A stretch of 64,000 bases of DNA, taken from contig JBHLOJ010000002.1 in NCBI GenBank assembly GCA_048940605.1, positions 17,742 to 81,741 of the forward strand, read 5' to 3'. The notes beneath the pieces were generated by a model. The model was not told where the DNA came from. It made no database searches and saw nothing but the letters and a program-made list of their open reading frames with translations. Positions 1 to 64,000 of this stretch are shown here, in pieces. Source of the stretch: Promethearchaeota archaeon (GTDB lineage: Archaea; Asgardarchaeota; Lokiarchaeia; Sigyniarchaeales; SOKP01). The translations under genes were made by a program, and so were the position numbers. Positions within the stretch are counted from its first letter, which is position 1, and the number at the start of each line of letters is the position of its first letter.

Positions 1-2772
1 CAAAGAATTACAAATTTTTAAATCGAAATTAAGTCTTATTTCTGAAGGTTCAATAGGTCTTCTTTCCCATTCTTGAATTAGTTTCTGCTTTTTTCTTCTT
101 TCTTTCCAAAAAGCTTTATATCGCTCTTGGAAATTTTTATCAAATTGTTCCATAAAAGAAGGAAAACTTTTTTTAGAAAATTCTTCAAAAATATCTCCTA
201 AAACTTTAATAAAATTGTCTTTTGGGCTTATCCTCATCTCATAAAAATCATAAAACCGTATGTCAATATATCTTCCAGTGGTCTCTTCTTTAAGTAGGAA
301 AAATTGCACTAAAAAGAGGATTGAATTTAATAGAACATTAAAGGCTTTAGCTCTGTCAAGATCCTTTTCTAAGACTACATTTAAAGTATTTGAAGGATGA
401 AATGTCTCATGGGAATAAAAAGAAATTAAATGGTTATTAGGGGAATAAGGATTAATTCGCCTCATTGTAACTATATTTGTCTCGATTTTATTTAATTCAT
501 ATTGAAGATTCTTCCAATAATTTTTCCATTGAAAATTTTTTGGAGGTCGAAATTGACTTGCTTTAATTATTCTATTGAGGTTTTTATAGGTAGAGTAAGA
601 TATATAATCTAATTTGTGAGTCAAATCGAATATATTTAACCCTGTTCCTGTTCTTAGTGTATTTTTCACAGCTACTTTTTCAATTTTAAAAGGTGTCTCT
701 AAATTAGTCTTTGCATATATATGATTTGTATCTTCATTATTAAAGCTCAAAAATGCATTTTTAATCCTTGAAGGATGAATATTTCGTGTAAAAAACATAA
801 AAGAGGATACTCCTTTAGGAACTGGGCGATATCCTTCTTTGAAATAATTATTTGGTAATGAGTCCATTTTGTCCTCAAAATTATCAATAAAAGAGACAAA
901 AATATCTCTGTTTTTAAAATCACACACACCGCAAAACCACATTAGGTTTACATACCGTTTTTTCAATTCATTTAATTGAAATGATTGAATGTCAATTTCC
1001 TTGCTTCGGTGGAAGTCTTTAACCTCAATTAGATTTGCGATATGGTCAATATCTGAAGGTTCAAGCTTTTTTAGATTTTTTTTTATTAGAATAAATTTCA
1101 CTTGATGATCCTCTGAAGGCTTTCTCTTTTTTGCTATAAAAAGGATATCACGATACTCTGACCATTCAGAAAAACCATAATTATAGATTGCCTTGATGAT
1201 ATATAAAGGAGTCCAATTAGAGAATATAAATTCTCTAACTTTCATGGCTTCAGTTCCTCTTAAAATGCTAATTGGAATAACAGCTCCAATCATCCCTTCA
1301 TTTTTAATAAATTCATCAATAAAGACTAAAAAATGCCCCCACAATCCTACTTGACTGCCAGAAAGTTCCACAAAACGATCCATTTGGATATATTTCTTAA
1401 TACCTCTTTCAAGTTTTGTAAATGGAGGATTCATTATTATATTATCAACTTTTCTTAGATCAATAGTTTGATTCTCACCTTTTATATCATAACCTTTACT
1501 CGTTGGGGGAAATAATGTAGTCTGTACTCCAGATGTATATTTAATTCTTTTTGAAAGTTTAAGGCTATCTCCTTGTATTATTTGTGTTCTTTCGATTCCA
1601 ACTGTAGGATCCATTGAAGCTAGATTTGCTGAAGTTAAGTGGACAGCGAAAGGCATAATATCAGAACCAAAGATCTCCTTTTCACAAAATTGCTTATGTG
1701 GGTTTCCCTTACCATTCTCTTTATTAAATAAATTTAGCTTTCTCCTATATGCAGAAGTAAGTATAGTTCCTGAACCACAAGCAGGATCATAGATAGTATC
1801 ACTACTTTTTTTAATGACTAATCTAGCTAATAAATCTGCAGCTTGTGGTCTGGTATAGAAAGCAGCTAGCAATTTTCTAATTTTTTTAGGCATCAATTCA
1901 TGGAAGATCCTCCCTGGCAATTCATATCTTAACCTTTCAATCTCAAGACCCCATATTAAATCAAATGTATCTTGAATATAATTAACTGGAATTACATTTA
2001 ATACATCAATCTTATATATCGGTCTATAATTTACATCTAAAATATTAGTAAAAGCTTCTCTGAGCCAATTATGATCAATTAATCCTGTTTTTTTTGGCAT
2101 AATACTAGGAAAGGTTCTTGAATATAATCTTAAGAAAAAAATTTGGCTCAAAATAATATAAGCAGCTAGAAATTCTGAAGTTTCAATAACTTGAGAGCGT
2201 TTTAAGGACCCTAAATTAGTAAGTAATTCTTGATTTGTAATAATTTTTAAGATTTCCTCATTCGTTATGTTAATATTGTCTATTAATTCTGTCACGTGGT
2301 TTTGAAGCAAATCAATCACGGTATCTAATGGATATCCTTTTTCTTCCCTTTTACTTATCCGGGGGACGATCTCTAACTCTAATTCTTTAAGAACTTGTGG
2401 AAACGTATTACTTCTTAATTCTTCTTTTAAGACGGGAGTATCTATTAAGCAAGTACATTTAAAAGTCTCGATAGACATCCTAATTTTATTTTCTGTGGGT
2501 TTAACGGACCGAATTTTATCTGGAATGAATAGAATCATACCGTATTCGATTTTTGCTTCCTCTTTATGCCGTTGATATTGAATAAACGCCTGCTTTAAAA
2601 TAGGAATAGTCTCTCCAATTTTTACACTCAATATCCATTTAATACCATAAAGATTAAAAATTATATCTGGTTCAGAATTTATTTTAATTTCGGATACCCC
2701 GGTGCCTCCCCTATCTTTTATGATATTAATTAATAATGGATAAGTGGTTCTTTCAGTAATTTTTAATGACAA
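1..2772 (-). CDS. Gamma-class N6-adenine DNA methyltransferase, a large single-chain Type IIG/IIL-like restriction-modification protein. Partial: the C-terminus lies beyond the window start.
   Basis: Not in the ORF track because it has no stop in the window. The minus-strand frame whose codons start at coordinates divisible by 3 is open from the in-frame stop at 2809-2811 down to position 1. By-eye translation gives motif I DPACGSGT (1765-1788), then motif IV IIMNPPFTK (NPPF = 1420-1431). About 475 more codons follow, a plausible target-recognition region. About 330 aa lie N-terminal to motif I, including EPDIIFNLYGIKWILSVKIGE, a possible PD-(D/E)xK-like nuclease core (weak). The first in-frame ATG is at 2538, and TTG at 2772 is the first canonical alternative start, so the start is uncertain. 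Confidence 0.8.
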   Translation of the reverse strand, partial: MSLKITERTTYPLLINIIKDRGGTGVSEIKINSEPDIIFNLYGIKWILSVKIGETIPILKQAFIQYQRHKEEAKIEYGMILFIPDKIRSVKPTENKIRMSIETFKCTCLIDTPVLKEELRSNTFPQVLKELELEIVPRISKREEKGYPLDTVIDLLQNHVTELIDNINITNEEILKIITNQELLTNLGSLKRSQVIETSEFLAAYIILSQIFFLRLYSRTFPSIMPKKTGLIDHNWLREAFTNILDVNYRPIYKIDVLNVIPVNYIQDTFDLIWGLEIERLRYELPGRIFHELMPKKIRKLLAAFYTRPQAADLLARLVIKKSSDTIYDPACGSGTILTSAYRRKLNLFNKENGKGNPHKQFCEKEIFGSDIMPFAVHLTSANLASMDPTVGIERTQIIQGDSLKLSKRIKYTSGVQTTLFPPTSKGYDIKGENQTIDLRKVDNIIMNPPFTKLERGIKKYIQMDRFVELSGSQVGLWGHFLVFIDEFIKNEGMIGAVIPISILRGTEAMKVREFIFSNWTPLYIIKAIYNYGFSEWSEYRDILFIAKKRKPSEDHQVKFILIKKNLKKLEPSDIDHIANLIEVKDFHRSKEIDIQSFQLNELKKRYVNLMWFCGVCDFKNRDIFVSFIDNFEDKMDSLPNNYFKEGYRPVPKGVSSFMFFTRNIHPSRIKNAFLSFNNEDTNHIYAKTNLETPFKIEKVAVKNTLRTGTGLNIFDLTHKLDYISYSTYKNLNRIIKASQFRPPKNFQWKNYWKNLQYELNKIETNIVTMRRINPYSPNNHLISFYSHETFHPSNTLNVVLEKDLDRAKAFNVLLNSILFLVQFFLLKEETTGRYIDIRFYDFYEMRISPKDNFIKVLGDIFEEFSKKSFPSFMEQFDKNFQERYKAFWKERRKKQKLIQEWERRPIEPSEIRLNFDLKICNSL

Positions 2773-3023
2773 GATTTGTCCTCCGAGTAATATTTGAAGA
2801 CCTTCATTTTAAATTTTTCTATTAAAGAATATTTATAGTCATGCTAAAATAAAACCTTTAAGGTGAAATGAAATTCATATCTGGCATTAACCTATAGGAT
2901 TAATTCAATTTTTTTAAAAATTGAGTATGGTTAAATCATATGGAATTTCTTAACTAAAAATAAAGATTGGAAAAGACTGTAGTTTTATTTATGATTTAAG
3001 ACTAATTTTTATGTTTTGAATTC

Positions 3024-4724
3024 TTATTTTCTTGGGAGAATAAATATCGCTAAAATAGTTTTTCTTTTAAATGGAATAGGATATGCTGAAATAGACAATT
3101 TCATTTCGGTCAGTATTTCATTAGCTTTATTCTCAATATCCTTGGTGAAATCACTCTTAAAATGGTATATAGGGTTTATAACTCCATTATCTTCAATACC
3201 ATACAAAATACAGTATCTTGTAAGTTTTTCTCCATCGAAATAACCATCTATCGTAGGTATTAAACGATCATTAACAAACCTAGCTAATTTTGGTGTAAAT
3301 GTATCTGCAGATTTAAAGTCTATAATATCTTCAGTTTCGCATATTCCTTCAGATTCAAATTCATAATTAATTTCTTCTGAAATAATAAGTTGAATTAAAA
3401 AGTCAAACATATCCAGTAAATATTCTTCCTTTGTCAATTTCTTCCAAAATTCACAATAACAATATTGAAGTAAAAATTTTGTTTTTTTACTTCTTGTATC
3501 CTGAATAATATCTAAAAATTCCTCGTTAAACTCTAAAATTTCATTAGAAATATCAATTTTATTATAAATTTGTAAACAGCCAATAGTAATAGGATCATCA
3601 GATGGTTTTAATCCCACATGTACAATCTCTATGGTATTATTTTCAAATATCGCCCTATAAATTAAATTAATAAGATCATGGTTTGGCTTAATTTTTAATC
3701 TCTTAGAAAAAAAGCATATAATAAAGCGAGGATTCTCCTTTTTAATAAATAAACTTCTTTCATTTGGTAAAATTTCATAGATTTTATCAATTTCTTCTTC
3801 ATATCTATAATTTTGAATAAATGATGTAATTTCTCCTAAAGCCTTATGAATCTCTTCAAATTTTTTTACGAATTTTCTAATTTTTTGCTTTTCAATAATA
3901 TAGAAATTGTAAAAATCTTTGAATGACATGATTTTTCTAAATACCATTACTTCTAATATTCTTCCGCTCTCTCTTCCGATTTTAATTTTTCCTGTAGATG
4001 TTAACTTTTTATTATTAATTAAATTGTCAATATCAGATGATTCCAATGGTTGCTGTATTGTATATTGATAATTATTTAATTCAATCTTAAATGATATATT
4101 TCCTAGATTTTCCCAACTAATATAATCAGGATCTATGCCCCAAAATTCTGCATGTCCTTTAGTCCATTTTTTACTATAAGAAAAAGAAGAAAAAACTAAA
4201 CCCTCATTTGTATTTTTTATTATATCTGCTCTCAATACATTTTTAGGATGCAGGATTATTTTAACAGTACGGATTTTATCATCTAACTCTGCTAAGGAAG
4301 AATCTTTTTTTGCATTAATTATGATTATATAATCTGGAAGTAATAAAATTGATACAATAGCTTTTATCTTTTCTTTTGAACGAGTCTTTAATGAACTTCT
4401 ATAAGTATCTATTAAATCTTCAATAATATCATTGTCCTTATTAGGATATTCAGCTCTCACTCTTCTTAATTTTCTTTTAACTGACGAATTTGAAGGTGTT
4501 ATTTCTTCAAACGATATCTTCTTACCAATTATTCTTTTTTCCAAATTCCTAATAACTTGCCTTAATTCTGCATCAGGTTCAATTTCATGGAAAATTAATC
4601 TGTCATCAGCAAGACTTTTAGGTTTAAAAGCAAATTTTTCCCAATAATAAATTTTACGCTTGATTTTTGTATCATTTTTACCCTTAGATGTATATTCATC
4701 TGGGAGATATTTATCTAAATTCAT
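3024..4724 (-). CDS. Hypothetical protein, 566 aa, family not recognised
   Basis: Long ORF in the track. It is on the same strand as, and between, the PLD nuclease gene and the methyltransferase gene. It is a soluble Lys/Ile/Glu-rich protein. The C-terminal ~100 aa (ETEDIIDFKSADTF...YCILYGIEDNGVINPI) loosely resemble the AlbA_2/Schlafen-type domain that is clear in ORF 11291..12841. This is a weak, by-eye match. Confidence 0.6.
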   Translation of the reverse strand: MNLDKYLPDEYTSKGKNDTKIKRKIYYWEKFAFKPKSLADDRLIFHEIEPDAELRQVIRNLEKRIIGKKISFEEITPSNSSVKRKLRRVRAEYPNKDNDIIEDLIDTYRSSLKTRSKEKIKAIVSILLLPDYIIIINAKKDSSLAELDDKIRTVKIILHPKNVLRADIIKNTNEGLVFSSFSYSKKWTKGHAEFWGIDPDYISWENLGNISFKIELNNYQYTIQQPLESSDIDNLINNKKLTSTGKIKIGRESGRILEVMVFRKIMSFKDFYNFYIIEKQKIRKFVKKFEEIHKALGEITSFIQNYRYEEEIDKIYEILPNERSLFIKKENPRFIICFFSKRLKIKPNHDLINLIYRAIFENNTIEIVHVGLKPSDDPITIGCLQIYNKIDISNEILEFNEEFLDIIQDTRSKKTKFLLQYCYCEFWKKLTKEEYLLDMFDFLIQLIISEEINYEFESEGICETEDIIDFKSADTFTPKLARFVNDRLIPTIDGYFDGEKLTRYCILYGIEDNGVINPIYHFKSDFTKDIENKANEILTEMKLSISAYPIPFKRKTILAIFILPRK

Positions 4725-5032
4725 ATTTACTTGATTTTTTTGTCTTAATTATGTGATTTACATTTAAAAAAAGAATATTTAAGTATTAAATAACTTCACA
4801 TTTATTTAAGCTATTTCACAAATTGATATATTAATTTTAAGAAAGATTGAAAGCACCTTAATTTAACTTATTGAATGGATTTTATGATTAAAAAAGATAA
4901 ATCAAAATTCGTAAGATAATAGAAAGATTAATGAAATTTATTTAAACATAATTAATACTATGGAAAAACTATACAATATCCATTCTTTGAATCGCCGCAC
5001 AGAATGAAATAAAAGACAAATCATGTAATATC

Positions 5033-6367
5033 TTACCAATTATTTTCAATATGATAATAATATTCTCGATTACAATATTCACAATAGAAATACGAACTTG
5101 CAAATTTAATTGGTAAAAAGCTGCGAAAACATTTAGGACATTGTTCAATAAGATAATCATCGCATGTAGAACAATAATATAATGAACCAGCAGATTCAAA
5201 TTCATCAAATTGTATAATTTTATCTTGATCTTCTTTCAAAATTCTTCCACACTTTGAACAATAATAAATTGGATCTATTTGTTTACATTCTTCAGAGAGT
5301 ATATCCACTTCATCATCTAATTCAGCTATTATTTCTGGATCAACATATTTGTAAAAATTGTTTTGGTAATCTCCATATTGCGCTTTGATTAAAGATCCTT
5401 GACAAATTAATTTATTTTTAGCAGGATCATAAAACAATTCCTTATTTGGACAATAGAAGACCGTTATAGGGCACTTTTGATCAAAATTTGTGCCTGATTC
5501 AAAGAAAGGACCTTTATTACAATCAGAGATAGGACCCATACAATGATTTTTCATATTCTTATATTCTATCCCATACTTATGACAAATAAAAGTTCTTGAG
5601 AAGTTGCAATCTTCTTTTTTGCATATAGGACAAAAATCCTCAACTTCACCTAAATGTAATAGCTTATTCCCCTTAATTCCTTTCCATTTGTAAGTCTCTA
5701 TTGTATGCTCAGATAATAACCACTCTTCCATCATTTCAGGAAAAGAAAAAACTGTTGGAACCTCCATCTTATTAACTTCTTTATATCCATAACCTAATAG
5801 GAATCTATTCTTTCGAAAAGTTCTAATATCTTTAATATAGACAAAAGGGGGAATTTCAAAAGGATTTAAATTTCCAAAAGTGTACCAAGCTCTCTTTTCA
5901 AATTCTATAGGTTTAAGCTTAAGCAAAACTGCTTCTTCGAAATTATATTTAGATTTATCTTTTGTTAGTTCTAAACTTGATGCTGTCATATTTGCTGATG
6001 TTAAAAGAATATATTTTTCATTGAAATATAGTTTAGTATGCAAATTTTTTACAACCCAGCAATTTCGAATATCTAATTTTGAAAAAGTGTGATTAAAGAT
6101 TGCTCTATTATGAAAATATTTATTAACATTTTCTCTTCCTATTAGTATAATATTTATCTTACCACTATTCTCTTCGAAGAATTTTAAAAGCTTTAATTCA
6201 TTAACAGCCGCCCAAGTCCAAAATGGAGTAATTAAACAGACGAATCTTCTTGCTTTATTGAGAATTTTCTCAAGAAGTATATCTTTTATTCTATCTTCAG
6301 TAATTATTCTTGCTTTATAATTCCATTTTTCAGACTTTAATTTTTCAAATATAGTTTTATCTTCCAT
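5033..6367 (-). CDS. PLD-superfamily (HKD motif) nuclease with a C-terminal array of zinc-ribbon CxxC pairs
   Basis: HTKLYFNEKYILLTSANMT (5986-6040; H is residue 110) fits the HxK-x4-(D/E)-x6-(G/T)SxN HKD signature of PLD/Nuc/NgoFVII-type nucleases. The C-terminal half carries several CxxC pairs (CPICKKEDC, CSKCGR, CSTCDDYLIEQCPKC, CEYCNREY) that suggest three or four zinc ribbons. Confidence 0.7.
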   Translation of the reverse strand: MEDKTIFEKLKSEKWNYKARIITEDRIKDILLEKILNKARRFVCLITPFWTWAAVNELKLLKFFEENSGKINIILIGRENVNKYFHNRAIFNHTFSKLDIRNCWVVKNLHTKLYFNEKYILLTSANMTASSLELTKDKSKYNFEEAVLLKLKPIEFEKRAWYTFGNLNPFEIPPFVYIKDIRTFRKNRFLLGYGYKEVNKMEVPTVFSFPEMMEEWLLSEHTIETYKWKGIKGNKLLHLGEVEDFCPICKKEDCNFSRTFICHKYGIEYKNMKNHCMGPISDCNKGPFFESGTNFDQKCPITVFYCPNKELFYDPAKNKLICQGSLIKAQYGDYQNNFYKYVDPEIIAELDDEVDILSEECKQIDPIYYCSKCGRILKEDQDKIIQFDEFESAGSLYYCSTCDDYLIEQCPKCFRSFLPIKFASSYFYCEYCNREYYYHIENNW

Positions 6368-6533
6368 AAATCTTTGATTTTGATTTTATTTTTGTCTTAT
6401 CTTATAATACATATCACAACAATATATTTCTTTCCCCATTTCTTTGATTCTTATGTAGTTGAAATATTAATAAAACATTATTTTCATAAAATGTATAAGA
6501 CAAAAAATCATAAAAGTATAAATAGGTGAATAT

Positions 6534-6809
6534 ATGTCAACAAGAAGAGAAAAAGAGCAGATGTATTCTGCATTTTATACTAGCTTGAAAAATATTCTTT
6601 ATAATAGTGCGGGCTATAATATAGAAGGCGTTGCCAGATGGGGATCTCGAACTACGGGAGACTACAGAGGTGATAGCGATTTGGATGTGATATTCTGGAT
6701 AATCGGAAAACCTATTAAACAGAAGGTTTATGAAAATCTTATCCAGAAACAGCAGGTAAGCAGTGCCATAGCCATTTCATTACTGAGGAGAAAAATGAAT
6801 AAGGAATAG
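6534..6809 (+). CDS. Minimal nucleotidyltransferase (Pol-beta superfamily, MNT-like), short or possibly truncated
   Basis: WGSRTTGDYRGDSDLDV (6642-6689) matches the G-S-x(9-13)-D-x-D nucleotidyltransferase signature. At 91 aa it is short, and the last ~20 aa look unlike the family. No HEPN-like partner ORF is adjacent. Confidence 0.5.
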   Translation: MSTRREKEQMYSAFYTSLKNILYNSAGYNIEGVARWGSRTTGDYRGDSDLDVIFWIIGKPIKQKVYENLIQKQQVSSAIAISLLRRKMNKE

Positions 6810-6888
6810 CACTGGATTGAATATATAGCCCATTAGTAAAGACACCATTCTTATTATTGTTAAATCAATATTAAAAACTAGATAAAAT

Positions 6889-6898
6889 AAAAAAAAAA
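6889..6898 (-). terminator. Oligo-T tract (T10 on the minus strand) 11-20 nt after the stop of ORF 6909..10967
   Basis: A10 on the + strand, read directly. Archaeal RNA polymerase terminates at oligo-T tracts (established knowledge). Confidence 0.35.
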
Positions 6899-6908
6899 TT
6901 TTTTAAAG

Positions 6909-9900
6909 TTAACCTACGATTAGTTGTTCTATTACTTCCATTATTCTAGTAGTTTCTTTAGTCAAGTAATCGGCTAAATTTTCAGATATTCTTTCTTTAT
7001 TTAGATACCAGTTAATTTTCCATATAACTCGTTCTAATTTCCACTGAACGCAGTTTAATATGTATTCACTATCTTCTTCCATATCAATCTTAAAGAGTGC
7101 ACTTTCTAACATCTTTGAAGCACAATAGACCTTCCAGCTAAGATATTTACCTGTACAGGAAGAGATTTCTTCTTCAATGAAATCACTTAAGTTAAGTAAA
7201 TCGACCTCTAGATAGGCGATGTCATAAGCCTGTTCGGAACCAGTAGAAGCTCCCATTAAAATCACGATATTATTCCTTATAGCGTGTAGTGTATCTATAA
7301 TATATTCAGTGTGTTCGTCGCTCATATGACAACACTTATTATTACAATACTTATTATGAAAATGCCTATTATAGAGTTCATTCCTAAACTCAACGATTTG
7401 TACAAAAACCTTAGCCATCTTATCATTGTATAAAGTACAGGTGATTTCGCCGTTTTCCACCGATGAGAAAGCTTCAACTAAGTGTTCTTGAGCTTTTGAA
7501 AGCTTCCTATTGAGACATCGACTTTTTCTGCATGAGAAAATCTCATCAACATAAGCCTTTAACTCCTCTATTTGCCAATCAACATACTCATACATATTTC
7601 CTAATGAAATTTCAAAATTCCCAGATATCGAATTTATTAAATTATCGTTAGGACGATCATTATCCCCATCAATTGCCTTAATTTGAACGTTATGAATGCC
7701 TTTATTCAGTATCCATTGATTTAACAAAACAAAATAATATATATCACCATTTTGAGAGCTGTATAAGGGCTTAATAACTTGCCCATTAACTATGAAAGTG
7801 AAAGTATCTATCCCACTGTAATCTGATGCATTTAATGTAAGGTATATATGGTGAATATCCAGTGTAATAATTAAATCAGATAAATTTGGAGGGTCTTTAT
7901 CATCATCTTCAATATTAAACAATATTGAAAATGAATTTGTCTCCTCATCACCATCCCACCCATCATCATCATTATTTTCCACGCTTAAGATAGCTGAATA
8001 TTCACCAAGTTCAAAAATTGGAACTTGATTTACGTCAATTATAAATGTACCCTCAGCATAGGTTTCTGAGAATAGTATACCCTCTTGATCTTCAATAATT
8101 AGTTCTCCTGTAGCTTCACTATTCTCATCAGGGTCACGAATCTTAAATTCTAGAGTACCTGGTTGACCATCTGTACTTTCCCCCTCATGATCTAAAAATA
8201 TTTGAGGCGGTGTAAGATCATCATCTTCAATAATAATCGTTAATCTCTTGGTCTTTCTATAAATCTTGTCATACTTTTCAGTGGAAACGGTGATTTCTGG
8301 ATTTATATATTTAGGAGGGCTATTTACAGGAATTCTTATCTCAATAGGAATCTCTTTAATTTCTATAGGATCTAGTTCAATATCGATCCCTTGACTCACC
8401 AAGTCTATATTTTCTATCAAGAATTGAATATCTTCGGATTCATCTAAGCTAATATGGGTCATAACAGGTTCTTCTATAAGATTTGTGATAGTCAATGAAA
8501 TAGTAGCATTCTCCCCGTTAAACAGTTCACAAATACTTGGTTGTAAGCTTAATTCTATTAAATTAGAATATTGACTAGAGCTTATTTCGAAGACGGTTAC
8601 TTCACTAGGATTTTCTGCTGTTCTTACAAGTTGTTCACTACTCATTACGATCATTTCCATTACTTCAGCATTATTACTCACAACTACCCTTGATTCTTCA
8701 TTTGAATCGTTGATGAATTGCTCGACTTGCTGATTAAAGGATAAAAGACTAAAATCTAGAAATGTATCTATGATTTCTTCGGCGTCTCGTTCAGTATAGT
8801 TATTTTTAATTAGTACTCCCTTAAACTGTTCATAAAGAGTAACATTATTAATGATATCAATTTGAATGGTGGAGATTTCTTGAACGATGCCGTCGAAATC
8901 AATTCCCTCATTATTTATTATTATTTCAGGAGTAAGATTATCCATGTAGTCTTCTAAGTGCGTAATGTATGAGTGATAAAAGTTTGACTGGATTAGGGTA
9001 TAATTCTTTACCGCCTCTGCTTGAATTTTTGCTGCATTATAATTACCAACCATCATTGCATAAGTATACCTTTCGATGGAAATTTTGATGGCTTCAGTCG
9101 CAGTAATAAACAGATTCTGAGCTTCATATACAGCATGTAAATTTCTTAAAGTTTGAGACTCCGATACATTGTTAGGTAAAGGATCAATATAAATTTCCTC
9201 AATTTCAACAACCTCTTCTATATTAGGATCAGGAGGATCTTCAATAATTGATTGAATTAACGCTCTAATTCTAGCTTCTTCACCATCCTCAAGGTCGTTA
9301 TATCTATCCTCTTCATAATCCCAATATATACCTATTGAATCAAGTAATATTGATAAGCCATTTAAGAAATCATCAAGAAGATCATAAACATCAGCAAATA
9401 TATCGACAAGCAACGCACCAATATCAAGAATCAAGGCAGCCCAATTAGCCCATTTCCCAAGGTCGTTCATATTATCAGCTTGATTCCTGTAATATTCTGC
9501 TAATTGATTGCTTTCTTGAATAAAATCCGCATATGAAATTTTTAGATGGGGAATATGGACGAGAAATTGTTGTGTTATTTTAGAATCTGTTTCATCATCT
9601 TGAATCCATACTTGAAATTCTAAATCCCTTTCTGTGGAATAAACTTCTCCAGACTCCTTATCACACCAATCCCATTCATGTAATTGAATTCGACTCCCAT
9701 TGCTCAAATATCTATCATATCCCGGGATGAGATATGGAGTATCTCTATAGGTTAAATCGGTAATGTTAGATACTCCTAAGCTAAATTTTTTATTACTGTT
9801 GGCTGGAATGTCTCCGATGTTTTCAACAACTAACATATATTCTGGATCATCTGTAAAATACCTAGTATACATTATATGAATTGCATTCACTTGTAGACCG

Positions 9901-10967
9901 GTAGGATTATGGACAGTCCCATTTATACGGCATAATTCCGTAGGATTAATCCACCCAGGATCTAATATCTCTTGTTCAATATAGATTTTCAAATTTGATA
10001 TATAGGGTTTTGAGGGATTAATCTGAATTACCTGATAATTAGTTATATACTTTAAATGATCATGAGATAATTTAACTCGGTAATACACCCGTTGATTACT
10101 TAGTATTGTAGAACTAAAATCCGTGTAAAAAAAAGAATGACTTGTTCCTGTTGAAAGAGTTACATTGCCTGTCCTAAAAATATGCCATGTATACCCATCA
10201 GTACTTTTTTCTAGTTCATAAGTTGCGTTATAAGGTTCTGATAGGGTGTATGTATTCAGGTTACTGACAGTAAAATTAATATCATACATCTCATTGGTAC
10301 TTGCCTCAGTTTTATTGATTTCAAAAGAAGAAACCTCTGATATAGGATAGGAGGAAAGCGCAGAGTTAAGGCAAGAATAGTCAGGATCAAGTGCAGATAT
10401 GTGATTATCAGCAGTAATATTTAAAATTAAAGTGTTTGTCATGTGATAATTTTTATGGTACCAATAACCACCACCAAAAGGACTACTATATATAATAAAA
10501 ACTCGAACATAAAGATGACATTCAACTTCAATCTCCTGCCCAGGCACAACATATATCGGTTTCAGTGTATCCACTAAATTGAAACTATGAGGAGAGGATA
10601 TAGGTATCACTGTTGGTACAGCAAGATAAGTAATTGTTAATTCGCATATTTCAATTACCGCACCATATCCGGCATAAATTAAATCAGCTATTGAAGTTTT
10701 CTCAAAGAAATCTTCAACGTCAAAGGAAGATTGCCATGTTACTTCAGTCTGTATTATTTCGGGACTAGGCCATTGGTTGCTTCCAGATAATAATGGATCT
10801 ATTACTTCAGATTTATCATTTTCAGTTTCAACTTTGAAAAAAGCAGAATTTGGATCAACTGCGATTACCAATTGATTACTACATAATACAATAGCACAAA
10901 TCAAAATTGATCTTATCTTTTGGTGTTTTTTCATATAGATTTCACTACCATTTATATTGTAGATCAC
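6909..10967 (-). CDS. Large secreted acidic protein (1352 aa in the track; more likely 1341 aa from ATG 10934), function unknown
   Basis: From the internal Met at 10934 the sequence MKKHQKIRSILICAIVLCSNQLVIAV reads as a classic signal peptide. The protein is beta-rich and Asp/Glu/Asn-rich with N-x-S/T sequons. It has Ig-like segments bounded by DDDLTPP and DDDKDPP, and a helical, Cys-containing C-terminal region (CRKSRC, CNNKCC). Confidence 0.75.
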   Translation of the reverse strand: MIYNINGSEIYMKKHQKIRSILICAIVLCSNQLVIAVDPNSAFFKVETENDKSEVIDPLLSGSNQWPSPEIIQTEVTWQSSFDVEDFFEKTSIADLIYAGYGAVIEICELTITYLAVPTVIPISSPHSFNLVDTLKPIYVVPGQEIEVECHLYVRVFIIYSSPFGGGYWYHKNYHMTNTLILNITADNHISALDPDYSCLNSALSSYPISEVSSFEINKTEASTNEMYDINFTVSNLNTYTLSEPYNATYELEKSTDGYTWHIFRTGNVTLSTGTSHSFFYTDFSSTILSNQRVYYRVKLSHDHLKYITNYQVIQINPSKPYISNLKIYIEQEILDPGWINPTELCRINGTVHNPTGLQVNAIHIMYTRYFTDDPEYMLVVENIGDIPANSNKKFSLGVSNITDLTYRDTPYLIPGYDRYLSNGSRIQLHEWDWCDKESGEVYSTERDLEFQVWIQDDETDSKITQQFLVHIPHLKISYADFIQESNQLAEYYRNQADNMNDLGKWANWAALILDIGALLVDIFADVYDLLDDFLNGLSILLDSIGIYWDYEEDRYNDLEDGEEARIRALIQSIIEDPPDPNIEEVVEIEEIYIDPLPNNVSESQTLRNLHAVYEAQNLFITATEAIKISIERYTYAMMVGNYNAAKIQAEAVKNYTLIQSNFYHSYITHLEDYMDNLTPEIIINNEGIDFDGIVQEISTIQIDIINNVTLYEQFKGVLIKNNYTERDAEEIIDTFLDFSLLSFNQQVEQFINDSNEESRVVVSNNAEVMEMIVMSSEQLVRTAENPSEVTVFEISSSQYSNLIELSLQPSICELFNGENATISLTITNLIEEPVMTHISLDESEDIQFLIENIDLVSQGIDIELDPIEIKEIPIEIRIPVNSPPKYINPEITVSTEKYDKIYRKTKRLTIIIEDDDLTPPQIFLDHEGESTDGQPGTLEFKIRDPDENSEATGELIIEDQEGILFSETYAEGTFIIDVNQVPIFELGEYSAILSVENNDDDGWDGDEETNSFSILFNIEDDDKDPPNLSDLIITLDIHHIYLTLNASDYSGIDTFTFIVNGQVIKPLYSSQNGDIYYFVLLNQWILNKGIHNVQIKAIDGDNDRPNDNLINSISGNFEISLGNMYEYVDWQIEELKAYVDEIFSCRKSRCLNRKLSKAQEHLVEAFSSVENGEITCTLYNDKMAKVFVQIVEFRNELYNRHFHNKYCNNKCCHMSDEHTEYIIDTLHAIRNNIVILMGASTGSEQAYDIAYLEVDLLNLSDFIEEEISSCTGKYLSWKVYCASKMLESALFKIDMEEDSEYILNCVQWKLERVIWKINWYLNKERISENLADYLTKETTRIMEVIEQLIVG

Positions 10968-11164
10968 ATAAAAATAGGAATAATCGAATATTTAACATTT
11001 GTGTATGGAATTTTGAACAAAGTCATATTTAACAGTTATAATCTTATTCTTTTCTTTACTACTTTAGGTAGTTTCACCGAACTTTTCGATAATCCAAATT
11101 ATGTAGGGAAGATGACTCCTCCCAACAGGAAAGGGTTTTATAATTTCAATTTTTGATATTGTTT

Positions 11165-11184
11165 ATCAAAGGATATCCTTTGAT
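11165..11184. promoter_or_regulatory. Perfect 20-bp palindrome ATCAAAGGATATCCTTTGAT
   Basis: Read directly; the reverse complement is identical. It lies in the 323-nt spacer between the stop of ORF 11291..12841 and the start of ORF 6909..10967. No adjacent T-run is present, so it looks more like a binding site than a terminator. Confidence 0.3.
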
Positions 11185-11290
11185 GTCGATGCCTAAATTA
11201 TCTTTAACAAAGTTGTTATGCATTTAGGATTACGGGAAAAAGCAGAAAAGGAGAATCTGTTCGATAAAGAAGAGTGGTCTAAAGTAATTT

Positions 11291-12841
11291 TTACTGGTTT
11301 GAAATTCCTTTTAAGACTACCATGAAATCATAATTGTCGCGATCTTGAGCTTTTTTTTCATATAGAATTTCTTCATCATCGTAATATTCTATCCCTGTTG
11401 ATTCTCTTTTAGGATAGAAATGAGCCCCGTCCTCTTTAGAAAATACTTTTTTAACATCTTTCGTTTGTTTGATAACAATTAATATACAATCCTTCATAAG
11501 ACCATCCTCATTGGAAAGCTTAACATCCACTATTTCAAAGAACTTAGTGAACTTTCTTACATGATTTCTAATTATCTCATATAATTCTTTTTTTTTATTC
11601 TCGATATCGTCTAAGCCAAAGATCTTCCTTGGAATTTTATCTGATATACCAATAAGAAGCACACCTCCCATTGAGTTAGCAAATGCACAAACATGCTTAC
11701 AAAATTTTAATTTACTTTCCTTCTGAACCTTTCTCTCATTAGACTTCCACCATTCAAATGTCTGCTTAAAATCCCAATAATCGTGCTCAGTTTTTTCAAG
11801 AACATTTGTAATAAATTTTCTCCAGAAGGTATCATTATGAATTTCTCGAAACCACCTATCATATATTCGAGTTACCCTTTTCGATTCTTTCCTGCTTAAT
11901 ATTGAAAAACTTAATTTTTTCGAATTTTTCAATTCATTTTTAAATCCTAATTTCAAATCCTTAAACGAGGATAAAGCATCTAAGACTTTTTGAGAATTTT
12001 CTTTATTTATTGTCTGATGGTATAGAATAAAATTCAAATTTTCTATATAGGTATCTATAATTGTAATTATATCAAAGGAACCTTTTGATTTAAATAAAAC
12101 ATAAATTTTATACAAGTCAAATTTAAATTGTGCACTTTTTAATATATCAAACAAATCCATATAAAGGATTTGACGCAGATCTAGGATAATCTTTTCAAAA
12201 TCCACTTTGCTTAAGTAATTTATATCATTTTTAATTGATTTAATCGTGTTCCTCATCGTTTCATCCAATTTAAAGACCTCTGATTTAATAATATTTTCTA
12301 CAGACCAGCGAAATCGTTTAATGTATTCTTCTTCTTGTCCAAGGACAAAAAACATACTGTGGAGGATTAATATACTACCTATTATGATAAAAATAACCTG
12401 ATTATAAAGACTAGATTCAAGCATATCCAAAACAAAAGTATAACGATATAACAAAAAATCAGCAAGATAACATATTGGAAACAATGTTATTAAAATAAAC
12501 CTTAAAAAATTGAATACACTTCTATTTTTCATATATGTATCTGCTTTTTTGTACCATTTAGTTAAAGTCTCTTGAAATTCATTGTCATTAGTTACCACGC
12601 CGTTTTTCAGAAGATTTGAGAGAGGTTTCAAAAAATTTCTATGATGATCCCAACTATTGACTTTCCAAGAATAATAATTTCTTGAGACTAAAGTGAAAAT
12701 CAATAAAATTAAAACTAGAGACCATAGCATAAAATATGCATCAATAGTAGTAAAAATACTGGCATCAATTGCGAAATAGCTAAGAGACAAAATAAATGAA
12801 ATTATTGAAGTATAAAGATAAAAACTACTAATATTAAACAC
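11291..12841 (-). CDS. Membrane protein (about 4 TM helices) with a C-terminal AlbA_2/Schlafen-like (divergent AAA_4 N-terminal type) domain
   Basis: GTG start at 12841. The N-terminal third has hydrophobic helices (SIISFILSLSYFAI, MLWSLVLILLIFTLV, FILITLFPICYLADFLL, VIFIIIGSILILHSMFFVL). The C-terminus DYWDFKQTF...KHVCAFANSMGGVLLIGISDK (core at about 11643-11690) matches the E-x-EFK ... AFANxxGGxLxIGV signature of the AlbA_2 family, recalled from memory. Confidence 0.7.
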   Translation of the reverse strand: MFNISSFYLYTSIISFILSLSYFAIDASIFTTIDAYFMLWSLVLILLIFTLVSRNYYSWKVNSWDHHRNFLKPLSNLLKNGVVTNDNEFQETLTKWYKKADTYMKNRSVFNFLRFILITLFPICYLADFLLYRYTFVLDMLESSLYNQVIFIIIGSILILHSMFFVLGQEEEYIKRFRWSVENIIKSEVFKLDETMRNTIKSIKNDINYLSKVDFEKIILDLRQILYMDLFDILKSAQFKFDLYKIYVLFKSKGSFDIITIIDTYIENLNFILYHQTINKENSQKVLDALSSFKDLKLGFKNELKNSKKLSFSILSRKESKRVTRIYDRWFREIHNDTFWRKFITNVLEKTEHDYWDFKQTFEWWKSNERKVQKESKLKFCKHVCAFANSMGGVLLIGISDKIPRKIFGLDDIENKKKELYEIIRNHVRKFTKFFEIVDVKLSNEDGLMKDCILIVIKQTKDVKKVFSKEDGAHFYPKRESTGIEYYDDEEILYEKKAQDRDNYDFMVVLKGISNQ

Positions 12842-13178
12842 AGACTTAGCAAAAGTGAAGAATTTGTCAAGATTTATATAGGAATCAGAGAGAGTTATAT
12901 AACTTCACCCCTTAATAATCTGTGTGTATTTTTATATAAAATCTTTTAGTAATATTAAATAAATAGAAGGGAGATATTTAAAGATAAAATTTGTTAATTT
13001 CGGAAATTTTGCTAAATTCAATCCTTAACCTCAATCTTATTTCTATAAATCTATAAGGAAACAACTTGTGATTTTCTGTAATACGAAATTTACAATTTTA
13101 AGCTTATTATTATTTAGGAGAGAGCTGAATTACTAATTGATCGTACTGAATGTATTTTGTCTGGTTGTTTTGGTTGTC

Positions 13179-13427
13179 TTAGTAGTTCCAATTATAATCA
13201 AACGGGATTTGTTTCCCGTGTTCAAGAATCCGCTGGCACGGTGTTGGTTCTTCTTGACCTGGAAATTTAGCCATAATCAATTCATTATTTTGGTATTCGA
13301 AATGTCTTAATCCGTCCAATTCTTTTTTAGGAGAGTAGACATTAATATATTCGTTATCAAGACTTTTTTTGATATTTTCTAATCCTGTGATAATTTTATT
13401 AAGTAGCTTCAGATCATAAATATTCAC
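13179..13427 (-). CDS. Small hypothetical protein, 82 aa
   Basis: The ORF is isolated in an otherwise non-coding stretch and its composition is plausible for a protein. No motif recognised. Confidence 0.35.
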   Translation of the reverse strand: MNIYDLKLLNKIITGLENIKKSLDNEYINVYSPKKELDGLRHFEYQNNELIMAKFPGQEEPTPCQRILEHGKQIPFDYNWNY

Positions 13428-13558
13428 TCATTTAATCTTGTTTTTTATTTCCTTAGATTTCTAAGAGGTCTACATCAAATAAAGTTAAAAAATTTTCTTT
13501 TTTTTTTTTTTGTCTCTCTTTATCGTTTTTCAACATATCCTTTATTATTATAGTGTAT

Positions 13559-13583
13559 AAAAGGAGACTCCCCCAGCAAGACC
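13559..13583 (+). repeat. Second copy of the intergenic motif AAAAGGAGACTCC..CCAGCAA.ACC
   Basis: AAAAGGAGACTCCCCCAGCAAGACC here compares with AAAAGGAGACTCCTACCAGCAAAACC at 22437-22462, about 22-23 of 25-26 positions identical. Both copies are intergenic, and each lies ~10-25 nt downstream of an A/T-rich TATA-like stretch. A weaker relative, GATGACTCCTCCCAACAGGAAAGG, lies at about 11110-11133. Confidence 0.4.
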
Positions 13584-13747
13584 AAATCATAGTGTCATCT
13601 TCATTATGAAGGAGATTCTGTAAAGAAAGCACTCAAAAGTAATAAAGAAATGAAAGAGAATTAAACCACCAATAATTTATATTTAATAATTCTTTGAAAG
13701 ATTATAGATCAAATTGATCTGTAATGAATTTGTAAATTGATGAAATC

Positions 13748-14491
13748 ATGAAGTATATTAAAGAATTTTATAAGAAGACTTTAGAGAGATTTACAGTAAA
13801 TCTAAGCTACGACTCGGATTTAGTTGGAATCGAAATTAATACAATAAAACCATTAGCTGATGAAATTAATAAATTCTATCCTGAAAATCCGATTTTAGGT
13901 TTATTGAAGAGACGTCCTTCACAAGTAAATATTGGAACCTTAACTTTCAAAGATGAAAAAAATATTAATCTAGTAGAAATTGGTCAAGATTTTCTCAGTT
14001 TTACCTTTAATCAGTATGATAAATGGGATACAGAACTATCTAAGATCATACATGTTTTTAAAGCTTTAACAAAATCAGTAGAAATCCCTAATATAACCAA
14101 GATTGTTCTAACTTATACAGATGTTTTTCGCATACCCACTGAAAAATTTGAATATAATAATTTTTTTACAATGCCGAACTTTGATAATGATTTTGGTTGG
14201 AACGTAAAATTTCATGATATATATTTGGGTTTCGTTCCAACTGAAGAAAACTTAGAATCTGAGAAAAGAAAAATCACATTTAGGTTAAGATCTCGAGGAA
14301 TACAAGATATTTATTATGTATTTGGACTTGAAACAGTAGGAAGCATTGATAATTTTATAATAACTCCAGACCCTAACAAATTAAAGGATCATTTAGATCA
14401 ATGTCATGCGCAAATTGAGGATCATTTTATCAATATCTTAACTGACCATTATAGAGGTATAATTGGTCTCGAAATTGAGGAATATGAATGA
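13748..14491 (+). CDS. Hypothetical protein, 247 aa, first gene of a three-gene operon; resembles the sporadically distributed TIGR04255 family (from memory)
   Basis: ATG start. The layout ...FYPENP...LSFTFNQYDKWDTE...ITKIVLTYTDVFRIP... recalls the TIGR04255 pattern (Y-x-x-W ... riGLRYiN-like strand). The stop at 14489-14491 overlaps an SD-like GAGGT (14490-14494), 8 nt before the next ATG. Confidence 0.6.
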   Translation: MKYIKEFYKKTLERFTVNLSYDSDLVGIEINTIKPLADEINKFYPENPILGLLKRRPSQVNIGTLTFKDEKNINLVEIGQDFLSFTFNQYDKWDTELSKIIHVFKALTKSVEIPNITKIVLTYTDVFRIPTEKFEYNNFFTMPNFDNDFGWNVKFHDIYLGFVPTEENLESEKRKITFRLRSRGIQDIYYVFGLETVGSIDNFIITPDPNKLKDHLDQCHAQIEDHFINILTDHYRGIIGLEIEEYE

Positions 14492-14502
14492 GGTTAACAT
14501 AA

Positions 14503-15120
14503 ATGAATTCTTCAATTATCGATCAGTTCTTAAGTTCCAGTGAAATAAAAGAATTTGAAGATAGCATAATGAGGTGGTTAGTTGAGAATTTCAGCCCCCA
14601 AAAAGAAGGATTTGATTCTCAATCTGATACCAATATACTAAAAAATGAATTATCATATGTAGGTCAATTAGAAAACATTTTTTTAATCTTTATTGAGTCT
14701 GTAAGTGAAAAATATTCTACTGAATCTGCTAAACATCTGTATAATAAAACTGTGAAGACTATATTAAGTAATATTAAAATTTTTGAAATAAAGGATAATA
14801 TAAATTTGGAAGATATTACTAAATCGTTTTTAAGTGCATTTGACACTCTCAAACTCGATGATCCAGGGTTCTTTGGAAACCAGATCTCTTATCACCAGTT
14901 TCTCCCTGAAACATTTGATTATCTCAGCAATCAAATTGCTTTAGAGTTAATTTCTTCAGATTGGGTAGTTCCTAGTTTTTGGAGGGATGAAGTATTTAAA
15001 AAGATATTAGATATAGACGAGACTCGACAATTAAAGTTCGCAATAAAATCAATGATTTTATTCATAGAGCTAATCAAAGAACAGAAAAAAAGATTAGATG
15101 ATTTAAAAGTTAAGATCTAA
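14503..15120 (+). CDS. Hypothetical all-alpha protein, 205 aa, second gene of the operon
   Basis: Preceded by GAGGT at the optimal spacing. Its stop TAA (15118-15120) directly abuts the next ATG (15121). No family recognised. Confidence 0.6.
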   Translation: MNSSIIDQFLSSSEIKEFEDSIMRWLVENFSPQKEGFDSQSDTNILKNELSYVGQLENIFLIFIESVSEKYSTESAKHLYNKTVKTILSNIKIFEIKDNINLEDITKSFLSAFDTLKLDDPGFFGNQISYHQFLPETFDYLSNQIALELISSDWVVPSFWRDEVFKKILDIDETRQLKFAIKSMILFIELIKEQKKRLDDLKVKI

Positions 15121-16290
15121 ATGAAAAGATTGGAAATGAACCAAACGATATATAGGTTTAATTTAGAAAAGGGAGAACCTCCGATAACTCAAGGAGATGT
15201 TTTTTCTAATCTACCTTATTTCAGTAATGCTTTTTTGTTACGATCATCCCCTAATAACCTTGATGTTTTCAAAAATGAAAATCAAGAAATATGGAGCGAA
15301 GTAATCCAAAATAACTCAAAAATTCAATTTGAAGGATTTTACTATCCAAAATGGGGTATAATTGCAAGTCAAGACTGTGATATTAAACCAAAAATGGATT
15401 TAATATTTTATCCACTGGAAAAGACTAATAAATTAATTAATGCAGAAGACATAATTCTTGATATTAATCGCAAAATTAAAAACACAACCAGAAGATTATA
15501 TCTCCCTGAATTAACTTTTCAGAATGAACAAATTTATGGACCTTTTGAAATAATTTTTCATAATCCATTTACTATTCCTTATGAACTAGTGGAGAAAAAT
15601 TATGATAAATGTTGGAGAGCAAGACTTATAGAATCAGCAAAAAAAATATTTATAGGAAAGTTATCTCAATTTTTCACAAGATTACCAATTGAAGAATTTA
15701 TTTTCTTAGAAAATCGAGAAATTACAAAATATCTTCGGCAAGATTGGAAAAAATTTTGGAAAGAAAAGACTCCTGAACAGTTTAACAGTAGAGTAAAAAA
15801 GATAGGTGAAATCATAGATACATTACAGTTTGTTAAGAGAAAAGAAGATATTTCAAAGATTTTTTATTATGATGTTGAATTAATAGAGAAAATTAGAAAA
15901 ATTTTAAAAGATATTAATTGGTTTCAACAAGCAGAGAATTTATATAATCAGTGTAACCAAATATTAAATTCTTATGAAGATAGACCAAGCGAAACATCTA
16001 ATCTATTTGAAATTCTTGTTGAAGTTCTTATTATAAATAAAGAGTCATTTCAAAATAAGTTCTATAACTTTTATCAAACGAATAGGGAGGGAATAATGAA
16101 AATGAGACAGAAAAATAAGTACGTAGAAGGCATTTTACCGTCTAATTTGAATGATCGGGAAGAAAAATTTAGAGAGTATGCTAACAAAATCTTTAAAGCT
16201 AAGGAAGCTTTTGAAAAAATCCCAGATTTTTTAATAAATTATGAAGAGCTTTTCGAGAAAATCGAAAAGACAAGAAAATTGGAAAATTAA
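15121..16290 (+). CDS. Hypothetical protein, 389 aa, third gene of the operon
   Basis: Start abuts the previous stop, which indicates translational coupling. The N-terminal ~190 aa carry conserved-looking elements (ITQGDVF, GIIASQDCDI, LSQFFTRLPIEEF). The C-terminal half is helical and Lys/Glu-rich. No family recognised. Confidence 0.6.
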   Translation: MKRLEMNQTIYRFNLEKGEPPITQGDVFSNLPYFSNAFLLRSSPNNLDVFKNENQEIWSEVIQNNSKIQFEGFYYPKWGIIASQDCDIKPKMDLIFYPLEKTNKLINAEDIILDINRKIKNTTRRLYLPELTFQNEQIYGPFEIIFHNPFTIPYELVEKNYDKCWRARLIESAKKIFIGKLSQFFTRLPIEEFIFLENREITKYLRQDWKKFWKEKTPEQFNSRVKKIGEIIDTLQFVKRKEDISKIFYYDVELIEKIRKILKDINWFQQAENLYNQCNQILNSYEDRPSETSNLFEILVEVLIINKESFQNKFYNFYQTNREGIMKMRQKNKYVEGILPSNLNDREEKFREYANKIFKAKEAFEKIPDFLINYEELFEKIEKTRKLEN

Positions 16291-16320
16291 AGATTATTCT
16301 TCTTAATAATATCATATAAT

Positions 16321-16330
16321 AAAAAAAAAA
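16321..16330 (-). terminator. Oligo-T tract (T10 on the minus strand) 21-30 nt after the stop of ORF 16351..18618
   Basis: A10 on the + strand, read directly. The arrangement is the same as at 6889 and 20384. Confidence 0.35.
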
Positions 16331-16350
16331 GATATTTATTTATTATTATT

Positions 16351-18618
16351 TCAGGGAATAAAAGGGATTATAATCATTGATCTTTGCCTTATACTAAACT
16401 CTTCATTATCATCTGGAAAAAATGTATATTCCACCCAAATATCTTGACCCTGTAGCTCCAAAACTTCTATAAGAGAGTTAGTCTGTTGAAATGTATTTCC
16501 ATAACCATAGCCATAATTATGAGTTCTATATGTTTCATCGATAAAATCATGAAATGCAGACCATACCGTGCCTTCAGCACAATCTAATAGTGATATTTCA
16601 GCGTCATCAAAAAAACGAAAATTTGAAGTGTACACGACAAAGCAGTTATAGTTAAAGTTAACGTTTTCAAATCCAATATCTTGATCTAGATCCTCATATG
16701 AGACTGTATCTGTCCTGTAATCATAAAGAGTTTCAGGAGGTAACGGCATCAAGATTAATGATCTTTCCAATATGGTGAGTTTATCGTTAGTTACAGGATC
16801 ATAATCATATCCTCGTCCCATAAATCTTAATTCTACTACTAGATCAGTATTATCTAAAGAAAGTTTATCTGCGATTATCATAGTCCCTCTCATTATCATA
16901 TCACCTTGATAAGCGGGAAATTCCCATTGCCTTATAGTATGATCAAAAAGTCCGGAAGTATCTGCATCTGCAAAACGTACCCATCCATTACTGTGGACTC
17001 CATGCAAACTCCCTGGATCATCGGTAACTTGAAATGAAGCAGTATATATAGCTAGATACTCTCCCGTAAGATCATCAATACGAAGATCTTCGCGTATTGT
17101 ATTATCCTGCCATTCTGCAGATTCTGTGCTGCTGATATATGGACAATCTGGTGCTAATGGAATTGCGATTATTGATCTCTGTATTAGGGTAAATGTGACA
17201 CCATCGAAAAAATCTAGTTTGGCTCTTACTCCTCCGGCACCAAGTGTTACTCTATCTGCTACCACTATTGTACCATACATATCCTGGGAAATATCCTCAA
17301 AAAAGCGTTTCGTCCGAGCGATTTCTCCAGCATCAGTTACTAAAGTTACCCAACCATAACCCTCGACCATACTAAAAGCATAAAAATTAGCGGTATATAT
17401 AACAAGATACTCACCTGGAGTGCCAACGGAATTGATGGCAACATCTTCATCTTCCCAACTAAATGGAATATCATCCATTGTCCAATCAACCTCCTCTGAA
17501 CTTTGAGCGTAAAGGAATCCAGAAGGAGTTGTCTCAGTAGAATAACTGAGATAGAGTTGGTCAAATTCTAGAAGAAATACTCCTGTAGTTATTACTGTGG
17601 TTGAGAATCGTAATTTCACTTCATCATTTACACTGATATAAGTAGGACTTAAGCTAAAGCTGTCAATGATCCAATTTGTTCCTGGATTAGATTCTACCGT
17701 ATTCCAAGAGGTTGTATCGTAGTTCCATATTTGCATAGTGGTAGTAACATCGCTCGTTGCACGATAATCATAGTAGAGTGCATCAATTGAAGTCATATCA
17801 ACATCTGTAACATCCCACATCACTGTCCAATCATGTTTATAATTACCGTATTGTTGCTTTACATATACTTTCACATAGACGGTATTAATATCAACCCAAC
17901 CAGGATCATAAAATTCCATCCACGGGTATACATCAGCTACTTTGGCTTGTAGCCAAAATCCATCTAACTGGGATTGACTAAGCGATAATCCTGATTTTGT
18001 GTATGATTTCCATTGATAGCTAGTCCCTGTGGGAGTCCATGAGCCTGACGTACTCGCACTGGTATCTATATCTACGTAGGTCGATGTGGTAGATGCTTGC
18101 TCTTTTATATACGCCCAATAGACCAGTTTTGTTACGTATTCACCAGGGGCAAGTGAAAGCGAAGTAAACTTCCATTTATCACATTTACCTACACTATTTT
18201 CCCTAATATTTCCTCCATCTCCTTCTATAGGAAATTCATCAAGTTTACTCCAATGAGGGGGTCCATCTGCATTATTCCATTGAGTAAGAATATCTGCATT
18301 GGATTCTGAGCCTTGAATTCCAGGCTTGATATATCCTTTATAATATTCACCGCTAGTGGATCCATAACTCCCAGAGTTGACACTCATGGTATCTACGCCA
18401 TCTTCCAATAGATTGCCTGTATCACTTCCTGAACCATAAGGGCTAAAATTAAAGTCAGCCCATTGGGTAGGGGCTTCCTTAAGTCCAACATCACTCTCAT
18501 TTGGTATAGTCTCTAATTTTGGTTTAGAGATTGCAGGTATTGAAGATAAAAAAGTCAATGTTAACACTAGAAAAAGGATAATACTCAAATAGTTCCATTT
18601 TTTAACCTGTAATTTCAT
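16351..18618 (-). CDS. Secreted protein, 755 aa: signal peptide, two beta-sandwich-like domains, then three tandem ~125-138 aa repeats
   Basis: Signal peptide MKLQVKKWNYLSIILFLVLTLTFLSSIPAIS. The three C-terminal repeats (about 17146-17538, 16732-17145, 16354-16731) each contain GEYL(V/A)IYTA(N/S)F-like strands. Each ends in QRSIIAIPL, ERSLILMPL or QRSMIIIPF. Both the N-terminal domains and the repeat type recur in the giant ORF (see findings). Confidence 0.8.
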   Translation of the reverse strand: MKLQVKKWNYLSIILFLVLTLTFLSSIPAISKPKLETIPNESDVGLKEAPTQWADFNFSPYGSGSDTGNLLEDGVDTMSVNSGSYGSTSGEYYKGYIKPGIQGSESNADILTQWNNADGPPHWSKLDEFPIEGDGGNIRENSVGKCDKWKFTSLSLAPGEYVTKLVYWAYIKEQASTTSTYVDIDTSASTSGSWTPTGTSYQWKSYTKSGLSLSQSQLDGFWLQAKVADVYPWMEFYDPGWVDINTVYVKVYVKQQYGNYKHDWTVMWDVTDVDMTSIDALYYDYRATSDVTTTMQIWNYDTTSWNTVESNPGTNWIIDSFSLSPTYISVNDEVKLRFSTTVITTGVFLLEFDQLYLSYSTETTPSGFLYAQSSEEVDWTMDDIPFSWEDEDVAINSVGTPGEYLVIYTANFYAFSMVEGYGWVTLVTDAGEIARTKRFFEDISQDMYGTIVVADRVTLGAGGVRAKLDFFDGVTFTLIQRSIIAIPLAPDCPYISSTESAEWQDNTIREDLRIDDLTGEYLAIYTASFQVTDDPGSLHGVHSNGWVRFADADTSGLFDHTIRQWEFPAYQGDMIMRGTMIIADKLSLDNTDLVVELRFMGRGYDYDPVTNDKLTILERSLILMPLPPETLYDYRTDTVSYEDLDQDIGFENVNFNYNCFVVYTSNFRFFDDAEISLLDCAEGTVWSAFHDFIDETYRTHNYGYGYGNTFQQTNSLIEVLELQGQDIWVEYTFFPDDNEEFSIRQRSMIIIPFIP

Positions 18619-19158
18619 CTTTTTTATTACCTTAGTTTAATTAGATTTTTTAATCTTTTAGTTGTCATGTAAGTAATTAGATACTTACTTGTTTTGGTAG
18701 TTTTTTTTTAAAGTGGTTAATCCTCATTTTCACACTTAATTTCTAAAATTGTAAAAAATTGGATGACCATAATTTTCTAAGATAGATTGATTTTTAAATC
18801 TTATAGAAAATTATATAGAATTTTTTGTGCAAAAGGTATAAATTCTAAAATATTTTTCTTCGATTTTTCTTCAAGATCACCAAAATTTAAAGATTCTGCC
18901 AATTAGTATAACTCTTAAGCAATGGAGGACTTACGACTAAACTGGCATTAATTTTTAGTCTTTGTACTTCATACTCCAGCCTTTTTATGTATACAAAAAT
19001 GTCACTGATGGGTCAAATGAAAAAAGTGGGGTTTTTATACTTTGAGTCAATTTGTGATCGAGGCCTAGACGCGCTCTATCCACAAAATCCGATCCCAACC
19101 GTAAGTTTTAAAAAGCAAACTCCGTCACTATAATTTCTTAGTTTCAAGTGAAAAGTTA

Positions 19159-20361
19159 GTGATCGGAAAATTGGTAGTCAAAAATCTAGGTGTTAATTTA
19201 GACAGTTTTAGACTAACTTGTGATGAGTGCAACTCTGAAGAATTTGCTGAAACCATTGAGGGATATGTATGTAGGGATTGTGGCATGGTACTCACAGTTG
19301 CAAAACTCCAGTTTGATGTTCCTTTTAAACAAGAAACAAATCAACACTCAAAAAGGTTAGGATTTACTCAAATTGGTACAAAAAGAGAGAGAAAAACGTC
19401 ACCACACTCTTGGCTGCTTTATCGACTTAATACGCAGAATCTAATTGTAGAAAGTGAACGTGAAGCTGGAATCAAAGCCGAAAAAAAAATATCAAAAATT
19501 CTTGAGAGTTTAAAGTTTAATAATTCATTTACTGAGGGTATATGTAAGAAATTTAAGGAAATATGGCCAAAACTAAAGGTTGGTTCAATATACCGGAATC
19601 CTGAGAAATTAGTGACGGTAATAATGTATTATTATCTTAGACTTCAAAATATTGTAATCTACAAAGATGAGTTGGTAGAGGTTTCCGAAATTTCAAGAGA
19701 GGAGTTCAGAAATTTTCAGACACAGGTTTCACAGTATTTTCCTGAATATAAGTTAAGGGAACGAAGAGAATTAATATCCCAACAACTTCTGCGTATCCGA
19801 GAACATTTCAATCTTGATATGGATTTCTATATGTTATCAAAGAATATCTTGAATAAGCTCTGGAGGTACATAAATAATACAAAAGATGATGTAATCGCAG
19901 GGCTTTGTGCTTCAATTGCAGTGTTATGTGCTGATAATGAACCAGTTAGGGTCCATAATATCTGCGAATTTCTCAATATCAGAATGAGTACAATTCAGCT
20001 TCAAGTGAAAAAAAAGATCTTTAATAAATTTAAAATCAATGGATTTACAACTCTCGTAAAATCTTCTGGATTATTGAAAACATTTTTAGAAAAAATAGGA
20101 ATATCTATGAGTCAAGGAATGATTTTTTTGAATCTGAATAATAATTTTAGGATATTTAATCCTCTTAATGAGCATTATTTCTTTGAATTAGTAACTGAAG
20201 ATCCAAAGAGTGTAATCTTTGGATATATAAAAATAGGAAAAATCAAGGATAATATTGAAGAATATGGGATAATGATGAATGTAAAGATCAACCTAACTCT
20301 CGGAAAGTTATACCCAAGTAAGGACCCTCCTAATAGAATTAATAGAATGGAAGTTCCATAA
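19159..20361 (+). CDS. tfb: Transcription factor B (TFIIB homologue), a divergent paralogue with a C-terminal extension
   Basis: GTG start. An N-terminal zinc ribbon C-x2-C-x13-C-x2-C (CDECNSEEFAETIEGYVCRDCGMV) is followed by two cyclin-fold-like helical repeats (around KLVTVIMYYYLRLQN and VIAGLCASIAVLCAD). At 400 aa it is about 70-100 aa longer than typical TFBs as I recall them. Confidence 0.8.
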   Translation: MIGKLVVKNLGVNLDSFRLTCDECNSEEFAETIEGYVCRDCGMVLTVAKLQFDVPFKQETNQHSKRLGFTQIGTKRERKTSPHSWLLYRLNTQNLIVESEREAGIKAEKKISKILESLKFNNSFTEGICKKFKEIWPKLKVGSIYRNPEKLVTVIMYYYLRLQNIVIYKDELVEVSEISREEFRNFQTQVSQYFPEYKLRERRELISQQLLRIREHFNLDMDFYMLSKNILNKLWRYINNTKDDVIAGLCASIAVLCADNEPVRVHNICEFLNIRMSTIQLQVKKKIFNKFKINGFTTLVKSSGLLKTFLEKIGISMSQGMIFLNLNNNFRIFNPLNEHYFFELVTEDPKSVIFGYIKIGKIKDNIEEYGIMMNVKINLTLGKLYPSKDPPNRINRMEVP

Positions 20362-20383
20362 TATTATATCAGAAAAAACTATT

Positions 20384-20392
20384 AAAAAAAAA
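20384..20392 (-). terminator. Oligo-T tract (T9 on the minus strand) 18-26 nt after the stop of the S8 protease gene
   Basis: A9 on the + strand, read directly, between the convergent tfb and protease genes. Confidence 0.3.
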
Positions 20393-20409
20393 GAATTTAA
20401 TTGTTGAAT

Positions 20410-22215
20410 TTAAGGTTTAATGATAACGTTATTTCCTTCAATAACGAATACGATCTTGTTAAATTGCATACTACTTGAAACGTAAAACTCCAAGTCAATG
20501 AATTCAGAAATGCCATCGTTATGATCTGCCCCATATAAATCTATGCGTTTATCATCACTAAGCCATAATTTACTCCAAACTTGCCCTAATTCACTATGAA
20601 TAGCTGAAATAAGGTACAATTTTTTCATTTCTCCATTAGGTAATTCGCCCCAAAGCTCAACTTTATCTATATGGGATATAGTATAATGATGTTCTGTTAA
20701 ACGCAGGTGATATCGATTATCTATTGGAAAAGGATCTGAAAGCAAAGTATGAGCATAAACTACATCAATACCCTCTGGATTGTGAATATCCAGTAATCCT
20801 TCATCTATATACGTTTCACCATTAAATACACTTAAGATAGGACAACCTCCACCACCTCCACCACCTCCATTATTTACATACACAGATCTTGTCGTTTGTT
20901 TATAATTTCCCCGAGCATCATAAGCCCTACAAAAAAGTGTATATGGTCCATCACTCACACCATTAGTATTCCATACCCAGCTCCAGCCATCGCTTCCATC
21001 AGTATCTTCGTGCCAGAAGAATGGATTTTCACCTAGCCAAAATTTTACTTTATCTACACGGTAATTATCTGAGGCTGAGGCTCTACATGTAACAGTTCCA
21101 CTGACAATATAAGATGGAGAAGTAATGGATACTGTTGGGTTCTCTAAATCACATGCTCCATAAGCATTTACGAACCCATGTCCATGTTCGTTGTAATTAT
21201 ATCTAAACCCTTCTAAGTCTCGGAAAATATCTTTATCAGCTGTTTTACATAATATGCTTTTAATCTGTGATGGACTAAGGTCTCTCTTCCCATCTTGAAG
21301 ATCTTGTGAAATTATAAGAGCACAAACACCAGCTACATGAGGAGTTGCACAAGAAGTTCCATCAAAATCAGCTTCTATGGTATTTGAAAGATCTGTGGTA
21401 GGTATATTATCCGCAGGAGCAACCAGATCAATATGTGAGCCAAATAACCATGGAAATGGAAGGAACGCCCAATATTCACCATCCCCATAATTACTTCCAG
21501 AATCTGATCCAAAATCAACCCATCGAATAACCTTTTCTCCAGATTGTTGAACACCACCAACAGCAATAACATCTGGATGGCATGCAGGAGACAAAACTTT
21601 ATTTTTGTTATTGTTACCTGTAGCAGCAACAAGCACTATCCCGTTGGTATATGCTGAATGTATAACCTGATGAAAAATCCAAGCATCTTCATTTTTAAAA
21701 GTAAAACTCATTGAAATGACATCAATATTATGACTTATAGCCCATGATACAGCATATTGAATTTGCCAAGGATTAAGGTTTAGACCATCACCATCAATAC
21801 GATACATATAAAGATCTGCTTCTGGAGCAACACCTATAATTCCCTTTTCATTATCTTCGGCAGCTATTACTCCTGAACACATAGTACCATGACCATTAAT
21901 ATCTTCAGGATAGCTATCTTCCCCATAATTATCATATCCTCCTTTGTATCTATCATCTAAATCATAATGATTCATATCTATACCTGTATCAATTACCAAC
22001 ACTTTTACTCCTTGACCCGCAGGATTACCTGGAATCACATCTGTTGCATCTTCAAAACCGCCCCACACCCGTTCAGCGTCTATATAATCAACACCCCATC
22101 CAAGAATATCCTCTCCCTCGCACCTTCCGACTGGAGTAAAACTAAGGGGGATTGATAAAGCAATAAATAGACATAGATTTAGCAAAATTACTTTTGAAAA
22201 GAATTTTTTATTCAT
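20410..22215 (-). CDS. Secreted subtilisin-like serine protease (peptidase S8) with a poly-Gly linker and a C-terminal beta-rich domain
   Basis: Signal peptide MNKKFFSKVILLNLCLFIALSI. The catalytic triad motifs are VLVIDTGID (Asp codon 21988-21990), NGHGTMCSG (His codon 21889-21891) and GTSCATPHVAG (Ser codon 21352-21354). A G7 linker is encoded at 20846-20868. Confidence 0.9.
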   Translation of the reverse strand: MNKKFFSKVILLNLCLFIALSIPLSFTPVGRCEGEDILGWGVDYIDAERVWGGFEDATDVIPGNPAGQGVKVLVIDTGIDMNHYDLDDRYKGGYDNYGEDSYPEDINGHGTMCSGVIAAEDNEKGIIGVAPEADLYMYRIDGDGLNLNPWQIQYAVSWAISHNIDVISMSFTFKNEDAWIFHQVIHSAYTNGIVLVAATGNNNKNKVLSPACHPDVIAVGGVQQSGEKVIRWVDFGSDSGSNYGDGEYWAFLPFPWLFGSHIDLVAPADNIPTTDLSNTIEADFDGTSCATPHVAGVCALIISQDLQDGKRDLSPSQIKSILCKTADKDIFRDLEGFRYNYNEHGHGFVNAYGACDLENPTVSITSPSYIVSGTVTCRASASDNYRVDKVKFWLGENPFFWHEDTDGSDGWSWVWNTNGVSDGPYTLFCRAYDARGNYKQTTRSVYVNNGGGGGGGGCPILSVFNGETYIDEGLLDIHNPEGIDVVYAHTLLSDPFPIDNRYHLRLTEHHYTISHIDKVELWGELPNGEMKKLYLISAIHSELGQVWSKLWLSDDKRIDLYGADHNDGISEFIDLEFYVSSSMQFNKIVFVIEGNNVIIKP

Positions 22216-22436
22216 GGTATTCTCATTTATGTCTTTTTAGTTTAAATTGACTTCATCTATTTAATCACATCTAAAGACAGTGTGATAAAATAGATTTCAA
22301 TTCAGTAATAAGTTATAATCCTTTTTAAACCTTATAGAAAATCTTATAGAAATTCAGTCAGTCCAAAAATTTAATCCCATGGATTGCTGGTATAAATCAA
22401 AGAGTTAAAAAAATTTATTTAAAATTTATGGAATAG

Positions 22437-22565
22437 AAAAGGAGACTCCTACCAGCAAAACCTCAATACGAGGTTAAATCCATTGAGTAGGAGAAGGTAT
22501 ATTTTAAGTGTAACAAATTACACTACCAAAAGACAAAAATCCAGGGGCGCTGGTAGGTGTCATGG
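22437..22565 (+). ncRNA. Candidate structured intergenic element or small RNA (strand uncertain)
   Basis: A 13-bp closing stem with one U-U mismatch pairs GACTCCTACCAGC (22444-22456) with GCTGGTAGGTGTC (22549-22561). It encloses two internal hairpins: CTCAAT/ATTGAG (22462-22467 with 22483-22488) and AGTGTAA-caaa-TTACACT (22507-22524). The element is GC-richer than its surroundings. Its 5' 26 nt recur at 13559-13583. Confidence 0.25.
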
Positions 22566-22901
22566 TTAGGTTCTTATCTTTCTAATATTAATCAATACTT
22601 CTTTTCTATTTAAGTCTATTTACAGTATATTTTTCTAAATATATAAAGAAAAAATTGCTAACTAAACTTGATCTTAACCTCTAATTTAGACAACATTCAA
22701 CCAGATAATATAAAACCATCTAATATCTCAAGTGCAGTAGGAAATGAATTTAAGAAAATGCGACTTTTCATAAAAATTACATTCAATTATAAATTACATT
22801 ATTTTTTGTTGAAGAGGTTGTTAGCGAACTTGAGAAATATGCTTTTAGGCTACTAAATGACTATTTTAGTGAGTGAAGTAAAAAATAGATAACTAAAGAG
22901 A

Positions 22902-25900
22902 TTATGTATTTTTTTCTAGGATCTTTGATTTTTTTGTAAGAATCGAAATCAACATAAGTAAAACTCCTAGAATTATGATTGGTGTATATCCAGGAATATT
23001 CTGTGGAGAATCTGGAGGCGTGGTATCAATCAAATTCACCGTAATAATATTTACATCTTCTACATTTCCCGCATTATCGATAGAATAGAAAGAAATTTTC
23101 CATTCTCCAAAGTTATAATCAGTTAAATTAAAAGGTTGACTAAATGTAAACCATTCCGAATCATTGATCTGATACATGATAATTGATATTCCAGATCCAC
23201 TGTTATCGTCTGCGATTAATGAAAACAAAGTGGATTTATTTACATTAAATAAATCACTGTGAGGATCAAAGGAGATCGTTGTAGAAGGTTTTTGAAGATC
23301 AAAAATTTCAATAGTAAATAGAGATCCCATATTATCATTTATTCCAATATTTCCAACAGTATCATTTGCAATAAACATAATTGAGAAACTATCACCATAA
23401 TTCATAGTAGAAATATCTAAGTTATAGACCCAGTCATCAGCTTCCATGTAGATCATTGAGTGATTTATTGGAATACCTGTTGAATTTTCGCATAAATATA
23501 CCCATAAAATTTCAGAAGAATTGAAGATAGTACATTTAATTTCAAGATTTAGATGATAATACTCTGGGATGAAAGGATTAATAAACAAGTTAGAAACTTC
23601 AAATAAAATAGATGGTGCTTCTGTATCTTTTAGAATTGTTATATTTTTATGTCCAATGTGTCCTAAGGTGTCATTTGCAAAGAAGTAGATTTGTATATAT
23701 CCATCAGCCTTATTATTCCAACCTGTTTGATTTATCGTACCTACTAAATGGTTAATTGTGAGATTTGTAATTCCATTATCTATTGAATACCAGATAGTAT
23801 CTAGGTTACCCTCTATTATCGATAACTCAAACTCAGGGGCTGTAAAACTAAATATTTCGTCTAACTCGGGTGATTTAATTTCAATAATTGGAGCTAGAAT
23901 ATCCTTCCTTATTAATACCTGATCATGGCCTATATTTCCTACACTATCATTGATAAAAAATGCAATTACAACGCTACCATTCATAATTAGATCCCAAGCC
24001 TCTTGATCTATCGTTCCATTTGAAGTGAATGTATAGTTTTTGGCTCCTAAAGAATACCAAGTTAAATTTATATGTGGATCATTGAAAAATACTTCAAACT
24101 CAGGAGCATCTGATCCGAAAAGATCAAACTCATAAGGGCTTAAAATCTCAATTTCAGGAGCAATTATATCTTTATAGACTTTAACTTCACTAAAACCAAT
24201 ATTTCCTGCCTTATCACAAGCATAAAACTTAATGAAAACTGTTCCATTGGGTAAGTTGTTCCATGAATTAAAAGCAAATGTACCATTTCCAAAAAAAGTT
24301 GTATTTGTTTGACCATTATCAAAAGTATACCATGATTTATCGAAATTAGATTCATTTATAAAGATCTCGTAATTTGGAGGAGAAATTCCAAAAATTTCAT
24401 TATTTTTTGGGGTATAAATGATGATGTTCGGTGAAATTATGTCTTTAAGGAGTATTATCTCATCAAATCCTATATGTCCAAGTGAATCATTTGCATAGAA
24501 GCGAACTACAACTGTCCCATTTCCAAATTCATCCCATAAATTCTGATCAATTTGATCATTAAAATCTGTAAATGTGTGATTAACAGATCCTCCAATTAAA
24601 CTGTACCAAGTAATGTTTAGATATAATCCGGTTACTGAAACTCTAAAATTTGGTGCTAATTTTCCAAAGAGTTGATTTTCTGTTGGTAAAATGATCGAGA
24701 TCTGAGGGGGTGTAGGATCATCTCCATCATCCCATATTGGATATAAGTCATATTTAGGGGAAGGTATACCACTAATTTGATATGCAATGTCCCCAATTCC
24801 GTCGTCATTTAAGTCGTTTCCACTATAATCATCCCAATAATTCCCAATTGAACCATTGTCCCAACTATTTATCCCTCCACTATTAAATCCATGTTGTCCA
24901 TTATTTATAAAAGAATTTTTGTATATAAGGTTAAGATAATCTTGACCGGATGGAGTTCCAATACTCAGTCCACGATCAGTGTTGTTTATGATAATATTAT
25001 TCATGAAAATGTTAATATATGGAGAAGGTCTCTCTTCAGTATAAACACCAATTCCATCAGAATTGTTATAAACTATATTACTAATAACTAAAGAATTAAA
25101 TATAAATAAGTCCATTCCTTCGTAAGTGTGGAAGGAAACTCGATTTCTTTCAATAATACAATCATAACCCCCATCAATAAAAATCCCTCTTTCATTATTA
25201 TTAATGTAATTTCCTGTGATTTCTGTTCTACTCCCTAATATCCCAAGTGAAATACCCCTTTGACCAGAATTTGAGATATTGTTATATGTTATTACATTGT
25301 CTGTACAATATTGAAAAAAACCGATCCCATCATCTGTGTTATCTGTAATATCATTTTCAGAAATTATATTATAATCACAATACATGTAAAAAGATATCCC
25401 ATTTCCACTGTGATTAAAGATCTCATTATTTAATATCTGATTCCATTCACAATTTTCCCATAAGTAGATGCCTTGATACTGATTATCATGAATTATGTTA
25501 TGGATTATTATCCCATTCTGTGTATTATTAAGCCAAATACCTCTTTTAACACCGTTAAATAGCTCACAATTTTGAATTATGAAATGGACATTAGAATTAA
25601 GAACCGTTATGCAGCTATCGTTTGTATATCCATCAATAATAACATTTTCTATAATATAAGGATCAAGAACAGTTCCAGAGCCTCTACACCAAGGATTTTC
25701 TGATTCAATTTTGGCCCAATTGTAGTTAGGATCAGAATTATCAATATATATCGGAACACCACTAAGATTCCACATTCTTATGTAATTAATATCCTTTAGA
25801 ACAACTAATTCTTGATAAGATACTCGTCCTAAAGTATCGTTTGCGTAAAATTTGATTGAAATCGTACCATTTTCACATGAGTCCCATGCTCCTTGATCTA

Positions 25901-27458
25901 TTTTTCCTATCAGGTTTGTAAAAGTATAGTTAACTCCATTAATAGAATACCATGTGCTATCAAGATTCTGTTCGGTTAATGAAATTACATACATAAGGGT
26001 TATATTTCCAAATTTCTCATAAGGTTCTGGTGAAATAATAGATACTATTGGAGCATTTGTATCTTTATTAACTGTAACTTCAGAAAATCCTATATTATCA
26101 AGAGAATTATTAGCACTAAATCTAATTATAATATCTCCATCAGCGCACCAATCCCATGCCTTTTGATTAATTGTACCATTTGAGGTGATAAAATGTTTTG
26201 TAGTATTATCTCCTAAAGTATACCATATTTTATCTGGTGTTCCATCAATAATTTCAATATTAAATTCAGGTCCAATTTCTTCAAAGATTTGGTTTTGGGT
26301 AGGATTATGTATTGAAATTACAATTTTATTTATCCAAATTGGATAATTATCTTGCGCACTATAATAATCGTTAATTATATAGGGTGTATCTCCAATTCCA
26401 TCCCCATCTCCATCATATCCTGTATAATCATCCCAATAATTACCAAGGGAACCATTATCCCATTTAGTTTCTGAATAAAGAATAGAAATTGCTGCATGTC
26501 CCAGCACATTAGTAATGAAAAAATTATTATAAATCAGATTCCTTTTAGGTTTATCTGAGACCCCTCCAACACTTATACCATAATATTCATTGTCTCTTAG
26601 TATGTTTTCTTTGATAATATTATCATTACTCCCCTCTTCTATAACAATACCAGTTGCCCCGTTATTAATAATCGTATTTTGCGAAATATTGTTTAAATTG
26701 CTATATTCTACCCAAATCCCATTCCCCCATTGTTGATTGTCATAAATATTATTTTTCGATACGTTATTTTCATTACAATTAATTAAATTAAATCCCCCAT
26801 GATCATTAGTATAAATTTCATTATTGCTTATAGTACAATTATTCATATTAACCAAATCAAATCCTACTCCACCAGTGTTATAGACTTTATTATTAATCAA
26901 TGATATTCTATCTCCATTTTCTATGCGAATTCCATCATAACTATGTATGTCATATACCTGATTATTTTTTAAAGATACGTTACTTATATCTGACATGTGT
27001 ATTCCACGAGAATTCGTCTCGGAGGTATCTAAGATATCATTATTGATAACCAAACCATTCGTCACATTTGAAAATACAAGACCATGATATCCACCCCACA
27101 TTTTCCAAAATCTACTGTTATTAATAACGAAAAATGCTTCTGAATTTCTAATTTCTAAACAATGCTCATTTCGCATATATCCACTAATGCTAATATCGTT
27201 GATGATATATGGATCACTCTTTGTTCCCAAACCACTACACCAAGGTTGAACAGCAGCTTGAGACCAGGTATAGTCACCTCCTCCTGTATCATCAATTATA
27301 AATGGTATAAGTGTCCAGGAATATCCCATTTTTAAGTTATTCTTATTAAATTTATCATGAATGTTTGGAGTGGTGAAGTTCGGTGAAAAAACTGTTGATG
27401 TCGATGCTAGTATTAAAAGTGTTAGAATTAGACATTTAATTACAATTTTTTGCTTCAT
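22902..27458 (-). CDS. Surface adhesin-like protein, 1518 aa: two NosD-like right-handed beta-helix modules, about 9 Ig-like repeats and a C-terminal PGF-CTERM-like anchor
   Basis: Signal peptide MKQKIVIKCLILTLLILAST. There are two modules (about 26385-27290 and 24780-25730). Each opens with PWC(S/R)G(L/S)GT..DPYII and has parallel beta-helix repeats (NNxIxxN...). Each closes with GNYWDDY(T/S)G.D..(D)DGIGD, the NosD-type signature. The ~95-aa repeats carry WY(S/T), INQxxW and FxANDxxGNIG motifs. The C-terminus is NIPGYTPIIILGVLLMLISILTKKSK (PGY at 22986-22994). Confidence 0.85.
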   Translation of the reverse strand: MKQKIVIKCLILTLLILASTSTVFSPNFTTPNIHDKFNKNNLKMGYSWTLIPFIIDDTGGGDYTWSQAAVQPWCSGLGTKSDPYIINDISISGYMRNEHCLEIRNSEAFFVINNSRFWKMWGGYHGLVFSNVTNGLVINNDILDTSETNSRGIHMSDISNVSLKNNQVYDIHSYDGIRIENGDRISLINNKVYNTGGVGFDLVNMNNCTISNNEIYTNDHGGFNLINCNENNVSKNNIYDNQQWGNGIWVEYSNLNNISQNTIINNGATGIVIEEGSNDNIIKENILRDNEYYGISVGGVSDKPKRNLIYNNFFITNVLGHAAISILYSETKWDNGSLGNYWDDYTGYDGDGDGIGDTPYIINDYYSAQDNYPIWINKIVISIHNPTQNQIFEEIGPEFNIEIIDGTPDKIWYTLGDNTTKHFITSNGTINQKAWDWCADGDIIIRFSANNSLDNIGFSEVTVNKDTNAPIVSIISPEPYEKFGNITLMYVISLTEQNLDSTWYSINGVNYTFTNLIGKIDQGAWDSCENGTISIKFYANDTLGRVSYQELVVLKDINYIRMWNLSGVPIYIDNSDPNYNWAKIESENPWCRGSGTVLDPYIIENVIIDGYTNDSCITVLNSNVHFIIQNCELFNGVKRGIWLNNTQNGIIIHNIIHDNQYQGIYLWENCEWNQILNNEIFNHSGNGISFYMYCDYNIISENDITDNTDDGIGFFQYCTDNVITYNNISNSGQRGISLGILGSRTEITGNYINNNERGIFIDGGYDCIIERNRVSFHTYEGMDLFIFNSLVISNIVYNNSDGIGVYTEERPSPYINIFMNNIIINNTDRGLSIGTPSGQDYLNLIYKNSFINNGQHGFNSGGINSWDNGSIGNYWDDYSGNDLNDDGIGDIAYQISGIPSPKYDLYPIWDDGDDPTPPQISIILPTENQLFGKLAPNFRVSVTGLYLNITWYSLIGGSVNHTFTDFNDQIDQNLWDEFGNGTVVVRFYANDSLGHIGFDEIILLKDIISPNIIIYTPKNNEIFGISPPNYEIFINESNFDKSWYTFDNGQTNTTFFGNGTFAFNSWNNLPNGTVFIKFYACDKAGNIGFSEVKVYKDIIAPEIEILSPYEFDLFGSDAPEFEVFFNDPHINLTWYSLGAKNYTFTSNGTIDQEAWDLIMNGSVVIAFFINDSVGNIGHDQVLIRKDILAPIIEIKSPELDEIFSFTAPEFELSIIEGNLDTIWYSIDNGITNLTINHLVGTINQTGWNNKADGYIQIYFFANDTLGHIGHKNITILKDTEAPSILFEVSNLFINPFIPEYYHLNLEIKCTIFNSSEILWVYLCENSTGIPINHSMIYMEADDWVYNLDISTMNYGDSFSIMFIANDTVGNIGINDNMGSLFTIEIFDLQKPSTTISFDPHSDLFNVNKSTLFSLIADDNSGSGISIIMYQINDSEWFTFSQPFNLTDYNFGEWKISFYSIDNAGNVEDVNIITVNLIDTTPPDSPQNIPGYTPIIILGVLLMLISILTKKSKILEKNT

Positions 27459-27537
27459 TTTTCTGTTGAGTTTTTGTCTTATAATTTATATTGAAATTCT
27501 ATAGTATATAAAACTTTTTTATTGATTATTTTTTGGA

Positions 27538-28440
27538 TCAGATTACTTTTCTTTCATATAGTAAACTCTCATATTTTTCAATGAAATTCATGTTTTTTCC
27601 AGAGATCTTAGAGATTTTATAGGCATTTTTTGATGTGTTTATGAGAGAGTATATAATAAATTTCAAGATTTCCAGATTTTTGTTTATCTCAGAGCATAGC
27701 ATCAATAAACTATTAACTGACAATCTTTCTACATGTTGTTCAAGCATTTGTTCCAATTTCTCTTTTGGTAATTGATCAACCCACCGTGTAAAGTCTGTAT
27801 CTACACTAACTCGTTGAAAAATTGATAATCCAACCTTCTTCTTCTTTTCTTTTCGATAATGTGCAATCAAATCTTGCATTTGTGGATGTATTAAATTCTT
27901 AAAGCTTCTCTCAGTTATCTCCCCTCTATTTACCTCATCAGCAATCGAAAAGACATCTTCTAAATAATATTGATTTTTATAGAAACGTCGCTTATACATT
28001 TCATTATCTTCAGAGAAGAGTAGTTGAGCAAAAGCTTGAACAGTCCTAAATCCAGCACCATAAGACTTTGAAATATTCTCTAAAGTCTCCCCAAAAACGA
28101 AATCTAAAATATTTAGGGAAATTTTGAGCCATCTTATTAGTTGGTAATAATCATACAACGGGAATTTTCTTCCGAACGATCTGATGAGAGAAAGGAATTT
28201 TTTTTTATCATTGACTTTTTTACTCAATACTGAAAGTGTTTTATCCTGATTTAGAAGCTCATAGGGAATATTTCCATGAATTTTTTTATATTGATTAATG
28301 ATATTGTTTAAATCAGATTTATAATCATTTTCGATAAGATCTCTTAATAAAAACACTTCTTTATAGTCGTTTTTGAAAAGTTCGATAATTTCAAGGATAT
28401 ACTCAATAAACACTGGTTTAATCTCTGAAGGAACTGACAA
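27538..28440 (-). CDS. Hypothetical soluble helical protein, 300 aa
   Basis: ORF with a TTG start at 28440; there is no in-frame ATG for ~150 codons, and an in-frame TAA lies 54-57 nt upstream. It sits between two secreted-protein genes on the same strand, with gaps of ~78 nt. No signal peptide or family recognised. Confidence 0.55.
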   Translation of the reverse strand: MSVPSEIKPVFIEYILEIIELFKNDYKEVFLLRDLIENDYKSDLNNIINQYKKIHGNIPYELLNQDKTLSVLSKKVNDKKKFLSLIRSFGRKFPLYDYYQLIRWLKISLNILDFVFGETLENISKSYGAGFRTVQAFAQLLFSEDNEMYKRRFYKNQYYLEDVFSIADEVNRGEITERSFKNLIHPQMQDLIAHYRKEKKKKVGLSIFQRVSVDTDFTRWVDQLPKEKLEQMLEQHVERLSVNSLLMLCSEINKNLEILKFIIYSLINTSKNAYKISKISGKNMNFIEKYESLLYERKVI

Positions 28441-28517
28441 TTTCTTTGATTTCTTTTCAAGTGTATCTGCTATGCTAGGATCACCTTCTTACAAATAAAA
28501 AATGTAAAAAATTTGAG

Positions 28518-30257
28518 TTAAAATTTCTTCTTAAATTTCTTATACTCCAATGTAATGACTAAGACTGCTAAAGTTAATGCGCCGAAAATAAGGGTGATGT
28601 CAAATCCAGAAATGGCTTCAGAAGCAGCTACTCGAAAGGGGAGGGTTATATTCTCAAAGTAGATAGTATTAGTAGGATCGTGTACTAGTTTTTTCCCTGC
28701 CCATGTAGGATAATTTTCAGTGTGTATATGATAAAGGCTATCAGCGATAATAAACCCGGGTCTAATAACACCTACAAGATCCTCGAGGGTAAACAAAAAG
28801 GATGCTTCAGGGACACTCCACACCAGACCAGGCGAGTGCATTATAATCTTATTAATACTGGCTCCTCGTGATTCAATTGAAGTAATTTCCCCTTCTTTTG
28901 GATAATCATGGAGGGTATAATTTTTCTTAATAGGATTCACTAAGTCAATTTCTGCAACGGGTTCGCTATTCGATTCAAAAATGAACCTATCAGACGGCAT
29001 AGTAACCTCTATTGGATTTACCTCATCAATATTAAATGAGGAGACAAAATAATCATACCGTGGGATAGCCAATCCGAAATTCTCTCGCTCGAGTATATTA
29101 TAGGTATCAAGCTCACTGAATGAAGGGATTCCTAAAGTGAGACTTAAATCTGCCTTCCCGCTGCCTATTTTATACTGAAATCCATAGGAAAAATCACCTG
29201 GGGAAACTTCATCATAGAAAGGATCTCTCTTAGTGCCAATCCACTGTTCAAAGGGGATGTCAGGATTACCGATAAAAGCATCTATAGGAAAGTCTCGATA
29301 ATTTATTCCCCATACGACAGTATCGTTTCCACTTAAAGAAGGCGGAGTAAATTTAATAAGGGACGCGATCTCATCAACAGTCTTATCGGCAGGGAAATTT
29401 CCTACACTTGTTTCATTATTCCATAGACTTACCATCTTGATTCCGGTCTCAGTTGCTTGAGGTGTAAACCAACCACCACCCTCAGATGAAGAAAGCATAT
29501 CAAGTGATCCAGAAGGAGGGTTGGTAAAATCGCCAACAGAATATACTCCATCCCTATCTTCATCATTAAAGGGTAAAAACTCCGAGAAAGTACTCGCCCA
29601 AGCAATGTGATCTCCTTTCTCTGTCTCATATATCTGGAACACAAGAATGAGAGGTCTGGTGAATGTCTCATTTATTATATAACGATCTTTTTTTATTTCC
29701 ACAGGATCACCACCAGTATAATTCATCGTATCATAGACTTCTACTGTTTCATTTATCGTTTCCAACAACTCTAACGTGTCTCGATCATATTTTTTAATTT
29801 CCTTATCTATTATTTGATGATTAGTTTCATTATATCCATAATTATATCCATACGTCTCTCTATATGTATCTAATTCGTAAAATCCTTTCTTTAAGGCCAT
29901 CCAAATTAACTTTGCACTTCCATAGTCTACATCTACCCTGTAAACATTTATATCAATATCCAAATCAAAACTTCCTTCCCTAGTATAGTTATAATAATAC
30001 GAATAGTTCGCGTCGTAATCTACAATACGTGTTTCCTCAATATATGTGTTATCAGTAAGATTAACATAGTGGTCTGTAAAGGTAAAAACATCTGAATATG
30101 ACCCCGTATAATTTTGAATTACCGATTCACCATCCCAAATTTTAGAATACGTTGCAGAATACGTGGTTTGTGTCCATGAGAAAGTGGCATATTCATCCTC
30201 ACCTTGTTTTGCATCCACAAGTAAAAGAGCTGAATGAATATTTAATACTAAAAGCAT
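28518..30257 (-). CDS. Secreted or cell-surface protein, 579 aa, with a C-terminal TM anchor (SGF + hydrophobic + KKFKKKF)
   Basis: Beta-rich and Tyr/Asn/Asp-rich. The C-terminus is AISGFDITLIFGALTLAVLVITLEYKKFKKKF (28521-28616). The frame stays open 13 codons upstream of the listed ATG (EIKKYFRTFILVS-M). That stretch would supply the positively charged n-region of a signal peptide, so the true start may be a non-ATG codon near 30290. Confidence 0.7.
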   Translation of the reverse strand: MLLVLNIHSALLLVDAKQGEDEYATFSWTQTTYSATYSKIWDGESVIQNYTGSYSDVFTFTDHYVNLTDNTYIEETRIVDYDANYSYYYNYTREGSFDLDIDINVYRVDVDYGSAKLIWMALKKGFYELDTYRETYGYNYGYNETNHQIIDKEIKKYDRDTLELLETINETVEVYDTMNYTGGDPVEIKKDRYIINETFTRPLILVFQIYETEKGDHIAWASTFSEFLPFNDEDRDGVYSVGDFTNPPSGSLDMLSSSEGGGWFTPQATETGIKMVSLWNNETSVGNFPADKTVDEIASLIKFTPPSLSGNDTVVWGINYRDFPIDAFIGNPDIPFEQWIGTKRDPFYDEVSPGDFSYGFQYKIGSGKADLSLTLGIPSFSELDTYNILERENFGLAIPRYDYFVSSFNIDEVNPIEVTMPSDRFIFESNSEPVAEIDLVNPIKKNYTLHDYPKEGEITSIESRGASINKIIMHSPGLVWSVPEASFLFTLEDLVGVIRPGFIIADSLYHIHTENYPTWAGKKLVHDPTNTIYFENITLPFRVAASEAISGFDITLIFGALTLAVLVITLEYKKFKKKF

Positions 30258-30552
30258 AGAAACTAAGATAAATGTCCTAAAATATTTCTTTATTTCTTAC
30301 CACCTGAATTTTTATACAATTTTTTTATCAATTTTAGAAAATTATTTGCGATTCATTTACAAATAATTTTGTCATATTATTGTATTTTAAAGAAAGCTAT
30401 GCTTATAATAATTACGATTTACAAAGTCTAGCTTAACTCCTTTTTGTGTGTCAAACCAACCTCCATAAATTTTAATTTTGATAACGGTTTTCTTAAATTC
30501 TTAACACAAATGTCGTTTGATAGATATTGTTTTTTACCAAAAAATACCAAAT

Positions 30553-30894
30553 TTAAGTGAAAATTTCTTTGGTGTAATTATCTAACTCTTCGAGAAACTT
30601 TTTTAATTTCTTCGTAGTCATTACCATATAATGAGAACCATCTTCATGTATTTTTGGAAGATCGAACCTTACAATTAGTTTAAGATCTAAACATATAATT
30701 AAATAATTATATATAGCACTCTTTCCTAAATTTACTTCTGATCGTATTTTCATGGGAGTACAGAGTCTTTCAGAATGGATAAATCTAAGCATCTTAATGA
30801 TCTCCTTAATAACTACAAGCATTTTAAGGAGTTTTAATTTTTCAATAATCTTTTTAAAATCATCATTGTCCAATATTTCAAACCTCCTAATCAT
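30553..30894 (-). CDS. Small winged helix-turn-helix transcription regulator (ArsR/TrmB-like), 113 aa
   Basis: The segment MKIRSEVNLGKSAIYNYLIICLDLKLIVRFDLPKIHEDGSHYMVMT has the helix-turn-helix plus beta-hairpin wing layout of ArsR-type wHTH proteins. It is transcribed divergently from the giant ORF. Confidence 0.5.
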   Translation of the reverse strand: MIRRFEILDNDDFKKIIEKLKLLKMLVVIKEIIKMLRFIHSERLCTPMKIRSEVNLGKSAIYNYLIICLDLKLIVRFDLPKIHEDGSHYMVMTTKKLKKFLEELDNYTKEIFT

Positions 30895-30959
30895 ATTTTG
30901 ATATATTATCCGATCTGGAGTATTTAAAGAAAAAAATTATTTCATGATCCAAATTTCAA

Positions 30960-31017
30960 TTCCACGGTCGTGGAACTGGTCAAAAAACCATTCCGTCACC
31001 ATGGACTGGTTCAAAAA
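30960..31017. promoter_or_regulatory. Candidate operator: a 16-bp palindrome inside the first copy of an imperfect ~28-nt direct repeat
   Basis: TTCCACG-GT-CGTGGAA (30960-30975) has 7-bp arms. TTCCACGGTCGTGGAACTGGTCAAAAAA (30960-30987) recurs as TTCCGTCACCATGGACTGGTTCAAAAA (30991-31017), about 20 of 28 positions identical, offset 31 nt. The site lies 66-123 nt upstream of the wHTH gene start and ~285 nt upstream of the giant ORF start. Confidence 0.35.
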
Positions 31018-31299
31018 TATAATAAACTCTTCTTAAATTTTTGTGCTAAAAAAATTAGGTTTAGCAAGGGAAAAAATCTGTAAAAAATTCTGTATAATTT
31101 ACCCATATGCAAAAAAGTTTTTAAATGATGGCACGAATATATTTTTTTATTAAAGAGAAAAAAAATCACAGGTCTCACACTTTGATATTAATATGTGAAA
31201 AAACTGATCGTAAATTTTTTATTAAAAAATGTTGAAATTATCGATCTTTAATACATTTTAATATTGAATTTTAGAGATGAAAATAAAGTGATGTAAAAA

Positions 31300-34200
31300 A
31301 TGAGTAAAAGCACAAAAACTAAAAAAGAGTATGAGAGAGAGCTTTCAAAAATGATTCGTTCTCCTTCTGTGGATACTTCATTTGAAAAGGTAAAGATTAA
31401 TTATTCACTAGATAATTATAATCTGACTACTCTCGATAATGAGATAGATCAGATAAGATCTTCTGGATTGAAACAAACACAAGTTTCAGCAAAATATACC
31501 CAAAAATCAATAGAAAAAGTTGACAAAACGGATGAAATTACGAAACATCAAGATCTCCCAAAAGATCATTTACCTTCTTTGCAATTATTCAAAAACAAAG
31601 AAATTAAGATTACAGAAAAAAAAGAACCTCAAGGAAAATATCAATATTATTTTAGTTTTATAATCCTAGCCTTGATATTTTCAGCGCCGTCCATTCTCAG
31701 TTTTCTTATTCTTTTCTATTTAAATAATCCATTACAAGAATCTCTTTATGTTCTAATTCCTTTATATTTATTTTTATCAGTATTTTGTGCTTTTAAAGGG
31801 GCGTATTATTACTTCAACATAATCAAGAAACAGAGGAGACTTAAATTAGAATCCCGAAGATCAAAACCGAAGTTCCAAGAAGTGTTTAGTAGGTTAAGTT
31901 TAAAAGATAGTACACTTAAAGTTATCACTGTTTCTTTTTCCTTTTTACTGTTCTTTTGCGGGTATATGAACATCCTCTTTTTTTCTAATACTAAGGGAGA
32001 TATTTTACTATTAATCCTATTGGAAATTACCTATTATGTAATTTTTACCATCAACCACAATATTATGAAAGATAATGGAAGATCTCTACAACAATTATTC
32101 ATTGCTGCTAGCGTAGCAGGTACTTTCCTTGGAGCTCTCATACTCTTTGCCGTTAATAATTTAAAACCATTATTGGTTGTCTTTCCTGTGGTTATCTTTG
32201 TATCCTATTTAGTATATAAAAATATCCTTGTTAAGACAATTGTATTCCTTTGTTGTATCACAGGATTAGGTTTTTTTAGTCTTTTTATATATAACATAGT
32301 TAGCACCTATTTAGTTGATGTATTTACTACTAAGTTCCCATTCAAAGCTCCTATTTTTCTAGGTGGTTTCAATAACACTGTGCTATTTATCCTTACTTTT
32401 TTCATAGGATTAATAGTAATCTACTTAATGGTCCGTAAGAAATTTATTCAAGTTCTCCAATTCTTGCCATTAGTTGGTCTTTTGGGCAGTATTTGGATTT
32501 ATTATCATAATTTTTCTAGTAATAGGCTACCTGAAGATGTTTCAGCTCTATTTTTATTGATCCCTATCATTTTCTATTCTCTTTTTTTAGTCTTTATCTT
32601 TAAAAATCGTATTTTAGATCTTTTTGCTCAGTTTTTTATGTTAATATCATCTTTGAGTCTACCAATCATTCTAGCCATTTTAGCACTACAAGAAAATTAT
32701 GGTGATGCCCAGTTTTTAATACCTTTCTGGACGATTGTATTTTCTATTCTTGCGGTGTTATTCGCACCATTATATGAAGTAAAACCAAGGAGATCTTCAA
32801 CTCAAAAGCAAAATGGGATTTATGGGTTGAAATATCATGAAATTAAGTTCCCTCTTCTATGGACATTTACTCTTGGTCTTACCGTAAGCCTATGTTATGT
32901 TTTCATTATGATCCCCCAGTGGCAATTTATACCAGTACTAGGTATAATTTGTTCCATTCTCTTATTCACTATTAAAGCAAAATCTATCAAAGTAAAAGTA
33001 ATAAAATTACTACAAAAAAGAAAGTATAAATTATATAATATTAAAAATAAATCCACAGTTAAAACTCCTTATTTTGAGGATAAGCATGTTCGAATAGCAC
33101 TTTTAATGATTATTTTCCTTAATTTATATTCCTTAATTTTCTCTGTAAATTCGCTAGCATCGGTTAGCTCTCCAAATTTTGAGTTTGCAAGAGTTCCGCA
33201 AGAAAATGGGCTTAATCTCGCCTCTATTAATTATGGATCTCTAGAATATTCCTCCTCTCTCAACGATTTCGATGGAATGTCAATTAATGATAAATTTATT
33301 ATAAAATGTAAAGTATCTCTGGATTTTGGAGAGACTTCGCTTGTAAGAGTGCGCATAATTCCACAAGATGTACCATCAATAGAGGGATTTCGGATACTAA
33401 AATCTTATGAAATTTCTTCCAAGTATCTCACAGGTCCTAAAAAGGATTATGAGATAATTACTCAAATACCCTTAAATAAATTTGATTTGGCTCCTGGAAC
33501 TTATAAAGTTGAGGTTTATTATAGTGTACTAACTGGATTTGGGTGTCGTTCTTCGTCACCCCAAATATATGAGCTGATTCTTGTTAGGGATAATTTATAC
33601 GTAATCCCGACTGAGCCTTTCAATGAGCCAATTGAAGATGGGTTCCATTACAATTCAGTTTATACCTTTGAATATGAAATAAATGGAAAACTTTGCTGGA
33701 ATGTAATTTTTGATGGAAGAATTCAAAATTCTGCTCAGAGAACAGTTTCATTAGATAATCTCGAATTATTCATTGAAGAAAATGATCGGTATGTGAATAT
33801 TGCTAACATAAGCACCGATAGCAGAGGTAGATTTTATTACAACCACACTGTATTTGGTTCAATCGAAAAAAATCAAATGGTAAAAATAGAATCTTCCTGC
33901 AAAAGCGAATTCTATAATCCCTTATTTTATGAAGAATTTGGAGGTTTAGAGACCCCCATTTCTGATGAAAGGGTGTTTAGGGACGAAGACATGAATCTTT
34001 ATCCTGATTGGGACTATACCCTTTATGATTTTATTAAGGTTCTTACAAGCAGTTCAGAAGGAGCACCTCCTTCCTCTCTTGCGTTCATGGCTGAGTTTTC
34101 AGAATCTGAAGGTTCAACGACTACAGATATTATTAATAATTTAGAAGGCACAATTGAGGGTAATACAACATGGACTACTGCTGGAAAACGTGATTCTGCT

Positions 34201-37200
34201 CTTTCTTTCGATGGAGATGGTATTGTTTCTAGCAGTGGTGGAGGTAGTTCTGTAAGTAATTGGCATGCTGAATCTGATAGTGAGCAATCGATTACCAGCT
34301 CAAGTTATGTGGAAAAGCACACTTTAGATTTTATAGCTCCCGCAGAAGGCGATTATTTAATTATTGTAAGCTGTGAAGTGACTCCTGCAGTAACCGAGTA
34401 TTCGATAGGAGTTAGAGCTCAATTGGATGATACTACTACTATGATGGAAGCTTTATATGAAGGTGTGAATTCAAATCGAGACTATGAATATAAGTGCGAG
34501 TCAACAATGTACGTGGCAGAAAGTTTAGGAAGCGGTTCTCATTCAATTGATATAGATGCGAAACAGGAAGGCGGTACGGGGTATATTCGTTATGCCCGTA
34601 TTGTCGTATTACGGCTTGATGATTGGCTTGATAGCTCTGGGATGTATGAATATGCCGCAAATGAAGGAGCGATTTCTCTTGCCGGTTCCGAAGGTTCCTA
34701 TAGTGATGCAGTTTCCATAACCTTTACTCCCGATACAGCAGGAGATTATTTAGTATTAGCGAGCATGGAAATGTATTGTGGATATGCGGGCGATACCATT
34801 TGTGGACGAATTGATTATGATAGCGGTGCTGAATATCTCCCTGTAGATAATACTGAAGAAAGTTATGAAAATTATGTGACTTATGAATCCAAAGATACTA
34901 CCGATTGGCATTCATTTATGTGGGGTGGTATTGTCAATATGCCTACCAGTTCCAAGACCTTTAAAGTACAAGCCTGTAGAACGGGAGGTTCGAATGGGAA
35001 TGCTGATGTGAGAAAACGGAGGGTTATCGCTATTCGACTAGGGGCGATGGGTGATGACACCCAATCAACTGAAGATGCTTCAAATACGCCAACCACCAGT
35101 CAATGGGCAGATAAATCAACCATACAATTTACTCCTTCCTCTCAACAAGATTATTTTATCATCGGTGGAATGGTCATCAAGCCTGATTCAACCAGTTATC
35201 CTTCTCATGCCGAGGTAACCCATACCGTAGGTACAAGTACCGGTACAATCAGTGTAATGAATGTTGATTCGAAGGACTCTGGAAATCCTGCCGATTGTAT
35301 CCCAATGATGGGTATTGCTATTAAAGAACTGAACGCAGAATCCCAAACTTTTAAGACTCGATATGGGTATGCAGGGAGCAGCGGAACCACTTACGGAAAA
35401 GGAAGCTTTATCATAGCAGTTCCTTTAGGTAGTGGCGGAGAAAATGGTTCAACCTATGAAGATTTCGATTATGTGGATTGGAATGATGTACTGGATGATG
35501 ATCTCGATAATGTATTTGTAATTACAAGCTGGATTTATCCAACCTCATTTACGTCTAATGAAAGTGATAATGGAGTTAAAAATGTCTTTTTCTCGAAAGA
35601 AGGAATTATTGAATTGGGAGTAAATGAGACTGGATTTGTTGAAATTTTTCTGAGCACTAATTCTGTAGAAACTACTGCTTCATATGGGTTTCCAGGAGCT
35701 GTGGCCCTTCATACGTGGAACTATTTAGTTCTTCGCTTTAATGACAGTGGAAATGATGTTGATGTGCTTATTGGAGATACCTGGTGTAGAGAAGCCATAG
35801 GTGCAACCGCAGAACCGTGGGGTGGTGGCGGTGCTCTTAAAGAAGGTGGAAAACTTATTATTGGTGCTGAAATCTCCTCTTATCGTTCCTTTACAGGGAT
35901 TTTAGATGATATTTCAGTATTTAATAGCTCCATTTCAGACGCAGCAATAAAAAGTCATGCAGGTGGTCCGTTCCTTGCCATCGACGTTACCGTGTATAAA
36001 GAAGATAATCAAGTTGGTTGGACACCGATAACAGTTTCAGGGCAAACGATAAACGGGTATCTAAATTTTCAATGTAATAGTACCGGTAAACCTATCGATT
36101 TATTAGAATTTTACCTGACAGGCGAGCAACCAGATTTGCAGAATCCTACTCCTGAAGAGTGGAATCTTTTAACTTCATATAATTATCATGACGAATTGTA
36201 TTCTTTTGTCGAAGAAAGCAATAATCTTCCAGACAACTCTTCCTGGTATTTTATAGCGAAAGCAACGGATGATTTAGGGAATTTTGTGTATGATTATTAT
36301 AGTACCTATTTTAAGATTGATCATTTTGATGAGCTTATTAATTTCACCTATATTGATAAAGAAGGACGAATTAATCATAACTCTCAGATAGGTTTGAATA
36401 TTGATCATGACTACCAATGGCATTTTGATTCCTTAAGTTTATTTATTAACAGATCTGGAGATATTGATTTCTTATCTTCTTATAATTATACCGAACTGCT
36501 CTCTAATTATTGGTTAATCAATTTAGATTCGATATCAGGCTGGATAGATGATAATAATTTAACTGCTGGCAATTATGATATTAATTTTATTGTTGAAGTA
36601 AATCTTACCTATGGCTCTGAGTTTTCTTCCTATTATGTGAATTATACTTTGAATAACACGATTTTAGATATAAAAGGACCAGATATGGAATTGCTTACTG
36701 GTCCAACTTATACTTTCACTCCTGAAGCAACTTATGATAGTATAGAAAGTAATTTGCTGACCTTAGCAATTAACTCTACTGATAATGATTTTTGGTATGT
36801 AGATGTTGAATATAAATATACAACTCCTCTAACTGCTAATTGGATTAAATATGGTTCATTTATGGTTCAAAATTCTCGTGCAGATATAGTTCTTGATATT
36901 TCTGAGTTGGCAGATGATAATATCACTCTCCAGTTTACTGGTTTTGATCATTTGTCAAATAGCAAGGTATTATTAAACTCAACATATTGGTTTATTAAGG
37001 ATTTTAATAATCATGAAAAGTTTACCATAGAAGGTTTAAGCGATTCTTTATATGGTTTAAACTCAAATGATATGCTAGACTTGGAATTAAAAATAGTTCC
37101 AGAAGATAATGATATTAAAAAAGTCACTGTGAGCACTTGTTATGAAAGTTTTTCTCTTGAAAACATTTCATCAGAGCAAAATTACATTTACTTTACCGAT

Positions 37201-40200
37201 GATGGAGCTGTTGATATACAGTTTAATTCAACATATTACGATATATTCGGATCAGATTTTACAGAACTAGATATCTTAGTAGCATTATTTCAAGAGACAA
37301 CCGATAACATAGCGGTAACCTCTAAGATATATAGAATAATTGTAACATCAAAAGCCTTTTTGGATATCATACAAATCGCAGATGTGAATGTAAATATTTC
37401 AGGTGATACCAATAATATTTGGATGAACACCATAAGTACAGCAACTACATATAACAATAGTCACGGCGTCCCCTTTCTTTCAAATAATAATCCACCTGTT
37501 TTAAAAGTATATAATTCTCTAAATGAATTTATTACATCAATCTCTCTTTCTACCTATTTAGACGATCAAGATGAGGAAATTTATAACACATCTGATATAG
37601 AAATATCAAAAAATAAATTTAAAATAGAACTCCCTCAACCTCAATCTGGGGAAGTGTGTTCCATAGAAGAAGTTCTTGTAAATGGAACCTCATATTCATT
37701 TTCCTATTATATTGATATTGATGACAATGACCTATTTATTAAATTATTAACTTCAAAATCATTAGATGGTACATATGGTTCTTCTGCCCCTATTACAATA
37801 AAATATGGGATCTCAACAGGGGTGCGGAATTCAAATCATTTCGTTGGGAGTTATAATTTTACACTCTTACCTCAAGATAATTATACTTGTATTGCAGAAT
37901 TTTATGATATTTCATCGGCAATTTCTACTTTTTTTATTTCACAGCCTCTAACGATTGATTATCAAGGTCCACAAATCCATCCACAGTTTAGCACGAATGT
38001 TTCTATAAATCCCGAGTCTGGCTTTATCTCCTTTTTTATTTCAGATTTTTCAGGTATCTCTTCTTACTACTTTAATACCACTATTTCGGGTCATTGGGAT
38101 GTTATCGACAAGATCTATACATTCTACTTTAACGATACCTCAATAACAGAAGGTATAAAGAATGTTAAATTAATTTGTAATGATACATTAGGACAGATTT
38201 CAGAATATCCATTTGCAATATTTATTGACAAATCTCCCCCAGTTTTTAGTTATGTGCAGACGAATTATATTTATGGAAATGATTTACTTGAGATAAATGC
38301 AACCTTAACAGAAAGCTCAGAATATAGTATTACTATTGAATTTTTACATCTTTCATCTGATACCATTGCTCCTGATTTTGAATTGACAATAATTGAAATT
38401 GGGGAAGATCAATGGCATATTTTAATTGATACAAATTGGCTACAAAATGGGTATTATAATATTACTCTAATTGCCACTGATACTGCTGGTAACTTTAATA
38501 CATATGTCCTTGAGGACACTTATTTTGATAATTCATATCCCATAGTAGATTTAATAGAGGAGCATATTTATGTTGATAATGAGAGTATATTCAATTCCAC
38601 AATCATCGAGACCTTATATTTTAATGATCATGAATCTCTCACTATTTCTGCGTTTGATACGCTTTATGACGGTTTTGATTGGAGTCAAATAGATCAAACT
38701 ATTGCTGACCAACTTGGAATTGAAAATATAACAATGTATTATACTAAACCTTTAGCGTGGTGTAATATTAGTATTGCAGGATCACTGAATTATGAGCAAT
38801 TTTTGTACGAAATTACAGGATATGGAGATTCTAATGACGTCCAAGACATCAAAAACATTTATAGTATTACAATCGGAAACTACACAATAGATAAATTTAC
38901 AATTCTCCTTGATGGTACCTCATTACTATTATACATCGATTCCCAATATCGATATGCTCTTTCTTCGGCATTAACAGGGCAAATTTATGCTCAGTTCTAT
39001 GAACTAGTAGATGATGAGATTGCTTTACAATTCAATAACAATTCTAAAAATTGGGAATTGATATCTTCTGGCAATTATTTCAATATAACAGAATTTCTTT
39101 CACTTGAAGAGGGAGACCAATTTCTTTTTTGGTATGAAATTAAGGATGGTCTAGATAATATTCTCATATCCCATAAAATAACAGGTATATTTGATAACTC
39201 AATAGGACAAGATCCAATCGATCAAAACGTGTTCGAATGGTCATTAGGCACTAATTCCACAGGATCTGGGATTATGATTTTTGGTACTGAAGATTATCTT
39301 GATAGCACTATCCAACTAAATATATCTTCGGTGCTCCCAACTATTGCGGGAGATATCGATGTAGAGAGGATTATGATTTATGGATCTAACGATACTATTG
39401 TGTGGACTGATATTGGAAGAGCTTATTACTCTGGGGCAGAAAATATATGGAACTATTACTGGGATGGTGATTTATTAGAAACAATGCCTTCAGAAAATTA
39501 TACCCTAAAGGTGTATCTCTTTGATAGAGCTGGAAATTATTTAAATCAAACTCATACGGTAAAATTATACGATTATATTCAAATTCAATTAATAACTGAT
39601 TTAGTTTTTGGTCATATTTTTGAATATAATTCTTCAGCATTTTCCAATGAAAATGATATTGAAGGAATAATTGAAAATTATATCGGGTCTATAAATTTAT
39701 ATGATATTATCGCTCAATACTATAATCCTATTGAGAAGGAATGGATAAAATTACAGACTGATCCTGCAACTATTCTTTCTGATGGAAGTTATTCAATAAC
39801 TTGGGATATTAGCGATGATCCCTCACTTATTTCTTCAATGAATAATTTTTCTTATGACTATTTGCCTTTACAAGTAATATCCCCTCAAAATAATGATCTC
39901 TGGGGATCTTGGGGGATATTCTCAGACGCAGATGAATGGCAACCAATAATTATCTCGGAATCAGGGTCAAATTTGGATATTTCCGTATATACTTTTAATG
40001 AAGTTAGTGGGTGGGAACAAGATATTTCTTTAAGTAGTGAAGTAACGATATCATCAATTAATAATCAAGTCTTCAAGCTTTTTGATATTCATCGTGATGG
40101 AAAATGGGAGATTATTCGTATATCTTCATCTCAAATTGATGTGATCTATTTAAATCAAACTAGTTCTCAGTGGATTATTAAAGAAAATGTAACAGGTCTT

Positions 40201-43200
40201 TCGGGTTATACTTATTACTCATTTGATATCGAGTATGACGGTAGGGCATCTACAACCCTTATGTCCGTCCACCAAAAAGACTCTACATCTCAATCTAGTA
40301 TGTGGCTATATAGTTTTAATTTAGATTATACACTTACTAAAACTAAAGATTGTATTTGTCCCTTTAATTTTGAACCCACTTCTATTCGAATCGTAAATTA
40401 TTTTTCTGCTACCGATAGAAAAGCAATACTAGTAGCAGGAGAAATCTCAAGTTCACACTATTCTCAATTGATTGAATATGATTTTAATTTAGGCATAAAA
40501 AATATTATTGTTGATGTAATTTTAGGCAAGATTTCAGTAATAGAATATGATGAGATAAATGGAGCTGAGTCAATTGTCCTTGGTGTTGAACGCTTAATTA
40601 TTGGAAAAATGGATGCTGTAATCGCTTTAAGAAGAAAAACGGGAACTGAAGAATGGGTTGATTTTCAGGTCTCAGGCTTCGATGAACTCAAATTCCGAAT
40701 ACTGGATCTCCTGACAATCCATGAAAACAACATCAGAAAGTTAATCGTGGCTTCTGGACAGGGTTTGTATGAAACCAAAATTTCTTATTTTAAAGATCTC
40801 TCCACTATTTCAAGTCCCATATGTTTTACTACTGTCGTATACGCAAAACAGGATTTACAGCCAACTTATTATCCTCTTATCGTTCCTGAAAAGATACCAA
40901 TTTATATGGTTAACAAGATTACCTATAAACTTTCAGGAGATAATAATTGGTATGATCTAAACATTGATAAGTATCATAGTTCACGAACAGAAATACGTCT
41001 TGATTTAAATTCCATCTGGTCCAGCTTAGCTTATGTAAAAGTAGCCTATTCGTTTGAGTCGTTTGTTTCCGAAGAAAGGACTAGTATTGATCCTTCGTTT
41101 AAAAAACAAAGCGGTACATCAGACACTCAGACTATATCTGCTTCGGGACTGTTTTATTCAGATATTTCACTGCCTTTATTATGGTTAAATCCCGCAACTT
41201 CTTATAGTAGCCCTCTAGCAAACTGGAACTCGCTTCCTAATAGCTTAACTTATCAATATACCCCTGTTATATCGGGATTAGGATCTACTGCTATTTATCC
41301 CGATGTTAAATCTGAGTGGAGCTCTGAATATGTGATACCCGAATTAGAGAACTCCTTAATCTGTTATGGCGATACTTATGATTCTGGGATTCTAGCTCAA
41401 AACCTTAATGCAAAAGATGATTACCTTGGCGAAACCATGTTTGATGGAAGCTTTGAGGGAAACTACGTAGATGGTGTATGGATAAGCAACCCATTTATCT
41501 CAGAAGACTTCAATTTCTCTCAAATGTATTATTCTGAGATACATGAAGAATCAAGTCAGAATGGATTATACAAGTATTATCCTGGAGATGGACAGATGGT
41601 TCTAGTACAAAACGAATTGACTGATATCACACCTTATAACTCATCAGTATCTCTTATCTACGATTCGGGCGTACTCCCATCTACAATAACTCCTGAAAAT
41701 TTAAACGATACGCTCAATAACATAGGGTTTGATGATGGTAATTACCAGTACACTCAGGTAAACGATTCTAATTATTTAGTCTTGAGTAGCGCTAGTGGTT
41801 CTGGAGGGCATAGTTATAACGGGGAATTTTTGTTAGAAGATGGTTATAATGGAGACGATTTTTACTTTAGCTTCTATTCTACAAGTACTGAAATTTGCTA
41901 TTTAGATATTAATGATGATACATATGCTCTAGCTACAGAAATTAGTATTGATCGTCAATTAATTACAAATGTTAATTCTATCGGATTTGGGTTCGGTAAT
42001 ATATATGGTTGTAGTGCTAATGTATATTACTTTAAATTAGAGAGGATTTCTTCAAATACTCCTGCTGTTCAAGGTGCATCATTAAAAGAAATAGAGACCG
42101 TTCTCTCAAATTGGAGTCAGTATATAACTACAGAAAAAGAGGAGACTGGAGTTTTTGGTTTTGAGTTTACTTATAAATTACCTGTGATAAGTCGAGTCAG
42201 TTTAAAGGAAGTCCAAGTATCTTTCGACGCTTCTGTTTATTCGACTTCTTTCACAGAAGAATATCCCTTATCTCTTCAATTGTGGAATTTTGAGTATAAT
42301 AGGTGGGAATCACTTCCGATGGCACCTTTAGACGGTAGTAGTGAATACCGACCAGATGGTCTTGATATGGACTTTTGGGCATGGCATCCAGAGACACCTA
42401 ACTACAACGACGATAAATTCAGACCTAAATGGGGAACAACAAATTTAGACAACATTAACACTATCAGTTATGGGGATTGTTTCCCAAACACTGTCGATGG
42501 TGACGGCAATATTATTTTTGATAGTTCCGTTATCTCTGGAGCTAGTTTTTTGAAAGACGATGATTCAGGTCACCAAATTAACACGTTATATACTGATCAA
42601 GATTATAAGGTTCTATTTTATGATAGTGATTATAATGCAAACAAATTCCAATTAGGGAGTATTGTTCTCAATACTATTTCCCCAAATACAAAAATTGGAG
42701 TCCATTTCCCTGCTTATAATGACTCAACAAGCTTTCCCGCGTCTAGTGAATTTTATGCCAATTTTTTAAACGATTTACATGAACTTAGGATTCGTGTAAT
42801 AACAAAGCGTGAATCTGGTCAAACAGATGATGCTTATTTATGTATTGGTGATTTTAACACGTATGCGTTTACTAATACTAATTATTTAAACTATGATGAG
42901 TTTGAATCAAATGCCATTGGTACTGAGCATGTAAGTGAAAAAATAGATTTTACTCAGAATGGATTAGGACTTTATGGATATAGCGGATTTGAACTTAAAG
43001 ATCCTGAAAGGACCGAAAAATTTAGGGACAATTTTCAATCAACATTATGGACTTTATTCGGAACCTCTGAAGAAATCATACTTTTTGAGCAAGTTGTAAA
43101 TGACGCAACAATAGTACGTTCGCTTCATCCTTCTACAAATTATGATACTGAAGTTCTTTCAACCTATAAGTATTTATCTAGGACCAATCATGAGAGTGAC

Positions 43201-46200
43201 TCTGCCTTTATTTATTCTGGTACGCTTGTTCAAGGTACCGATGTATATGACACAAGGGAAGATGATGGGAACAATATGGGCATTATTTCAGAATCTTTTG
43301 GTACCTATGACAAAAGGACTAAAGTTAGGTATGACAATCTGGTTCCAGATAGAAAGACGTTTGATTTCTATTATGATATTAGTACTAGTGCTCTAGCACA
43401 CATCTCAATAAGCCTAGGAGATTATGATTCTCCAGTCCTTGAAATTGCATCAACCACTGGGTTACAAAGTTCTTTAATTGGTAGCTCCCGTATTGAAGAC
43501 AAGGAACCCAATCTTACATACATTTGGATTGAAACCAGCTCTATTTTTTATCATCAAGTAGATGTTGACTGGTTGGAATCATATGAAGTACCTGAAGAGA
43601 TTGAAACGTTTATCATAACAGAAGATTTTTCTAAATATCTTACCTTGGGGAGTAATGACGTCTGGGAGTTAGAAGCATCTCGTATTTATGGAGCTTCCCC
43701 AACTCTCTTTTTATATTCTACTGAATCTTTTGATATCGACACCATTACGTGGGAAGATCGTCCGTATACCCGTGCTTTGCTTTCATCAACATTCGCTTCA
43801 GGTTCTACATTCACTTTAGATTTAGGAGAAATAGAGACAACTGAACATTATTTTAAAATTGATACAATCCATTACGGTATTGATTATTCAAATCCAAAAG
43901 TTAAATACCAGTTAGCAAAAAAGCATCAAGAACCAGGATTACTCTATATGCAAACTAATGAATCAGAAAGTTTAAGTCTTAAAAGTCAGACATACTCAAA
44001 AAACATTACCGTTACTCCCAATGATCAAATAATAATAGAATTTAAGCCCAAAACATCCAATGAAATTAACTTTACCTTATATAGTAATGGTGAGGTCGTT
44101 CAAATATTCACATTGGTACCTCAAGGAAATAACGATTTTAGTTCTCAGTTTATAACACTTGAAACCGATGAAACTATTCAGTTTGACCAGTTAATGTTTT
44201 CTGGAATGCTAAATGATACAGATTACTTTCTGGTTAATTCAATTTCAGTTCTTGAAGGAGCAAGTATAATTGATACCCAATTATCCTCTTATGATTTTCT
44301 AGAAGAACCTCACAAACCTTATATCGAGACGGGCACACCCTTAACATCTTCTTGGTTTGGACATTTTAAAGATGGTCAATATTACAATATATCCTCTAAT
44401 CTAAAATCTACCTCACAGGAAGTATGTGTTGAATTTGAATTCAATGTACCAAAGTCTGAAACTCTGGATATGGAAAAAATGGGGATAGAATTAACAGGAT
44501 TTGCTAGTTCTGCTTCTTTAGAAGGTGCTACTTTTAAAATAAAAAATCTTGACAGTAGTCTTTATGAAAATATTGATTTTATTTTAACAGATTTAGATTC
44601 TTTTTCATTTTCAATCCCCGAAGATCAATTCTACAAATTAGACAATGGTAATTATTATACAATTTCCTTTAGGATCGAGTTAGAAACAAGTTCGGAATTT
44701 ATCGTTCATATTGACAACCTAAACATTTTTACTTACATGCCTTGGAGTGTTGAACATGACTTGTATCGAGCATCATTTGTTATAGAACCAGTAGGTACTG
44801 GTCAAAATCAGACAGATTATCTTTCTGTATTTGTAAATGATAATATTAACATTACTATTTATGACCATTTACTCGATTTTGGCGATAATGTTATATCATT
44901 TTATTATAATCCTAATGAACAAAAGTGGCATGGATACTTCTATAATAATACCTATAACGATTTTACCGACTTATTAAATATAACTGATAGTGAGTTTGAC
45001 ATACCAAAATTAAAGATAGAGGCACATTATGGTGATACGGATAAGGGAATTAGAGTAAAATCTCTCGAGTCTCAGTACTATACACAAATACGAGATGAAC
45101 AAGATTTTGCTAAATATAAATCTCTGATTGCAAGCTATAAAGCTATTGACAATCACGCTGATCTGCTAGAACTCGATGCGGAAGATGAATTCTTGACTTC
45201 CGAGAATGTATTTACTCAAATCTCTGCTGATGTTGACATTATTTATAGTTTTCATGATGAGATGGCTCATGAAAATATCTTTGAGTATGAATTACTCCCT
45301 ATATTTACTGCAAGCTCTTATGATAGTTTAGAAACATATATATACAATGAAACAGGCTTTATTATAGATTCTGCTACCGTTTTATCTGATTCTTATGCCA
45401 CTGATATCTCAGAAGGAGCGATAGCAACAGGTTCATTAATAGATCTTCAGGTTGATGATAGTTCTGATTGTATCTTTAAAACCGACTGGACCCAGAAAAG
45501 AGATCCCGACAGCGGAGATCTTAGCGTAGCTGCAGGATATTACGGTTATGGTGTTATAGATTCAGAAAATGATGATACTAATTGGGATATTCAAGAAGAT
45601 GATGACGAAGAACGACATTATCAAGTAAAGACAAGCGATTTGCGAGATGAATGGCTTATTGCAAGTGACGAATATCTTTTTTCCTTAGGTAGTTTTAGTC
45701 CAACAAATTTACCTGCTGACGTGGATGTTGAAATAAAGGTAAGATGGGATTTCTGGGATACATATGGGAATGATGAACAAGAAGAATACTCTCATATGAG
45801 AATTTATATAATGAACTGGGATACCTCTCAATATGAACAATTTGGTTCAGACATCCCAAATTCAGCTAATTACATTGAAAGGACTATAGATCTAAATTCT
45901 AGCGATTACTGGCAAGAGGTAGTATTTCCAAATTACTATTATAATGTAAAAGTCAAAATAGAGACTAAAGCAGTTGCTTCACCTAGTGCTCCAATGGCTC
46001 AAGTCTATATAGATTACTTATATGTTGATTTAAAAGGAGTAGGCCGAGATCCTGATACTTCATATGTCAATTTTAATGAATTTGACAATACTAACCTGCT
46101 AAATGGTCAAAATGATTTTTATCTTTATTTTAATGGTAAGACCAACTCATTTACCTCTAATTTGCGGATTGATGGTACTGTAGAACACACCTTTGATTCA

Positions 46201-49200
46201 ACTGATTATAGTTCTTTTAATGGTTATTTTGCAGATATTGATTCAATTAAGGTATTTATTGTTGGTGATACAGAGGGGATGGATGGTGAAACTTATGATA
46301 GAAGATTACTAATAGATTATCTGGCATTAAAATGGTTAAATCAGCCCGTAAATATTTCATTGAAAAATGATAAAAAAATAAATGTCACTTCATCATTATC
46401 CCATAAGCAACAAAATCAGACACCTATTGATTCTGGACTGTACGATGATCCATATTTTGGGATGAATAGTATTCATCTCACGCTTAAAAATACCATCCAG
46501 ACGCCAATCTTTGGTCGGGGGAATAATACTATCTGGGCAGATCTCGAGCTTTCAGATCTTGATCTTGACTTTAAAGTGTACCCAGATACTAATAAACCAT
46601 TAGAAAATAATAATATTGAAGGAAATGATGAAAGTAAATATGTTCCTGCTATATTAGGGAATTATTCGGAATATTCGACAAGCAGATTCCGCCGTAGCGC
46701 TGTAGATAATATACAGATCCCGCTCCTTACCCCTTTACAATTGGATTTCGGGCAAATTGACCTTGCTACGTATGAGAATAATATTCTGGAACTTGCCTTA
46801 GATCTTGATATTATTTTAGAGAACAGAGCTTCGAATTCAACGTGGAGTCTCCGATCTCGGTTATTGTATTATAACTACACTTCAGGATATTGGGAAGATT
46901 TTAAGGGAATGATATGGATGGAAAGTCAAGGTTATAATCGTGCTGTGTGGGACCCCGAAACGTTTTCAGATAATTTTATCGATTATTTACAAGATTTTAA
47001 TGCTTCAAATAATGTTATCCCAATACTAAATGATAATGATATCCATGTTAAGAATCCACTTACCATCAATAATCTTAACAACAATATTATAAAAGATGGT
47101 GTAATGAAATTAGCATTTATATCGTATATTATTCCGAGTAACATTTCAATTGATCCTGATTCCAATAATTTTGTATATGAAAGAATGAATCCTGAAGTTC
47201 CAATTGAAATTTCTCAAGAAGTTGGCGTTGTTGATTGTGTATTTATAGGCAATAGTCGGCAAATAATGTATCCCGAAGCTTCCTTAACAGCGAATCTTGA
47301 GCTCGATGAAAATTTTAGAGCCAACTTAAGCTTAATAGATAATATAGGAGAGATTGTAGCTGTAAAAGGAATTTTTACCGAGGATTCAGTAAATTATGAA
47401 TATCCAATCTATTATTATTGGATAACTCAGGAGAATGAACTTGCGTTTAATTCTCCTATGAAGTATCAATTTACGAATGTTTCCATTGAATATATACCCC
47501 AATTAAATCTAACCTATAATGCAAGTGATGGTTACTGGTATTTACCAGACAGTTTTGTTTCAGACGAAGTTAACTACACCAATCCTTTCTTTGTTAGTGA
47601 TTTATGGGTAAATAATACATATTATGGCACCTATATTCACCCAAGTATAAACGTATGGTATACTATTGATTCTAATGATTATGGTACATTTGTTGACTTC
47701 ACAAATACCACGCATCCCGATTCACTTGTAAAAGGAACCATACATTTTGGGAAAGTTGATGATACTACTATATATAGATTTTCTATAAAAGACGAGACTT
47801 TACTTAGATATGATATTTTAGCCAATTCCTCTGATTTTGTGGGTGGCACACTTCATTTAGAATTTAATTCAGGATTTAAAGATGTTATATATTCTGAATT
47901 ATCTCAAGTAACATGTGAAGATTATGCCCTCAAAATAAGCTTATATGAGTTAGGTATAGATACCAATGAACTTAGCTCTATTGGCACATTAGAAAAAGCC
48001 TTAGATACAAATTATTTAGGATTTCATTATTATGAACTTGATATTAGTTTTGATGAATATGATTATGACTTAGATAGAGAAGCAGATTTAGCAGAGATAC
48101 TCACTCAAGATTCTTCTTCTGACCTATATATCACATTAGAGGCCGTGATTAGCGAATGCTATATAGATGGTAATCTCTTCAAGGGAATGTTTGCCCATGA
48201 ATTGTTATATGCAAGTGTTGAAATAGATTCTCAACATTCTCTATACCATTATAATGAAGAATCGATTGAAGATCCTTATTTCACAATTCCTCAAAATAAC
48301 ATAATTTTAACTCAAGTAGATACATCAAATTATATATTCGAGTCAAAAGATCTAAAATACAATTATAATTTTGAAATTGATAATCTCTATGCTGGATCTG
48401 AGATCTTGCGTGAGCATATTGATTATATATTTGATTTGGATCAGAAATCTATAACCTTAATTGGTCAATATAAAGACTATAATGGGTATCTTTTTGCAGA
48501 TATTATATACAATGCATTTGAATGGCATGAGGGTATGATATCATCGTTAAATCCTGTTACTTTAACGTTTCAGTATGATTATGTGAAAAATATAACTAAA
48601 TTTATGGAACTAATTATCCAGTATTCCGAAATACCAGGATTTCAATATGATACTATTGACCTTAATTCTGGAAGGCTAAGGCTTAGTGATGAAACTAAAA
48701 GCTCATCATTATTAAAAACTTATCTTTACAATTATAGAGAAGATAGATGGGATGAGACTAACTTTGTATGCTATAACGATTATACAGGCACGAATACGTT
48801 TTCTTATATTGTTGATAGAAATTTCCTTATGTTTGAGAATTATTTTAATGAAACGGGAACTGGGGATTTTGAGGTAAAGATTATCTTTACAATAGAATGT
48901 GTTAGCGAAGAGTGCTTTTTATCTAAGGGAGAATTTTCAATTACATCAATTGGAGCAAATATGTACTATAGTACCCCTAAAACAGAAACAAAGGTAACTC
49001 CTGAAGTTATATTCGATGTTGATCTTACTGAATATTATACCTCTTCCGATATTTATTTAGAAGAAATTACACTTAATTTAGATTATTGCGGTGAGCTTGA
49101 ATTTGATGAAACGTTTATTTTCTCTCAATATGCCCTTCTTGAAGAAAGCTATAATGTGTATATCAGGAATCAATATTTTGATTTTGAAAAATTTTCTTTA

Positions 49201-52200
49201 AAAAACAATGAAATAACTCTTTCTCGTGAAGAAATTGATCATTTCATATATCATGATATTGAAAATAGTAAATATATCATTAAAATTAAATTAGAATATG
49301 ATTGGTCTTGTATTCTTGAATTGAATGTAGGATCCAAATCAAAACTAGACATTATTGCAACACTCACTTTAAACAAGTATGATCTTTTAATTTCATATTC
49401 ATTGTATGATACTACAAGAATTTCCGCCTGCGAGAACACAGTTCCATTCGAATTAACTGCAATTTATGGTCCAAATTATATCGAGGAAGGAAATGAAATT
49501 TTCGTCCTTGATGACGATGAAATTCCAGATATTGGTGTATTTGGAGGCTTTCTTAGAAGTACGGATACAAAACAACGTCTTATGCTACGACAGCAGTTAT
49601 ATTATAATTTCACTGAAAGTACTGAAGGTTTTCGTAATATTTTGTTAGATCAAGAATATACCGATGCTAATTTGCGATTTTTAGTTCCTTCAGGATATCT
49701 AGAGCTGCCAAATATAAGAGAAGAGAGTTTATTAAAAGTCCCTGAGCAATCTGCTTTTAATTTTACCAGCGGTACCCTAACAGCTTTTAATGATCTAGAA
49801 TCTATTGACAATAATTATACAACTATTGAAGCTGATTATACCTCTGGCTCCGGTTCTGATATAGTTATCCCTAATCAAGATATTACTACTGAGTGGTATG
49901 CTGTCCCCTCTGGGACTCATTATACCACCATAGATGAATATCCTTCTAAAACCTCATCTGATTATGTTTCTGGAGGAGGCGCCCCATATCCTCTGGTATT
50001 AGATAGCTATGAAATGTCGAATTTTACTCTTCCCCCAGGAGGAAAAATAACGAAGATTGAAGTGTATATTTACGGGAATAAATATTATTCTAATGATCCC
50101 GATATTGGGATTAGTTGGGATGATGGAGCGAGCTGGCCTACTAAAAAGTATGATGCTGATTACGAAAATGGGAATGATTTTAGATATGATTTTACAGGAC
50201 TAGATAAAAACCAAACAGATTTGAACGGACTTGCCATAAGTGCAGAGCCAAATCCTACTTTATATGGCTCTCCTCCACAATGGGGGCACTTTAAGATATA
50301 TACACTCTGGGTAAAAGTGTACTATAACCAAAGTTATAGTGATCTTGATGTTCAAATAGATATGGAAATTGATGATCCCCTTTGCTCTTCTGTAAATACC
50401 TTACGATATTCATATAAGACGAATGTGTCCCAAGTAGTCGAGATGGATATTTGGAATTGGGATAGCTCTCAATGGGATGAAATTGAAACCACAAATAATA
50501 ATGCATCATTTGATGATAATTCTTTTAAATTAGAAAGTCAATATATAAACTCTACAAATGGGGTGAGAATTCGATATCAAGCTATAGGCGCATCCCCTTT
50601 CGAACTATATTTAGATAGATTAGCTATAGATTATACCATTCAATCTCGTTTCTTAACAAACGATACATATTTCTCTCTTATTGGTGAACACGAGTCAAAG
50701 AGTGTAAAATTATATTATAATAATGGAACCGCAGATAATTTCGTAGCTAATATGACGCTCCATCCTTCATTACCGTGCGTATATGAATATACATGGACCG
50801 ACATCTCAGGTGATACGGGAGCTTCAACCGGAGATATTATAGAGCTTATGTTCTTTATAACTGACATTTTTAACAATAATGGCACCTACCGGTATAACTT
50901 TACAGCAGATTTTGATCTTCCTACCCCAGAAATTAGTTTAGGAAATGGGACAGAAGATTTTCAGACGAATACGGCTACTCCTTTAACAGAGTTAGCTTTT
51001 ATGAATCATGAAACATATCCATGCGTGGAAATGTACAGGATTATAGATAGAATATCAGGATTTGTAACAGAATGGTTTGAATTTGATTTGATTTTAATTG
51101 CAATTTTAGGGAATTTAAGTTATCTTTCAAATAATTTTTCCATTGAATATAAGGTAATCGATATTGCGGGAAATGAAAATATTACCTCAATTTATAATAG
51201 TAATTTTGAGTATATTTTATTCTCAAAAGAAAAGCCGATATCATTATCAGATAATAACATTGATCTAAATTCTTTAAATACAATTGACCGCGAAATAACA
51301 TTTACAGATAACAATCAGTTTAATCATGTGGATTATTTGGATGCCTATATTAACGGTTTTAGATACGGGACTGCTTATTTAGATAATGGATTTTACAAAC
51401 TTTCCTTTGGAAGTGAAAATTCTTATGAAACGCTGATTACTTACTCTGATTCTTTAATCTCTAGCAATATTTATTCCAATACTAACCCAATAAACCATGT
51501 CTCTTGGGAAGTAAGAAATTCAGATTTCTTCGGTGTAGTGAAACATGTACTTGTTGACGAGGATATCATAATAACCAATCCTTTAACATATAATACGGAT
51601 TCTACATTAGAAATTGATCATATTTATGACAGAGGATACATCCTACAAAATTACGCTCGTATAAGGGAAGCTTTCTATTATAATGCATCTTCAGAGAATG
51701 ATGATATCGTATACCTTGGTTTAATGATTGATTTCATTGTTGATAATGCAGGAGTTATAAGATTCCCAAATGAATCACGCGTGCATGACTTATATAATGA
51801 TCCATCCGAAGTTAAAGATGGTTTAATTTATTTCAATTATGACGCTTCTCCTTTCTATGATCAGTTCCAATTATCTAATGCTGATGGCTTTTTCATTAAT
51901 TTTACAATTCCTGATCTATATTATGAACACACCACATTAAAAAAGCTTACAATTAGCTTTCATGATTTTACAGGAAAGACATTTTCAAAGGTATATTGGG
52001 ATATTGATCTACGCAAGTATTTCTTAGAAAGCATCAAAGAACAATATGAAATTGAGATTCTCGGGCTTGGGAAAATGATGTCAATACCTTTATATATTGA
52101 CTTAAATGAATTAGCATTTTCAAATCCAGGAACTCCGTTTGATTTATCGTTATTAGAATCTATAATAATCACCATCTCAGATTCAGAGTTATGGCCAGGC

Positions 52201-55200
52201 TCATTCAAGCAAGAAGTTGGAGATTATTCGGTATTAAACCTTCCTTATCAACGGATAGGTATATCAGAATTAAAATTATACAATCTGATCTGTGATTCGG
52301 TTGATGTGGATGACCAGGGATATGTCAATTCAACAGTAGTTTTCAGAGCTCCCGACTATTACGATTTTTTTGCTCAAGCAGAATTTAAGATCAAACGTCT
52401 TAATATCGATTTTACAGGATTAGAGGTATTCTATAATACTCAGAAAATTAATATGAGTTCAGCTACTCCGTTAGAGGTCGAATATTCCGATTATATTGAG
52501 CTAAACTACCGGTTCAATAACACGTTAAGTTCAGTTATTTTAAATGATCTAATTACAATACCTATAAGTTTAATCAATGCCAGTTCAGGAGAAATCTATT
52601 CATTTGATGGTGCTTCTTGGATTACAAAACAAAATAAAGACTCTTTATCTGGATATTATTCAAGGTATTATTATTCAAAATTTCAAGTACCTCCTGGTCT
52701 CGGTATCTTTAATGTGACTATTAGTTCACCTGGAACATCTCTTTTCAATATCTCGTTTGTGGACGCCACCTCATTTACTCTAAATATAACTCAAGAGACA
52801 TTATCTTCTGAACAGCCAATTTATTTGGAGTATGATACATATGAGTTAGAATACGGAGAGTCATTATTACTTAAAGGAGCAGTGCTTGATAATGACGAAT
52901 ATATTGTTGAAGATAGGGTATATATATATAATTATCAAGAAGCACTTGATGGTAACACAGTATATCATCTTGATTTTGAATCTCCGTTCAGTGATGATAC
53001 TTTTATTGATCTAGAAGAATTTGCTATTTATTATATTGCCAATATCGATAATAATAGCGATGATACTTTAGATATTCTACCTCTTTATAGTACTTTAAAT
53101 GGAACATATTTCAAAGAAAAGACTATTTTAGATTTCAATAAAGATCCTTGCATTAGCTATGTAGATAATGCGTTTCTATTACATATCTATTGGGACTTAT
53201 ATTCACAAGCTTTCATTGATTATGATACTGAATTGTTAGTCTCATATAAGGTACTTAACGGAAGACCAATTTCTCCAATATCTTTTAGCTCCTTAGATTC
53301 ATATGGAAATGATAACAGAGATTATTTAGTTGAAATTCCATTTGCTCGATACGATATGCTAAATCGTAGTTGGATAACGAAAGACGATTTTATTGAGGAA
53401 TTTTCAATAGATAAAAAATTACTTTATGAAGATGTGGTAAGTGATGGGGCTGTCTTACAAGGTGCAGAATATTATGATGGACAGCTCATTCAGACAGGGG
53501 TACTCTCTTTTGAAGGCATATATGTAAATTGGAGTGATTCTAATATATTTGAATTGTTAGATGAGAGTCAATATAATTGGTCTATTAACGCTAATGGAGA
53601 ATTAAGCATAGCAGACCTTCCATACTCTTCTGGAGACGTCTTTAGGGTTATCTATTATGGCATAAATCCTATCACTCTTATTCATTCAAGTAATAGTCCT
53701 GTATCTTTAATTAGCTATGTTCGAGTAGAAAATGGTACAGGATTTAAGTATAACTTTGAATTAGGGACAGATTATATCATTTCAGCAGATGGATATAGAA
53801 TCTACTTCAAAAATTTATATAATACCATCTTAAAGAGCGGGAATTTTACTCTTTATAATAGATTTGAGATTAAATATCATGCTCCTTTAGCTAGAAAAAT
53901 TGATCTTTCTCAAAACTTGCTCTTAACATTACAAGATTCTGAAGGCAATGATATACCAATTGATACTGTTCCAATTGATAATATTGGTCTTTTTAAATAT
54001 AATCAACCACTTAGAGAAGATGGAGCACTCTCTGTTCCATTAGGTGGAGGAAAGAAATTGGTTCATATGTGTCTTAAGTATTTACCATCAAATATATTTA
54101 ACAAATCTGCAGATCAATTAATGGATATCGATTATAATGGCTCTAATTTTGGAAAAATATATCCCTATAGAGAAAATAATGCATGGGCAAAACCATTTAC
54201 CATTATAACAATTCCTAAGAAAGTTAAACTTGAAATGATTGAAGCCCCCTACCAAAATATCCTTATTAACCAGAAATTTTACGAAGATCGTGAATATATA
54301 TTTAATTACAATCTTGTTGAAGCACTAGAAGAAGGGGAAGAATATACTAAGGTTTCTATTGATGCTCTTGTACGAGAAGATTATCAATTCACCTTTAGGT
54401 TAACAGATTTTGAAGATAAACCTATAAATAATTCGATAGTATGGCTTCATATTGGATTTATGCCAAAGAGCAAAACAGAGTTCCTGAATACAAGAGCAAT
54501 CATAGACGAATTAGAGATATCACCTTATTTCGAGTCACTTGGTACAGAGCAAATCACATCACGGGGTCCCGGTGAAGGTCCAAATAAAATGTTTGGCAGA
54601 CCTCTAATTTATGAACTTAACAATTATAATACCACTAATCATAGTGCCTACGGACCTTATGCGTTCATATATGGTATAACCGATGAGTTTGGAGAAGTTA
54701 GCTTTGATATAAGTTTTGACAGAGATTATCTTGAAGATTTTGTCGATATCTTTGGAAATATTGAGGGAATTAATACCATTGAAGATATGATATTATATAT
54801 TAGAGCGTTCAGTACTTACTTTGATTGGGATGATTTTGCAATAGATACTCCTGATCAATATCTCTGCTCTACAGATGAGATGGTATTTGAAGGGAGTACT
54901 AAACTCTCTAACTATAATTTTGATGATTTAACTATTCAAGATAGTACATATGTAGAGGGTTTAATTAGACTTCATAAAGGAGATATCGCATTAGGAGTAC
55001 ATGATTATATATCCTATAATTTACCTGATTCTACCTTAGAAGACGATTATGATCCATTAACACTTCATCTATATATAAATGAAGCAGATCCAATTCCCTC
55101 AACTACATCAACCACTCTTGATTCCCTTACAAAAGTATATTCAAGCTTAGAATTAGAGGGTCAATCTTACAATATTTTATCTGATGACTATAGATATTAT

Positions 55201-58200
55201 GCTATTATTGAATTCTATACCCCTTCAGGCACTTTAGTTGAGACTATGTATAAGGAAATTCAAGAAGGATATGATAGTGGCTTTATAGAAATTAGCAATG
55301 AATATAATCAACTAGAAAATCTTCTAACCGAATTAGGACCTGGTATTTCTACGATAAAGATTTATGTGGCAGAGTCAGAATATTACAAAAAATCTCCCGT
55401 AGTTATCGTTCCCTGCGAAATCCGTCCACCTAATTGGATAAAATTCGGAGAAAAGAACACACAGATAGATCTTATCGATCCTTTCATATCTGCATGGGGT
55501 GCCGCTTGCAATAATGAAGTAGAAATGCCCTTTGAATCCAACTACCCACATCTTATTGGATCAATATGGGTTGAGTCAGATTTCATGGGTACTGGAGAGG
55601 AAATTGAGCGTTCCATTCAAGATTATATTGAGATCAATTTAGATTGTACAATTTATAATGACGATGGAACCACCAGCACATTTCCATTAGAAAATGATAT
55701 CATGCTTCGTCCAGGCAACCGTGATGGGATTTTAACATTTAGGATCGGTTTAGGGCCAGAAAATGCGTTTTTAATGGGGCTACAATGTGATTTGAATCTG
55801 TCTTTTAATATTGATTTCAATAAAGATAAAATTTATGAAGATTTAAGAGATGTTGAGATATATTTATTAGACTTACGCTTAGAGTCTAATCCTTCTAGCA
55901 ATAATCCCAGTACTACGTGGTCCATTTATGAAGATGGAGTCTTATTCAGTGGTGATATTACAGTAGAAAAAGAAGGGGCAATTGATGAAGGAACAGGCAT
56001 ACTACATTTGGGAGGCACTGAAAACGGGCAAGTAAATGGTCAAGATCTCGCATTTTTATTTAGTAATGATACGTTAGATTATGGAATAGATGCTAACAGC
56101 GAGTTATTATCATTATTAGCACTGTCAGAAATTGTTGCCTTGAGAGTAGTCGGTATAAAAGATGGAGACAAGTATGAATTCGTTCAAGGTGTCGATTGGA
56201 CTATGCCTTATTATCCATCTGGAAGTCTATACAATGAATCAATCATTCAATTCTTAGAAACTAATTTACCTGATTCTGGTTCTGAATTTTCGGTTACTTA
56301 TAAATTGAAGTTTGATTTTACAGGTAAGACTTTCGGAAACATAACTTTAGGATATTCTAACAATTATAATGAAAGTTCAATTGAGCTAAAGCTCCCGCAA
56401 GGATTTTTACCAGAATCCAATAACTCACATTCTCCTATGTATACACGATTTAGTGAATCTTGTGATGGGACTAGTACTAATTACATAATGCCTTATGGTA
56501 AGCAAAGTGCCGTATTATCAGATTTTATTGTGTATAATGAAGAAGAATTAGAAGAATTAAATTATTATCTTGGCACAAGTTTGGATAATGATCACTTAAA
56601 AATTTCATTTAGTCAGGCTCCAAATACAGAATTTAATGTAAAATATGGGGTAAAATCGCAATATATTCTCAGTTATGGGTTCCAGAAAGAGAATAAATCC
56701 TATAGTGATTCTGTTCGGTTGATGTATAATGATAGTTTTATTTCAAAAATAATAGATGGTTCAAATAATGAGTTATCTTCATGTGATCTGGACGATCCTT
56801 CATTATATATATCTTTAGATGACTCCAACGATACAACGACCCTCTATTTGTCCAATGTACCTTTATTGTATGGTCCCGAACTCATTCTAAATTTTACACT
56901 AGATCATGTGGTTTTAGACCTAATAGAAACATTTGGAAGTGATTTTAACAACCTTACAATTGAGTTTAAATATATTACAAATGATGGATTTTATGAATTT
57001 TATTCAGATCCTATAGTCGTACCGCTAGAGTATGCTAAGCTATCAGATGATATTGTAAATAATACGTATTCAATCCAATATAATAAAGATCTTCAAGCAA
57101 TTTATGATATGGTTGGAGCCGATAGTGTTGATATTGAAGTTATTTTACATCATATAGGAGATAGCTCTAATTATATCCCATATATTATTTTAGAGGTCTT
57201 TGATTACCTTGCTGACGAGCATATTGTTGAAAATTATGATAGAGCACCTTTAAATAGGCAAGGAAAGTTCTTAGCTAAATCAGCAATTAACACTCCTCAC
57301 TATTATCAAATATTTTCTCGTCCTTTTATTGATGGAACCCTATATGGAGATTCTCCTTTTGAACTGATTAATGGTAGTGAGGTCACAGTTGGACTTCAAA
57401 ACTTACCTAATGCGACACTTGTTTCAGTGAATTCAGATGGAGAGGATTATGAATTTGGTTATTTAGGCGGTTCAGAGACTCTTCTTGTTAATGATACCAA
57501 CTTCTATATGATTCCTAACATGGGTATGTTGATAGATACATATGATATTGAAGAACCGCTGTATCAGGACGGTTTTCTCGATCTATATTATGGTTCTGGT
57601 ACGCAAATTGATGGTGAACAGCAATATACCGCGACTATTTCTATGGATTATGAAGCAGGTTTTATAGCAGATTATAGGTCTAACATAAATAATTATAGAC
57701 CCATTTCTTGGGAAGATACCTATGATTTTGTTAATCAATTCTTAACAACAGATAAAATTTCGGTAAGTAGCCGAGTATTTTATCATCAAATTTTCGACTT
57801 AGATGTAGATATAAATAGTTCTTCTGTAATGAATGAGATATTTCCCAATTATGAGAAAAATATTTATTTCGGATTACAACTCCCAGAGGATTTTGACGTT
57901 GATGAGATTAGAGCTATAGGATTACCATATCATTATGCCTTGTCAGTACAAGGATTTCCAATAGGGAAATACAGGGATAATTATTGCGAGGTTCAAACAG
58001 GATATAGTGGTGCCTTTACTCCCTCTAAAGATATCCTTAAAAATAATTTAGACTTTGCTTTAGAATTTGATGAAAATGGTACTGCTTATATTCTCTCATT
58101 TAAACCTACTTGTGATTTAAGCTCCTATACAGATTATCAGAATAAGATAATGGTTGATTATTGGGTAAATTGTGAATTTGTTCAGGATTACGATTATTAT

Positions 58201-61200
58201 ATTCATGAAGATCCAGAAGATCCGTATATCTCCCAGATAGAATGGGATTTAGGATTTACTGATGAAGATATATATCGTTTACATCCTGATTTTGATGATG
58301 AAGCAAGTTTTACTGTAGAGTATAGTGCTTTGGAATGGGAAATCTTTAATGAAGAATATATTCATGATGGACAAGATCTATTCACCTTCAGACCTTTGGA
58401 ATATTATAATATTTCCATACTCTATACCGGAGAGATAAGTACTGATGTGTTTAGTGTACAATATATTGTACCAGAAGATCAGTATTTAGAAGATCATGAA
58501 ATTTTCCCAAATCTTTACATTCTTGCCCAATTAGGAGACGATGAAAGCACTATGAGGGTATTTGGACTTATTAATACCGAATTTACTAGTTATCTCGTTC
58601 AAAATAGTCCAAATTCTTATAATTATACAATGAATTTTACCACCATTGAAAATTTTATTAAAAATTATGATCCAGAGTATCAGTTAGTTGAGAATTCCTA
58701 TATATACGCATTATCAAAATATAATTCTTCTTTATTACGATATCCTTTAGGTCGAACTCCATTTAATTATGAATATTTAGGAGATGCCCATGATGCATAT
58801 CAGATCGCTCTTTATATCAATGAGCAGTTGATTACCTATTCAAATGAGAGCGAATTTCATGACTATGTACAAAAAATTGAAGGAAGATATATTTATTTTA
58901 ATAACAAATCACAAGGTCAATCAGGCTATATAGATCCTAACAGTGAAATTCAACTCAAATATAAATTTAAACTACAGCCAGGATTACTCGATAGAAAGCA
59001 TTTCTTAATAGTCACATATCCTTGGTCAAATATATTTGATACGCCATATGATTCTATTATGTATCGAGAAAGCTATAGAAAGCTAACTGGCACAATAATT
59101 ACTCCCTTCGTGTACAGCCTTTCAATTGAAAATAAATATAGCCTTTATTTGAGTTATCGGCTCAATGAAAAAGATTATTTTGAAGAGAAATTTGAATTTG
59201 ATTACGATAATCCTGTATATGAATTCTACTATATGGAGGATGGAATAGAGCAATATGTATCAGAGCTAACTATTGATGAGGAAGATGCTATTTCTGTATA
59301 TTATTTTGATTTCCTCGGTACAATGATGTTTTTAAATCCTTCTCATTACATTGTAAATACTGCTGAAAATAAAATTACCTTAAAAGATGATTATAACGTA
59401 ATCGTTACTCCTAACGACATAACAGAATTCTATGTGTCATTTATTCCAGAAAATAAAGATCGACAGTTCACTAGTTATGAATTTTCTTATAATCGTACTA
59501 TGAATATAACTGAAACGTTAAATGTTACTCATTGGGATATTTTAGGCATAGAAAGTGTTGATGTAATTCCAAACTTAGATGCGTACTACTTTATAAACGA
59601 AAATAAGTCTTCTTTACAAAATATTGTATGTCACGCGTCTCAAGTGACAGCATATCTAAGTGAAGGAAAAGAATTAGAATTCAATATCAAGGCTGAGTTA
59701 GAAAATTACAATGAAGATTTGATTGACGGTATACACATCGGTGATTATCTTGCCGTATATTTTGATACTAATATAAAAAATATTGAAAGCCTTGAGTACC
59801 TTACCATAAAACTCTATGATAATTCAGGTGTCATGTCTGGATTTACTAAAATAATCACCAAAAATGAGTTGGAAATGTATGATTATAATATTAAAATAGG
59901 CCTTCCAACCACTTCAAATACATTAAAAAAAGTAAGGTTTACTCCCACTTTTAGAAATGATTCTGAGTATAGTCAAGATAATACTTTTGGTATTGGTAGA
60001 TATCAAGTTGTAGAATGTAATCCTGAACTTATATCTAAAAGAGATGATGGCGTGGATTGTATCAATGTCGAGTTAGAACATGATTTAAAGACAGATCTCG
60101 ATAATTTAGCCTACATTTTTAACGATAGGCTACAACTCCTAAGTTTTCCAGAGAATATAACTTATACAAGAGAATTAGACATTTGTACATTACATATTCC
60201 TACCCAATATTACGATCCCGATACAAATGAAACAATTATATTACAAGAAGGACAAAATTTTGTTATTCGATATAATTCACCTGTGAAAAAAGGGATTGCT
60301 CTTGGTATTGGGGGATTATACCTTGAAAATAAAGGATATAATTATAGTTCACATCCAGATCTTCCTAAAGCAGAATTCTTATTAATTAAAGCTAATTCTT
60401 CAGATAGCTATTCTGAATTTACTAGCGACTATTATTATCAAGAGTCATTGCAACTAACTCCATTTGATACAGAATATAATGGTAAGTTTAAGGTAGTGAA
60501 AATTAACCTAAATCTAAATTCACTTTATCAATCTACAGGTAGCGATGTTCTAAACTTTAGCCATCTGATCTTTTCTGTAAGTAATCCTTGTTATGAGCTA
60601 ACCATTAACGAAGTGCTAATTATAGAGGAATCATCCGAGCCTACAGTACAATCTGGAAGCTGGGACAGTCGAGTATGGCAATTTACTGAAGTTGAAATGT
60701 TTAAAGCTAGTGCAAGTCCTGAAGAGGACTCTTATCAATTAACCTTGGAAAATTCTCCATTATTCTACCCCAATACAGAATGGTTAGAGTATCTTACTAT
60801 TTTTGATGAGGATGGTAATTATTATACTGCAGGATTAACTGGAAATGACCATCAATTGCACTATACACCCAGTACTAACTCGTTTATGTGGAATCCTTCA
60901 TTTAATCAATTCCCTGAATATTTTGGTATGGAGTTTGAGGAACCCTTAATTGTAGGACCTAATAAGACATTATTCTTCGAATATTCAACAAACACTTCGT
61001 GGACTGAGCCAATCCGAATCGAAGAGGAAAATATAGATCTTCAGTCCATCCGTGTGATTTATGATTATAACTATTTACTAAAGCCAGAACATTATGAATG
61101 GTATATCGAGCAGTTTAATATAGAGCATTCCTATGAAAGTATTGCATATTCCTTTAAGGAAGAATCTGAATATGAAGTCGTCCAATATTACTATGAAAGT

Positions 61201-64000
61201 TTCACTGTTTATAACAATGTCTCTCAATACACCCACACTTTTAACATAGGCAATCATTCTTTCGAAACAGATTTTGTAAATTTAAGCATATATAAGGTAA
61301 TAGGGTTAACACCAACCTTAGAGTCTGAAGTATTGACAAATAACATTAACTTCACAGTCGGATTTAATAAAACAACAAAAACTTTGAATATTACTGATCA
61401 AAATGGCTATTTAAATCGTTTTGATACGATTACTGCGATTTTGAATTACTCGTATGGTCCAATTTCCAGCTATACTGAAATTTATTTCTTAGACCAATTT
61501 AATCAGACATATTTAGCTGATCCAAAAGAAACATTCTATAATTATATAAATATAGATTATCGGTATAGAGCAGAGTCAGGAACAGCCTTATTTGCCGAAA
61601 GTTCTGAAGTAATTACAAGTGATTTTTCCTCGTTTACATCGATTGACTATTGTCGAAATCCAGATATTAGCACTAATAATAAATTGACTGGGTATGGTTC
61701 AGAATTATTTGATAATTTCGAGGTATATTATGATGAAAGCTCCATTATTTACATGGCAGATCCTGATATGAATAGAGAGCCAGATTATAAACTTACAATC
61801 GATGTTGAAAGAGACGGAAAAATTGATATTATCAAGTATGGTATTGATGATCCACAGGGGTCAGGAGAAATTTATTGGCATACCATTATCCAAGATTTTG
61901 AGAGTACAGAAATTAGCATACAAGAAGATTTGCTAGATGAAAAAAGAACCCAATGGTTTGATATAGATGATAGAGAATTTGCTTACTATGAATTTGATGT
62001 GGCTAAATTAATTTTAATTGTACTTACATTACCGTTGTTAACATATCATATTTCCAAGATGATACTTCCTGATGTGGATTATTGGGCGCAAAAGTCCACG
62101 CAGCAAAAAGTAAATACAGAAGAATATATAAAATCCAGCTTTTATAGCGTAAAAGTCGATGATAATCGTGATGGGATTCCTGATTCCCAGATTAATTATG
62201 AAAGCACAAAGGTAGATATTTATTATGAAATAAATGAATTTAAGAAGACAATTATTGCCGCAAAATATCAGGATATATTTACCTATCTAGCAGAATATAT
62301 TGAAAAAAGCATCAGTTCCCTTTTTGGTGGTTCTACTGAGGATGCTGTATTTAATGAACAGCTAACAGAAAAGTATCTTGATTCTCAAGACTTTAGTACA
62401 TGCAACCGATATACTCGAGAAAATGCTGATGTACTACGTGCGACTTATAGAAAATTCACTCAAAACATTACGACTACCTATATTGACAACTTCGAACATT
62501 CAACTATATCGATAATTGACTTTGATGATGAGGGAGAGATTGAAGAGCAGAGAATTTATACAGATGATTTTGAGAATCATGAAATTGATAATGTAGAACG
62601 CTTCTTCTCTACGCTCTCTGAGGAACATTCAATAACTAATCTGGATACTGATCAAATAAATACAGTAGTTTTTGATCCTGAACTACCCTTTTCTCATCCC
62701 ACAAACATTAGTTGGAATACTAGAACATGGGGTTCCGATCAAGTACCAATAAAATATGATTCTCTACAAGTTTCTGGTGAAGGTTATGATTATATAACAA
62801 ATGTGTTTGAGACAACTATCATTATTAGAATGCCAAATCGTTATTCTTTGTATAATGATTTTGGTAGAAATTCTAGGTCTAGTGTTGTTGATGACGGGTG
62901 GGTTGAATTTGAAGTAGAAGGGGTGTTAGTTACTCCTCCAGACGGTCAAGTATATTATACCTCTGATATAGAATCTTTCATCGAAGGAACAGCCAAGACT
63001 TATGGGCACTACTTCTATGTAGATACTGATCAAAATAGTTTCTATGATACTGTTTATGTTTTAGAGAATTCGCGTTCTCATTCAGGAATACCGAAATACA
63101 ATGTAATTACAATTGGATATAATTATGATGGCAAGCACGATTTTGCTCCCTATGAAAAAATAGAGAAGCGAGCACATACAATTTCTGACTTCGATAACTT
63201 AGCGAGAGAATCCACCATGTTTGGATCTGATTGGGTATATAATTTCAATAAACTTAGAAATTGTGATCTTTTATGGGAAGATGAGTCTATTTGGGATGAA
63301 TATAAACCGAAAGATCAGCTATTTGAAATTCATAAGCTTGTAGAAAAAAGTAGTAAAAATGATGATTTTTCAGAATTATTTTATGAAATTAGACATAAGA
63401 CATATTCAGAAGCGTGGAGGCAATATAGAAGTCAGTTATTAGGTGATATTGCCCAGCAAGTCTTTATGACGACAACCGCTACAACCATTAGTATGACGGT
63501 TGAGGCTATTTTAACAGCAGCTACTTTAGGATATGGATACGCGGCAGCAAAAGCAGTAGCCACATTGACCTATGTAACAGTTTACACCTTAATGACTAAA
63601 TTCTTTATTGATATAGAACTTCATGAAGCAGAATCTAGGACTCGTTTTGAGACATTTTATCCTACTTCAAATGAGATACAAAAACCTATATCTTTAAACG
63701 AGAAAATGGTGTATGATAGAGTTTTAGGAGATAGTATGGCGGCTGCTCTCATTGGACACCCCGGTGGATATTATACCACAGTAAGTGGTGATGAACCAGG
63801 AGATCAATATACGGGACAACTTTTAGTCAGCCCTCCAAATCCTGCACGAAGTTTGAATATTTTTGGTGGATTATTAGAGGTAATATGGGAAAACCTCTGG
63901 GATATGGGTGAATCAGATCCAGATTCATTTTATGCTCTAGATTTTGATGATATGAATTTGGATTATTTCTTGCTAGCAAGTGAATTACCTTCCTATAATT
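31300..64000 (+). CDS. Giant membrane-anchored surface protein. The 5' end is complete; the 3' end is cut by the window edge (at least 10,900 codons).
   Basis: ATG 31300 directly follows an in-frame TAA (31294-31296). Every 60-nt listing line starts on a codon boundary of this frame. I read triplets on more than 20 lines spread over 31.3-64.0 kb, including 34441, 36361, 39961, 43141, 47041, 50041, 53401, 56401, 60001, 62041 and 63961, and found only sense codons. The ORF track lists no + ORF in this frame, and nothing longer than 84 aa in the other five frames across 33 kb. Edge-truncated ORFs are evidently omitted from the track. The translation is protein-like throughout. Confidence 0.9.
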   Translation, partial: MSKSTKTKKEYERELSKMIRSPSVDTSFEKVKINYSLDNYNLTTLDNEIDQIRSSGLKQTQVSAKYTQKSIEKVDKTDEITKHQDLPKDHLPSLQLFKNKEIKITEKKEPQGKYQYYFSFIILALIFSAPSILSFLILFYLNNPLQESLYVLIPLYLFLSVFCAFKGAYYYFNIIKKQRRLKLESRRSKPKFQEVFSRLSLKDSTLKVITVSFSFLLFFCGYMNILFFSNTKGDILLLILLEITYYVIFTINHNIMKDNGRSLQQLFIAASVAGTFLGALILFAVNNLKPLLVVFPVVIFVSYLVYKNILVKTIVFLCCITGLGFFSLFIYNIVSTYLVDVFTTKFPFKAPIFLGGFNNTVLFILTFFIGLIVIYLMVRKKFIQVLQFLPLVGLLGSIWIYYHNFSSNRLPEDVSALFLLIPIIFYSLFLVFIFKNRILDLFAQFFMLISSLSLPIILAILALQENYGDAQFLIPFWTIVFSILAVLFAPLYEVKPRRSSTQKQNGIYGLKYHEIKFPLLWTFTLGLTVSLCYVFIMIPQWQFIPVLGIICSILLFTIKAKSIKVKVIKLLQKRKYKLYNIKNKSTVKTPYFEDKHVRIALLMIIFLNLYSLIFSVNSLASVSSPNFEFARVPQENGLNLASINYGSLEYSSSLNDFDGMSINDKFIIKCKVSLDFGETSLVRVRIIPQDVPSIEGFRILKSYEISSKYLTGPKKDYEIITQIPLNKFDLAPGTYKVEVYYSVLTGFGCRSSSPQIYELILVRDNLYVIPTEPFNEPIEDGFHYNSVYTFEYEINGKLCWNVIFDGRIQNSAQRTVSLDNLELFIEENDRYVNIANISTDSRGRFYYNHTVFGSIEKNQMVKIESSCKSEFYNPLFYEEFGGLETPISDERVFRDEDMNLYPDWDYTLYDFIKVLTSSSEGAPPSSLAFMAEFSESEGSTTTDIINNLEGTIEGNTTWTTAGKRDSALSFDGDGIVSSSGGGSSVSNWHAESDSEQSITSSSYVEKHTLDFIAPAEGDYLIIVSCEVTPAVTEYSIGVRAQLDDTTTMMEALYEGVNSNRDYEYKCESTMYVAESLGSGSHSIDIDAKQEGGTGYIRYARIVVLRLDDWLDSSGMYEYAANEGAISLAGSEGSYSDAVSITFTPDTAGDYLVLASMEMYCGYAGDTICGRIDYDSGAEYLPVDNTEESYENYVTYESKDTTDWHSFMWGGIVNMPTSSKTFKVQACRTGGSNGNADVRKRRVIAIRLGAMGDDTQSTEDASNTPTTSQWADKSTIQFTPSSQQDYFIIGGMVIKPDSTSYPSHAEVTHTVGTSTGTISVMNVDSKDSGNPADCIPMMGIAIKELNAESQTFKTRYGYAGSSGTTYGKGSFIIAVPLGSGGENGSTYEDFDYVDWNDVLDDDLDNVFVITSWIYPTSFTSNESDNGVKNVFFSKEGIIELGVNETGFVEIFLSTNSVETTASYGFPGAVALHTWNYLVLRFNDSGNDVDVLIGDTWCREAIGATAEPWGGGGALKEGGKLIIGAEISSYRSFTGILDDISVFNSSISDAAIKSHAGGPFLAIDVTVYKEDNQVGWTPITVSGQTINGYLNFQCNSTGKPIDLLEFYLTGEQPDLQNPTPEEWNLLTSYNYHDELYSFVEESNNLPDNSSWYFIAKATDDLGNFVYDYYSTYFKIDHFDELINFTYIDKEGRINHNSQIGLNIDHDYQWHFDSLSLFINRSGDIDFLSSYNYTELLSNYWLINLDSISGWIDDNNLTAGNYDINFIVEVNLTYGSEFSSYYVNYTLNNTILDIKGPDMELLTGPTYTFTPEATYDSIESNLLTLAINSTDNDFWYVDVEYKYTTPLTANWIKYGSFMVQNSRADIVLDISELADDNITLQFTGFDHLSNSKVLLNSTYWFIKDFNNHEKFTIEGLSDSLYGLNSNDMLDLELKIVPEDNDIKKVTVSTCYESFSLENISSEQNYIYFTDDGAVDIQFNSTYYDIFGSDFTELDILVALFQETTDNIAVTSKIYRIIVTSKAFLDIIQIADVNVNISGDTNNIWMNTISTATTYNNSHGVPFLSNNNPPVLKVYNSLNEFITSISLSTYLDDQDEEIYNTSDIEISKNKFKIELPQPQSGEVCSIEEVLVNGTSYSFSYYIDIDDNDLFIKLLTSKSLDGTYGSSAPITIKYGISTGVRNSNHFVGSYNFTLLPQDNYTCIAEFYDISSAISTFFISQPLTIDYQGPQIHPQFSTNVSINPESGFISFFISDFSGISSYYFNTTISGHWDVIDKIYTFYFNDTSITEGIKNVKLICNDTLGQISEYPFAIFIDKSPPVFSYVQTNYIYGNDLLEINATLTESSEYSITIEFLHLSSDTIAPDFELTIIEIGEDQWHILIDTNWLQNGYYNITLIATDTAGNFNTYVLEDTYFDNSYPIVDLIEEHIYVDNESIFNSTIIETLYFNDHESLTISAFDTLYDGFDWSQIDQTIADQLGIENITMYYTKPLAWCNISIAGSLNYEQFLYEITGYGDSNDVQDIKNIYSITIGNYTIDKFTILLDGTSLLLYIDSQYRYALSSALTGQIYAQFYELVDDEIALQFNNNSKNWELISSGNYFNITEFLSLEEGDQFLFWYEIKDGLDNILISHKITGIFDNSIGQDPIDQNVFEWSLGTNSTGSGIMIFGTEDYLDSTIQLNISSVLPTIAGDIDVERIMIYGSNDTIVWTDIGRAYYSGAENIWNYYWDGDLLETMPSENYTLKVYLFDRAGNYLNQTHTVKLYDYIQIQLITDLVFGHIFEYNSSAFSNENDIEGIIENYIGSINLYDIIAQYYNPIEKEWIKLQTDPATILSDGSYSITWDISDDPSLISSMNNFSYDYLPLQVISPQNNDLWGSWGIFSDADEWQPIIISESGSNLDISVYTFNEVSGWEQDISLSSEVTISSINNQVFKLFDIHRDGKWEIIRISSSQIDVIYLNQTSSQWIIKENVTGLSGYTYYSFDIEYDGRASTTLMSVHQKDSTSQSSMWLYSFNLDYTLTKTKDCICPFNFEPTSIRIVNYFSATDRKAILVAGEISSSHYSQLIEYDFNLGIKNIIVDVILGKISVIEYDEINGAESIVLGVERLIIGKMDAVIALRRKTGTEEWVDFQVSGFDELKFRILDLLTIHENNIRKLIVASGQGLYETKISYFKDLSTISSPICFTTVVYAKQDLQPTYYPLIVPEKIPIYMVNKITYKLSGDNNWYDLNIDKYHSSRTEIRLDLNSIWSSLAYVKVAYSFESFVSEERTSIDPSFKKQSGTSDTQTISASGLFYSDISLPLLWLNPATSYSSPLANWNSLPNSLTYQYTPVISGLGSTAIYPDVKSEWSSEYVIPELENSLICYGDTYDSGILAQNLNAKDDYLGETMFDGSFEGNYVDGVWISNPFISEDFNFSQMYYSEIHEESSQNGLYKYYPGDGQMVLVQNELTDITPYNSSVSLIYDSGVLPSTITPENLNDTLNNIGFDDGNYQYTQVNDSNYLVLSSASGSGGHSYNGEFLLEDGYNGDDFYFSFYSTSTEICYLDINDDTYALATEISIDRQLITNVNSIGFGFGNIYGCSANVYYFKLERISSNTPAVQGASLKEIETVLSNWSQYITTEKEETGVFGFEFTYKLPVISRVSLKEVQVSFDASVYSTSFTEEYPLSLQLWNFEYNRWESLPMAPLDGSSEYRPDGLDMDFWAWHPETPNYNDDKFRPKWGTTNLDNINTISYGDCFPNTVDGDGNIIFDSSVISGASFLKDDDSGHQINTLYTDQDYKVLFYDSDYNANKFQLGSIVLNTISPNTKIGVHFPAYNDSTSFPASSEFYANFLNDLHELRIRVITKRESGQTDDAYLCIGDFNTYAFTNTNYLNYDEFESNAIGTEHVSEKIDFTQNGLGLYGYSGFELKDPERTEKFRDNFQSTLWTLFGTSEEIILFEQVVNDATIVRSLHPSTNYDTEVLSTYKYLSRTNHESDSAFIYSGTLVQGTDVYDTREDDGNNMGIISESFGTYDKRTKVRYDNLVPDRKTFDFYYDISTSALAHISISLGDYDSPVLEIASTTGLQSSLIGSSRIEDKEPNLTYIWIETSSIFYHQVDVDWLESYEVPEEIETFIITEDFSKYLTLGSNDVWELEASRIYGASPTLFLYSTESFDIDTITWEDRPYTRALLSSTFASGSTFTLDLGEIETTEHYFKIDTIHYGIDYSNPKVKYQLAKKHQEPGLLYMQTNESESLSLKSQTYSKNITVTPNDQIIIEFKPKTSNEINFTLYSNGEVVQIFTLVPQGNNDFSSQFITLETDETIQFDQLMFSGMLNDTDYFLVNSISVLEGASIIDTQLSSYDFLEEPHKPYIETGTPLTSSWFGHFKDGQYYNISSNLKSTSQEVCVEFEFNVPKSETLDMEKMGIELTGFASSASLEGATFKIKNLDSSLYENIDFILTDLDSFSFSIPEDQFYKLDNGNYYTISFRIELETSSEFIVHIDNLNIFTYMPWSVEHDLYRASFVIEPVGTGQNQTDYLSVFVNDNINITIYDHLLDFGDNVISFYYNPNEQKWHGYFYNNTYNDFTDLLNITDSEFDIPKLKIEAHYGDTDKGIRVKSLESQYYTQIRDEQDFAKYKSLIASYKAIDNHADLLELDAEDEFLTSENVFTQISADVDIIYSFHDEMAHENIFEYELLPIFTASSYDSLETYIYNETGFIIDSATVLSDSYATDISEGAIATGSLIDLQVDDSSDCIFKTDWTQKRDPDSGDLSVAAGYYGYGVIDSENDDTNWDIQEDDDEERHYQVKTSDLRDEWLIASDEYLFSLGSFSPTNLPADVDVEIKVRWDFWDTYGNDEQEEYSHMRIYIMNWDTSQYEQFGSDIPNSANYIERTIDLNSSDYWQEVVFPNYYYNVKVKIETKAVASPSAPMAQVYIDYLYVDLKGVGRDPDTSYVNFNEFDNTNLLNGQNDFYLYFNGKTNSFTSNLRIDGTVEHTFDSTDYSSFNGYFADIDSIKVFIVGDTEGMDGETYDRRLLIDYLALKWLNQPVNISLKNDKKINVTSSLSHKQQNQTPIDSGLYDDPYFGMNSIHLTLKNTIQTPIFGRGNNTIWADLELSDLDLDFKVYPDTNKPLENNNIEGNDESKYVPAILGNYSEYSTSRFRRSAVDNIQIPLLTPLQLDFGQIDLATYENNILELALDLDIILENRASNSTWSLRSRLLYYNYTSGYWEDFKGMIWMESQGYNRAVWDPETFSDNFIDYLQDFNASNNVIPILNDNDIHVKNPLTINNLNNNIIKDGVMKLAFISYIIPSNISIDPDSNNFVYERMNPEVPIEISQEVGVVDCVFIGNSRQIMYPEASLTANLELDENFRANLSLIDNIGEIVAVKGIFTEDSVNYEYPIYYYWITQENELAFNSPMKYQFTNVSIEYIPQLNLTYNASDGYWYLPDSFVSDEVNYTNPFFVSDLWVNNTYYGTYIHPSINVWYTIDSNDYGTFVDFTNTTHPDSLVKGTIHFGKVDDTTIYRFSIKDETLLRYDILANSSDFVGGTLHLEFNSGFKDVIYSELSQVTCEDYALKISLYELGIDTNELSSIGTLEKALDTNYLGFHYYELDISFDEYDYDLDREADLAEILTQDSSSDLYITLEAVISECYIDGNLFKGMFAHELLYASVEIDSQHSLYHYNEESIEDPYFTIPQNNIILTQVDTSNYIFESKDLKYNYNFEIDNLYAGSEILREHIDYIFDLDQKSITLIGQYKDYNGYLFADIIYNAFEWHEGMISSLNPVTLTFQYDYVKNITKFMELIIQYSEIPGFQYDTIDLNSGRLRLSDETKSSSLLKTYLYNYREDRWDETNFVCYNDYTGTNTFSYIVDRNFLMFENYFNETGTGDFEVKIIFTIECVSEECFLSKGEFSITSIGANMYYSTPKTETKVTPEVIFDVDLTEYYTSSDIYLEEITLNLDYCGELEFDETFIFSQYALLEESYNVYIRNQYFDFEKFSLKNNEITLSREEIDHFIYHDIENSKYIIKIKLEYDWSCILELNVGSKSKLDIIATLTLNKYDLLISYSLYDTTRISACENTVPFELTAIYGPNYIEEGNEIFVLDDDEIPDIGVFGGFLRSTDTKQRLMLRQQLYYNFTESTEGFRNILLDQEYTDANLRFLVPSGYLELPNIREESLLKVPEQSAFNFTSGTLTAFNDLESIDNNYTTIEADYTSGSGSDIVIPNQDITTEWYAVPSGTHYTTIDEYPSKTSSDYVSGGGAPYPLVLDSYEMSNFTLPPGGKITKIEVYIYGNKYYSNDPDIGISWDDGASWPTKKYDADYENGNDFRYDFTGLDKNQTDLNGLAISAEPNPTLYGSPPQWGHFKIYTLWVKVYYNQSYSDLDVQIDMEIDDPLCSSVNTLRYSYKTNVSQVVEMDIWNWDSSQWDEIETTNNNASFDDNSFKLESQYINSTNGVRIRYQAIGASPFELYLDRLAIDYTIQSRFLTNDTYFSLIGEHESKSVKLYYNNGTADNFVANMTLHPSLPCVYEYTWTDISGDTGASTGDIIELMFFITDIFNNNGTYRYNFTADFDLPTPEISLGNGTEDFQTNTATPLTELAFMNHETYPCVEMYRIIDRISGFVTEWFEFDLILIAILGNLSYLSNNFSIEYKVIDIAGNENITSIYNSNFEYILFSKEKPISLSDNNIDLNSLNTIDREITFTDNNQFNHVDYLDAYINGFRYGTAYLDNGFYKLSFGSENSYETLITYSDSLISSNIYSNTNPINHVSWEVRNSDFFGVVKHVLVDEDIIITNPLTYNTDSTLEIDHIYDRGYILQNYARIREAFYYNASSENDDIVYLGLMIDFIVDNAGVIRFPNESRVHDLYNDPSEVKDGLIYFNYDASPFYDQFQLSNADGFFINFTIPDLYYEHTTLKKLTISFHDFTGKTFSKVYWDIDLRKYFLESIKEQYEIEILGLGKMMSIPLYIDLNELAFSNPGTPFDLSLLESIIITISDSELWPGSFKQEVGDYSVLNLPYQRIGISELKLYNLICDSVDVDDQGYVNSTVVFRAPDYYDFFAQAEFKIKRLNIDFTGLEVFYNTQKINMSSATPLEVEYSDYIELNYRFNNTLSSVILNDLITIPISLINASSGEIYSFDGASWITKQNKDSLSGYYSRYYYSKFQVPPGLGIFNVTISSPGTSLFNISFVDATSFTLNITQETLSSEQPIYLEYDTYELEYGESLLLKGAVLDNDEYIVEDRVYIYNYQEALDGNTVYHLDFESPFSDDTFIDLEEFAIYYIANIDNNSDDTLDILPLYSTLNGTYFKEKTILDFNKDPCISYVDNAFLLHIYWDLYSQAFIDYDTELLVSYKVLNGRPISPISFSSLDSYGNDNRDYLVEIPFARYDMLNRSWITKDDFIEEFSIDKKLLYEDVVSDGAVLQGAEYYDGQLIQTGVLSFEGIYVNWSDSNIFELLDESQYNWSINANGELSIADLPYSSGDVFRVIYYGINPITLIHSSNSPVSLISYVRVENGTGFKYNFELGTDYIISADGYRIYFKNLYNTILKSGNFTLYNRFEIKYHAPLARKIDLSQNLLLTLQDSEGNDIPIDTVPIDNIGLFKYNQPLREDGALSVPLGGGKKLVHMCLKYLPSNIFNKSADQLMDIDYNGSNFGKIYPYRENNAWAKPFTIITIPKKVKLEMIEAPYQNILINQKFYEDREYIFNYNLVEALEEGEEYTKVSIDALVREDYQFTFRLTDFEDKPINNSIVWLHIGFMPKSKTEFLNTRAIIDELEISPYFESLGTEQITSRGPGEGPNKMFGRPLIYELNNYNTTNHSAYGPYAFIYGITDEFGEVSFDISFDRDYLEDFVDIFGNIEGINTIEDMILYIRAFSTYFDWDDFAIDTPDQYLCSTDEMVFEGSTKLSNYNFDDLTIQDSTYVEGLIRLHKGDIALGVHDYISYNLPDSTLEDDYDPLTLHLYINEADPIPSTTSTTLDSLTKVYSSLELEGQSYNILSDDYRYYAIIEFYTPSGTLVETMYKEIQEGYDSGFIEISNEYNQLENLLTELGPGISTIKIYVAESEYYKKSPVVIVPCEIRPPNWIKFGEKNTQIDLIDPFISAWGAACNNEVEMPFESNYPHLIGSIWVESDFMGTGEEIERSIQDYIEINLDCTIYNDDGTTSTFPLENDIMLRPGNRDGILTFRIGLGPENAFLMGLQCDLNLSFNIDFNKDKIYEDLRDVEIYLLDLRLESNPSSNNPSTTWSIYEDGVLFSGDITVEKEGAIDEGTGILHLGGTENGQVNGQDLAFLFSNDTLDYGIDANSELLSLLALSEIVALRVVGIKDGDKYEFVQGVDWTMPYYPSGSLYNESIIQFLETNLPDSGSEFSVTYKLKFDFTGKTFGNITLGYSNNYNESSIELKLPQGFLPESNNSHSPMYTRFSESCDGTSTNYIMPYGKQSAVLSDFIVYNEEELEELNYYLGTSLDNDHLKISFSQAPNTEFNVKYGVKSQYILSYGFQKENKSYSDSVRLMYNDSFISKIIDGSNNELSSCDLDDPSLYISLDDSNDTTTLYLSNVPLLYGPELILNFTLDHVVLDLIETFGSDFNNLTIEFKYITNDGFYEFYSDPIVVPLEYAKLSDDIVNNTYSIQYNKDLQAIYDMVGADSVDIEVILHHIGDSSNYIPYIILEVFDYLADEHIVENYDRAPLNRQGKFLAKSAINTPHYYQIFSRPFIDGTLYGDSPFELINGSEVTVGLQNLPNATLVSVNSDGEDYEFGYLGGSETLLVNDTNFYMIPNMGMLIDTYDIEEPLYQDGFLDLYYGSGTQIDGEQQYTATISMDYEAGFIADYRSNINNYRPISWEDTYDFVNQFLTTDKISVSSRVFYHQIFDLDVDINSSSVMNEIFPNYEKNIYFGLQLPEDFDVDEIRAIGLPYHYALSVQGFPIGKYRDNYCEVQTGYSGAFTPSKDILKNNLDFALEFDENGTAYILSFKPTCDLSSYTDYQNKIMVDYWVNCEFVQDYDYYIHEDPEDPYISQIEWDLGFTDEDIYRLHPDFDDEASFTVEYSALEWEIFNEEYIHDGQDLFTFRPLEYYNISILYTGEISTDVFSVQYIVPEDQYLEDHEIFPNLYILAQLGDDESTMRVFGLINTEFTSYLVQNSPNSYNYTMNFTTIENFIKNYDPEYQLVENSYIYALSKYNSSLLRYPLGRTPFNYEYLGDAHDAYQIALYINEQLITYSNESEFHDYVQKIEGRYIYFNNKSQGQSGYIDPNSEIQLKYKFKLQPGLLDRKHFLIVTYPWSNIFDTPYDSIMYRESYRKLTGTIITPFVYSLSIENKYSLYLSYRLNEKDYFEEKFEFDYDNPVYEFYYMEDGIEQYVSELTIDEEDAISVYYFDFLGTMMFLNPSHYIVNTAENKITLKDDYNVIVTPNDITEFYVSFIPENKDRQFTSYEFSYNRTMNITETLNVTHWDILGIESVDVIPNLDAYYFINENKSSLQNIVCHASQVTAYLSEGKELEFNIKAELENYNEDLIDGIHIGDYLAVYFDTNIKNIESLEYLTIKLYDNSGVMSGFTKIITKNELEMYDYNIKIGLPTTSNTLKKVRFTPTFRNDSEYSQDNTFGIGRYQVVECNPELISKRDDGVDCINVELEHDLKTDLDNLAYIFNDRLQLLSFPENITYTRELDICTLHIPTQYYDPDTNETIILQEGQNFVIRYNSPVKKGIALGIGGLYLENKGYNYSSHPDLPKAEFLLIKANSSDSYSEFTSDYYYQESLQLTPFDTEYNGKFKVVKINLNLNSLYQSTGSDVLNFSHLIFSVSNPCYELTINEVLIIEESSEPTVQSGSWDSRVWQFTEVEMFKASASPEEDSYQLTLENSPLFYPNTEWLEYLTIFDEDGNYYTAGLTGNDHQLHYTPSTNSFMWNPSFNQFPEYFGMEFEEPLIVGPNKTLFFEYSTNTSWTEPIRIEEENIDLQSIRVIYDYNYLLKPEHYEWYIEQFNIEHSYESIAYSFKEESEYEVVQYYYESFTVYNNVSQYTHTFNIGNHSFETDFVNLSIYKVIGLTPTLESEVLTNNINFTVGFNKTTKTLNITDQNGYLNRFDTITAILNYSYGPISSYTEIYFLDQFNQTYLADPKETFYNYINIDYRYRAESGTALFAESSEVITSDFSSFTSIDYCRNPDISTNNKLTGYGSELFDNFEVYYDESSIIYMADPDMNREPDYKLTIDVERDGKIDIIKYGIDDPQGSGEIYWHTIIQDFESTEISIQEDLLDEKRTQWFDIDDREFAYYEFDVAKLILIVLTLPLLTYHISKMILPDVDYWAQKSTQQKVNTEEYIKSSFYSVKVDDNRDGIPDSQINYESTKVDIYYEINEFKKTIIAAKYQDIFTYLAEYIEKSISSLFGGSTEDAVFNEQLTEKYLDSQDFSTCNRYTRENADVLRATYRKFTQNITTTYIDNFEHSTISIIDFDDEGEIEEQRIYTDDFENHEIDNVERFFSTLSEEHSITNLDTDQINTVVFDPELPFSHPTNISWNTRTWGSDQVPIKYDSLQVSGEGYDYITNVFETTIIIRMPNRYSLYNDFGRNSRSSVVDDGWVEFEVEGVLVTPPDGQVYYTSDIESFIEGTAKTYGHYFYVDTDQNSFYDTVYVLENSRSHSGIPKYNVITIGYNYDGKHDFAPYEKIEKRAHTISDFDNLARESTMFGSDWVYNFNKLRNCDLLWEDESIWDEYKPKDQLFEIHKLVEKSSKNDDFSELFYEIRHKTYSEAWRQYRSQLLGDIAQQVFMTTTATTISMTVEAILTAATLGYGYAAAKAVATLTYVTVYTLMTKFFIDIELHEAESRTRFETFYPTSNEIQKPISLNEKMVYDRVLGDSMAAALIGHPGGYYTTVSGDEPGDQYTGQLLVSPPNPARSLNIFGGLLEVIWENLWDMGESDPDSFYALDFDDMNLDYFLLASELPSYN
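31651..33150 (+). other. Polytopic membrane domain of the giant ORF (about 14-15 hydrophobic helices), preceded by a ~117-aa Lys/Glu-rich N-terminal tail
   Basis: There are successive 17-24 residue hydrophobic stretches. Examples are FSFIILALIFSAPSILSFLILFYL, LFIAASVAGTFLGALILFAV, VLFILTFFIGLIVIYLMV, LFAQFFMLISSLSLPIILAILAL and VRIALLMIIFLNLYSLIFSV. They are separated by short polar or basic loops. Confidence 0.6.
34100..35960 (+). other. LamG/concanavalin-like (Laminin_G_3 type) domain split by an inserted repeat block
   Basis: The N-terminal strands are NNLEGTIEGNTTWTTAGKRDSALSFDGDG (about 34135-34221). The remainder is FVITSWIYPTSF...HTWNYLVLRFND...LIIGAE...FTGILDDISVFNSSISDAAI (about 35452-35960). 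Together they match the G-x-A-L-x-F-D-G ... W ... FxGxIDDVxIYNxALS layout of Laminin_G_3. About 1.2 kb lies between the two parts. Confidence 0.5.
34255..35430 (+). repeat. Three tandem protein-level repeats (~122-143 aa each) inserted in the LamG domain, bracketed by Gly/Ser linkers
   Basis: The repeats lie at about 34255-34620, 34621-35040 and 35041-35430. Each contains (G/Q)DY(L/F)(I/V)(I/L) and ends with RIVVLRL, RRVIAIRL or SFIIAVPL. Linker SSSGGGSS (34228-34251) precedes the block and GSGGENGS (35428-35451) follows it. GC is higher here: 47% on line 34561 against 30% on line 38401, by hand count. Confidence 0.55.
49861..50640 (+). other. Two-domain block of the giant ORF, collinear with residues ~108-360 of ORF 16351..18618
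   Basis: By-eye alignment, giant ORF first in each pair. TEWYAVPSGTHYTTIDEYP aligns with TQWNNADGPPHWSKLDEFP. FTLPPGGKITKIEVYIY aligns with LSLAPGEYVTKLVYWAY. GLDKNQTDLNGLAISAE aligns with GLSLSQSQLDGFWLQAK. IYTLWVKVYYNQSY aligns with INTVYVKVYVKQQY. After these, MDIWNWDSSQWDEIE aligns with MQIWNYDTTSWNTVE, and LYLDRLAIDYT aligns with LEFDQLYLSYS. Confidence 0.5.
62005..62070 (+). other. Hydrophobic, TM-like segment about 10,235 residues into the giant ORF
   Basis: The sequence VAKLILIVLTLPLLTYHISKMIL is flanked by acidic sequence. Confidence 0.35.
63460..63615 (+). other. Ala/Thr/Val-rich hydrophobic stretch (one or two TM-like helices) about 10,720 residues into the giant ORF
   Basis: The sequence is VFMTTTATTISMTVEAILTAATLGYGYAAAKAVATLTYVTVYTLMTKFFI. 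It is locally GC-richer than its flanks. Confidence 0.35.

Follow-up and report, generated by a model that had tools for sequence, protein, structure and literature searches.

The window, a stretch of 64,000 nucleotides, comes from a metagenome-assembled genome of a Promethearchaeota (Asgard) archaeon, and the sequence of the region described here is also found on two Logan contigs (L001 and L002). Three intact genes were called as open reading frames on the minus strand at positions 1–6367. The first, PLD-ZnR (5033..6367), encodes a 444-aa PLD-superfamily protein with a single HKD motif and a Cys-rich, putatively zinc-ribbon C-terminal half; the second, p566 (3024..4724), encodes a 566-aa protein with a candidate Schlafen/AlbA_2-like C-terminal domain; and the third encodes a Type IIG-like methyltransferase (1..2772), which starts with TTG at 2772 and has aa 1–924 of its 953 in the window. 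The two spacers are AT-rich and measure 308 nt (4725..5032, between PLD-ZnR and p566) and, as read from the sequence, 251 nt (2773..3023, between p566 and the methyltransferase gene). A preliminary description of this DNA had reported three co-oriented genes with spacers of about 250–300 nt, and the intact ORFs, the spacers and the motifs agree with it. A T-run lies downstream of each stop codon, and both spacers carry T-runs. The 251-nt spacer has its T-run after the p566 stop and a GGAGG 7 nt ahead of the TTG start, which could point to co-transcription with p566. The structures of the genes, their motifs, the matches in fold and the neighbourhood statistics are shown by the data themselves.

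The methyltransferase frame stays open from 2808 leftwards until the window ends. We recovered the sequence left of the window from L001 and L002, as the preliminary description had advised, and thereby completed the protein to 953 aa (L001 3997–6858), its last 29 aa and stop codon lying outside. The TTG start, with GGAGG upstream, maps to window position 2772 and agrees with the N-termini of homologues. More than 1120 homologues were found, most of them about 950 aa long and matched over their full length. The predicted structure has a pLDDT of 84 and a pTM of 0.81, and its best match among solved structures is BpuSI (3S1S), aligned over the full length with an E-value of 5.6e-23 and 13% identity (Foldseek). 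According to the model, the domain order would be a PD-(D/E)xK-fold nuclease, a helical connector, a gamma-class N6-adenine methyltransferase and a C-terminal recognition domain. The nuclease-like N-terminal domain (aa 1–125, 2398..2772, minus strand) shows the order alpha-beta-beta-beta-alpha-beta in the model; together with the match to BpuSI, this bears out the earlier reading of a Type IIG-like fused enzyme. The methyltransferase domain (1093..1872, minus strand) matches Pfam N6_Mtase (6.4e-15) and, by profile and fold, HsdM, M.BseCI, CamA and PglX. The N6-adenine motifs noticed earlier, DPACGSGT (motif I, 1765..1788) and NPPF (motif IV, 1420..1431), are indeed present and are invariant in 116 homologues. 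The C-terminal region, from aa ~560 to aa 924 within the window (1..1092, minus strand), is presumed to be the target-recognition domain (TRD); it falls within the full-length BpuSI alignment and within those with CamA and M.BseCI (methyltransferase plus TRD), and its pLDDT is mostly above 90.

The 953-aa protein can be described as a self-contained Type IIG/IIL-like restriction-modification (RM) enzyme. By analogy with BpuSI and with MmeI, the latter a solitary single-polypeptide RM enzyme with no companion methyltransferase, this one polypeptide would protect host sites by methylation and cleave foreign DNA that lacks it, at some distance from the site. Cleavage is uncertain because the catalytic motif, P35-D36...S49-V50-K51 (2620..2670, minus strand), has the non-canonical form PD-x12-(S/G)VK; the canonical PD...EVK occurs in distant relatives. 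Among 116 homologues, E7, E28, D36, K51, Q65 and E72 are conserved and position 49 holds S in 78% and G in 18% of them, and in no case an acidic residue. A conserved acidic E/D54 near the motif may substitute for the missing residue; given that the acidic residue is lacking in 116/116 close homologues, the enzyme may instead only methylate. RM.BpuSI (Type IIG/IIS, PDB 3S1S) shares the N-terminal PD-(D/E)xK nuclease, helical connector, gamma-class N6-adenine methyltransferase and C-terminal TRD (PMC3185434), but its nuclease motif is PD-x15-ExK and its methyltransferase motif NPPY rather than NPPF. Moreover, BpuSI was cloned along with M1 and M2, which are separate methyltransferase genes (PMC3185434), whereas the family of the 953-aa protein is solitary, with no conserved neighbour across 23 genome loci, in L064 or on plasmid pRMAS01. 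The MmeI family (Type IIL; PMC4833311) is similar in its solitary single polypeptides of ~920–950 aa, equal domain order and lack of a companion methyltransferase. Membership in the MmeI family was ruled out by the Pfam models: MmeI_N, MmeI_hel, MmeI_TRD and MmeI_C gave no match in the 953-aa protein, and MmeI_Mtase scored 16.9 bits, short of its cut-off of 27.

For p566, searches of Pfam, NCBIfam and PADLOC returned nothing above threshold. It has 25 close homologues and an N-terminal region of ~455 aa without assignment, and it belongs to a rare RM-associated family. The 136 representative clusters of this family are for the most part full-length, at ~510–625 aa, and otherwise shorter and fragment-like. 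The C-terminal part (aa ~460–566, 3024..3347, minus strand) resembles a Schlafen/AlbA_2 domain by Pfam, Foldseek and profile matches. Pfam SLFN_AlbA_2 matches weakly, below its cut-off, in 13 of 24 members; the top PDB match is the AlbA_2 domain of SAMD9 (7KSP, E 0.028, Foldseek); and profile matches to SLFN13, SLFN11 and SLFN14 align in register, with HMMER E-values of 0.05–1. Alignments by hhalign with single AlbA_2 sequences were not significant, and the Schlafen assignment is a tentative one that combines several signals, each weak alone. The predicted catalytic residues, E464, D468, K470 and E510/D511, fall in columns that rank with the best conserved of the whole family. In a broad alignment only K470 and G508 are invariant; its eleven near-invariant columns include E464 and E468 (a D in the protein studied here) as well as H136, N161, E181, K328, H368 and N387 of the N-terminal region. 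A separate alignment of the C-terminal domain shows conserved columns at E464, E/D468, K470 and the glycine of GI(E/D)(E/D). The active site of AlbA_2 domains consists of three to four acidic residues, and the bacterial domains are defence-associated (PMC12680541). We propose that in p566 a nuclease effector of the Schlafen/AlbA_2 type is fused to the N-terminal ~455 aa, which presumably serve as sensor or regulator.

About 14 of 25 distinct p566 loci lie next to or inside RM systems, these counts being approximate since most loci are short metagenomic contigs. Homologues sit inside Type I RM operons beside HsdM/HsdS in L013, L050, L045, L057, L049, L006 and L004; the order hsdM-p566-hsdS is found with abutting or overlapping genes in L013 and L050, and also in L045, where small ORFs intervene. 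Others stand beside a Type III RM system, a DUF1156/DUF499 system, SIR2 proteins or Shedu, or alone. Among Schlafen homologues of prokaryotes, more than 50% have a link to RM systems or to other nucleases (PMC13462974). The RM-linked ones (clusters 4 and 7, PMC13462974; Cash; the AlbA_2 of Avs9) share with p566 the acidic Schlafen/AlbA_2 motif and the tight RM association. However, the Schlafen-like domain of p566 is C-terminal, behind ~455 aa, whereas in RM-linked cluster 4 unknown domains are C-terminal to the Schlafen domain (PMC13462974); similarity is below the Pfam threshold, and the subfamily of the window has the spacing E-x3-[DE] instead of the canonical E-x4-E. In p566 neither an ATPase nor a CARF or NACHT domain was detected.

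A further parallel is offered by PrrC of EcoprrI, an anticodon nuclease whose gene lies within a Type I RM operon. In both cases the gene of a nuclease, in p566 a predicted one, lies inside an hsdM/hsdS/hsdR operon (for p566 in L013, L045 and L050), and p566 is likewise predicted to be an RNA-targeting abortive-infection effector; unlike PrrC, p566 is also found away from Type I systems, and neither an ABC ATPase nor a PrrC-type nuclease domain was matched in it by Pfam or PADLOC. On such logic, p566 and the adjoining enzyme could form a functional pair, with PLD-ZnR unrelated: the methyltransferase-bearing enzyme would silence the Schlafen nuclease, and a viral anti-restriction factor inhibiting the RM enzyme would release it. 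The homologues lodged beside HsdM and HsdS, the HsdM-type methyltransferase domain of the window enzyme, the precedent of PrrC (10.1101/2024.01.29.577857; PMC3458546) and the GGAGG, if it does serve co-transcription, are consistent with such a pair. Yet the 25 other loci with a member of this methyltransferase family all lack p566, the varied neighbours of p566 (or none) suit hitch-hiking or a generic trigger better, and a T-run lies within the 251-nt spacer. We consider the pair possible but rather unlikely; the position of p566 beside a Type IIG gene would instead reflect a habit of the p566 family, not a dedicated complex.

PLD-ZnR begins with a PLDc_2-like domain (aa 1–165, 5873..6367, minus strand; HKD motif at 5990..6040), and the motif H110-x-K112...N116-E117...S124-A125-N126 is invariant in all 13 members of its family. 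Pfam PLDc_2 reaches 18.1 bits on the window protein, under the cut-off of 27, and matches 9 of the 13 members; the family profile aligns by hhalign (97.1% probability, E 6e-11) with a protein that Pfam annotates as PLDc_2. The Cys/His-rich region (aa 238–432, 5072..5656, minus strand) contains one cluster of 8–10 ligands, one CxxC...CxxC ribbon and one CxxC...C(xxC) ribbon. C246, C249, C262, H275, C276, C283, C299 and C306 are conserved in 11/11 full-length members, as are C370-x2-C373...C399-x2-C402 and C410-x2-C413...C429; these columns suggest zinc ribbons. The earlier characterization as a PLD/HKD protein with zinc ribbons, not BfiI-like, is therefore right at the level of motifs, namely the invariant HKD, the PLDc_2 profile match and the Cys clusters. 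With a single HKD per chain, as in Nuc and BfiI, the protein would have to dimerise to form an active site. As in BfiI, an N-terminal PLD domain precedes a presumed nucleic-acid-binding part, but the latter is Cys-rich here and B3-like in BfiI. Judging from its sequence, PLD-ZnR is most likely a nuclease because its zinc modules probably bind nucleic acid. No cognate methyltransferase is linked to it, and its small family is apparently confined to Asgard-type archaea. Members stand alone in L014, L015, L016 and L065, without an adjoining methyltransferase, and no homologue was found in viral contigs; the family is probably Asgard-only and stand-alone. In L015 the homologue has a TPR protein on one side and GmrSD on the other, and McrBC close by; two of these four contexts outside the window show no defence genes.

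Two further genes lie nearby. p91 (6534..6809, plus strand) is a solitary, divergent, nucleotidyltransferase-like minimal ORF with a GS...DxD motif and weak matches to Polbeta, MntA and PDC-S09; it belongs to the flank of the island, outside the trio. p516 (11291..12841, minus strand) is another gene of the Schlafen type in the neighbourhood. Its product is hydrophobic in the N-terminal half, where membrane segments are suggested by eye, and carries a bona fide AlbA_2/Schlafen domain (Pfam SLFN_AlbA_2 2.5e-14).

The preliminary description had proposed that the trio forms one system, either an RM system with the PLD protein as a separate endonuclease or a new three-component module. The genes are adjacent and co-oriented in this genome, the lack of the canonical acidic residue in the enzyme's own nuclease motif might leave a role for another nuclease, and DISARM (DrmA, DrmB, DrmC-PLD, methyltransferase) likewise combines a PLD-superfamily protein with an adenine methyltransferase. 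The description had itself named a lack of co-occurrence in other genomes as refuting it, and such a lack is what the loci show. By tblastn, no second member was found in 63 fetched loci with a homologue of one gene, except in two re-assemblies of the same sequence; the other two genes are absent from methyltransferase-family loci (n=25), p566-family loci (n=33, ~24 distinct) and PLD-family loci (n=4), including the nearest relatives whose context is usable (p566 at 79% identity, the methyltransferase at 63% and PLD at 55%). The single-system proposal fails because the families do not co-occur in other loci, and we regard it as highly improbable. The always solitary methyltransferase family and the strong conservation of the nuclease-like domain of its 953-aa protein also argue against it. 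DISARM had already been set aside, correctly: of the six proteins scanned, from the region and its flank, none matched DrmA helicase or DrmB (DUF1998), and, unlike in DISARM, PLD and methyltransferase are unlinked in the 63 loci.

All three families could also act outside defence, the 953-aa protein as a regulatory orphan methyltransferase whose nuclease domain is degenerate, p566 as a nucleic-acid-binding nucleoid-type protein and the PLD protein in a lipid-acting or housekeeping role. The S/G in place of the catalytic acidic residue, a weak fold match of p566 to the nucleoid protein YejK (Foldseek), the crystallisation of the SAMD9 AlbA_2 domain as a DNA-binding domain (7KSP) and housekeeping neighbours at some PLD and p566 loci point this way. 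We nevertheless judge it improbable: p566 is lodged in RM operons and strongly conserves its acidic Schlafen motif, the PLD protein has zinc ribbons and no membrane segments (by eye), and its homologue in L015 lies in a defence island. Moreover, the families are rare and patchy (13 members for PLD, 136 clusters for p566) and spread across phyla, as is typical of accessory mobile genes.

The enzymatic activities, the RNA substrate and the defence roles are inferred, and the region is probably a small defence island of three independent single-gene modules, co-oriented by chance. What is new is modest and lies mostly in the p566 gene, whose product, by analogy with Schlafen tRNases and PrrC, is most likely a second-line abortive-infection RNase.

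The three genes lie on the minus strand: the open reading frame (ORF) of the PLD protein with zinc ribbons, here PLD-ZnR, at 5033..6367 (444 aa), that of the 566-aa protein p566 at 3024..4724, and a methyltransferase frame open from 2808 to the left edge of the window. An exact-sequence look-up of p566 found this DNA again on a pair of Logan contigs (L001 and L002) that reach 4.8 kb past the window. They supply the left-hand sequence that the preliminary description had wished to see, completing the methyltransferase to 953 aa and bringing its left neighbours into view. The methyltransferase starts with a TTG at window position 2772, a start backed by the N-termini of its homologues, and 29 of its residues fall outside the window. 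GGAGG is found 7 nt upstream of this TTG (2773..2790, minus strand), which could mark a leadered gene or an internal position in an operon; neither p566 nor the PLD gene is preceded by one. The spacers between the three genes are 251 and 308 nt long and AT-rich, with a T-run after each stop. ORFs, contigs and spacers all agree with the earlier account of three minus-strand ORFs with spacers, which was accurate. The window has a G+C content of about 30%, and no tRNA genes were found in it.

It had also been proposed that these genes form one module, for which co-occurrence of the trio in other genomes would be expected. We collected the contexts of p566 (six places by exact look-up and 22 metagenome loci), of PLD-ZnR (four places) and of the methyltransferase (23 genome loci, the closest homologue at 63% identity and a plasmid copy). 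When the three proteins were searched by tblastn against 65 loci, no two families were found together, save on L001 and L002, the window's own sequence. The p566 homologue at 79% identity adjoins a SIR2-like gene and an unknown gene, with neither the PLD-ZnR gene nor the methyltransferase beside it; a small unrelated PLDc_2 protein is encoded about 8 kb away. The closest homologues of the trio genes likewise have no partner genes, and all-against-all clustering of the neighbours at the 23 methyltransferase loci gave no family present in more than two loci. The trio thus fails to recur elsewhere, the very outcome that the preliminary description had named as refuting; on co-occurrence and neighbour clustering we reject the three-gene module, and we consider it very improbable that all three genes make up a single system. 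Because such a system is unsupported, there is no new multi-component defence system to record here. DISARM was rejected as well: scans of six proteins from the region and its flank matched neither DrmA (helicase) nor DrmB (DUF1998), just as the preliminary description had stated for these core genes.

The methyltransferase matches Pfam N6_Mtase at 6.4e-15 and has more than 1120 homologues. The best 120 of them come from many bacterial and archaeal phyla and are mostly about 950 aa long, with 48-63% identity over the full length; one distant relative is located on an archaeal plasmid. With its AlphaFold2 model (24-sequence alignment; pLDDT 84, pTM 0.81), Foldseek against the PDB placed the Type IIG enzyme BpuSI (3S1S) first, aligned end to end at E 5.6e-23, and further matches were CamA, M.BseCI, HsdM, PglX/BrxX and BsaXI. 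Motif I precedes motif IV. The model and the 3S1S match uphold the proposal of a Type IIG-like fused enzyme: in one polypeptide, a PD-(D/E)xK-fold domain is predicted at the N-terminus, then a connector, a gamma-class N6A methyltransferase and, at the C-terminus, a target recognition domain (TRD). BpuSI is likewise composed of nuclease, helical connector, gamma-type methyltransferase and TRD, and carries the motif PD-x15-ExK (PMC3185434). However, BpuSI was cloned with two extra methylase genes, whereas the 953-aa family is solitary, an organisation nearer to that of MmeI-type (Type IIL) enzymes. By analogy with Type IIG enzymes, the 953-aa protein would be predicted to cut DNA a fixed distance away from an asymmetric site, with SAM either required or stimulatory. 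Three other assignments were tried and rejected. Among MmeI_N, MmeI_hel, MmeI_Mtase, MmeI_TRD and MmeI_C of the MmeI family, only MmeI_Mtase matches (16.9 bits against a cut-off of 27); MADS MAD2 and BREX PglX reach NCBIfam scores of 36.9 and 15.6 against equivalog cut-offs of 720 and 400, respectively, and the 953-aa family has no conserved neighbours. In two loci the copy of about 950 aa is split into two or three ORFs (L017 1466..4324; L039 about 8001..10828); these are apparently decaying genes, as is common for restriction-modification (RM) enzymes.

The nuclease domain of this enzyme has an altered motif. Residues 1-125 are modelled as a helix, three strands, a helix and a strand, with D36 opening strand 2 and S49-V50-K51 lying within strand 3. 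Across 116 homologues E7, E28, P35-D36, V50-K51, Q65 and E72 are near-invariant. At position 49, 91 of them have S, 21 G, three P and one A, and none has D or E; the canonical catalytic PD...(D/E)xK therefore occurs in none of the 116. Two distant relatives do have the canonical form, PD...EVK: one, at 30% identity, is encoded on a Methanothermobacter plasmid, and the other, at 28%, comes from Altiarchaeales. Together, the modelled fold, the conserved residues and EVK in distant relatives therefore indicate, at the level of sequence and model, a true PD-(D/E)xK homologue under strong constraint. The subfamily would have either relocated its third acidic residue or given up cleavage. A possible substitute is position 54, which is E or D in 89% of the 116 homologues. 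Cfr10I offers a precedent, its PD...SVK site being completed by a distant Glu. This very large cross-phylum family of solitary Type IIG-like enzymes, with S or G systematically in place of the catalytic Glu, is a natural experiment on whether the active site of a fused RM enzyme migrates or its cleavage is lost.

PLD-ZnR belongs to a family of 13 members, in which H110-x-K112-x3-N116-E117-x6-S124-A125-N126 is invariant. Pfam PLDc_2 scores 18.1 on it against a cut-off of 27 and matches nine of the 13 members. Moreover, hhalign of the family profile with a Pfam-annotated 165-aa PLDc_2 protein gave 97.1% probability (E 6e-11) with the HKD motifs paired. The HxK(x)4D/E...(G/T)SxN motif within a PLD-fold domain thus supports the assignment to the PLD superfamily (PLDc_2). 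Single-HKD PLD enzymes, such as Nuc and BfiI, need a dimer to form the active site; since each PLD-ZnR chain carries one HKD motif, its active site would need a dimer too. The C-terminal half is Cys-rich and, as judged from its motifs, accords with several zinc ribbons in an architecture different from that of BfiI, as had been noticed earlier: a Cys/His cluster of 8-10 ligands from H238 to C306 is followed by a CxxC...CxxC ribbon (C370 to C402) and a CxxC...C ribbon (C410 to C429). The Cys/His ligands are kept in all 11 full-length members. A BfiI-type enzyme, in which PLD is joined to a B3-like domain and served by a cognate methyltransferase, was rejected on this zinc-ribbon half and on the neighbourhoods of the homologues, none of which has a methyltransferase at the four loci (L014, L015, L016, L065). 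DpdK of the Dpd system was rejected with an NCBIfam score of 18.8 bits against an equivalog cut-off of 100. One homologue is flanked by a TPR protein and GmrSD, and McrBC is close by (L015); another follows a DUF4238 protein (L016); L014 and L065 have no recognisable defence genes. Asgard hosts are suggested by neighbouring genes for TFIIB and for GTPases of Ras/Roc/Arf type. A search of viral contigs gave no homologue, and the profile returned only zinc-finger noise from PDB sequences. As a PLD-plus-zinc-ribbon protein seemingly confined to Asgard archaea, it enlarges the defence repertoire, so far little known, of the prokaryotes most closely related to eukaryotes.

p566 has no above-threshold match in the profile libraries, including Pfam, NCBIfam and PADLOC, and is missing from PADLOC-DB v2. 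Twenty-five proteins make up its close family, and their hosts are both bacteria and archaea (Caldisericum, Methanoregula, Euryarchaeota, Actinobacteria). Searching 1.84 billion representatives with a profile gave 136 clusters; the full-length ones are about 510-625 aa and share the same architecture end to end, and the remainder are shorter and fragment-like. In a broad alignment of 50 sequences with 15-43% identity, only K470 and G508 are invariant, and eleven columns are near-invariant, including E464 and E/D468 as well as the N-terminal H136, N161, E181, K328, H368 and N387. The C-terminal consensus reads E-x4-E-F-K-S...G-I-(D/E)-(E/D), whereas the window's own subfamily has the spacing E-x3-D.

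We compared this region with the Schlafen/AlbA_2 pattern, taken as an AlbA_2 fold with E-x4-(E/D)-(F/Y)-K and a downstream G-x-(D/E) acidic residue. Pfam SLFN_AlbA_2 matches 13 of 24 members, at best with 1.2e-4 and below the Pfam cut-off. The top PDB fold match of the p566 model (pLDDT 79.5, pTM 0.50) is the SAMD9 AlbA_2 domain 7KSP (E 0.028, probability 1.0). The sole PDB match of the full-length broad profile is SLFN13 (5YD0), with E..EFK and G.D paired, and the C-terminal profile alone finds SLFN13, SLFN11 (two entries) and SLFN14; these SLFN matches have E-values of 0.05-1 and are in register. Two bona fide AlbA_2 proteins of the same locus were paired at the same motifs, though not significantly, when aligned by hhalign with the broad and C-terminal profiles (A4 and A5); an earlier profile (A3) aligned unrelated regions, and the close-family profile found nothing among PDB sequences. 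Five independent weak results agree on the register, and the C-terminal motif is a putative Schlafen/AlbA_2 signature. In published work, three to four acidic residues form the RNase site of AlbA_2, and in bacteria AlbA_2 domains show a significant association with defence (PMC12680541). For the N-terminal 455 aa or so, the leads are weak, non-significant Foldseek matches: about 200 residues to the nucleoid protein YejK, and about 100 beta-rich residues to beta-barrel domains that belong to giant-virus GTPases of EF1A type. The fold search against viral structures gave nothing significant, and hhalign between five segments revealed no internal repeat of the N-lobe/C-lobe kind seen in Schlafens. 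Homologues were found neither in viral contigs nor on plasmids.

Restriction genes recur in the contexts of p566. Type I RM genes adjoin it in eight loci (L004, L006, L013, L045, L049, L050, L057, L062), three of which (L013, L045, L050) have the order hsdM-p566-hsdS, with gene ends abutting or overlapping in L013 and L050. Elsewhere it is found beside a Type III system (L010), a DUF1156 methylase and a DUF499 protein forming an RM-like pair unlike Type I (L047 539..7061), an Eco57I/TaqI_C methylase (L052), an HSDR_N fragment (L053), or an N6_N4 methylase and an EVE protein (L042). About 14 of the 25 distinct loci, the window counted, are RM-linked. The other loci have Shedu (L003), SIR2 proteins (L008, L061) or housekeeping genes, or are contigs too short to judge. 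In L004 (295..12680) three genes interrupt the Type I RM operon and make it a nested defence island: one for a DprA-like protein, one for a reverse-transcriptase-like protein of 1046 aa, and the p566 homologue. According to published work, of the prokaryotic Schlafen homologues associated with defence, more than half have links to RM systems or other nucleases (PMC13462974), and a gene lodged in a Type I RM operon is often one for defence, with PrrC as the classic example (10.1101/2024.01.29.577857); the RM linkage of p566 matches both patterns. In the RM-linked Schlafen cluster 4 (PMC13462974), however, unknown domains are C-terminal to the Schlafen domain, whereas in p566 the Schlafen-like part comes last. 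A PrrC-type anticodon nuclease, with an ABC-ATPase N-domain and a PrrC nuclease C-domain, was rejected, as p566 has no Pfam or PADLOC PrrC match; the two have only the embedding in Type I RM operons in common.

Further genes surround the trio. Just left of the window, L001 encodes a convergent 368-aa AlbA_2 protein (7464..8570) and, adjoining it on the same strand, a 726-aa protein (8786..10966) with N-terminal leucine-rich repeats and a C-terminal half without family; these two genes could be a pair. To the right of the trio lies p91, a solitary 91-aa MNT-like ORF (6534..6809, plus strand) with GS...DxD and weak Polbeta, MntA and PDC-S09 matches. No HEPN partner is visible among the neighbouring ORFs, and p91 may be a toxin-antitoxin remnant. 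It is followed on the minus strand by a 1352-aa acidic protein (6909..10967) with a signal-peptide-like N-terminus and no Pfam, NCBIfam or PADLOC match, and by the 516-aa p516 (11291..12841), which combines a hydrophobic N-terminal half with a strong AlbA_2 domain (E-x4-D-F-K...GISD). Three Schlafen/AlbA_2-type proteins, namely p516, p566 (domain at 3024..3347, minus strand) and the 368-aa protein, thus occur within about 15 kb, and paralogy among them is not detectable. The remainder of the window is not defence-like. An unbroken plus-strand frame of at least 10,900 codons begins with an ATG at 31300 and runs off the right end (31300..64000). Its N-terminus has many hydrophobic, membrane-like segments, it contains no repeated 8-mer peptides, and only Laminin_G_3 and a sub-threshold Big_3_3 were matched in its first 8000 residues. 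By its sequence it has the look of a giant Asgard surface protein.

On balance, we favour the reading of this region as a small defence island of independent genes. One possible though doubtful refinement is that p566 and the Type IIG-like enzyme act as a guard pair. Tentatively, and by analogy with PrrC, the p566 family might even be a previously undescribed 'restriction-system guard', in which the PrrC strategy was reinvented with an effector of the SLFN11/SAMD9 type. HsdM-type methyltransferase modules (Type I or Type IIG) would silence a tRNA/RNA nuclease of Schlafen type, whose sensor region of about 455 aa would be new, and a virus that disables restriction would unleash the nuclease. 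The trio represents three uncharacterised families of known kinds, so its novelty is modest, and p566 is the most interesting of them. This rare Schlafen-like protein, which in bacteria and archaea is lodged within Type I RM operons, could broaden the recently uncovered connection of Schlafen RNases to restriction systems and could offer a tractable candidate. If the guard reading is true, the effector of human SLFN11 and SAMD9 would be used in the manner of PrrC in Asgard archaea and bacteria.

Follow-up and report, generated by a model that had tools for sequence, protein, structure and literature searches.

Positions 13748 to 16290 of the window, the 64,000-nt stretch from a Promethearchaeota (Asgard) MAG that was analysed here, hold a conserved, co-inherited three-gene unit for which no metabolic pathway assignment emerged. 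Our preferred interpretation, a tentative one to which we give somewhat less than even probability, is that this cassette is an accessory, horizontally shuffled Asgard-type module that would act as a tripartite toxin-antitoxin or abortive-infection-like system. The three ORFs all lie on the plus strand, and the window features on which the argument draws are:

1-2808, minus strand: RM-like gene, a partial ORF that matches Type IIG REase/MTase models (E 2e-14)
11291-12841: AlbA_2 gene next to the cassette (PF04326, E 2.5e-14)
13676-13683, plus strand: candidate archaeal TATA-like element (TTTATATT), 65-72 nt ahead of gene 1, from reading the sequence
13706-13720, no strand: perfect palindrome (AGATCAA-A-TTGATCT) in the stretch that separates the TATA-like element from the ATG of gene 1
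13748-14491, plus strand: gene 1, 247 aa, TIGR04255-family protein, proposed accessory component (sensor or regulator)
14490-14494, plus strand: SD-like GAGGT within TGAGGT, overlapping the gene 1 stop, read directly
14503-15120, plus strand: gene 2, 205 aa, acidic (pI 4.8), undescribed family, proposed neutraliser of or adaptor for gene 3
15121-16290, plus strand: gene 3, 389 aa
15121-15735, plus strand: N-terminal domain of gene 3 (residues 1-205), with a predicted MazF/Kid/PemK-like fold; the proposed effector
15190-15198, plus strand: codons caa gga gat for Q24-G25-D26 (the 'GDVF' motif), invariant in 59 of 59 sequences
15367-15381, plus strand: codons agt caa gac tgt gat for S83-Q84-D85-C86-D87 (the 'SQDCDI' motif)
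15736-16290, plus strand: C-terminal extension of gene 3 (residues ~206-389), all helical, in the long-form clade only

The original prediction described three tightly coupled ORFs, and both junctions can be read exactly from the nucleotides. The gene 1 stop codon TGA (14489-14491) lies inside TGAGGT, an 8-nt spacer (taacataa) separates the GAGGT from the gene 2 ATG at 14503, and the gene 2 TAA (15118-15120) abuts the gene 3 ATG (15121-15123) with no gap. An equivalent G-rich patch is present at the gene 1/gene 2 junction of loci L001 (TGAGGT), L005 (GAGAGGGG) and L003 (AAGGG). Intergenic gaps in trio loci run from about -26 to +30 nt, with one locus at ~100 nt, and the gap between genes 2 and 3 in orthologues from -4 to +30 nt. 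Judged from gene spacing alone, the trio would be co-expressed stoichiometrically. The TATA-like element is probably the cassette's single promoter; 8 of the 21 orthologous loci carry a related motif, AAWTTTATTG, between -62 and -45 relative to gene 1, compared with 3.3% of background 100-nt windows. The palindrome is a possible operator, but it is not conserved upstream of orthologous cassettes, so we attach little significance to it and dropped it as a conserved operator. Classical type II autoregulation finds no support, since no HTH, RHH or AbrB domain was detected in 20 homologues of gene 2 or 18 of gene 1.

Co-occurrence of the trio in other genomes had been chosen in advance as a check on the prediction. 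The order TIGR04255 gene, middle gene, gene 3 recurs in ~24 distinct loci with varied flanks, a recurrence that makes it more than chance, and the MAGs that bear it include ones labelled Promethearchaeota, Heimdallarchaeota and Odinarchaeota. Pairwise identity in one protein of the trio correlates with that in the others (r = 0.90-0.94, 18 loci). The notion that these are random open frames, or neighbours with nothing in common, is thus refuted: homologues with invariant motifs exist for all three proteins, the order is kept, divergence is correlated, and long chance ORFs are unlikely in sequence of such AT-rich composition. The gene 3 family is rare, with 83 clusters in 1.84 billion representative proteins, and its long form was found in 3 species genomes of 185,579. 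Among the sequences searched, the family is confined to Asgard-type archaea.

Genes 2 and 3, which had matched nothing recognisable in the original prediction, indeed represent undescribed families: neither gene 2 (window protein and 20 homologues) nor gene 3 (window protein and 59 homologues) gave a significant match in Pfam, NCBIfam, PADLOC or PDB sequences. In gene 3, GDVF and SQDCDI, noted earlier as conserved-looking, can be regarded as the signature of the family, since six positions do not vary in an alignment of 59 sequences (Q24, G25, D26, P32, Q84, C86) and a seventh, D87, is conserved in at least 90%. The domain that carries them also exists as stand-alone proteins of ~215 aa and is not consistently basic (pI 5.2-8.7). 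An AF2 model of this N-terminal domain built with the 59-sequence alignment had a pLDDT of 92.9; a full-length model from a shallow alignment of 16 sequences fell below 50 over residues 1-192, and distant short forms had to be added to obtain a good one. When the domain model was compared with the PDB using Foldseek, the top 50 matches were all MazF/Kid/MoxT or related mRNA interferases, with marginal E-values (best 3.1e-3), probabilities up to 1.00 and target-normalised TM-scores of 0.50-0.63. PemK-like proteins ranked top in BFVD. The conserved domain of gene 3 is therefore predicted to adopt a MazF/PemK-type fold.

The link to MazF is at the level of the fold only, because neither Pfam nor hhalign found sequence or profile similarity. 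PF02452 (PemK_toxin) did not match any of the 59 family members at E <= 0.1, nor the window protein at E <= 1, whereas the positive control, E. coli MazF, matched at 5.9e-24; when hhalign compared the gene 3 domain with a five-sequence MazF/Kid alignment, the probability was 0.4%. The RNase activity of MazF cannot be transferred to gene 3, as there is no Arg or Thr among the invariant columns. The sole highly conserved Arg, R187, lies near the C-terminus. The C-terminal extension is helical in the full-length model (pLDDT ~70-96), is missing from L008 and from every short form, and returned generic helical-bundle matches with no specific structural match among them. The suggestion that it is a duplicated gene 2 was rejected, as the two are unrelated by hhalign, which found no relation between any of the four modules.

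The middle genes from 21 loci come together in a single iterative HMM and share a conserved P-E-T-F..ALQW..W-I-D motif; T137 does not vary, and W154 and F159 are conserved in at least 90%. Gene 2 evolves fastest of the three (mean identity 0.26 vs 0.35 and 0.39 for the other two), and in 16 of 19 loci its product is acidic, a combination that fits the profile of a typical antitoxin. Two arrangements point to genes 2 and 3 as the core pair, sufficient by itself. In one clade the pair is kept and gene 1 is missing, as at L035, where a 78-aa gene 2-like ORF abuts gene 3 and there is no TIGR04255 gene, and the 616-aa protein P0045 is a fusion of genes 2 and 3. The N-terminal 235 residues of P0045 match the gene 2 HMM at 5e-50 (BLASTP with gene 2 against residues 152-227, E 7e-9), and residues 232-607 match the gene 3 profile. 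This fusion is confined to one lineage or genome, where gene 1 remains separate.

The resemblance of gene 1 to TIGR04255, proposed in the original prediction, was borne out by the NCBIfam model (E 2.1e-11, 44.1 bits, curated cutoff 30). The alignment of the window protein covers only positions 53-249 of the 252 in the profile; orthologues from L008, L009 and L010 span it nearly end to end (2-252), and those from L001, L003, L008, L009 and L010 score 38.6-83.6 bits, all above the cutoff. Wherever it is present, the TIGR04255 gene heads the cassette, and the members of its family found in trios make up a divergent archaeal branch. Across the gene 1 family, D125, D157, K175, R179 and E195 are conserved in at least 90%, and Y123 and H220 do not vary at all. 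Profile and single-protein searches, including a scan of 18 homologues, gave no Pfam or PDB sequence match and no enzymatic family, and an internal duplication was tested and rejected. NCBIfam describes TIGR04255 as a 'sporadically distributed', uncharacterised family; literature searches with the name and its synonyms found no paper in the library covered, and no function or structure is on record. A tblastn search of plasmids with gene 1 of L010 gave one match, a Pantoea plasmid prophage in which a TIGR04255 gene heads a different three-gene set located between lysis and terminase genes. Nothing more came up when the Pantoea genes were used as queries against plasmids, phages and E. coli genomes.

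The cassette resembles MazEF, PemIK and Kis-Kid in the predicted fold of gene 3, a β-barrel with a C-terminal helix as in the PF02452 toxins of the CcdB/MazF superfamily, and in the partner gene immediately upstream, which is acidic, faster-evolving and joined by an abutting or overlapping stop-start. It differs from them in several respects. The gene 3 domain is twice the length of those toxins (~205 vs ~110 aa) and has helical insertions, it conserves Q-G-D and Q-x-C(-D) rather than the Arg and Thr of MazF (Arg29 and Thr52 in the E. coli protein), and in the window clade it is followed by a 180-aa helical extension. Gene 2, at ~200 aa, matches none of the Pfam DNA-binding families (AbrB, RHH, HTH), unlike MazE and PemI, and a third gene leads the operon. 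Type III toxins of the ToxIN/AbiQ kind are abortive-infection RNases with a Kid/MazF-like fold that are neutralised by an upstream repetitive RNA. They provide a precedent for a MazF/Kid-type fold with a divergent active site in abortive infection, but here a protein gene lies upstream in place of a tandem-repeat RNA. An RNA antitoxin was rejected, as a search of positions 12800-16500 turned up no repeat array and nothing in Rfam matched better than chance. Toxin-antitoxin-chaperone (TAC) systems combine a two-gene core with a SecB-like chaperone gene that comes last in the operon. Like these and other three-gene TA modules, the cassette joins a two-gene core to a modular third component, although this component is TIGR04255 and comes first. 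In the defence protein CapRel(SJ46), toxin and antitoxin are fused and the attached neutralising domain doubles as the trigger sensor. P0045 is similarly a single chain, although the folds and families are unrelated and fusions of its type occur in one lineage only.

On our preferred reading, gene 3 would be the effector, a MazF/Kid/PemK-fold domain of ~205 residues with a site of its own formed by Q24-G25-D26 and Q84-x-C86(-D87). It would most probably arrest growth via RNA, and CcdB-style poisoning of a protein would also be possible. Gene 2, which is helical-looking and translated just before gene 3, would keep gene 3 inactive by direct binding, an idea to which the P0045 fusion and the correlated divergence lend indirect support, and gene 1 would be a third component that either senses the trigger or regulates or stabilises the gene 2-gene 3 pair. 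The block would be lifted, and the effector freed, when a virus infects or when the cassette is lost. What we infer in this scheme is that gene 3 is toxic and targets RNA, that gene 2 neutralises it, that gene 1 has the part given to it here and that the cassette is antiviral, and with this its role in defence.

The original prediction had placed the cassette among RM-like, AlbA_2 and MNT genes, a setting common to uncharacterised immune systems. In the window the first two assignments stand and the third does not, the 82-aa ORF at 13179-13427 presumed to be MNT having no family match; PLD-like genes also lie near the cassette. Elsewhere the setting recurs often, not always. RM, Argonaute, TIR, PIN or mobile-element genes are found in 8 of 14 informative neighbourhoods, and in about six of the 14 the surroundings are metabolic, housekeeping or unclassified, without defence genes. 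Neighbours include an MmeI-type RM gene that adjoins the cassette at L005, a 999-aa gene of MmeI/Eco57I type at L008, two Piwi genes at L012, a gene for a TPR-TIR protein directly upstream at L016, a DNA methylase at L021, a D5-type primase at L026, and PIN pairs with a ResIII/DEAD-MZB helicase at L036. A second assignment at L008, of positions 4137-5069 as PIWI-like, had been judged by eye and was dropped in the absence of Pfam support. PADLOC-DB v2.0.0 gave no match at E <= 1 for the window trio, and PADLOC none at E <= 0.1 for seven trio proteins from L009, L010 and L021.

The same logic, with gene 3 as toxin and gene 2 as antidote, could serve, in place of antiviral defence, selfish addiction or the stabilisation of integrated elements or genomic islands. 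Variable flanks and a patchy distribution would suit such a role, as would the D5-type primase that adjoins the cassette at L026 and the PIN TA pairs that surround it at L036. Remnant and broken copies (a gene 3 fragment at L029, a split gene 3 at L024 and L025, and a frameshifted gene 1 at L034) suggest turnover, although they may be assembly errors. No copy was found on IMG/VR viral contigs with long- and short-form gene 3 patterns, or in plasmids and phages by tblastn with a short-form gene 3 (P0112), which speaks against an addiction role and counts against our preferred reading as well. The window copy also has no integrase alongside and no flanking direct or inverted repeats; candidate repeats that might have marked the ends of a mobile element were rejected as AT-rich noise. 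The frequent RM, Argonaute and TIR neighbours suit defence islands at least equally. We regard addiction as rather unlikely. Less probable still is that the roles are reversed, with TIGR04255 the catalytic or effector subunit, the MazF-fold domain of gene 3 a sensor that binds nucleic acid or a ligand, and gene 2 a scaffold, all in one obligate complex. The conserved polar residues of gene 1 could build a pocket or active site, TIGR04255 leads different three-gene sets in bacteria, and the gene 3 domain appears not to have the MazF catalytic residues. Against such a complex count the existence of the pair at L035 without TIGR04255, the fusion of genes 2 and 3 while gene 1 stays apart, and the lack of any enzymatic family match for gene 1.

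We give only a small chance to a lineage-specific cellular complex, for example in RNA processing or stress regulation, that has no role in conflict. Copies do lie among metabolic or housekeeping genes, with AFOR, radical SAM and PFL around L003/L007, CDC48, LonB and NAC around L035, and histones around L038, and the lack of a PADLOC match would agree with this. The family is, however, very rare and patchy even among Asgard genomes, and its flanks are wholly different between loci. These changing flanks, the fast evolution of gene 2 and the varied architecture (short, long and fused forms, and loss of gene 1) are hallmarks of accessory conflict systems and not of core functions. The toxin-antitoxin or abortive-infection-like module thus remains our preferred, tentative reading. 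A bolder form of it is a possibility that we consider on the unlikely side: the cassette would be an unrecognised Asgard-type immune or toxin system that unites a new Cys-site (Q-G-D and Q-x-C) branch of the MazF/CcdB fold with TIGR04255 as a modular trigger-sensing or regulatory subunit, one that serves different two-gene effector pairs in archaea and bacteria, as the Pantoea prophage may illustrate.

Published surveys of Asgard defence repertoires, PMC11291487 among them, catalogue systems already known from bacteria, and the words 'toxin', 'MazF' and 'PemK' do not occur in the text of PMC11291487; Pfam, NCBIfam and PADLOC have no model for the trio cassette beyond TIGR04255 itself. What is new here is the predicted MazF/PemK-type fold of gene 3, the gene 2-gene 3 core pair and the restriction to Asgard-type archaea. 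Residues D26, Q84 and C86 and the partners gene 2 and gene 1 make up a short testable list. If the proposed function is true, the closest prokaryotic relatives of eukaryotes would have yielded a new three-component toxin or immune module, the MazF/CcdB fold would gain a new, much-enlarged branch with different conserved chemistry, and the widespread orphan family TIGR04255 would acquire its first functional context.

The ORF list of the window and the sequence itself resolve the cassette into three genes, with the following features:

13748-14491, forward strand, gene 1, 247 aa
14490-14494, forward strand, GAGGT, within the TGAGGT that holds the gene 1 TGA and 8 nt ahead of the gene 2 ATG
14503-15120, forward strand, gene 2, 205 aa
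15121-16290, forward strand, gene 3, 389 aa

The TAA of gene 2 (15118-15120) lies directly against the ATG of gene 3, and the ORF positions and both junctions of the original prediction are reproduced exactly. G+C content is approximately 30% across the whole window. The gene 3 product shares 100% identity with a protein from a 'Promethearchaeota archaeon' MAG, and the host is thus an Asgard archaeon.

Gene 3 has approximately 20 close homologues (44–69% identity). Each one examined (loci L001, L003/L004/L007, L005/L006, L038 and L039, the last labelled Odinarchaeota) is preceded by a 248-aa TIGR04255 gene and a middle gene of approximately 205 aa, within flanks that differ wholly from locus to locus. 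An exhaustive search with a gene 3 profile returned 83 clusters among 1.84 billion representative proteins, many of them stand-alone proteins of approximately 210–230 aa equivalent to the first ~205 residues of gene 3. Loci with this short form were taken from metagenomes and MAGs and scanned with HMMs built in this analysis; wherever upstream DNA sufficed, TIGR04255 and then the middle gene stood upstream of the gene 3 homologue. Co-occurrence of the trio across genomes, proposed earlier as a check on the operon, was found: the same order recurs in approximately 24 distinct loci, one of them from a Heimdallarchaeota MAG (L036). Over 18 loci, pairwise identity values for the three proteins are correlated (r = 0.90–0.94). 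The trio is a conserved unit.

Two variants bear on its composition. L012 carries a fusion of genes 2 and 3, a single 616-aa protein (P0045) whose gene directly adjoins two Piwi-domain (Argonaute) genes on an Asgard-type MAG contig (337-2187, 2403-5410, 7313-8187). L035 has a 78-aa gene 2-like ORF directly against gene 3 and no detectable TIGR04255. Given this fusion and this pair lacking gene 1, genes 2 and 3 look like the core pair and gene 1 like an add-on. The long form of gene 3 occurs in 3 of 185,579 species-representative genomes. No cassette copy was found among IMG/VR viral contigs, and tblastn of a short-form gene 3 protein (P0112) against plasmids and phages found nothing. Broken copies also occur: frame changes split gene 3 in L024 and L025, L029 retains a lone C-terminal remnant of gene 3 with neither gene 1 nor gene 2, and in L034, a 5x long-read contig, gene 1 extends over three frames. 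Decay or sequencing error could explain them.

Gene 1 scores 44.1 bits (E = 2.1e-11) against NCBIfam TIGR04255, above the curated cutoff of 30 bits, and the resemblance noted in the original prediction can be restated as membership by that cutoff. No mention of TIGR04255 turned up in the literature searched. A bacterial member lies in a P22-like prophage of the Pantoea sp. Lij88 plasmid NZ_CP118267.1 (170558-172406; L033 5983-7831), inserted with the lysis cassette on one side and the small terminase on the other. There the 266-aa TIGR04255 gene leads another three-gene set, followed by unrelated hypothetical genes of 189 and 149 aa; the 189-aa protein weakly matches the PADLOC candidate PDC-M32A (E = 4e-4). 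TIGR04255 can have other partners, as this single anecdote illustrates.

An iterative HMM search across loci joined the middle genes into one homologous family with the motif P-E-T-F..ALQW..W-I-D. Gene 2 is acidic (pI 4.5–5.2 in 16 of 19 loci) and the fastest diverging of the three, with a mean identity of 0.26 over 18 loci (gene 1, 0.35; gene 3 N-domain, 0.39). Genes 2 and 3 gave no match to Pfam, NCBIfam or PADLOC at meaningful thresholds, and profiles of all three families gave none against PDB sequences. The gene 2 and gene 3 N-domain families are without counterpart in Pfam, NCBIfam and PADLOC.

In a 59-sequence alignment, the gene 3 N-domain has invariant Q24, G25, D26, P32, Q84 and C86, with Y11, D87, P129 and R187 at least 90% conserved; the GDVF and SQDCDI elements singled out in the original prediction coincide with this conserved set. 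AF2 with a shallow alignment of full-length gene 3 failed for the N-domain and gave a confident helical bundle for the C-terminal half. With a deeper alignment, the N-domain was modelled at pLDDT 92.9 and pTM 0.86. The top 50 Foldseek matches to this model in the PDB were exclusively MazF, Kid, MoxT, YdcE and related mRNA-interferase toxins (best E = 3.1e-3; probability up to 1.00; TM 0.50–0.63, normalised by the ~110-aa targets), and 'PemK-like' proteins made up most top matches among viral predicted structures. The modelled order (β 26-41, helix 54-64, β 70-81, β 93-101, helix 111-120, four short strands, helix 171-182), read by eye from the DSSP string, appears compatible with MazF topology plus two helical insertions. 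An hhalign comparison with a small MazF/Kid alignment gave a probability of 0.4%, and the invariant columns contain no Arg or Thr, the residue types of MazF catalysis. The predicted relation to MazF is one of fold only. Only the long-form clade has the C-terminal helical extension (residues ~206-389), which gave no structural match; comparison showed it to be unrelated to gene 2, and an origin as a duplicated gene 2 was rejected.

Upstream of gene 1, a TATA-like element (13676-13683) is followed, before the start codon, by a perfect palindrome (AGATCAA-A-TTGATCT, 13706-13720), which is not conserved ahead of the orthologous cassettes. Eight of 21 cassettes (L003, L009, L016-L020, L024) carry the motif AAWTTTATTG between -45 and -62 nt relative to gene 1, versus 3.3% of background 100-nt windows; it probably marks a BRE/TATA-type promoter. 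These eight loci are related to one another, so shared ancestry accounts for part of the signal.

Recognised defence or mobile-element genes occur in 8 of the 14 neighbourhoods with usable flanks, a tally rather than a statistical test; the remaining six appear metabolic, housekeeping or unknown.

Defence and mobile-element genes near the cassette
The window: AlbA_2/Schlafen-type 516-aa gene, divergently adjacent; partial Type IIG RM-like ORF (1-2808); weak PLD/DpdK-like gene
L005: 1306-aa MmeI-type enzyme adjoining the cassette
L008: 999-aa N6_Mtase/Eco57I/MmeI-type gene
L012: two Piwi genes
L016: TPR-TIR protein immediately upstream
L021: N6_N4 DNA methylase
L026: D5_N/DUF5906 primase
L036: PIN/DUF433 pairs; ResIII/DEAD-MZB helicase

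The setting of RM-like, AlbA_2 and MNT genes originally described for the window held in its first two parts. The 516-aa gene (11291-12841, reverse strand) encodes a C-terminal SLFN_AlbA_2 domain (E = 2.5e-14), with several hydrophobic N-terminal segments by eye and no PADLOC match. The partial ORF at 1-2808 (reverse strand), a 936-aa fragment, matches models of Type IIG restriction-methyltransferases and of MTases (PADLOC mad2, 2.6e-16; REase_MTase_IIG, 2e-14). In L005 and L008, too, the cassette has MmeI/Type IIG-like genes next to it. The MNT assignment could not be confirmed, as the two small ORFs that separate the AlbA_2 gene from the cassette (13179-13427, 82 aa, and 13453-13632, 59 aa, both reverse strand) have no Pfam or PADLOC match.

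Four reverse-strand genes for large proteins surround the cassette (6909-10967, 16351-18618, 20410-22215 and 22902-27458), at least three of whose products begin with a signal-peptide-like hydrophobic stretch; the products comprise a subtilase with a Big_7 domain and proteins of 1352, 755 and 1518 aa, which had no Pfam domain in those scanned. A 400-aa protein (19159-20361, forward strand) has an N-terminal CxxC...CxxC zinc-ribbon-like motif, TFIIB-like by eye, with no Pfam match and only a weak PADLOC CARF match (E = 4.5e-3). A giant forward-strand gene (31297-63999) runs as a single uninterrupted frame of more than 10,901 codons past the window end; two 5000-aa pieces found no relatives among PDB sequences.

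The best-supported reading of the cassette is a tripartite toxin-antitoxin or abortive-infection-like module. The genomic and structural findings above are shown by the analysis; toxicity and its target, neutralisation, what gene 1 does and any antiviral function are inferred. The MazF-fold domain of gene 3 would be the effector; gene 2, being acidic, fast-evolving, translationally coupled and occasionally fused, would neutralise it; and TIGR04255 may serve as an accessory sensor or regulator. Against a simple toxin-antitoxin version stand the absent sequence homology to MazF, the near-neutral charge of the gene 3 domain, the lack of a detected DNA-binding domain for autoregulation in gene 1 or gene 2 homologues, the lack of a PADLOC model matching the cassette, and the many non-defence neighbourhoods. 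A type III arrangement with an RNA antitoxin was excluded by repeat and RNA-family scans, which found no repeat array in 12800-16500 and no Rfam match above chance. Rival explanations are that the trio is a selfish addiction module, that TIGR04255, which leads a different gene set in the Pantoea prophage, is the true effector, or that the conserved unit is a lineage-specific cellular complex.

In its predicted mode of action, a toxin-antitoxin or abortive-infection-like cassette would work most like MazEF/PemIK-type modules, and ToxIN/AbiQ are earlier examples of a Kid-like fold whose active site differs. Gene 3 is not a member of PF02452, because that sequence criterion was tested and none of the 59 family members matched. 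We propose the cassette as a well-supported candidate for a toxin-antitoxin or Abi-like module built from new components and with a predicted functional role, lying in the evolutionarily important Asgard lineage.

Follow-up and report, generated by a model that had tools for sequence, protein, structure and literature searches.

A secreted Asgard archaeal protein shares an old nested module with a neighbouring giant protein and ends in a predicted single-chain TNF/C1q-like triple

We analysed a 64-kb stretch of DNA (hereafter the window) from a Promethearchaeota (Asgard) MAG. It carries a 755-aa ORF, here called mini, and a giant ORF that lies 12.7 kb away on the opposite strand. The ORF list reproduced the position and length that an earlier note on this DNA had given for the smaller frame, and the note's figure of 13 kb between two genes on opposite strands agrees with the measured spacing. 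The features of mini are as follows:

16351..18618, minus strand: mini ORF, a secreted multi-module protein (755 aa plus stop, ATG start, from the ORF list)
18529..18618, minus strand: Sec-type signal peptide with a K-rich N-region and a hydrophobic helix, residues 1-30 (from the sequence)
18355..18507, minus strand: N-terminal strands of module B upstream of the nested module A, residues 38-88 (A-excised B HMM)
17854..18354, minus strand: module A nested in B, residues 89-255 (A-only HMM, mini 91-253)
17530..17853, minus strand: remainder of B (MQIWNYD...FDQLYLSY), residues 256-363 (module-B HMM, 2e-52)
17149..17526, minus strand: predicted TNF/C1q-like jelly-roll repeat 1, residues 365-490 (repeat HMM 1.7e-36, model, Foldseek)
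16735..17148, minus strand: predicted TNF/C1q-like repeat 2, residues 491-628 (repeat HMM 8e-42)
16354..16734, minus strand: predicted TNF/C1q-like repeat 3, residues 629-755 (repeat HMM 9e-40)

The 755-aa product of mini is a genuine secreted protein and is conserved. P0001, a Promethearchaeota MAG protein whose public annotation starts 20 codons downstream, matches it with 100% identity, and in other relatives 22-43% of its length aligned at 43-70% identity. Family relatives were found in Hermod-, Hod- and Promethearchaeota, and its modules occurred only in metagenomes and Asgard MAGs. AF2 predicted a helix at residues 3-25 within the signal peptide. The orthologue P0003 keeps this N-terminus, and P0006, P0007, P0024 and P0025 retain the C-terminal end of mini, which finishes in the strand ...RSMIIIPFIP. 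No recognisable cell-anchor was present in mini. Pfam, NCBIfam and PADLOC scans of mini, of the giant's insert described below and of the single repeats returned nothing relevant and no catalytic domain, and we identified no competing ORFs on the strand opposite mini and no Rfam match over 12-32 kb. The AF2 model of mini was of moderate confidence (pLDDT 71.9, pTM 0.53), with the C-terminal blocks mostly at 70-92.

The neighbourhood of mini holds an S8 peptidase (20410-22215) and a beta-helix protein (22902-27458) within 10 kb, as well as a weak Phage_int_SAM_5 match (14503-15120) and a Schlafen/AlbA_2 protein (11291-12841). Pfam identified no virion-gene family in the ten neighbouring ORFs. 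The mini relative P0025 lies between SIR2-TPR and TIR proteins in an island-like context, and no conserved neighbour was found across the mini-family contexts examined.

The giant ORF has a hydrophobic N-terminal region, and we refer to it as membrane-anchored. No internal repeats were detected in it by BLASTP at 1e-3. Its features are as follows:

31297..63999, plus strand: giant stop-free frame, first ATG at 31300 (10,901 aa in the window, open at the window end)
34252..35430, plus strand: predicted TNF/C1q-like triple, aa 986-1378 (repeat HMMs at 986-1109, 1114-1250 and 1251-1378)
35467..35949, plus strand: Laminin_G_3 domain (PF13385), aa 1391-1551 (Pfam 34.3 bits, cut-off 27.6, profile 5-150)
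49705..50646, plus strand: A-in-B paralogue, aa 6137-6450 (BLASTP, HMMs built without the giant)

We found that residues 38-363 of mini align with residues 6137-6450 of the giant in BLASTP at 25.7% identity (E 1e-18, 81.6 bits). In the shuffling control that the earlier note had proposed, 200 shuffles of this mini segment reached at most 28.9 bits (mean 22.0, sd 2.0), far below the real score. An HMM built from mini and four foreign homologues, with the giant left out, recovered giant 6147-6447 at 4.8e-23, and no other pair of ORFs in the window (at least 150 aa) matched at E<=1e-3. At the level of sequence, homology between the two segments is confirmed. The collinearity first noticed between mini ~108-360 and nucleotides 49861-50640 therefore holds over a larger extent (mini 38-363; nt 49705-50646). 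The motifs listed in its support are present, but their spacing had been given slightly wrong; the real strings in mini and the giant are VTKLVY and ITKIEVY, and GLSLSQSQLDG and GLDKNQTDLNG, respectively.

The shared segment is composed of two modules, with module A (~165 aa) inserted in a loop of the ~140-aa beta-sandwich B. The HMM of B with A excised matched mini in two pieces (HMM 1-38 and 24-140) that lie ~160 aa apart, and it was likewise split in P0002 and P0005. It matched contiguously in L011, a divergent giant orthologue with two copies (1e-14 and 1e-9), whereas module A occurred alone in P0003 and P0004 (A-only HMM 1e-92 to 1e-98, the match to mini included), where no B match was found; together these patterns indicate that A is nested in B. 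The giant unit has the same parts, with the N-terminal strands of B at ~6137-6188, A at 6192-6343 and the rest of B at 6342-6447. The module-B HMM matched giant 6350-6448 at 2.6e-18, and HMMs built without the giant gave 2.6e-17 for B and 2e-4 for A alone. No further significant copy of A or B was identified in the giant or in other ORFs of the window, and the A-in-B alignment returned only chance matches in a PDB sequence-profile search. Module A carries a conserved motif cluster, N-x-D-x-x-T-x-W...H...E...D-x-G...D, and its most conserved segment (residues 107-144) had an AF2 pLDDT below 50. Compared with each member of the mini subfamily, the giant copy shows 24-26% identity, while members of that subfamily are 38-80% identical to mini across genomes, which indicates that the giant copy is an old paralogue. 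In other proteins, A and A-in-B units are partnered with S8 peptidase, fn3 and LamG-like domains.

Residues 365-755 of mini form the triple, a type that we also found behind fn3 or LamG arrays. A HMMER search of 1.84 billion proteins with the mini triple identified 11 proteins. The only compact PDB match of the mini model was the single-chain APRIL-BAFF-BAFF trimer 4zch (E 6e-5, target-normalised TM 0.48, 419 columns), and its compact matches in BFVD were ~400-aa phage and giant-virus proteins (TM 0.59-0.67), among them a 'C1q domain-containing protein' (TM 0.59). The top low-TM Foldseek matches of the model were CBM-rich enzymes and Cry protoxins. In a PDB sequence-profile search the mini triple gave only chance matches, with no TNF or C1q chain. 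Mini had no match in GenBank phages (tblastn) and no PHROG hit, and its triple had no match in IMG/VR.

The AF2 model of the giant's insert was of higher scores (pLDDT 90.8, pTM 0.92) and matched 4zch in Foldseek at E 1.7e-12 to 3.5e-12 (TM 0.52-0.59) and the single-chain C1q 5hzf at E 3e-11 (TM 0.57). In sequence, this triple resembles free-standing ~420-aa proteins at 43-53% identity. The insert family likewise gave only chance matches and no TNF or C1q chain in the PDB sequence-profile search; tblastn of the insert against GenBank phages and a search of the family against IMG/VR gave no match, and there was no PHROG hit.

The giant's triple is followed by the Laminin_G_3 domain and preceded by an upstream LamG edge, ...ALSFDGDG, which ends at nt 34221. 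When the insert was spliced out, the Laminin_G_3 match extended to profile 1-150 at 37.9 bits, but the splice added only 0.8 bit, indicating that the triple lies at the N-terminal edge of LamG; true nesting inside LamG is plausible. The orthologues L008-L010, which are 74-81% identical, carry the triple in the same position. In L011 the triple is missing from this slot, and a B-type domain like that of mini stands at the same FDG|DY(V/D)W junction. A foreign origin of the insert on the basis of GC content was considered and mostly rejected, as the GC rise spans 33.9-36.1 kb and includes the LamG domain; it lies mainly at codon positions 1 and 2, with a modest increase in GC3 (0.306 vs 0.24 +/- 0.03).

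The earlier note had proposed that the two triples have an equal triplicated layout and the same terminal strand. Repeat HMMs recovered each triple as three tandem repeats of ~125-140 aa, and each of the six has a G-(E/D)-Y-L-hydrophobic strand and finishes with a strand of the type R/K-x-h-I-A-I-(P/R)-L. The layout, the strand landmarks and the predicted fold thus agree, but significant direct similarity in sequence was not found: BLASTP gave no match between the two triples, the repeat HMMs of the mini and insert families did not cross-match, and none of the 11 proteins from the mini-triple search belonged to the insert family. In hhalign, three-sequence profiles were too shallow (P 0.015-0.017), while pooled per-repeat family profiles gave an in-register alignment of 105 columns (P 1.1e-4, probability 57%). 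The pooled score of 31.0 exceeded 40 column shuffles (<=16.7) and 40 block shuffles (<=26.7). The repeat copies have diverged to 17-33% identity. Repeats within a family aligned at P 1e-8 to 1e-30, whereas all nine position pairs between the families gave P >= 0.009 with no diagonal r1-r1/r2-r2/r3-r3 pattern. Judged by sequence, the triples of mini and the giant are two separate families, each with closer relatives elsewhere, and since repeats are far closer within a family than between families, the two triplications are probably independent.

Comparison of the predicted structures, another check that had been suggested, showed that both models match 4zch. That the triples have the same fold rests on such library hits common to both predicted models, and the TNF/C1q-like jelly roll and the threefold head were seen on predicted models only, for both triples. 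No Pfam match to TNF (PF00229) or C1q (PF00386) was found with whole proteins at E<=1 or with the six repeats at E<=10, and hhalign against approximate TNF-alpha and adiponectin sequences gave P~0.1-0.4. The two triples are thus alike in predicted fold and in layout, with very remote homology at most. The description of these modules as 'uncharacterised' sandwiches no longer fits the triples, which the predicted models identify as TNF/C1q-like jelly rolls arranged as a single-chain pseudo-trimer.

Of the four insert-family contexts examined, two include marker genes for the tails of tailed viruses. In the first, P0009 follows a tape-measure gene (2e-18), and its 53-kb contig also encodes primase, PCNA and ERCC4; in the second, a Neck1/tail-completion gene (5e-21) is found upstream of P0017. 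The other two contexts were ORFan blocks with no PHROG hits.

Taken together, these results make it likely, in our view, that mini is a secreted, non-enzymatic Asgard binding protein, that its A-in-B unit is an old paralogue of that in the giant, that the two triplications are independent and that the modules belong to an Asgard-wide repertoire. The most likely function of mini is ligand binding or adhesion. Three diverged jelly rolls would pack round a pseudo-threefold axis to form a natural single-chain 'trimer', and this C-terminal pseudo-trimer may present three non-identical inter-domain grooves as a ligand-binding tip. Such a tip could work like TNF/C1q heads and phage receptor-binding knobs without the need to trimerise, while A-in-B may serve as a stalk or as a second binding module, possibly for glycan or Ca2+. 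Surface modules of this kind recombine across Asgard archaea by fusion and by nesting in the loops or edges of other sandwich domains.

The earlier note had read both correspondences as a local pool of modules shuffled between the two genes, which would make them recent cassette transfers between mini and the giant. Their proximity, the A-in-B match, unique among comparisons of the window's ORFs with one another, and the presence in both genes of a triple of the same predicted fold speak for such an exchange. However, A-in-B is 25.7% identical between them and 38-80% identical between mini and proteins in other genomes, the triples cross-match in neither BLASTP nor HMMER, each has far closer relatives elsewhere, and the giant's triple already sits at the same position in its orthologues. 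We therefore regard local exchange as very improbable; the homology of A-in-B and the recombination of modules among proteins stand, and module shuffling is real but lineage-wide rather than local. Descent of both triples from one ancestral single-chain triple, a common cassette that has since diverged, is unlikely, although it deserves more weight. It would account for the in-register alignment of the pooled profiles, which scored above 80 of 80 shuffles, for the shared strand landmarks (G-E/D-Y-L-h-I; R-x-h-I-A-I-x-L) and repeat number, and for 4zch as the top match of the insert and the only compact PDB match of mini. Yet the 3x3 comparison gave no positional orthology, the closer similarity within families is the opposite of what a common triple predicts unless evolution was concerted, and a single-chain TNF-like trimer may arise by triplication more than once.

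Given the weak integrase-like match and the Schlafen/AlbA_2 neighbour, a mobile-element or virus-related role for mini is possible, and mini could derive from a virus or mobile element, for example as the receptor-binding protein of an integrated element. The island-like context of P0025 and the phage and giant-virus proteins that are the best compact structural matches of mini point the same way. Against this, mini has a Sec-type signal peptide, its family members are fusions with signal peptides and with fn3 and LamG arrays, its named sources are Asgard MAGs, no PHROG, GenBank phage or IMG/VR match was found for mini, and virion-gene families were absent from the ten neighbouring ORFs by Pfam; we hold this origin to be quite improbable. 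A rather unlikely alternative is that A-in-B and the triple are accessory carbohydrate-binding modules, with which mini targets a substrate for nearby secreted enzymes. The S8 peptidase and the beta-helix protein close by, the fusion of module A to an S8 peptidase in P0004, the CBM-rich enzymes and Cry protoxins among the Foldseek matches and a sub-threshold GH114_assoc match on the giant's B domain would fit. These Foldseek matches have TM-scores of 0.07-0.13, which reflects generic sandwich resemblance only, no CBM family was matched by sequence, and no neighbour is kept across the family contexts examined. The reading of mini as a secreted binding protein with independently triplicated repeats is preferred.

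These results give 'hypothetical' Asgard surface proteins a structural identity, a predicted one-chain TNF/C1q-like head, and make the build-up of secreted and giant archaeal proteins concrete as fusion plus nesting, with A in B and with a triple or B at the LamG edge. They also connect a module of the giant, a surface protein of 10,900+ aa, with proteins from virus tail gene clusters, and this viral link offers a testable hypothesis on how viruses and hosts recognise each other at the cell surface in the lineage nearest to eukaryotes. More speculatively, Asgard archaea and their tailed viruses might face each other across the cell surface with one and the same device, a natural single-chain TNF/C1q-like head of asymmetric build; the giant would then have taken up (or donated) a complete tail-fibre head in a swappable LamG-edge slot. 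We consider this joint reading doubtful; if it is true, the giant would serve as a scaffold whose cassette slots vary its binding specificity, and possibly as a decoy or counter-receptor in virus-host conflict. By themselves, the results say nothing about where eukaryotic TNF or C1q came from; no sequence-level relationship was found.

Among known systems, the closest likeness is to the single-chain TNF/C1q proteins 4zch (scAPRIL-BAFF-BAFF) and 5hzf (gC1q A-B-C), the top Foldseek matches of the giant's insert. The ten-strand jelly roll of ~125-140 aa is also that of the triples, and three copies are predicted round a threefold axis in both mini and the giant. TNF/C1q proteins share with the triples a hydrophobic final C-terminal strand and a G-x-Y-L-I-type strand; TNF-alpha has EGLYLIYSQV and ends in ...YFGIIAL. 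In contrast to TNF/C1q proteins, the triples have no collagen or TM stalk and no sequence-level match to Pfam models or PDB sequences. The matched solved single-chain structures are engineered constructs, whereas the chains of mini and the giant are natural, and archaeal or viral rather than metazoan.

A second likeness is to viral proteins. The tail fibre of cyanophage Pam3 has a homotrimeric TNF-like receptor-binding domain, gp24 (PMC9608196), and TNF-like jelly-roll proteins have been annotated in archaeal viruses (bioRxiv 10.1101/2025.02.15.638363). Phage TNF-like domains are distal host-recognition modules, and in two of the four contexts examined the giant's insert family likewise lies distally, beyond tail genes. 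The phage examples are homotrimers with one domain per chain, whereas the triples have three per chain and would form an intrinsically asymmetric head; the mini family further differs from phage fibres in that it is cellular and has a signal peptide as well as fn3 or LamG domains as partners. In the literature on Asgard TNF-like or natural pseudo-trimeric C1q/TNF proteins we found only homotrimeric phage examples, and the present architecture was not described. The turret protein of STIV (4ind, 3j31_P), which was matched by both models, also places three jelly rolls in one archaeal-virus polypeptide, but at TM 0.20-0.24 and in a penton/turret base arrangement unlike the compact TNF-like trimer. 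Giant prokaryotic surface proteins with nested LamG/ConA-like and CBM architectures likewise string or nest all-beta modules, while modules A, B and both triple families differ from known surface modules in having no Pfam, NCBIfam or PDB-sequence match. Finally, three BFVD proteins, A0A6J5RA88, A0A6J5LW36 ('C1q domain-containing protein') and A0A3G5A5X5, match the C-terminal 390 residues of mini over their whole length (TM 0.59-0.67, target-normalised, 412-474 columns, ~9% sequence identity). These natural, uncharacterised ~400-aa proteins are known only from predicted structures and carry neither A-in-B nor a signal peptide; their whole-length match makes them natural one-chain triples of the same predicted fold.

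The mini gene (16351-18618, -) encodes a 755-aa protein with a 100% identical counterpart, P0001, annotated as a 'hypothetical protein' in a Promethearchaeota MAG, and the source of the window is an Asgard archaeon. The public record, P0001, comprises 735 aa and skips the first 20 codons after and including the ATG at 18618, which cuts away most of the signal peptide (18559-18618, -). We prefer the longer start, whose additional residues make up a typical signal peptide, with MKLQVKKWNY and a hydrophobic helix (helix 3-25 in the structure model); this longer N-terminus is kept in the orthologue P0003. The giant frame runs from 31297 (+) to the window end without a stop codon (10,901 aa), and its N-terminal region is hydrophobic. 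No internal repeats were detected in these 10,901 aa by BLASTP at E<=1e-3, and Pfam gave a single above-gathering match in the first 10,000 aa, Laminin_G_3 at aa 1391-1551, besides sub-threshold matches to Big_3_3 and Big_13. Most modules strung together in the giant thus look unique and unclassified.

The earlier note had proposed that the two proteins share a collinear unit, and this homology was fully borne out. BLASTP aligned mini residues 38-363 with giant residues 6137-6450 (nt 49705-50646) at 25.7% identity (E 1e-18, 81.6 bits), against a maximum of 28.9 bits for the shuffled mini segment (n=200), and an HMM built from the mini protein and four foreign homologues, with the giant left out, matched giant 6147-6447 at 4.8e-23. 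This was the sole similarity at E<=1e-3 between different window ORFs of at least 150 aa. The motifs that had been read from the sequence are present with slightly different spacing, and the homology starts ~70 residues earlier than had been thought. We then excised module A (mini residues ~89-255) from the mini protein, its relatives P0002 and P0005, the related locus L003 and the giant; an HMM of domain B (~140 positions) was made from what was left. In L011, a metagenomic giant relative, this HMM found two contiguous full-length matches (9.8e-21 and 9.1e-15), both of which remained without the giant row (1.1e-14 and 1.3e-9). The matches in the mini protein, P0002 and P0005 were split in two by a gap of ~160 residues, and module A occurs without a B match in P0003, where fn3 and further regions come after it, as well as in the S8 peptidase P0004. 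Since B is contiguous in L011 and split in the others, and A can stand alone, A is a guest in a loop of B. The shared unit is a nested pair and not a single module, and this A-in-B composite is present in both mini and giant.

The composite is rare: it was found in five proteins among 5.8 billion searched and at one further locus in 185,579 GTDB species genomes, in a Promethearchaeia MAG, where it forms the end of a protein that is 1,246 aa long or longer. The giant has kept the B part well (2.6e-17 to 2.6e-18), whereas its A part is hardly conserved (2e-4). The earlier note's interpretation was supported in part. The giant's copy shows 24-26% identity to each member of the mini subfamily, and those members share 38-80% with the mini protein; the giant's copy is an old paralogue and did not arrive by recent local transfer. 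Module A carries an invariant polar cluster (N107, D109, T112, W114, H122, E128, D134, G136 and D147 in mini numbering), a candidate ligand or metal site. Much of it lies in mini residues 107-144 (18187-18300, -), the worst-modelled segment (pLDDT <50), possibly a loop region that depends on a ligand or metal.

Both proteins also contain a triple, whose repeats were delimited by repeat HMMs:

Mini, residues 365-490, 491-628 and 629-755 (-): mini triple repeats
Giant, residues 986-1109, 1114-1250 and 1251-1378 (+): giant triple repeats

The earlier note had treated these as one module type. Both are indeed triplicated, the terminal strand is as described, and layout and fold agree, but by sequence they are not one module. 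BLASTP gave no match between the triples, the repeat HMM of either family had no match in the other gene, and when 1.84 billion representatives were searched exhaustively with HMMER for the mini-type triple, the 11 proteins retrieved included no member of the insert family (that of the giant's triple). Strands G-(E/D)-Y-L-h-I and terminal R/K-x-h-I-A-I-(P/R)-L are common to 6/6 repeats. By hhalign, the three repeat positions are related at P 5e-20 to 7e-30 within the mini family and at 6e-8 to 4e-13 within the insert family, with repeat-repeat identities of 25-33% in mini and 17-20% in the giant. Between families, three-sequence profiles gave P 0.015, and it took pooling of every repeat within each family (21 vs 39) to obtain an in-register signal (score 31.0 over 105 columns, P 1.1e-4, probability 57%), exceeding 40 column shuffles (<=16.7) and 40 block shuffles (<=26.7). 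Position-specific profiles (3x3, all P >= 0.009) showed no r1-r1, r2-r2, r3-r3 pairing. Because repeats are vastly closer within each family than across families, the simplest reading is that triplication occurred twice, independently, in jelly rolls whose relationship is distant at most.

The insert model (14 sequences) reached pLDDT 90.8 and pTM 0.92, and its best PDB matches were 4zch, a single-chain APRIL-BAFF-BAFF heterotrimer (E 2e-12, TM 0.52-0.59), and 5hzf, the single-chain globular head of C1q (E 3e-11, TM 0.57). Confidence is lower for the mini model (pLDDT 71.9, with most C-terminal blocks at 70-92); its sole compact PDB match was again 4zch (E 6e-5, target-normalised TM 0.48, 419 columns). 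In BFVD it gave full-length matches (TM 0.59-0.67) to proteins of ~400 aa from phages and giant viruses, one of them annotated 'C1q domain-containing protein'. Its other high-ranking matches, to Cry protoxins, GH101, reelin and tail proteins (TM ~0.1), were rejected as generic sandwich content. Because of the PDB and BFVD matches, both triples are predicted to be natural one-chain versions of a TNF/C1q-like trimer. TNF or C1q sequence models matched neither triple, and we do not claim membership in these sequence families.

The giant's triple (34252-35430, +) lies between ...ALSFDGDG and DYVDWNDV..., where the Laminin_G_3 domain begins, with Gly/Ser linkers on both sides. Splicing it out moved the Laminin_G_3 match start from profile position 5 to 1, a gain of 0.8 bit. 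Three metagenomic giant orthologues (74-81% identity) also have this triple at this position. The more distant orthologue L011 (37-48%) has a B-type domain in this slot, and a second, extra one ~80 residues upstream, at a point where hardly any sequence is present in the window's giant. These alignments provide direct evidence that a whole domain was replaced at a fixed junction; the proposed shuffling thus holds as whole-domain swapping, lineage-wide and not from a local pool. Composition is a weak sign of foreign origin or incomplete amelioration, because the GC rise at 34-36 kb lies mostly at codon positions 1 and 2 (an amino-acid effect) and reaches over the LamG domain. GC3 there is modestly raised (0.306 vs 0.24 +/- 0.03), and the insert's second half (34897-35496, +) has the highest GC3, 0.34, of 54 in-frame 600-nt giant bins (mean 0.24, sd 0.03).

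Free-standing proteins, many of them ~420 aa long, share 43-53% identity with the giant's triple, and several have their own start Met exactly at the insert's first position. Two of the four insert-family contexts examined are tailed-virus tail modules: a tape-measure gene (phrog_58, 2e-18) precedes P0009 on a 53-kb contig also carrying primase, PCNA and ERCC4, and a Neck1/tail-completion gene (5e-21) precedes P0017. The other two are co-directional ORFan blocks with 0 PHROG matches. After its triple, the viral homologue P0009 (L002, 5987-7954) has a fibre-like tail of numerous ~14-aa repeats in tandem, resembling LNSNARIKTEESIT, which is missing from the giant's copy; P0011, P0012, P0013 and P0019 have YKD(V/I)PLK(I/V)S(I/V)ES repeats instead. 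The mini-type triple, usually the protein C-terminus, follows a signal peptide and fn3 in P0006 and P0007 and LamG-like module arrays in P0024 and P0025; members with a named source come from Prometh-, Hermod- and Hodarchaeota MAGs. In the P0025 context (L006/L007), a 1,446-aa relative with the mini-type triple is flanked by a SIR2_2-TPR protein on one side and a TIR_2 protein of 1,010 aa on the other, a defence-island-like neighbourhood.

Around the mini gene, the following features were identified:

11291-12841 (-): Schlafen/AlbA_2-domain protein
14503-15120 (+): 205-aa ORF with a weak Phage_int_SAM_5 match
15121-16290 (+): 389-aa ORFan directly after the 205-aa ORF
20410-22215 (-): S8 subtilase with a Big_7 domain
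22902-27458 (-): right-handed beta-helix/NosD-like protein of 1,518 aa

A 247-aa ORFan also lies within 11291-16290, just past the 3' end of the mini gene. No enzymatic domain was detectable in the mini protein. The signal peptide, sandwich modules and TNF/C1q-like head resemble binding proteins, and we propose for this reason that the mini protein may be secreted and act as an adhesin or lectin, with three different grooves that its one-chain head would offer. Alternatively, it could be a CBM-like targeting partner of the adjoining S8 peptidase and beta-helix proteins, which form a secreted-enzyme-like neighbourhood (20410-27458, -), or a mobile-element-associated protein, the segment 11291-16290 being one that may be mobile or island-like. 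No gene neighbour was common to the contexts of the two relatives examined, or to either of these and the window. As a separate observation, P0004, another Promethearchaeota protein, combines module A with an S8 peptidase, and an S8 subtilase also lies near the mini gene.

What is new here is a natural single-chain triple of predicted, known TNF/C1q-like fold, and a nested A-in-B unit, both in Asgard secreted and giant proteins. The adhesin or lectin proposal compares the mini protein, with its predicted head, signal peptide and sandwich modules, to C1q and TNF ligands, which are binding proteins with such heads, and to the phage tail-fibre head Pam3 gp24 (PMC9608196). Whereas 4zch was engineered as a single chain, the mini and insert triples are single chains by nature.
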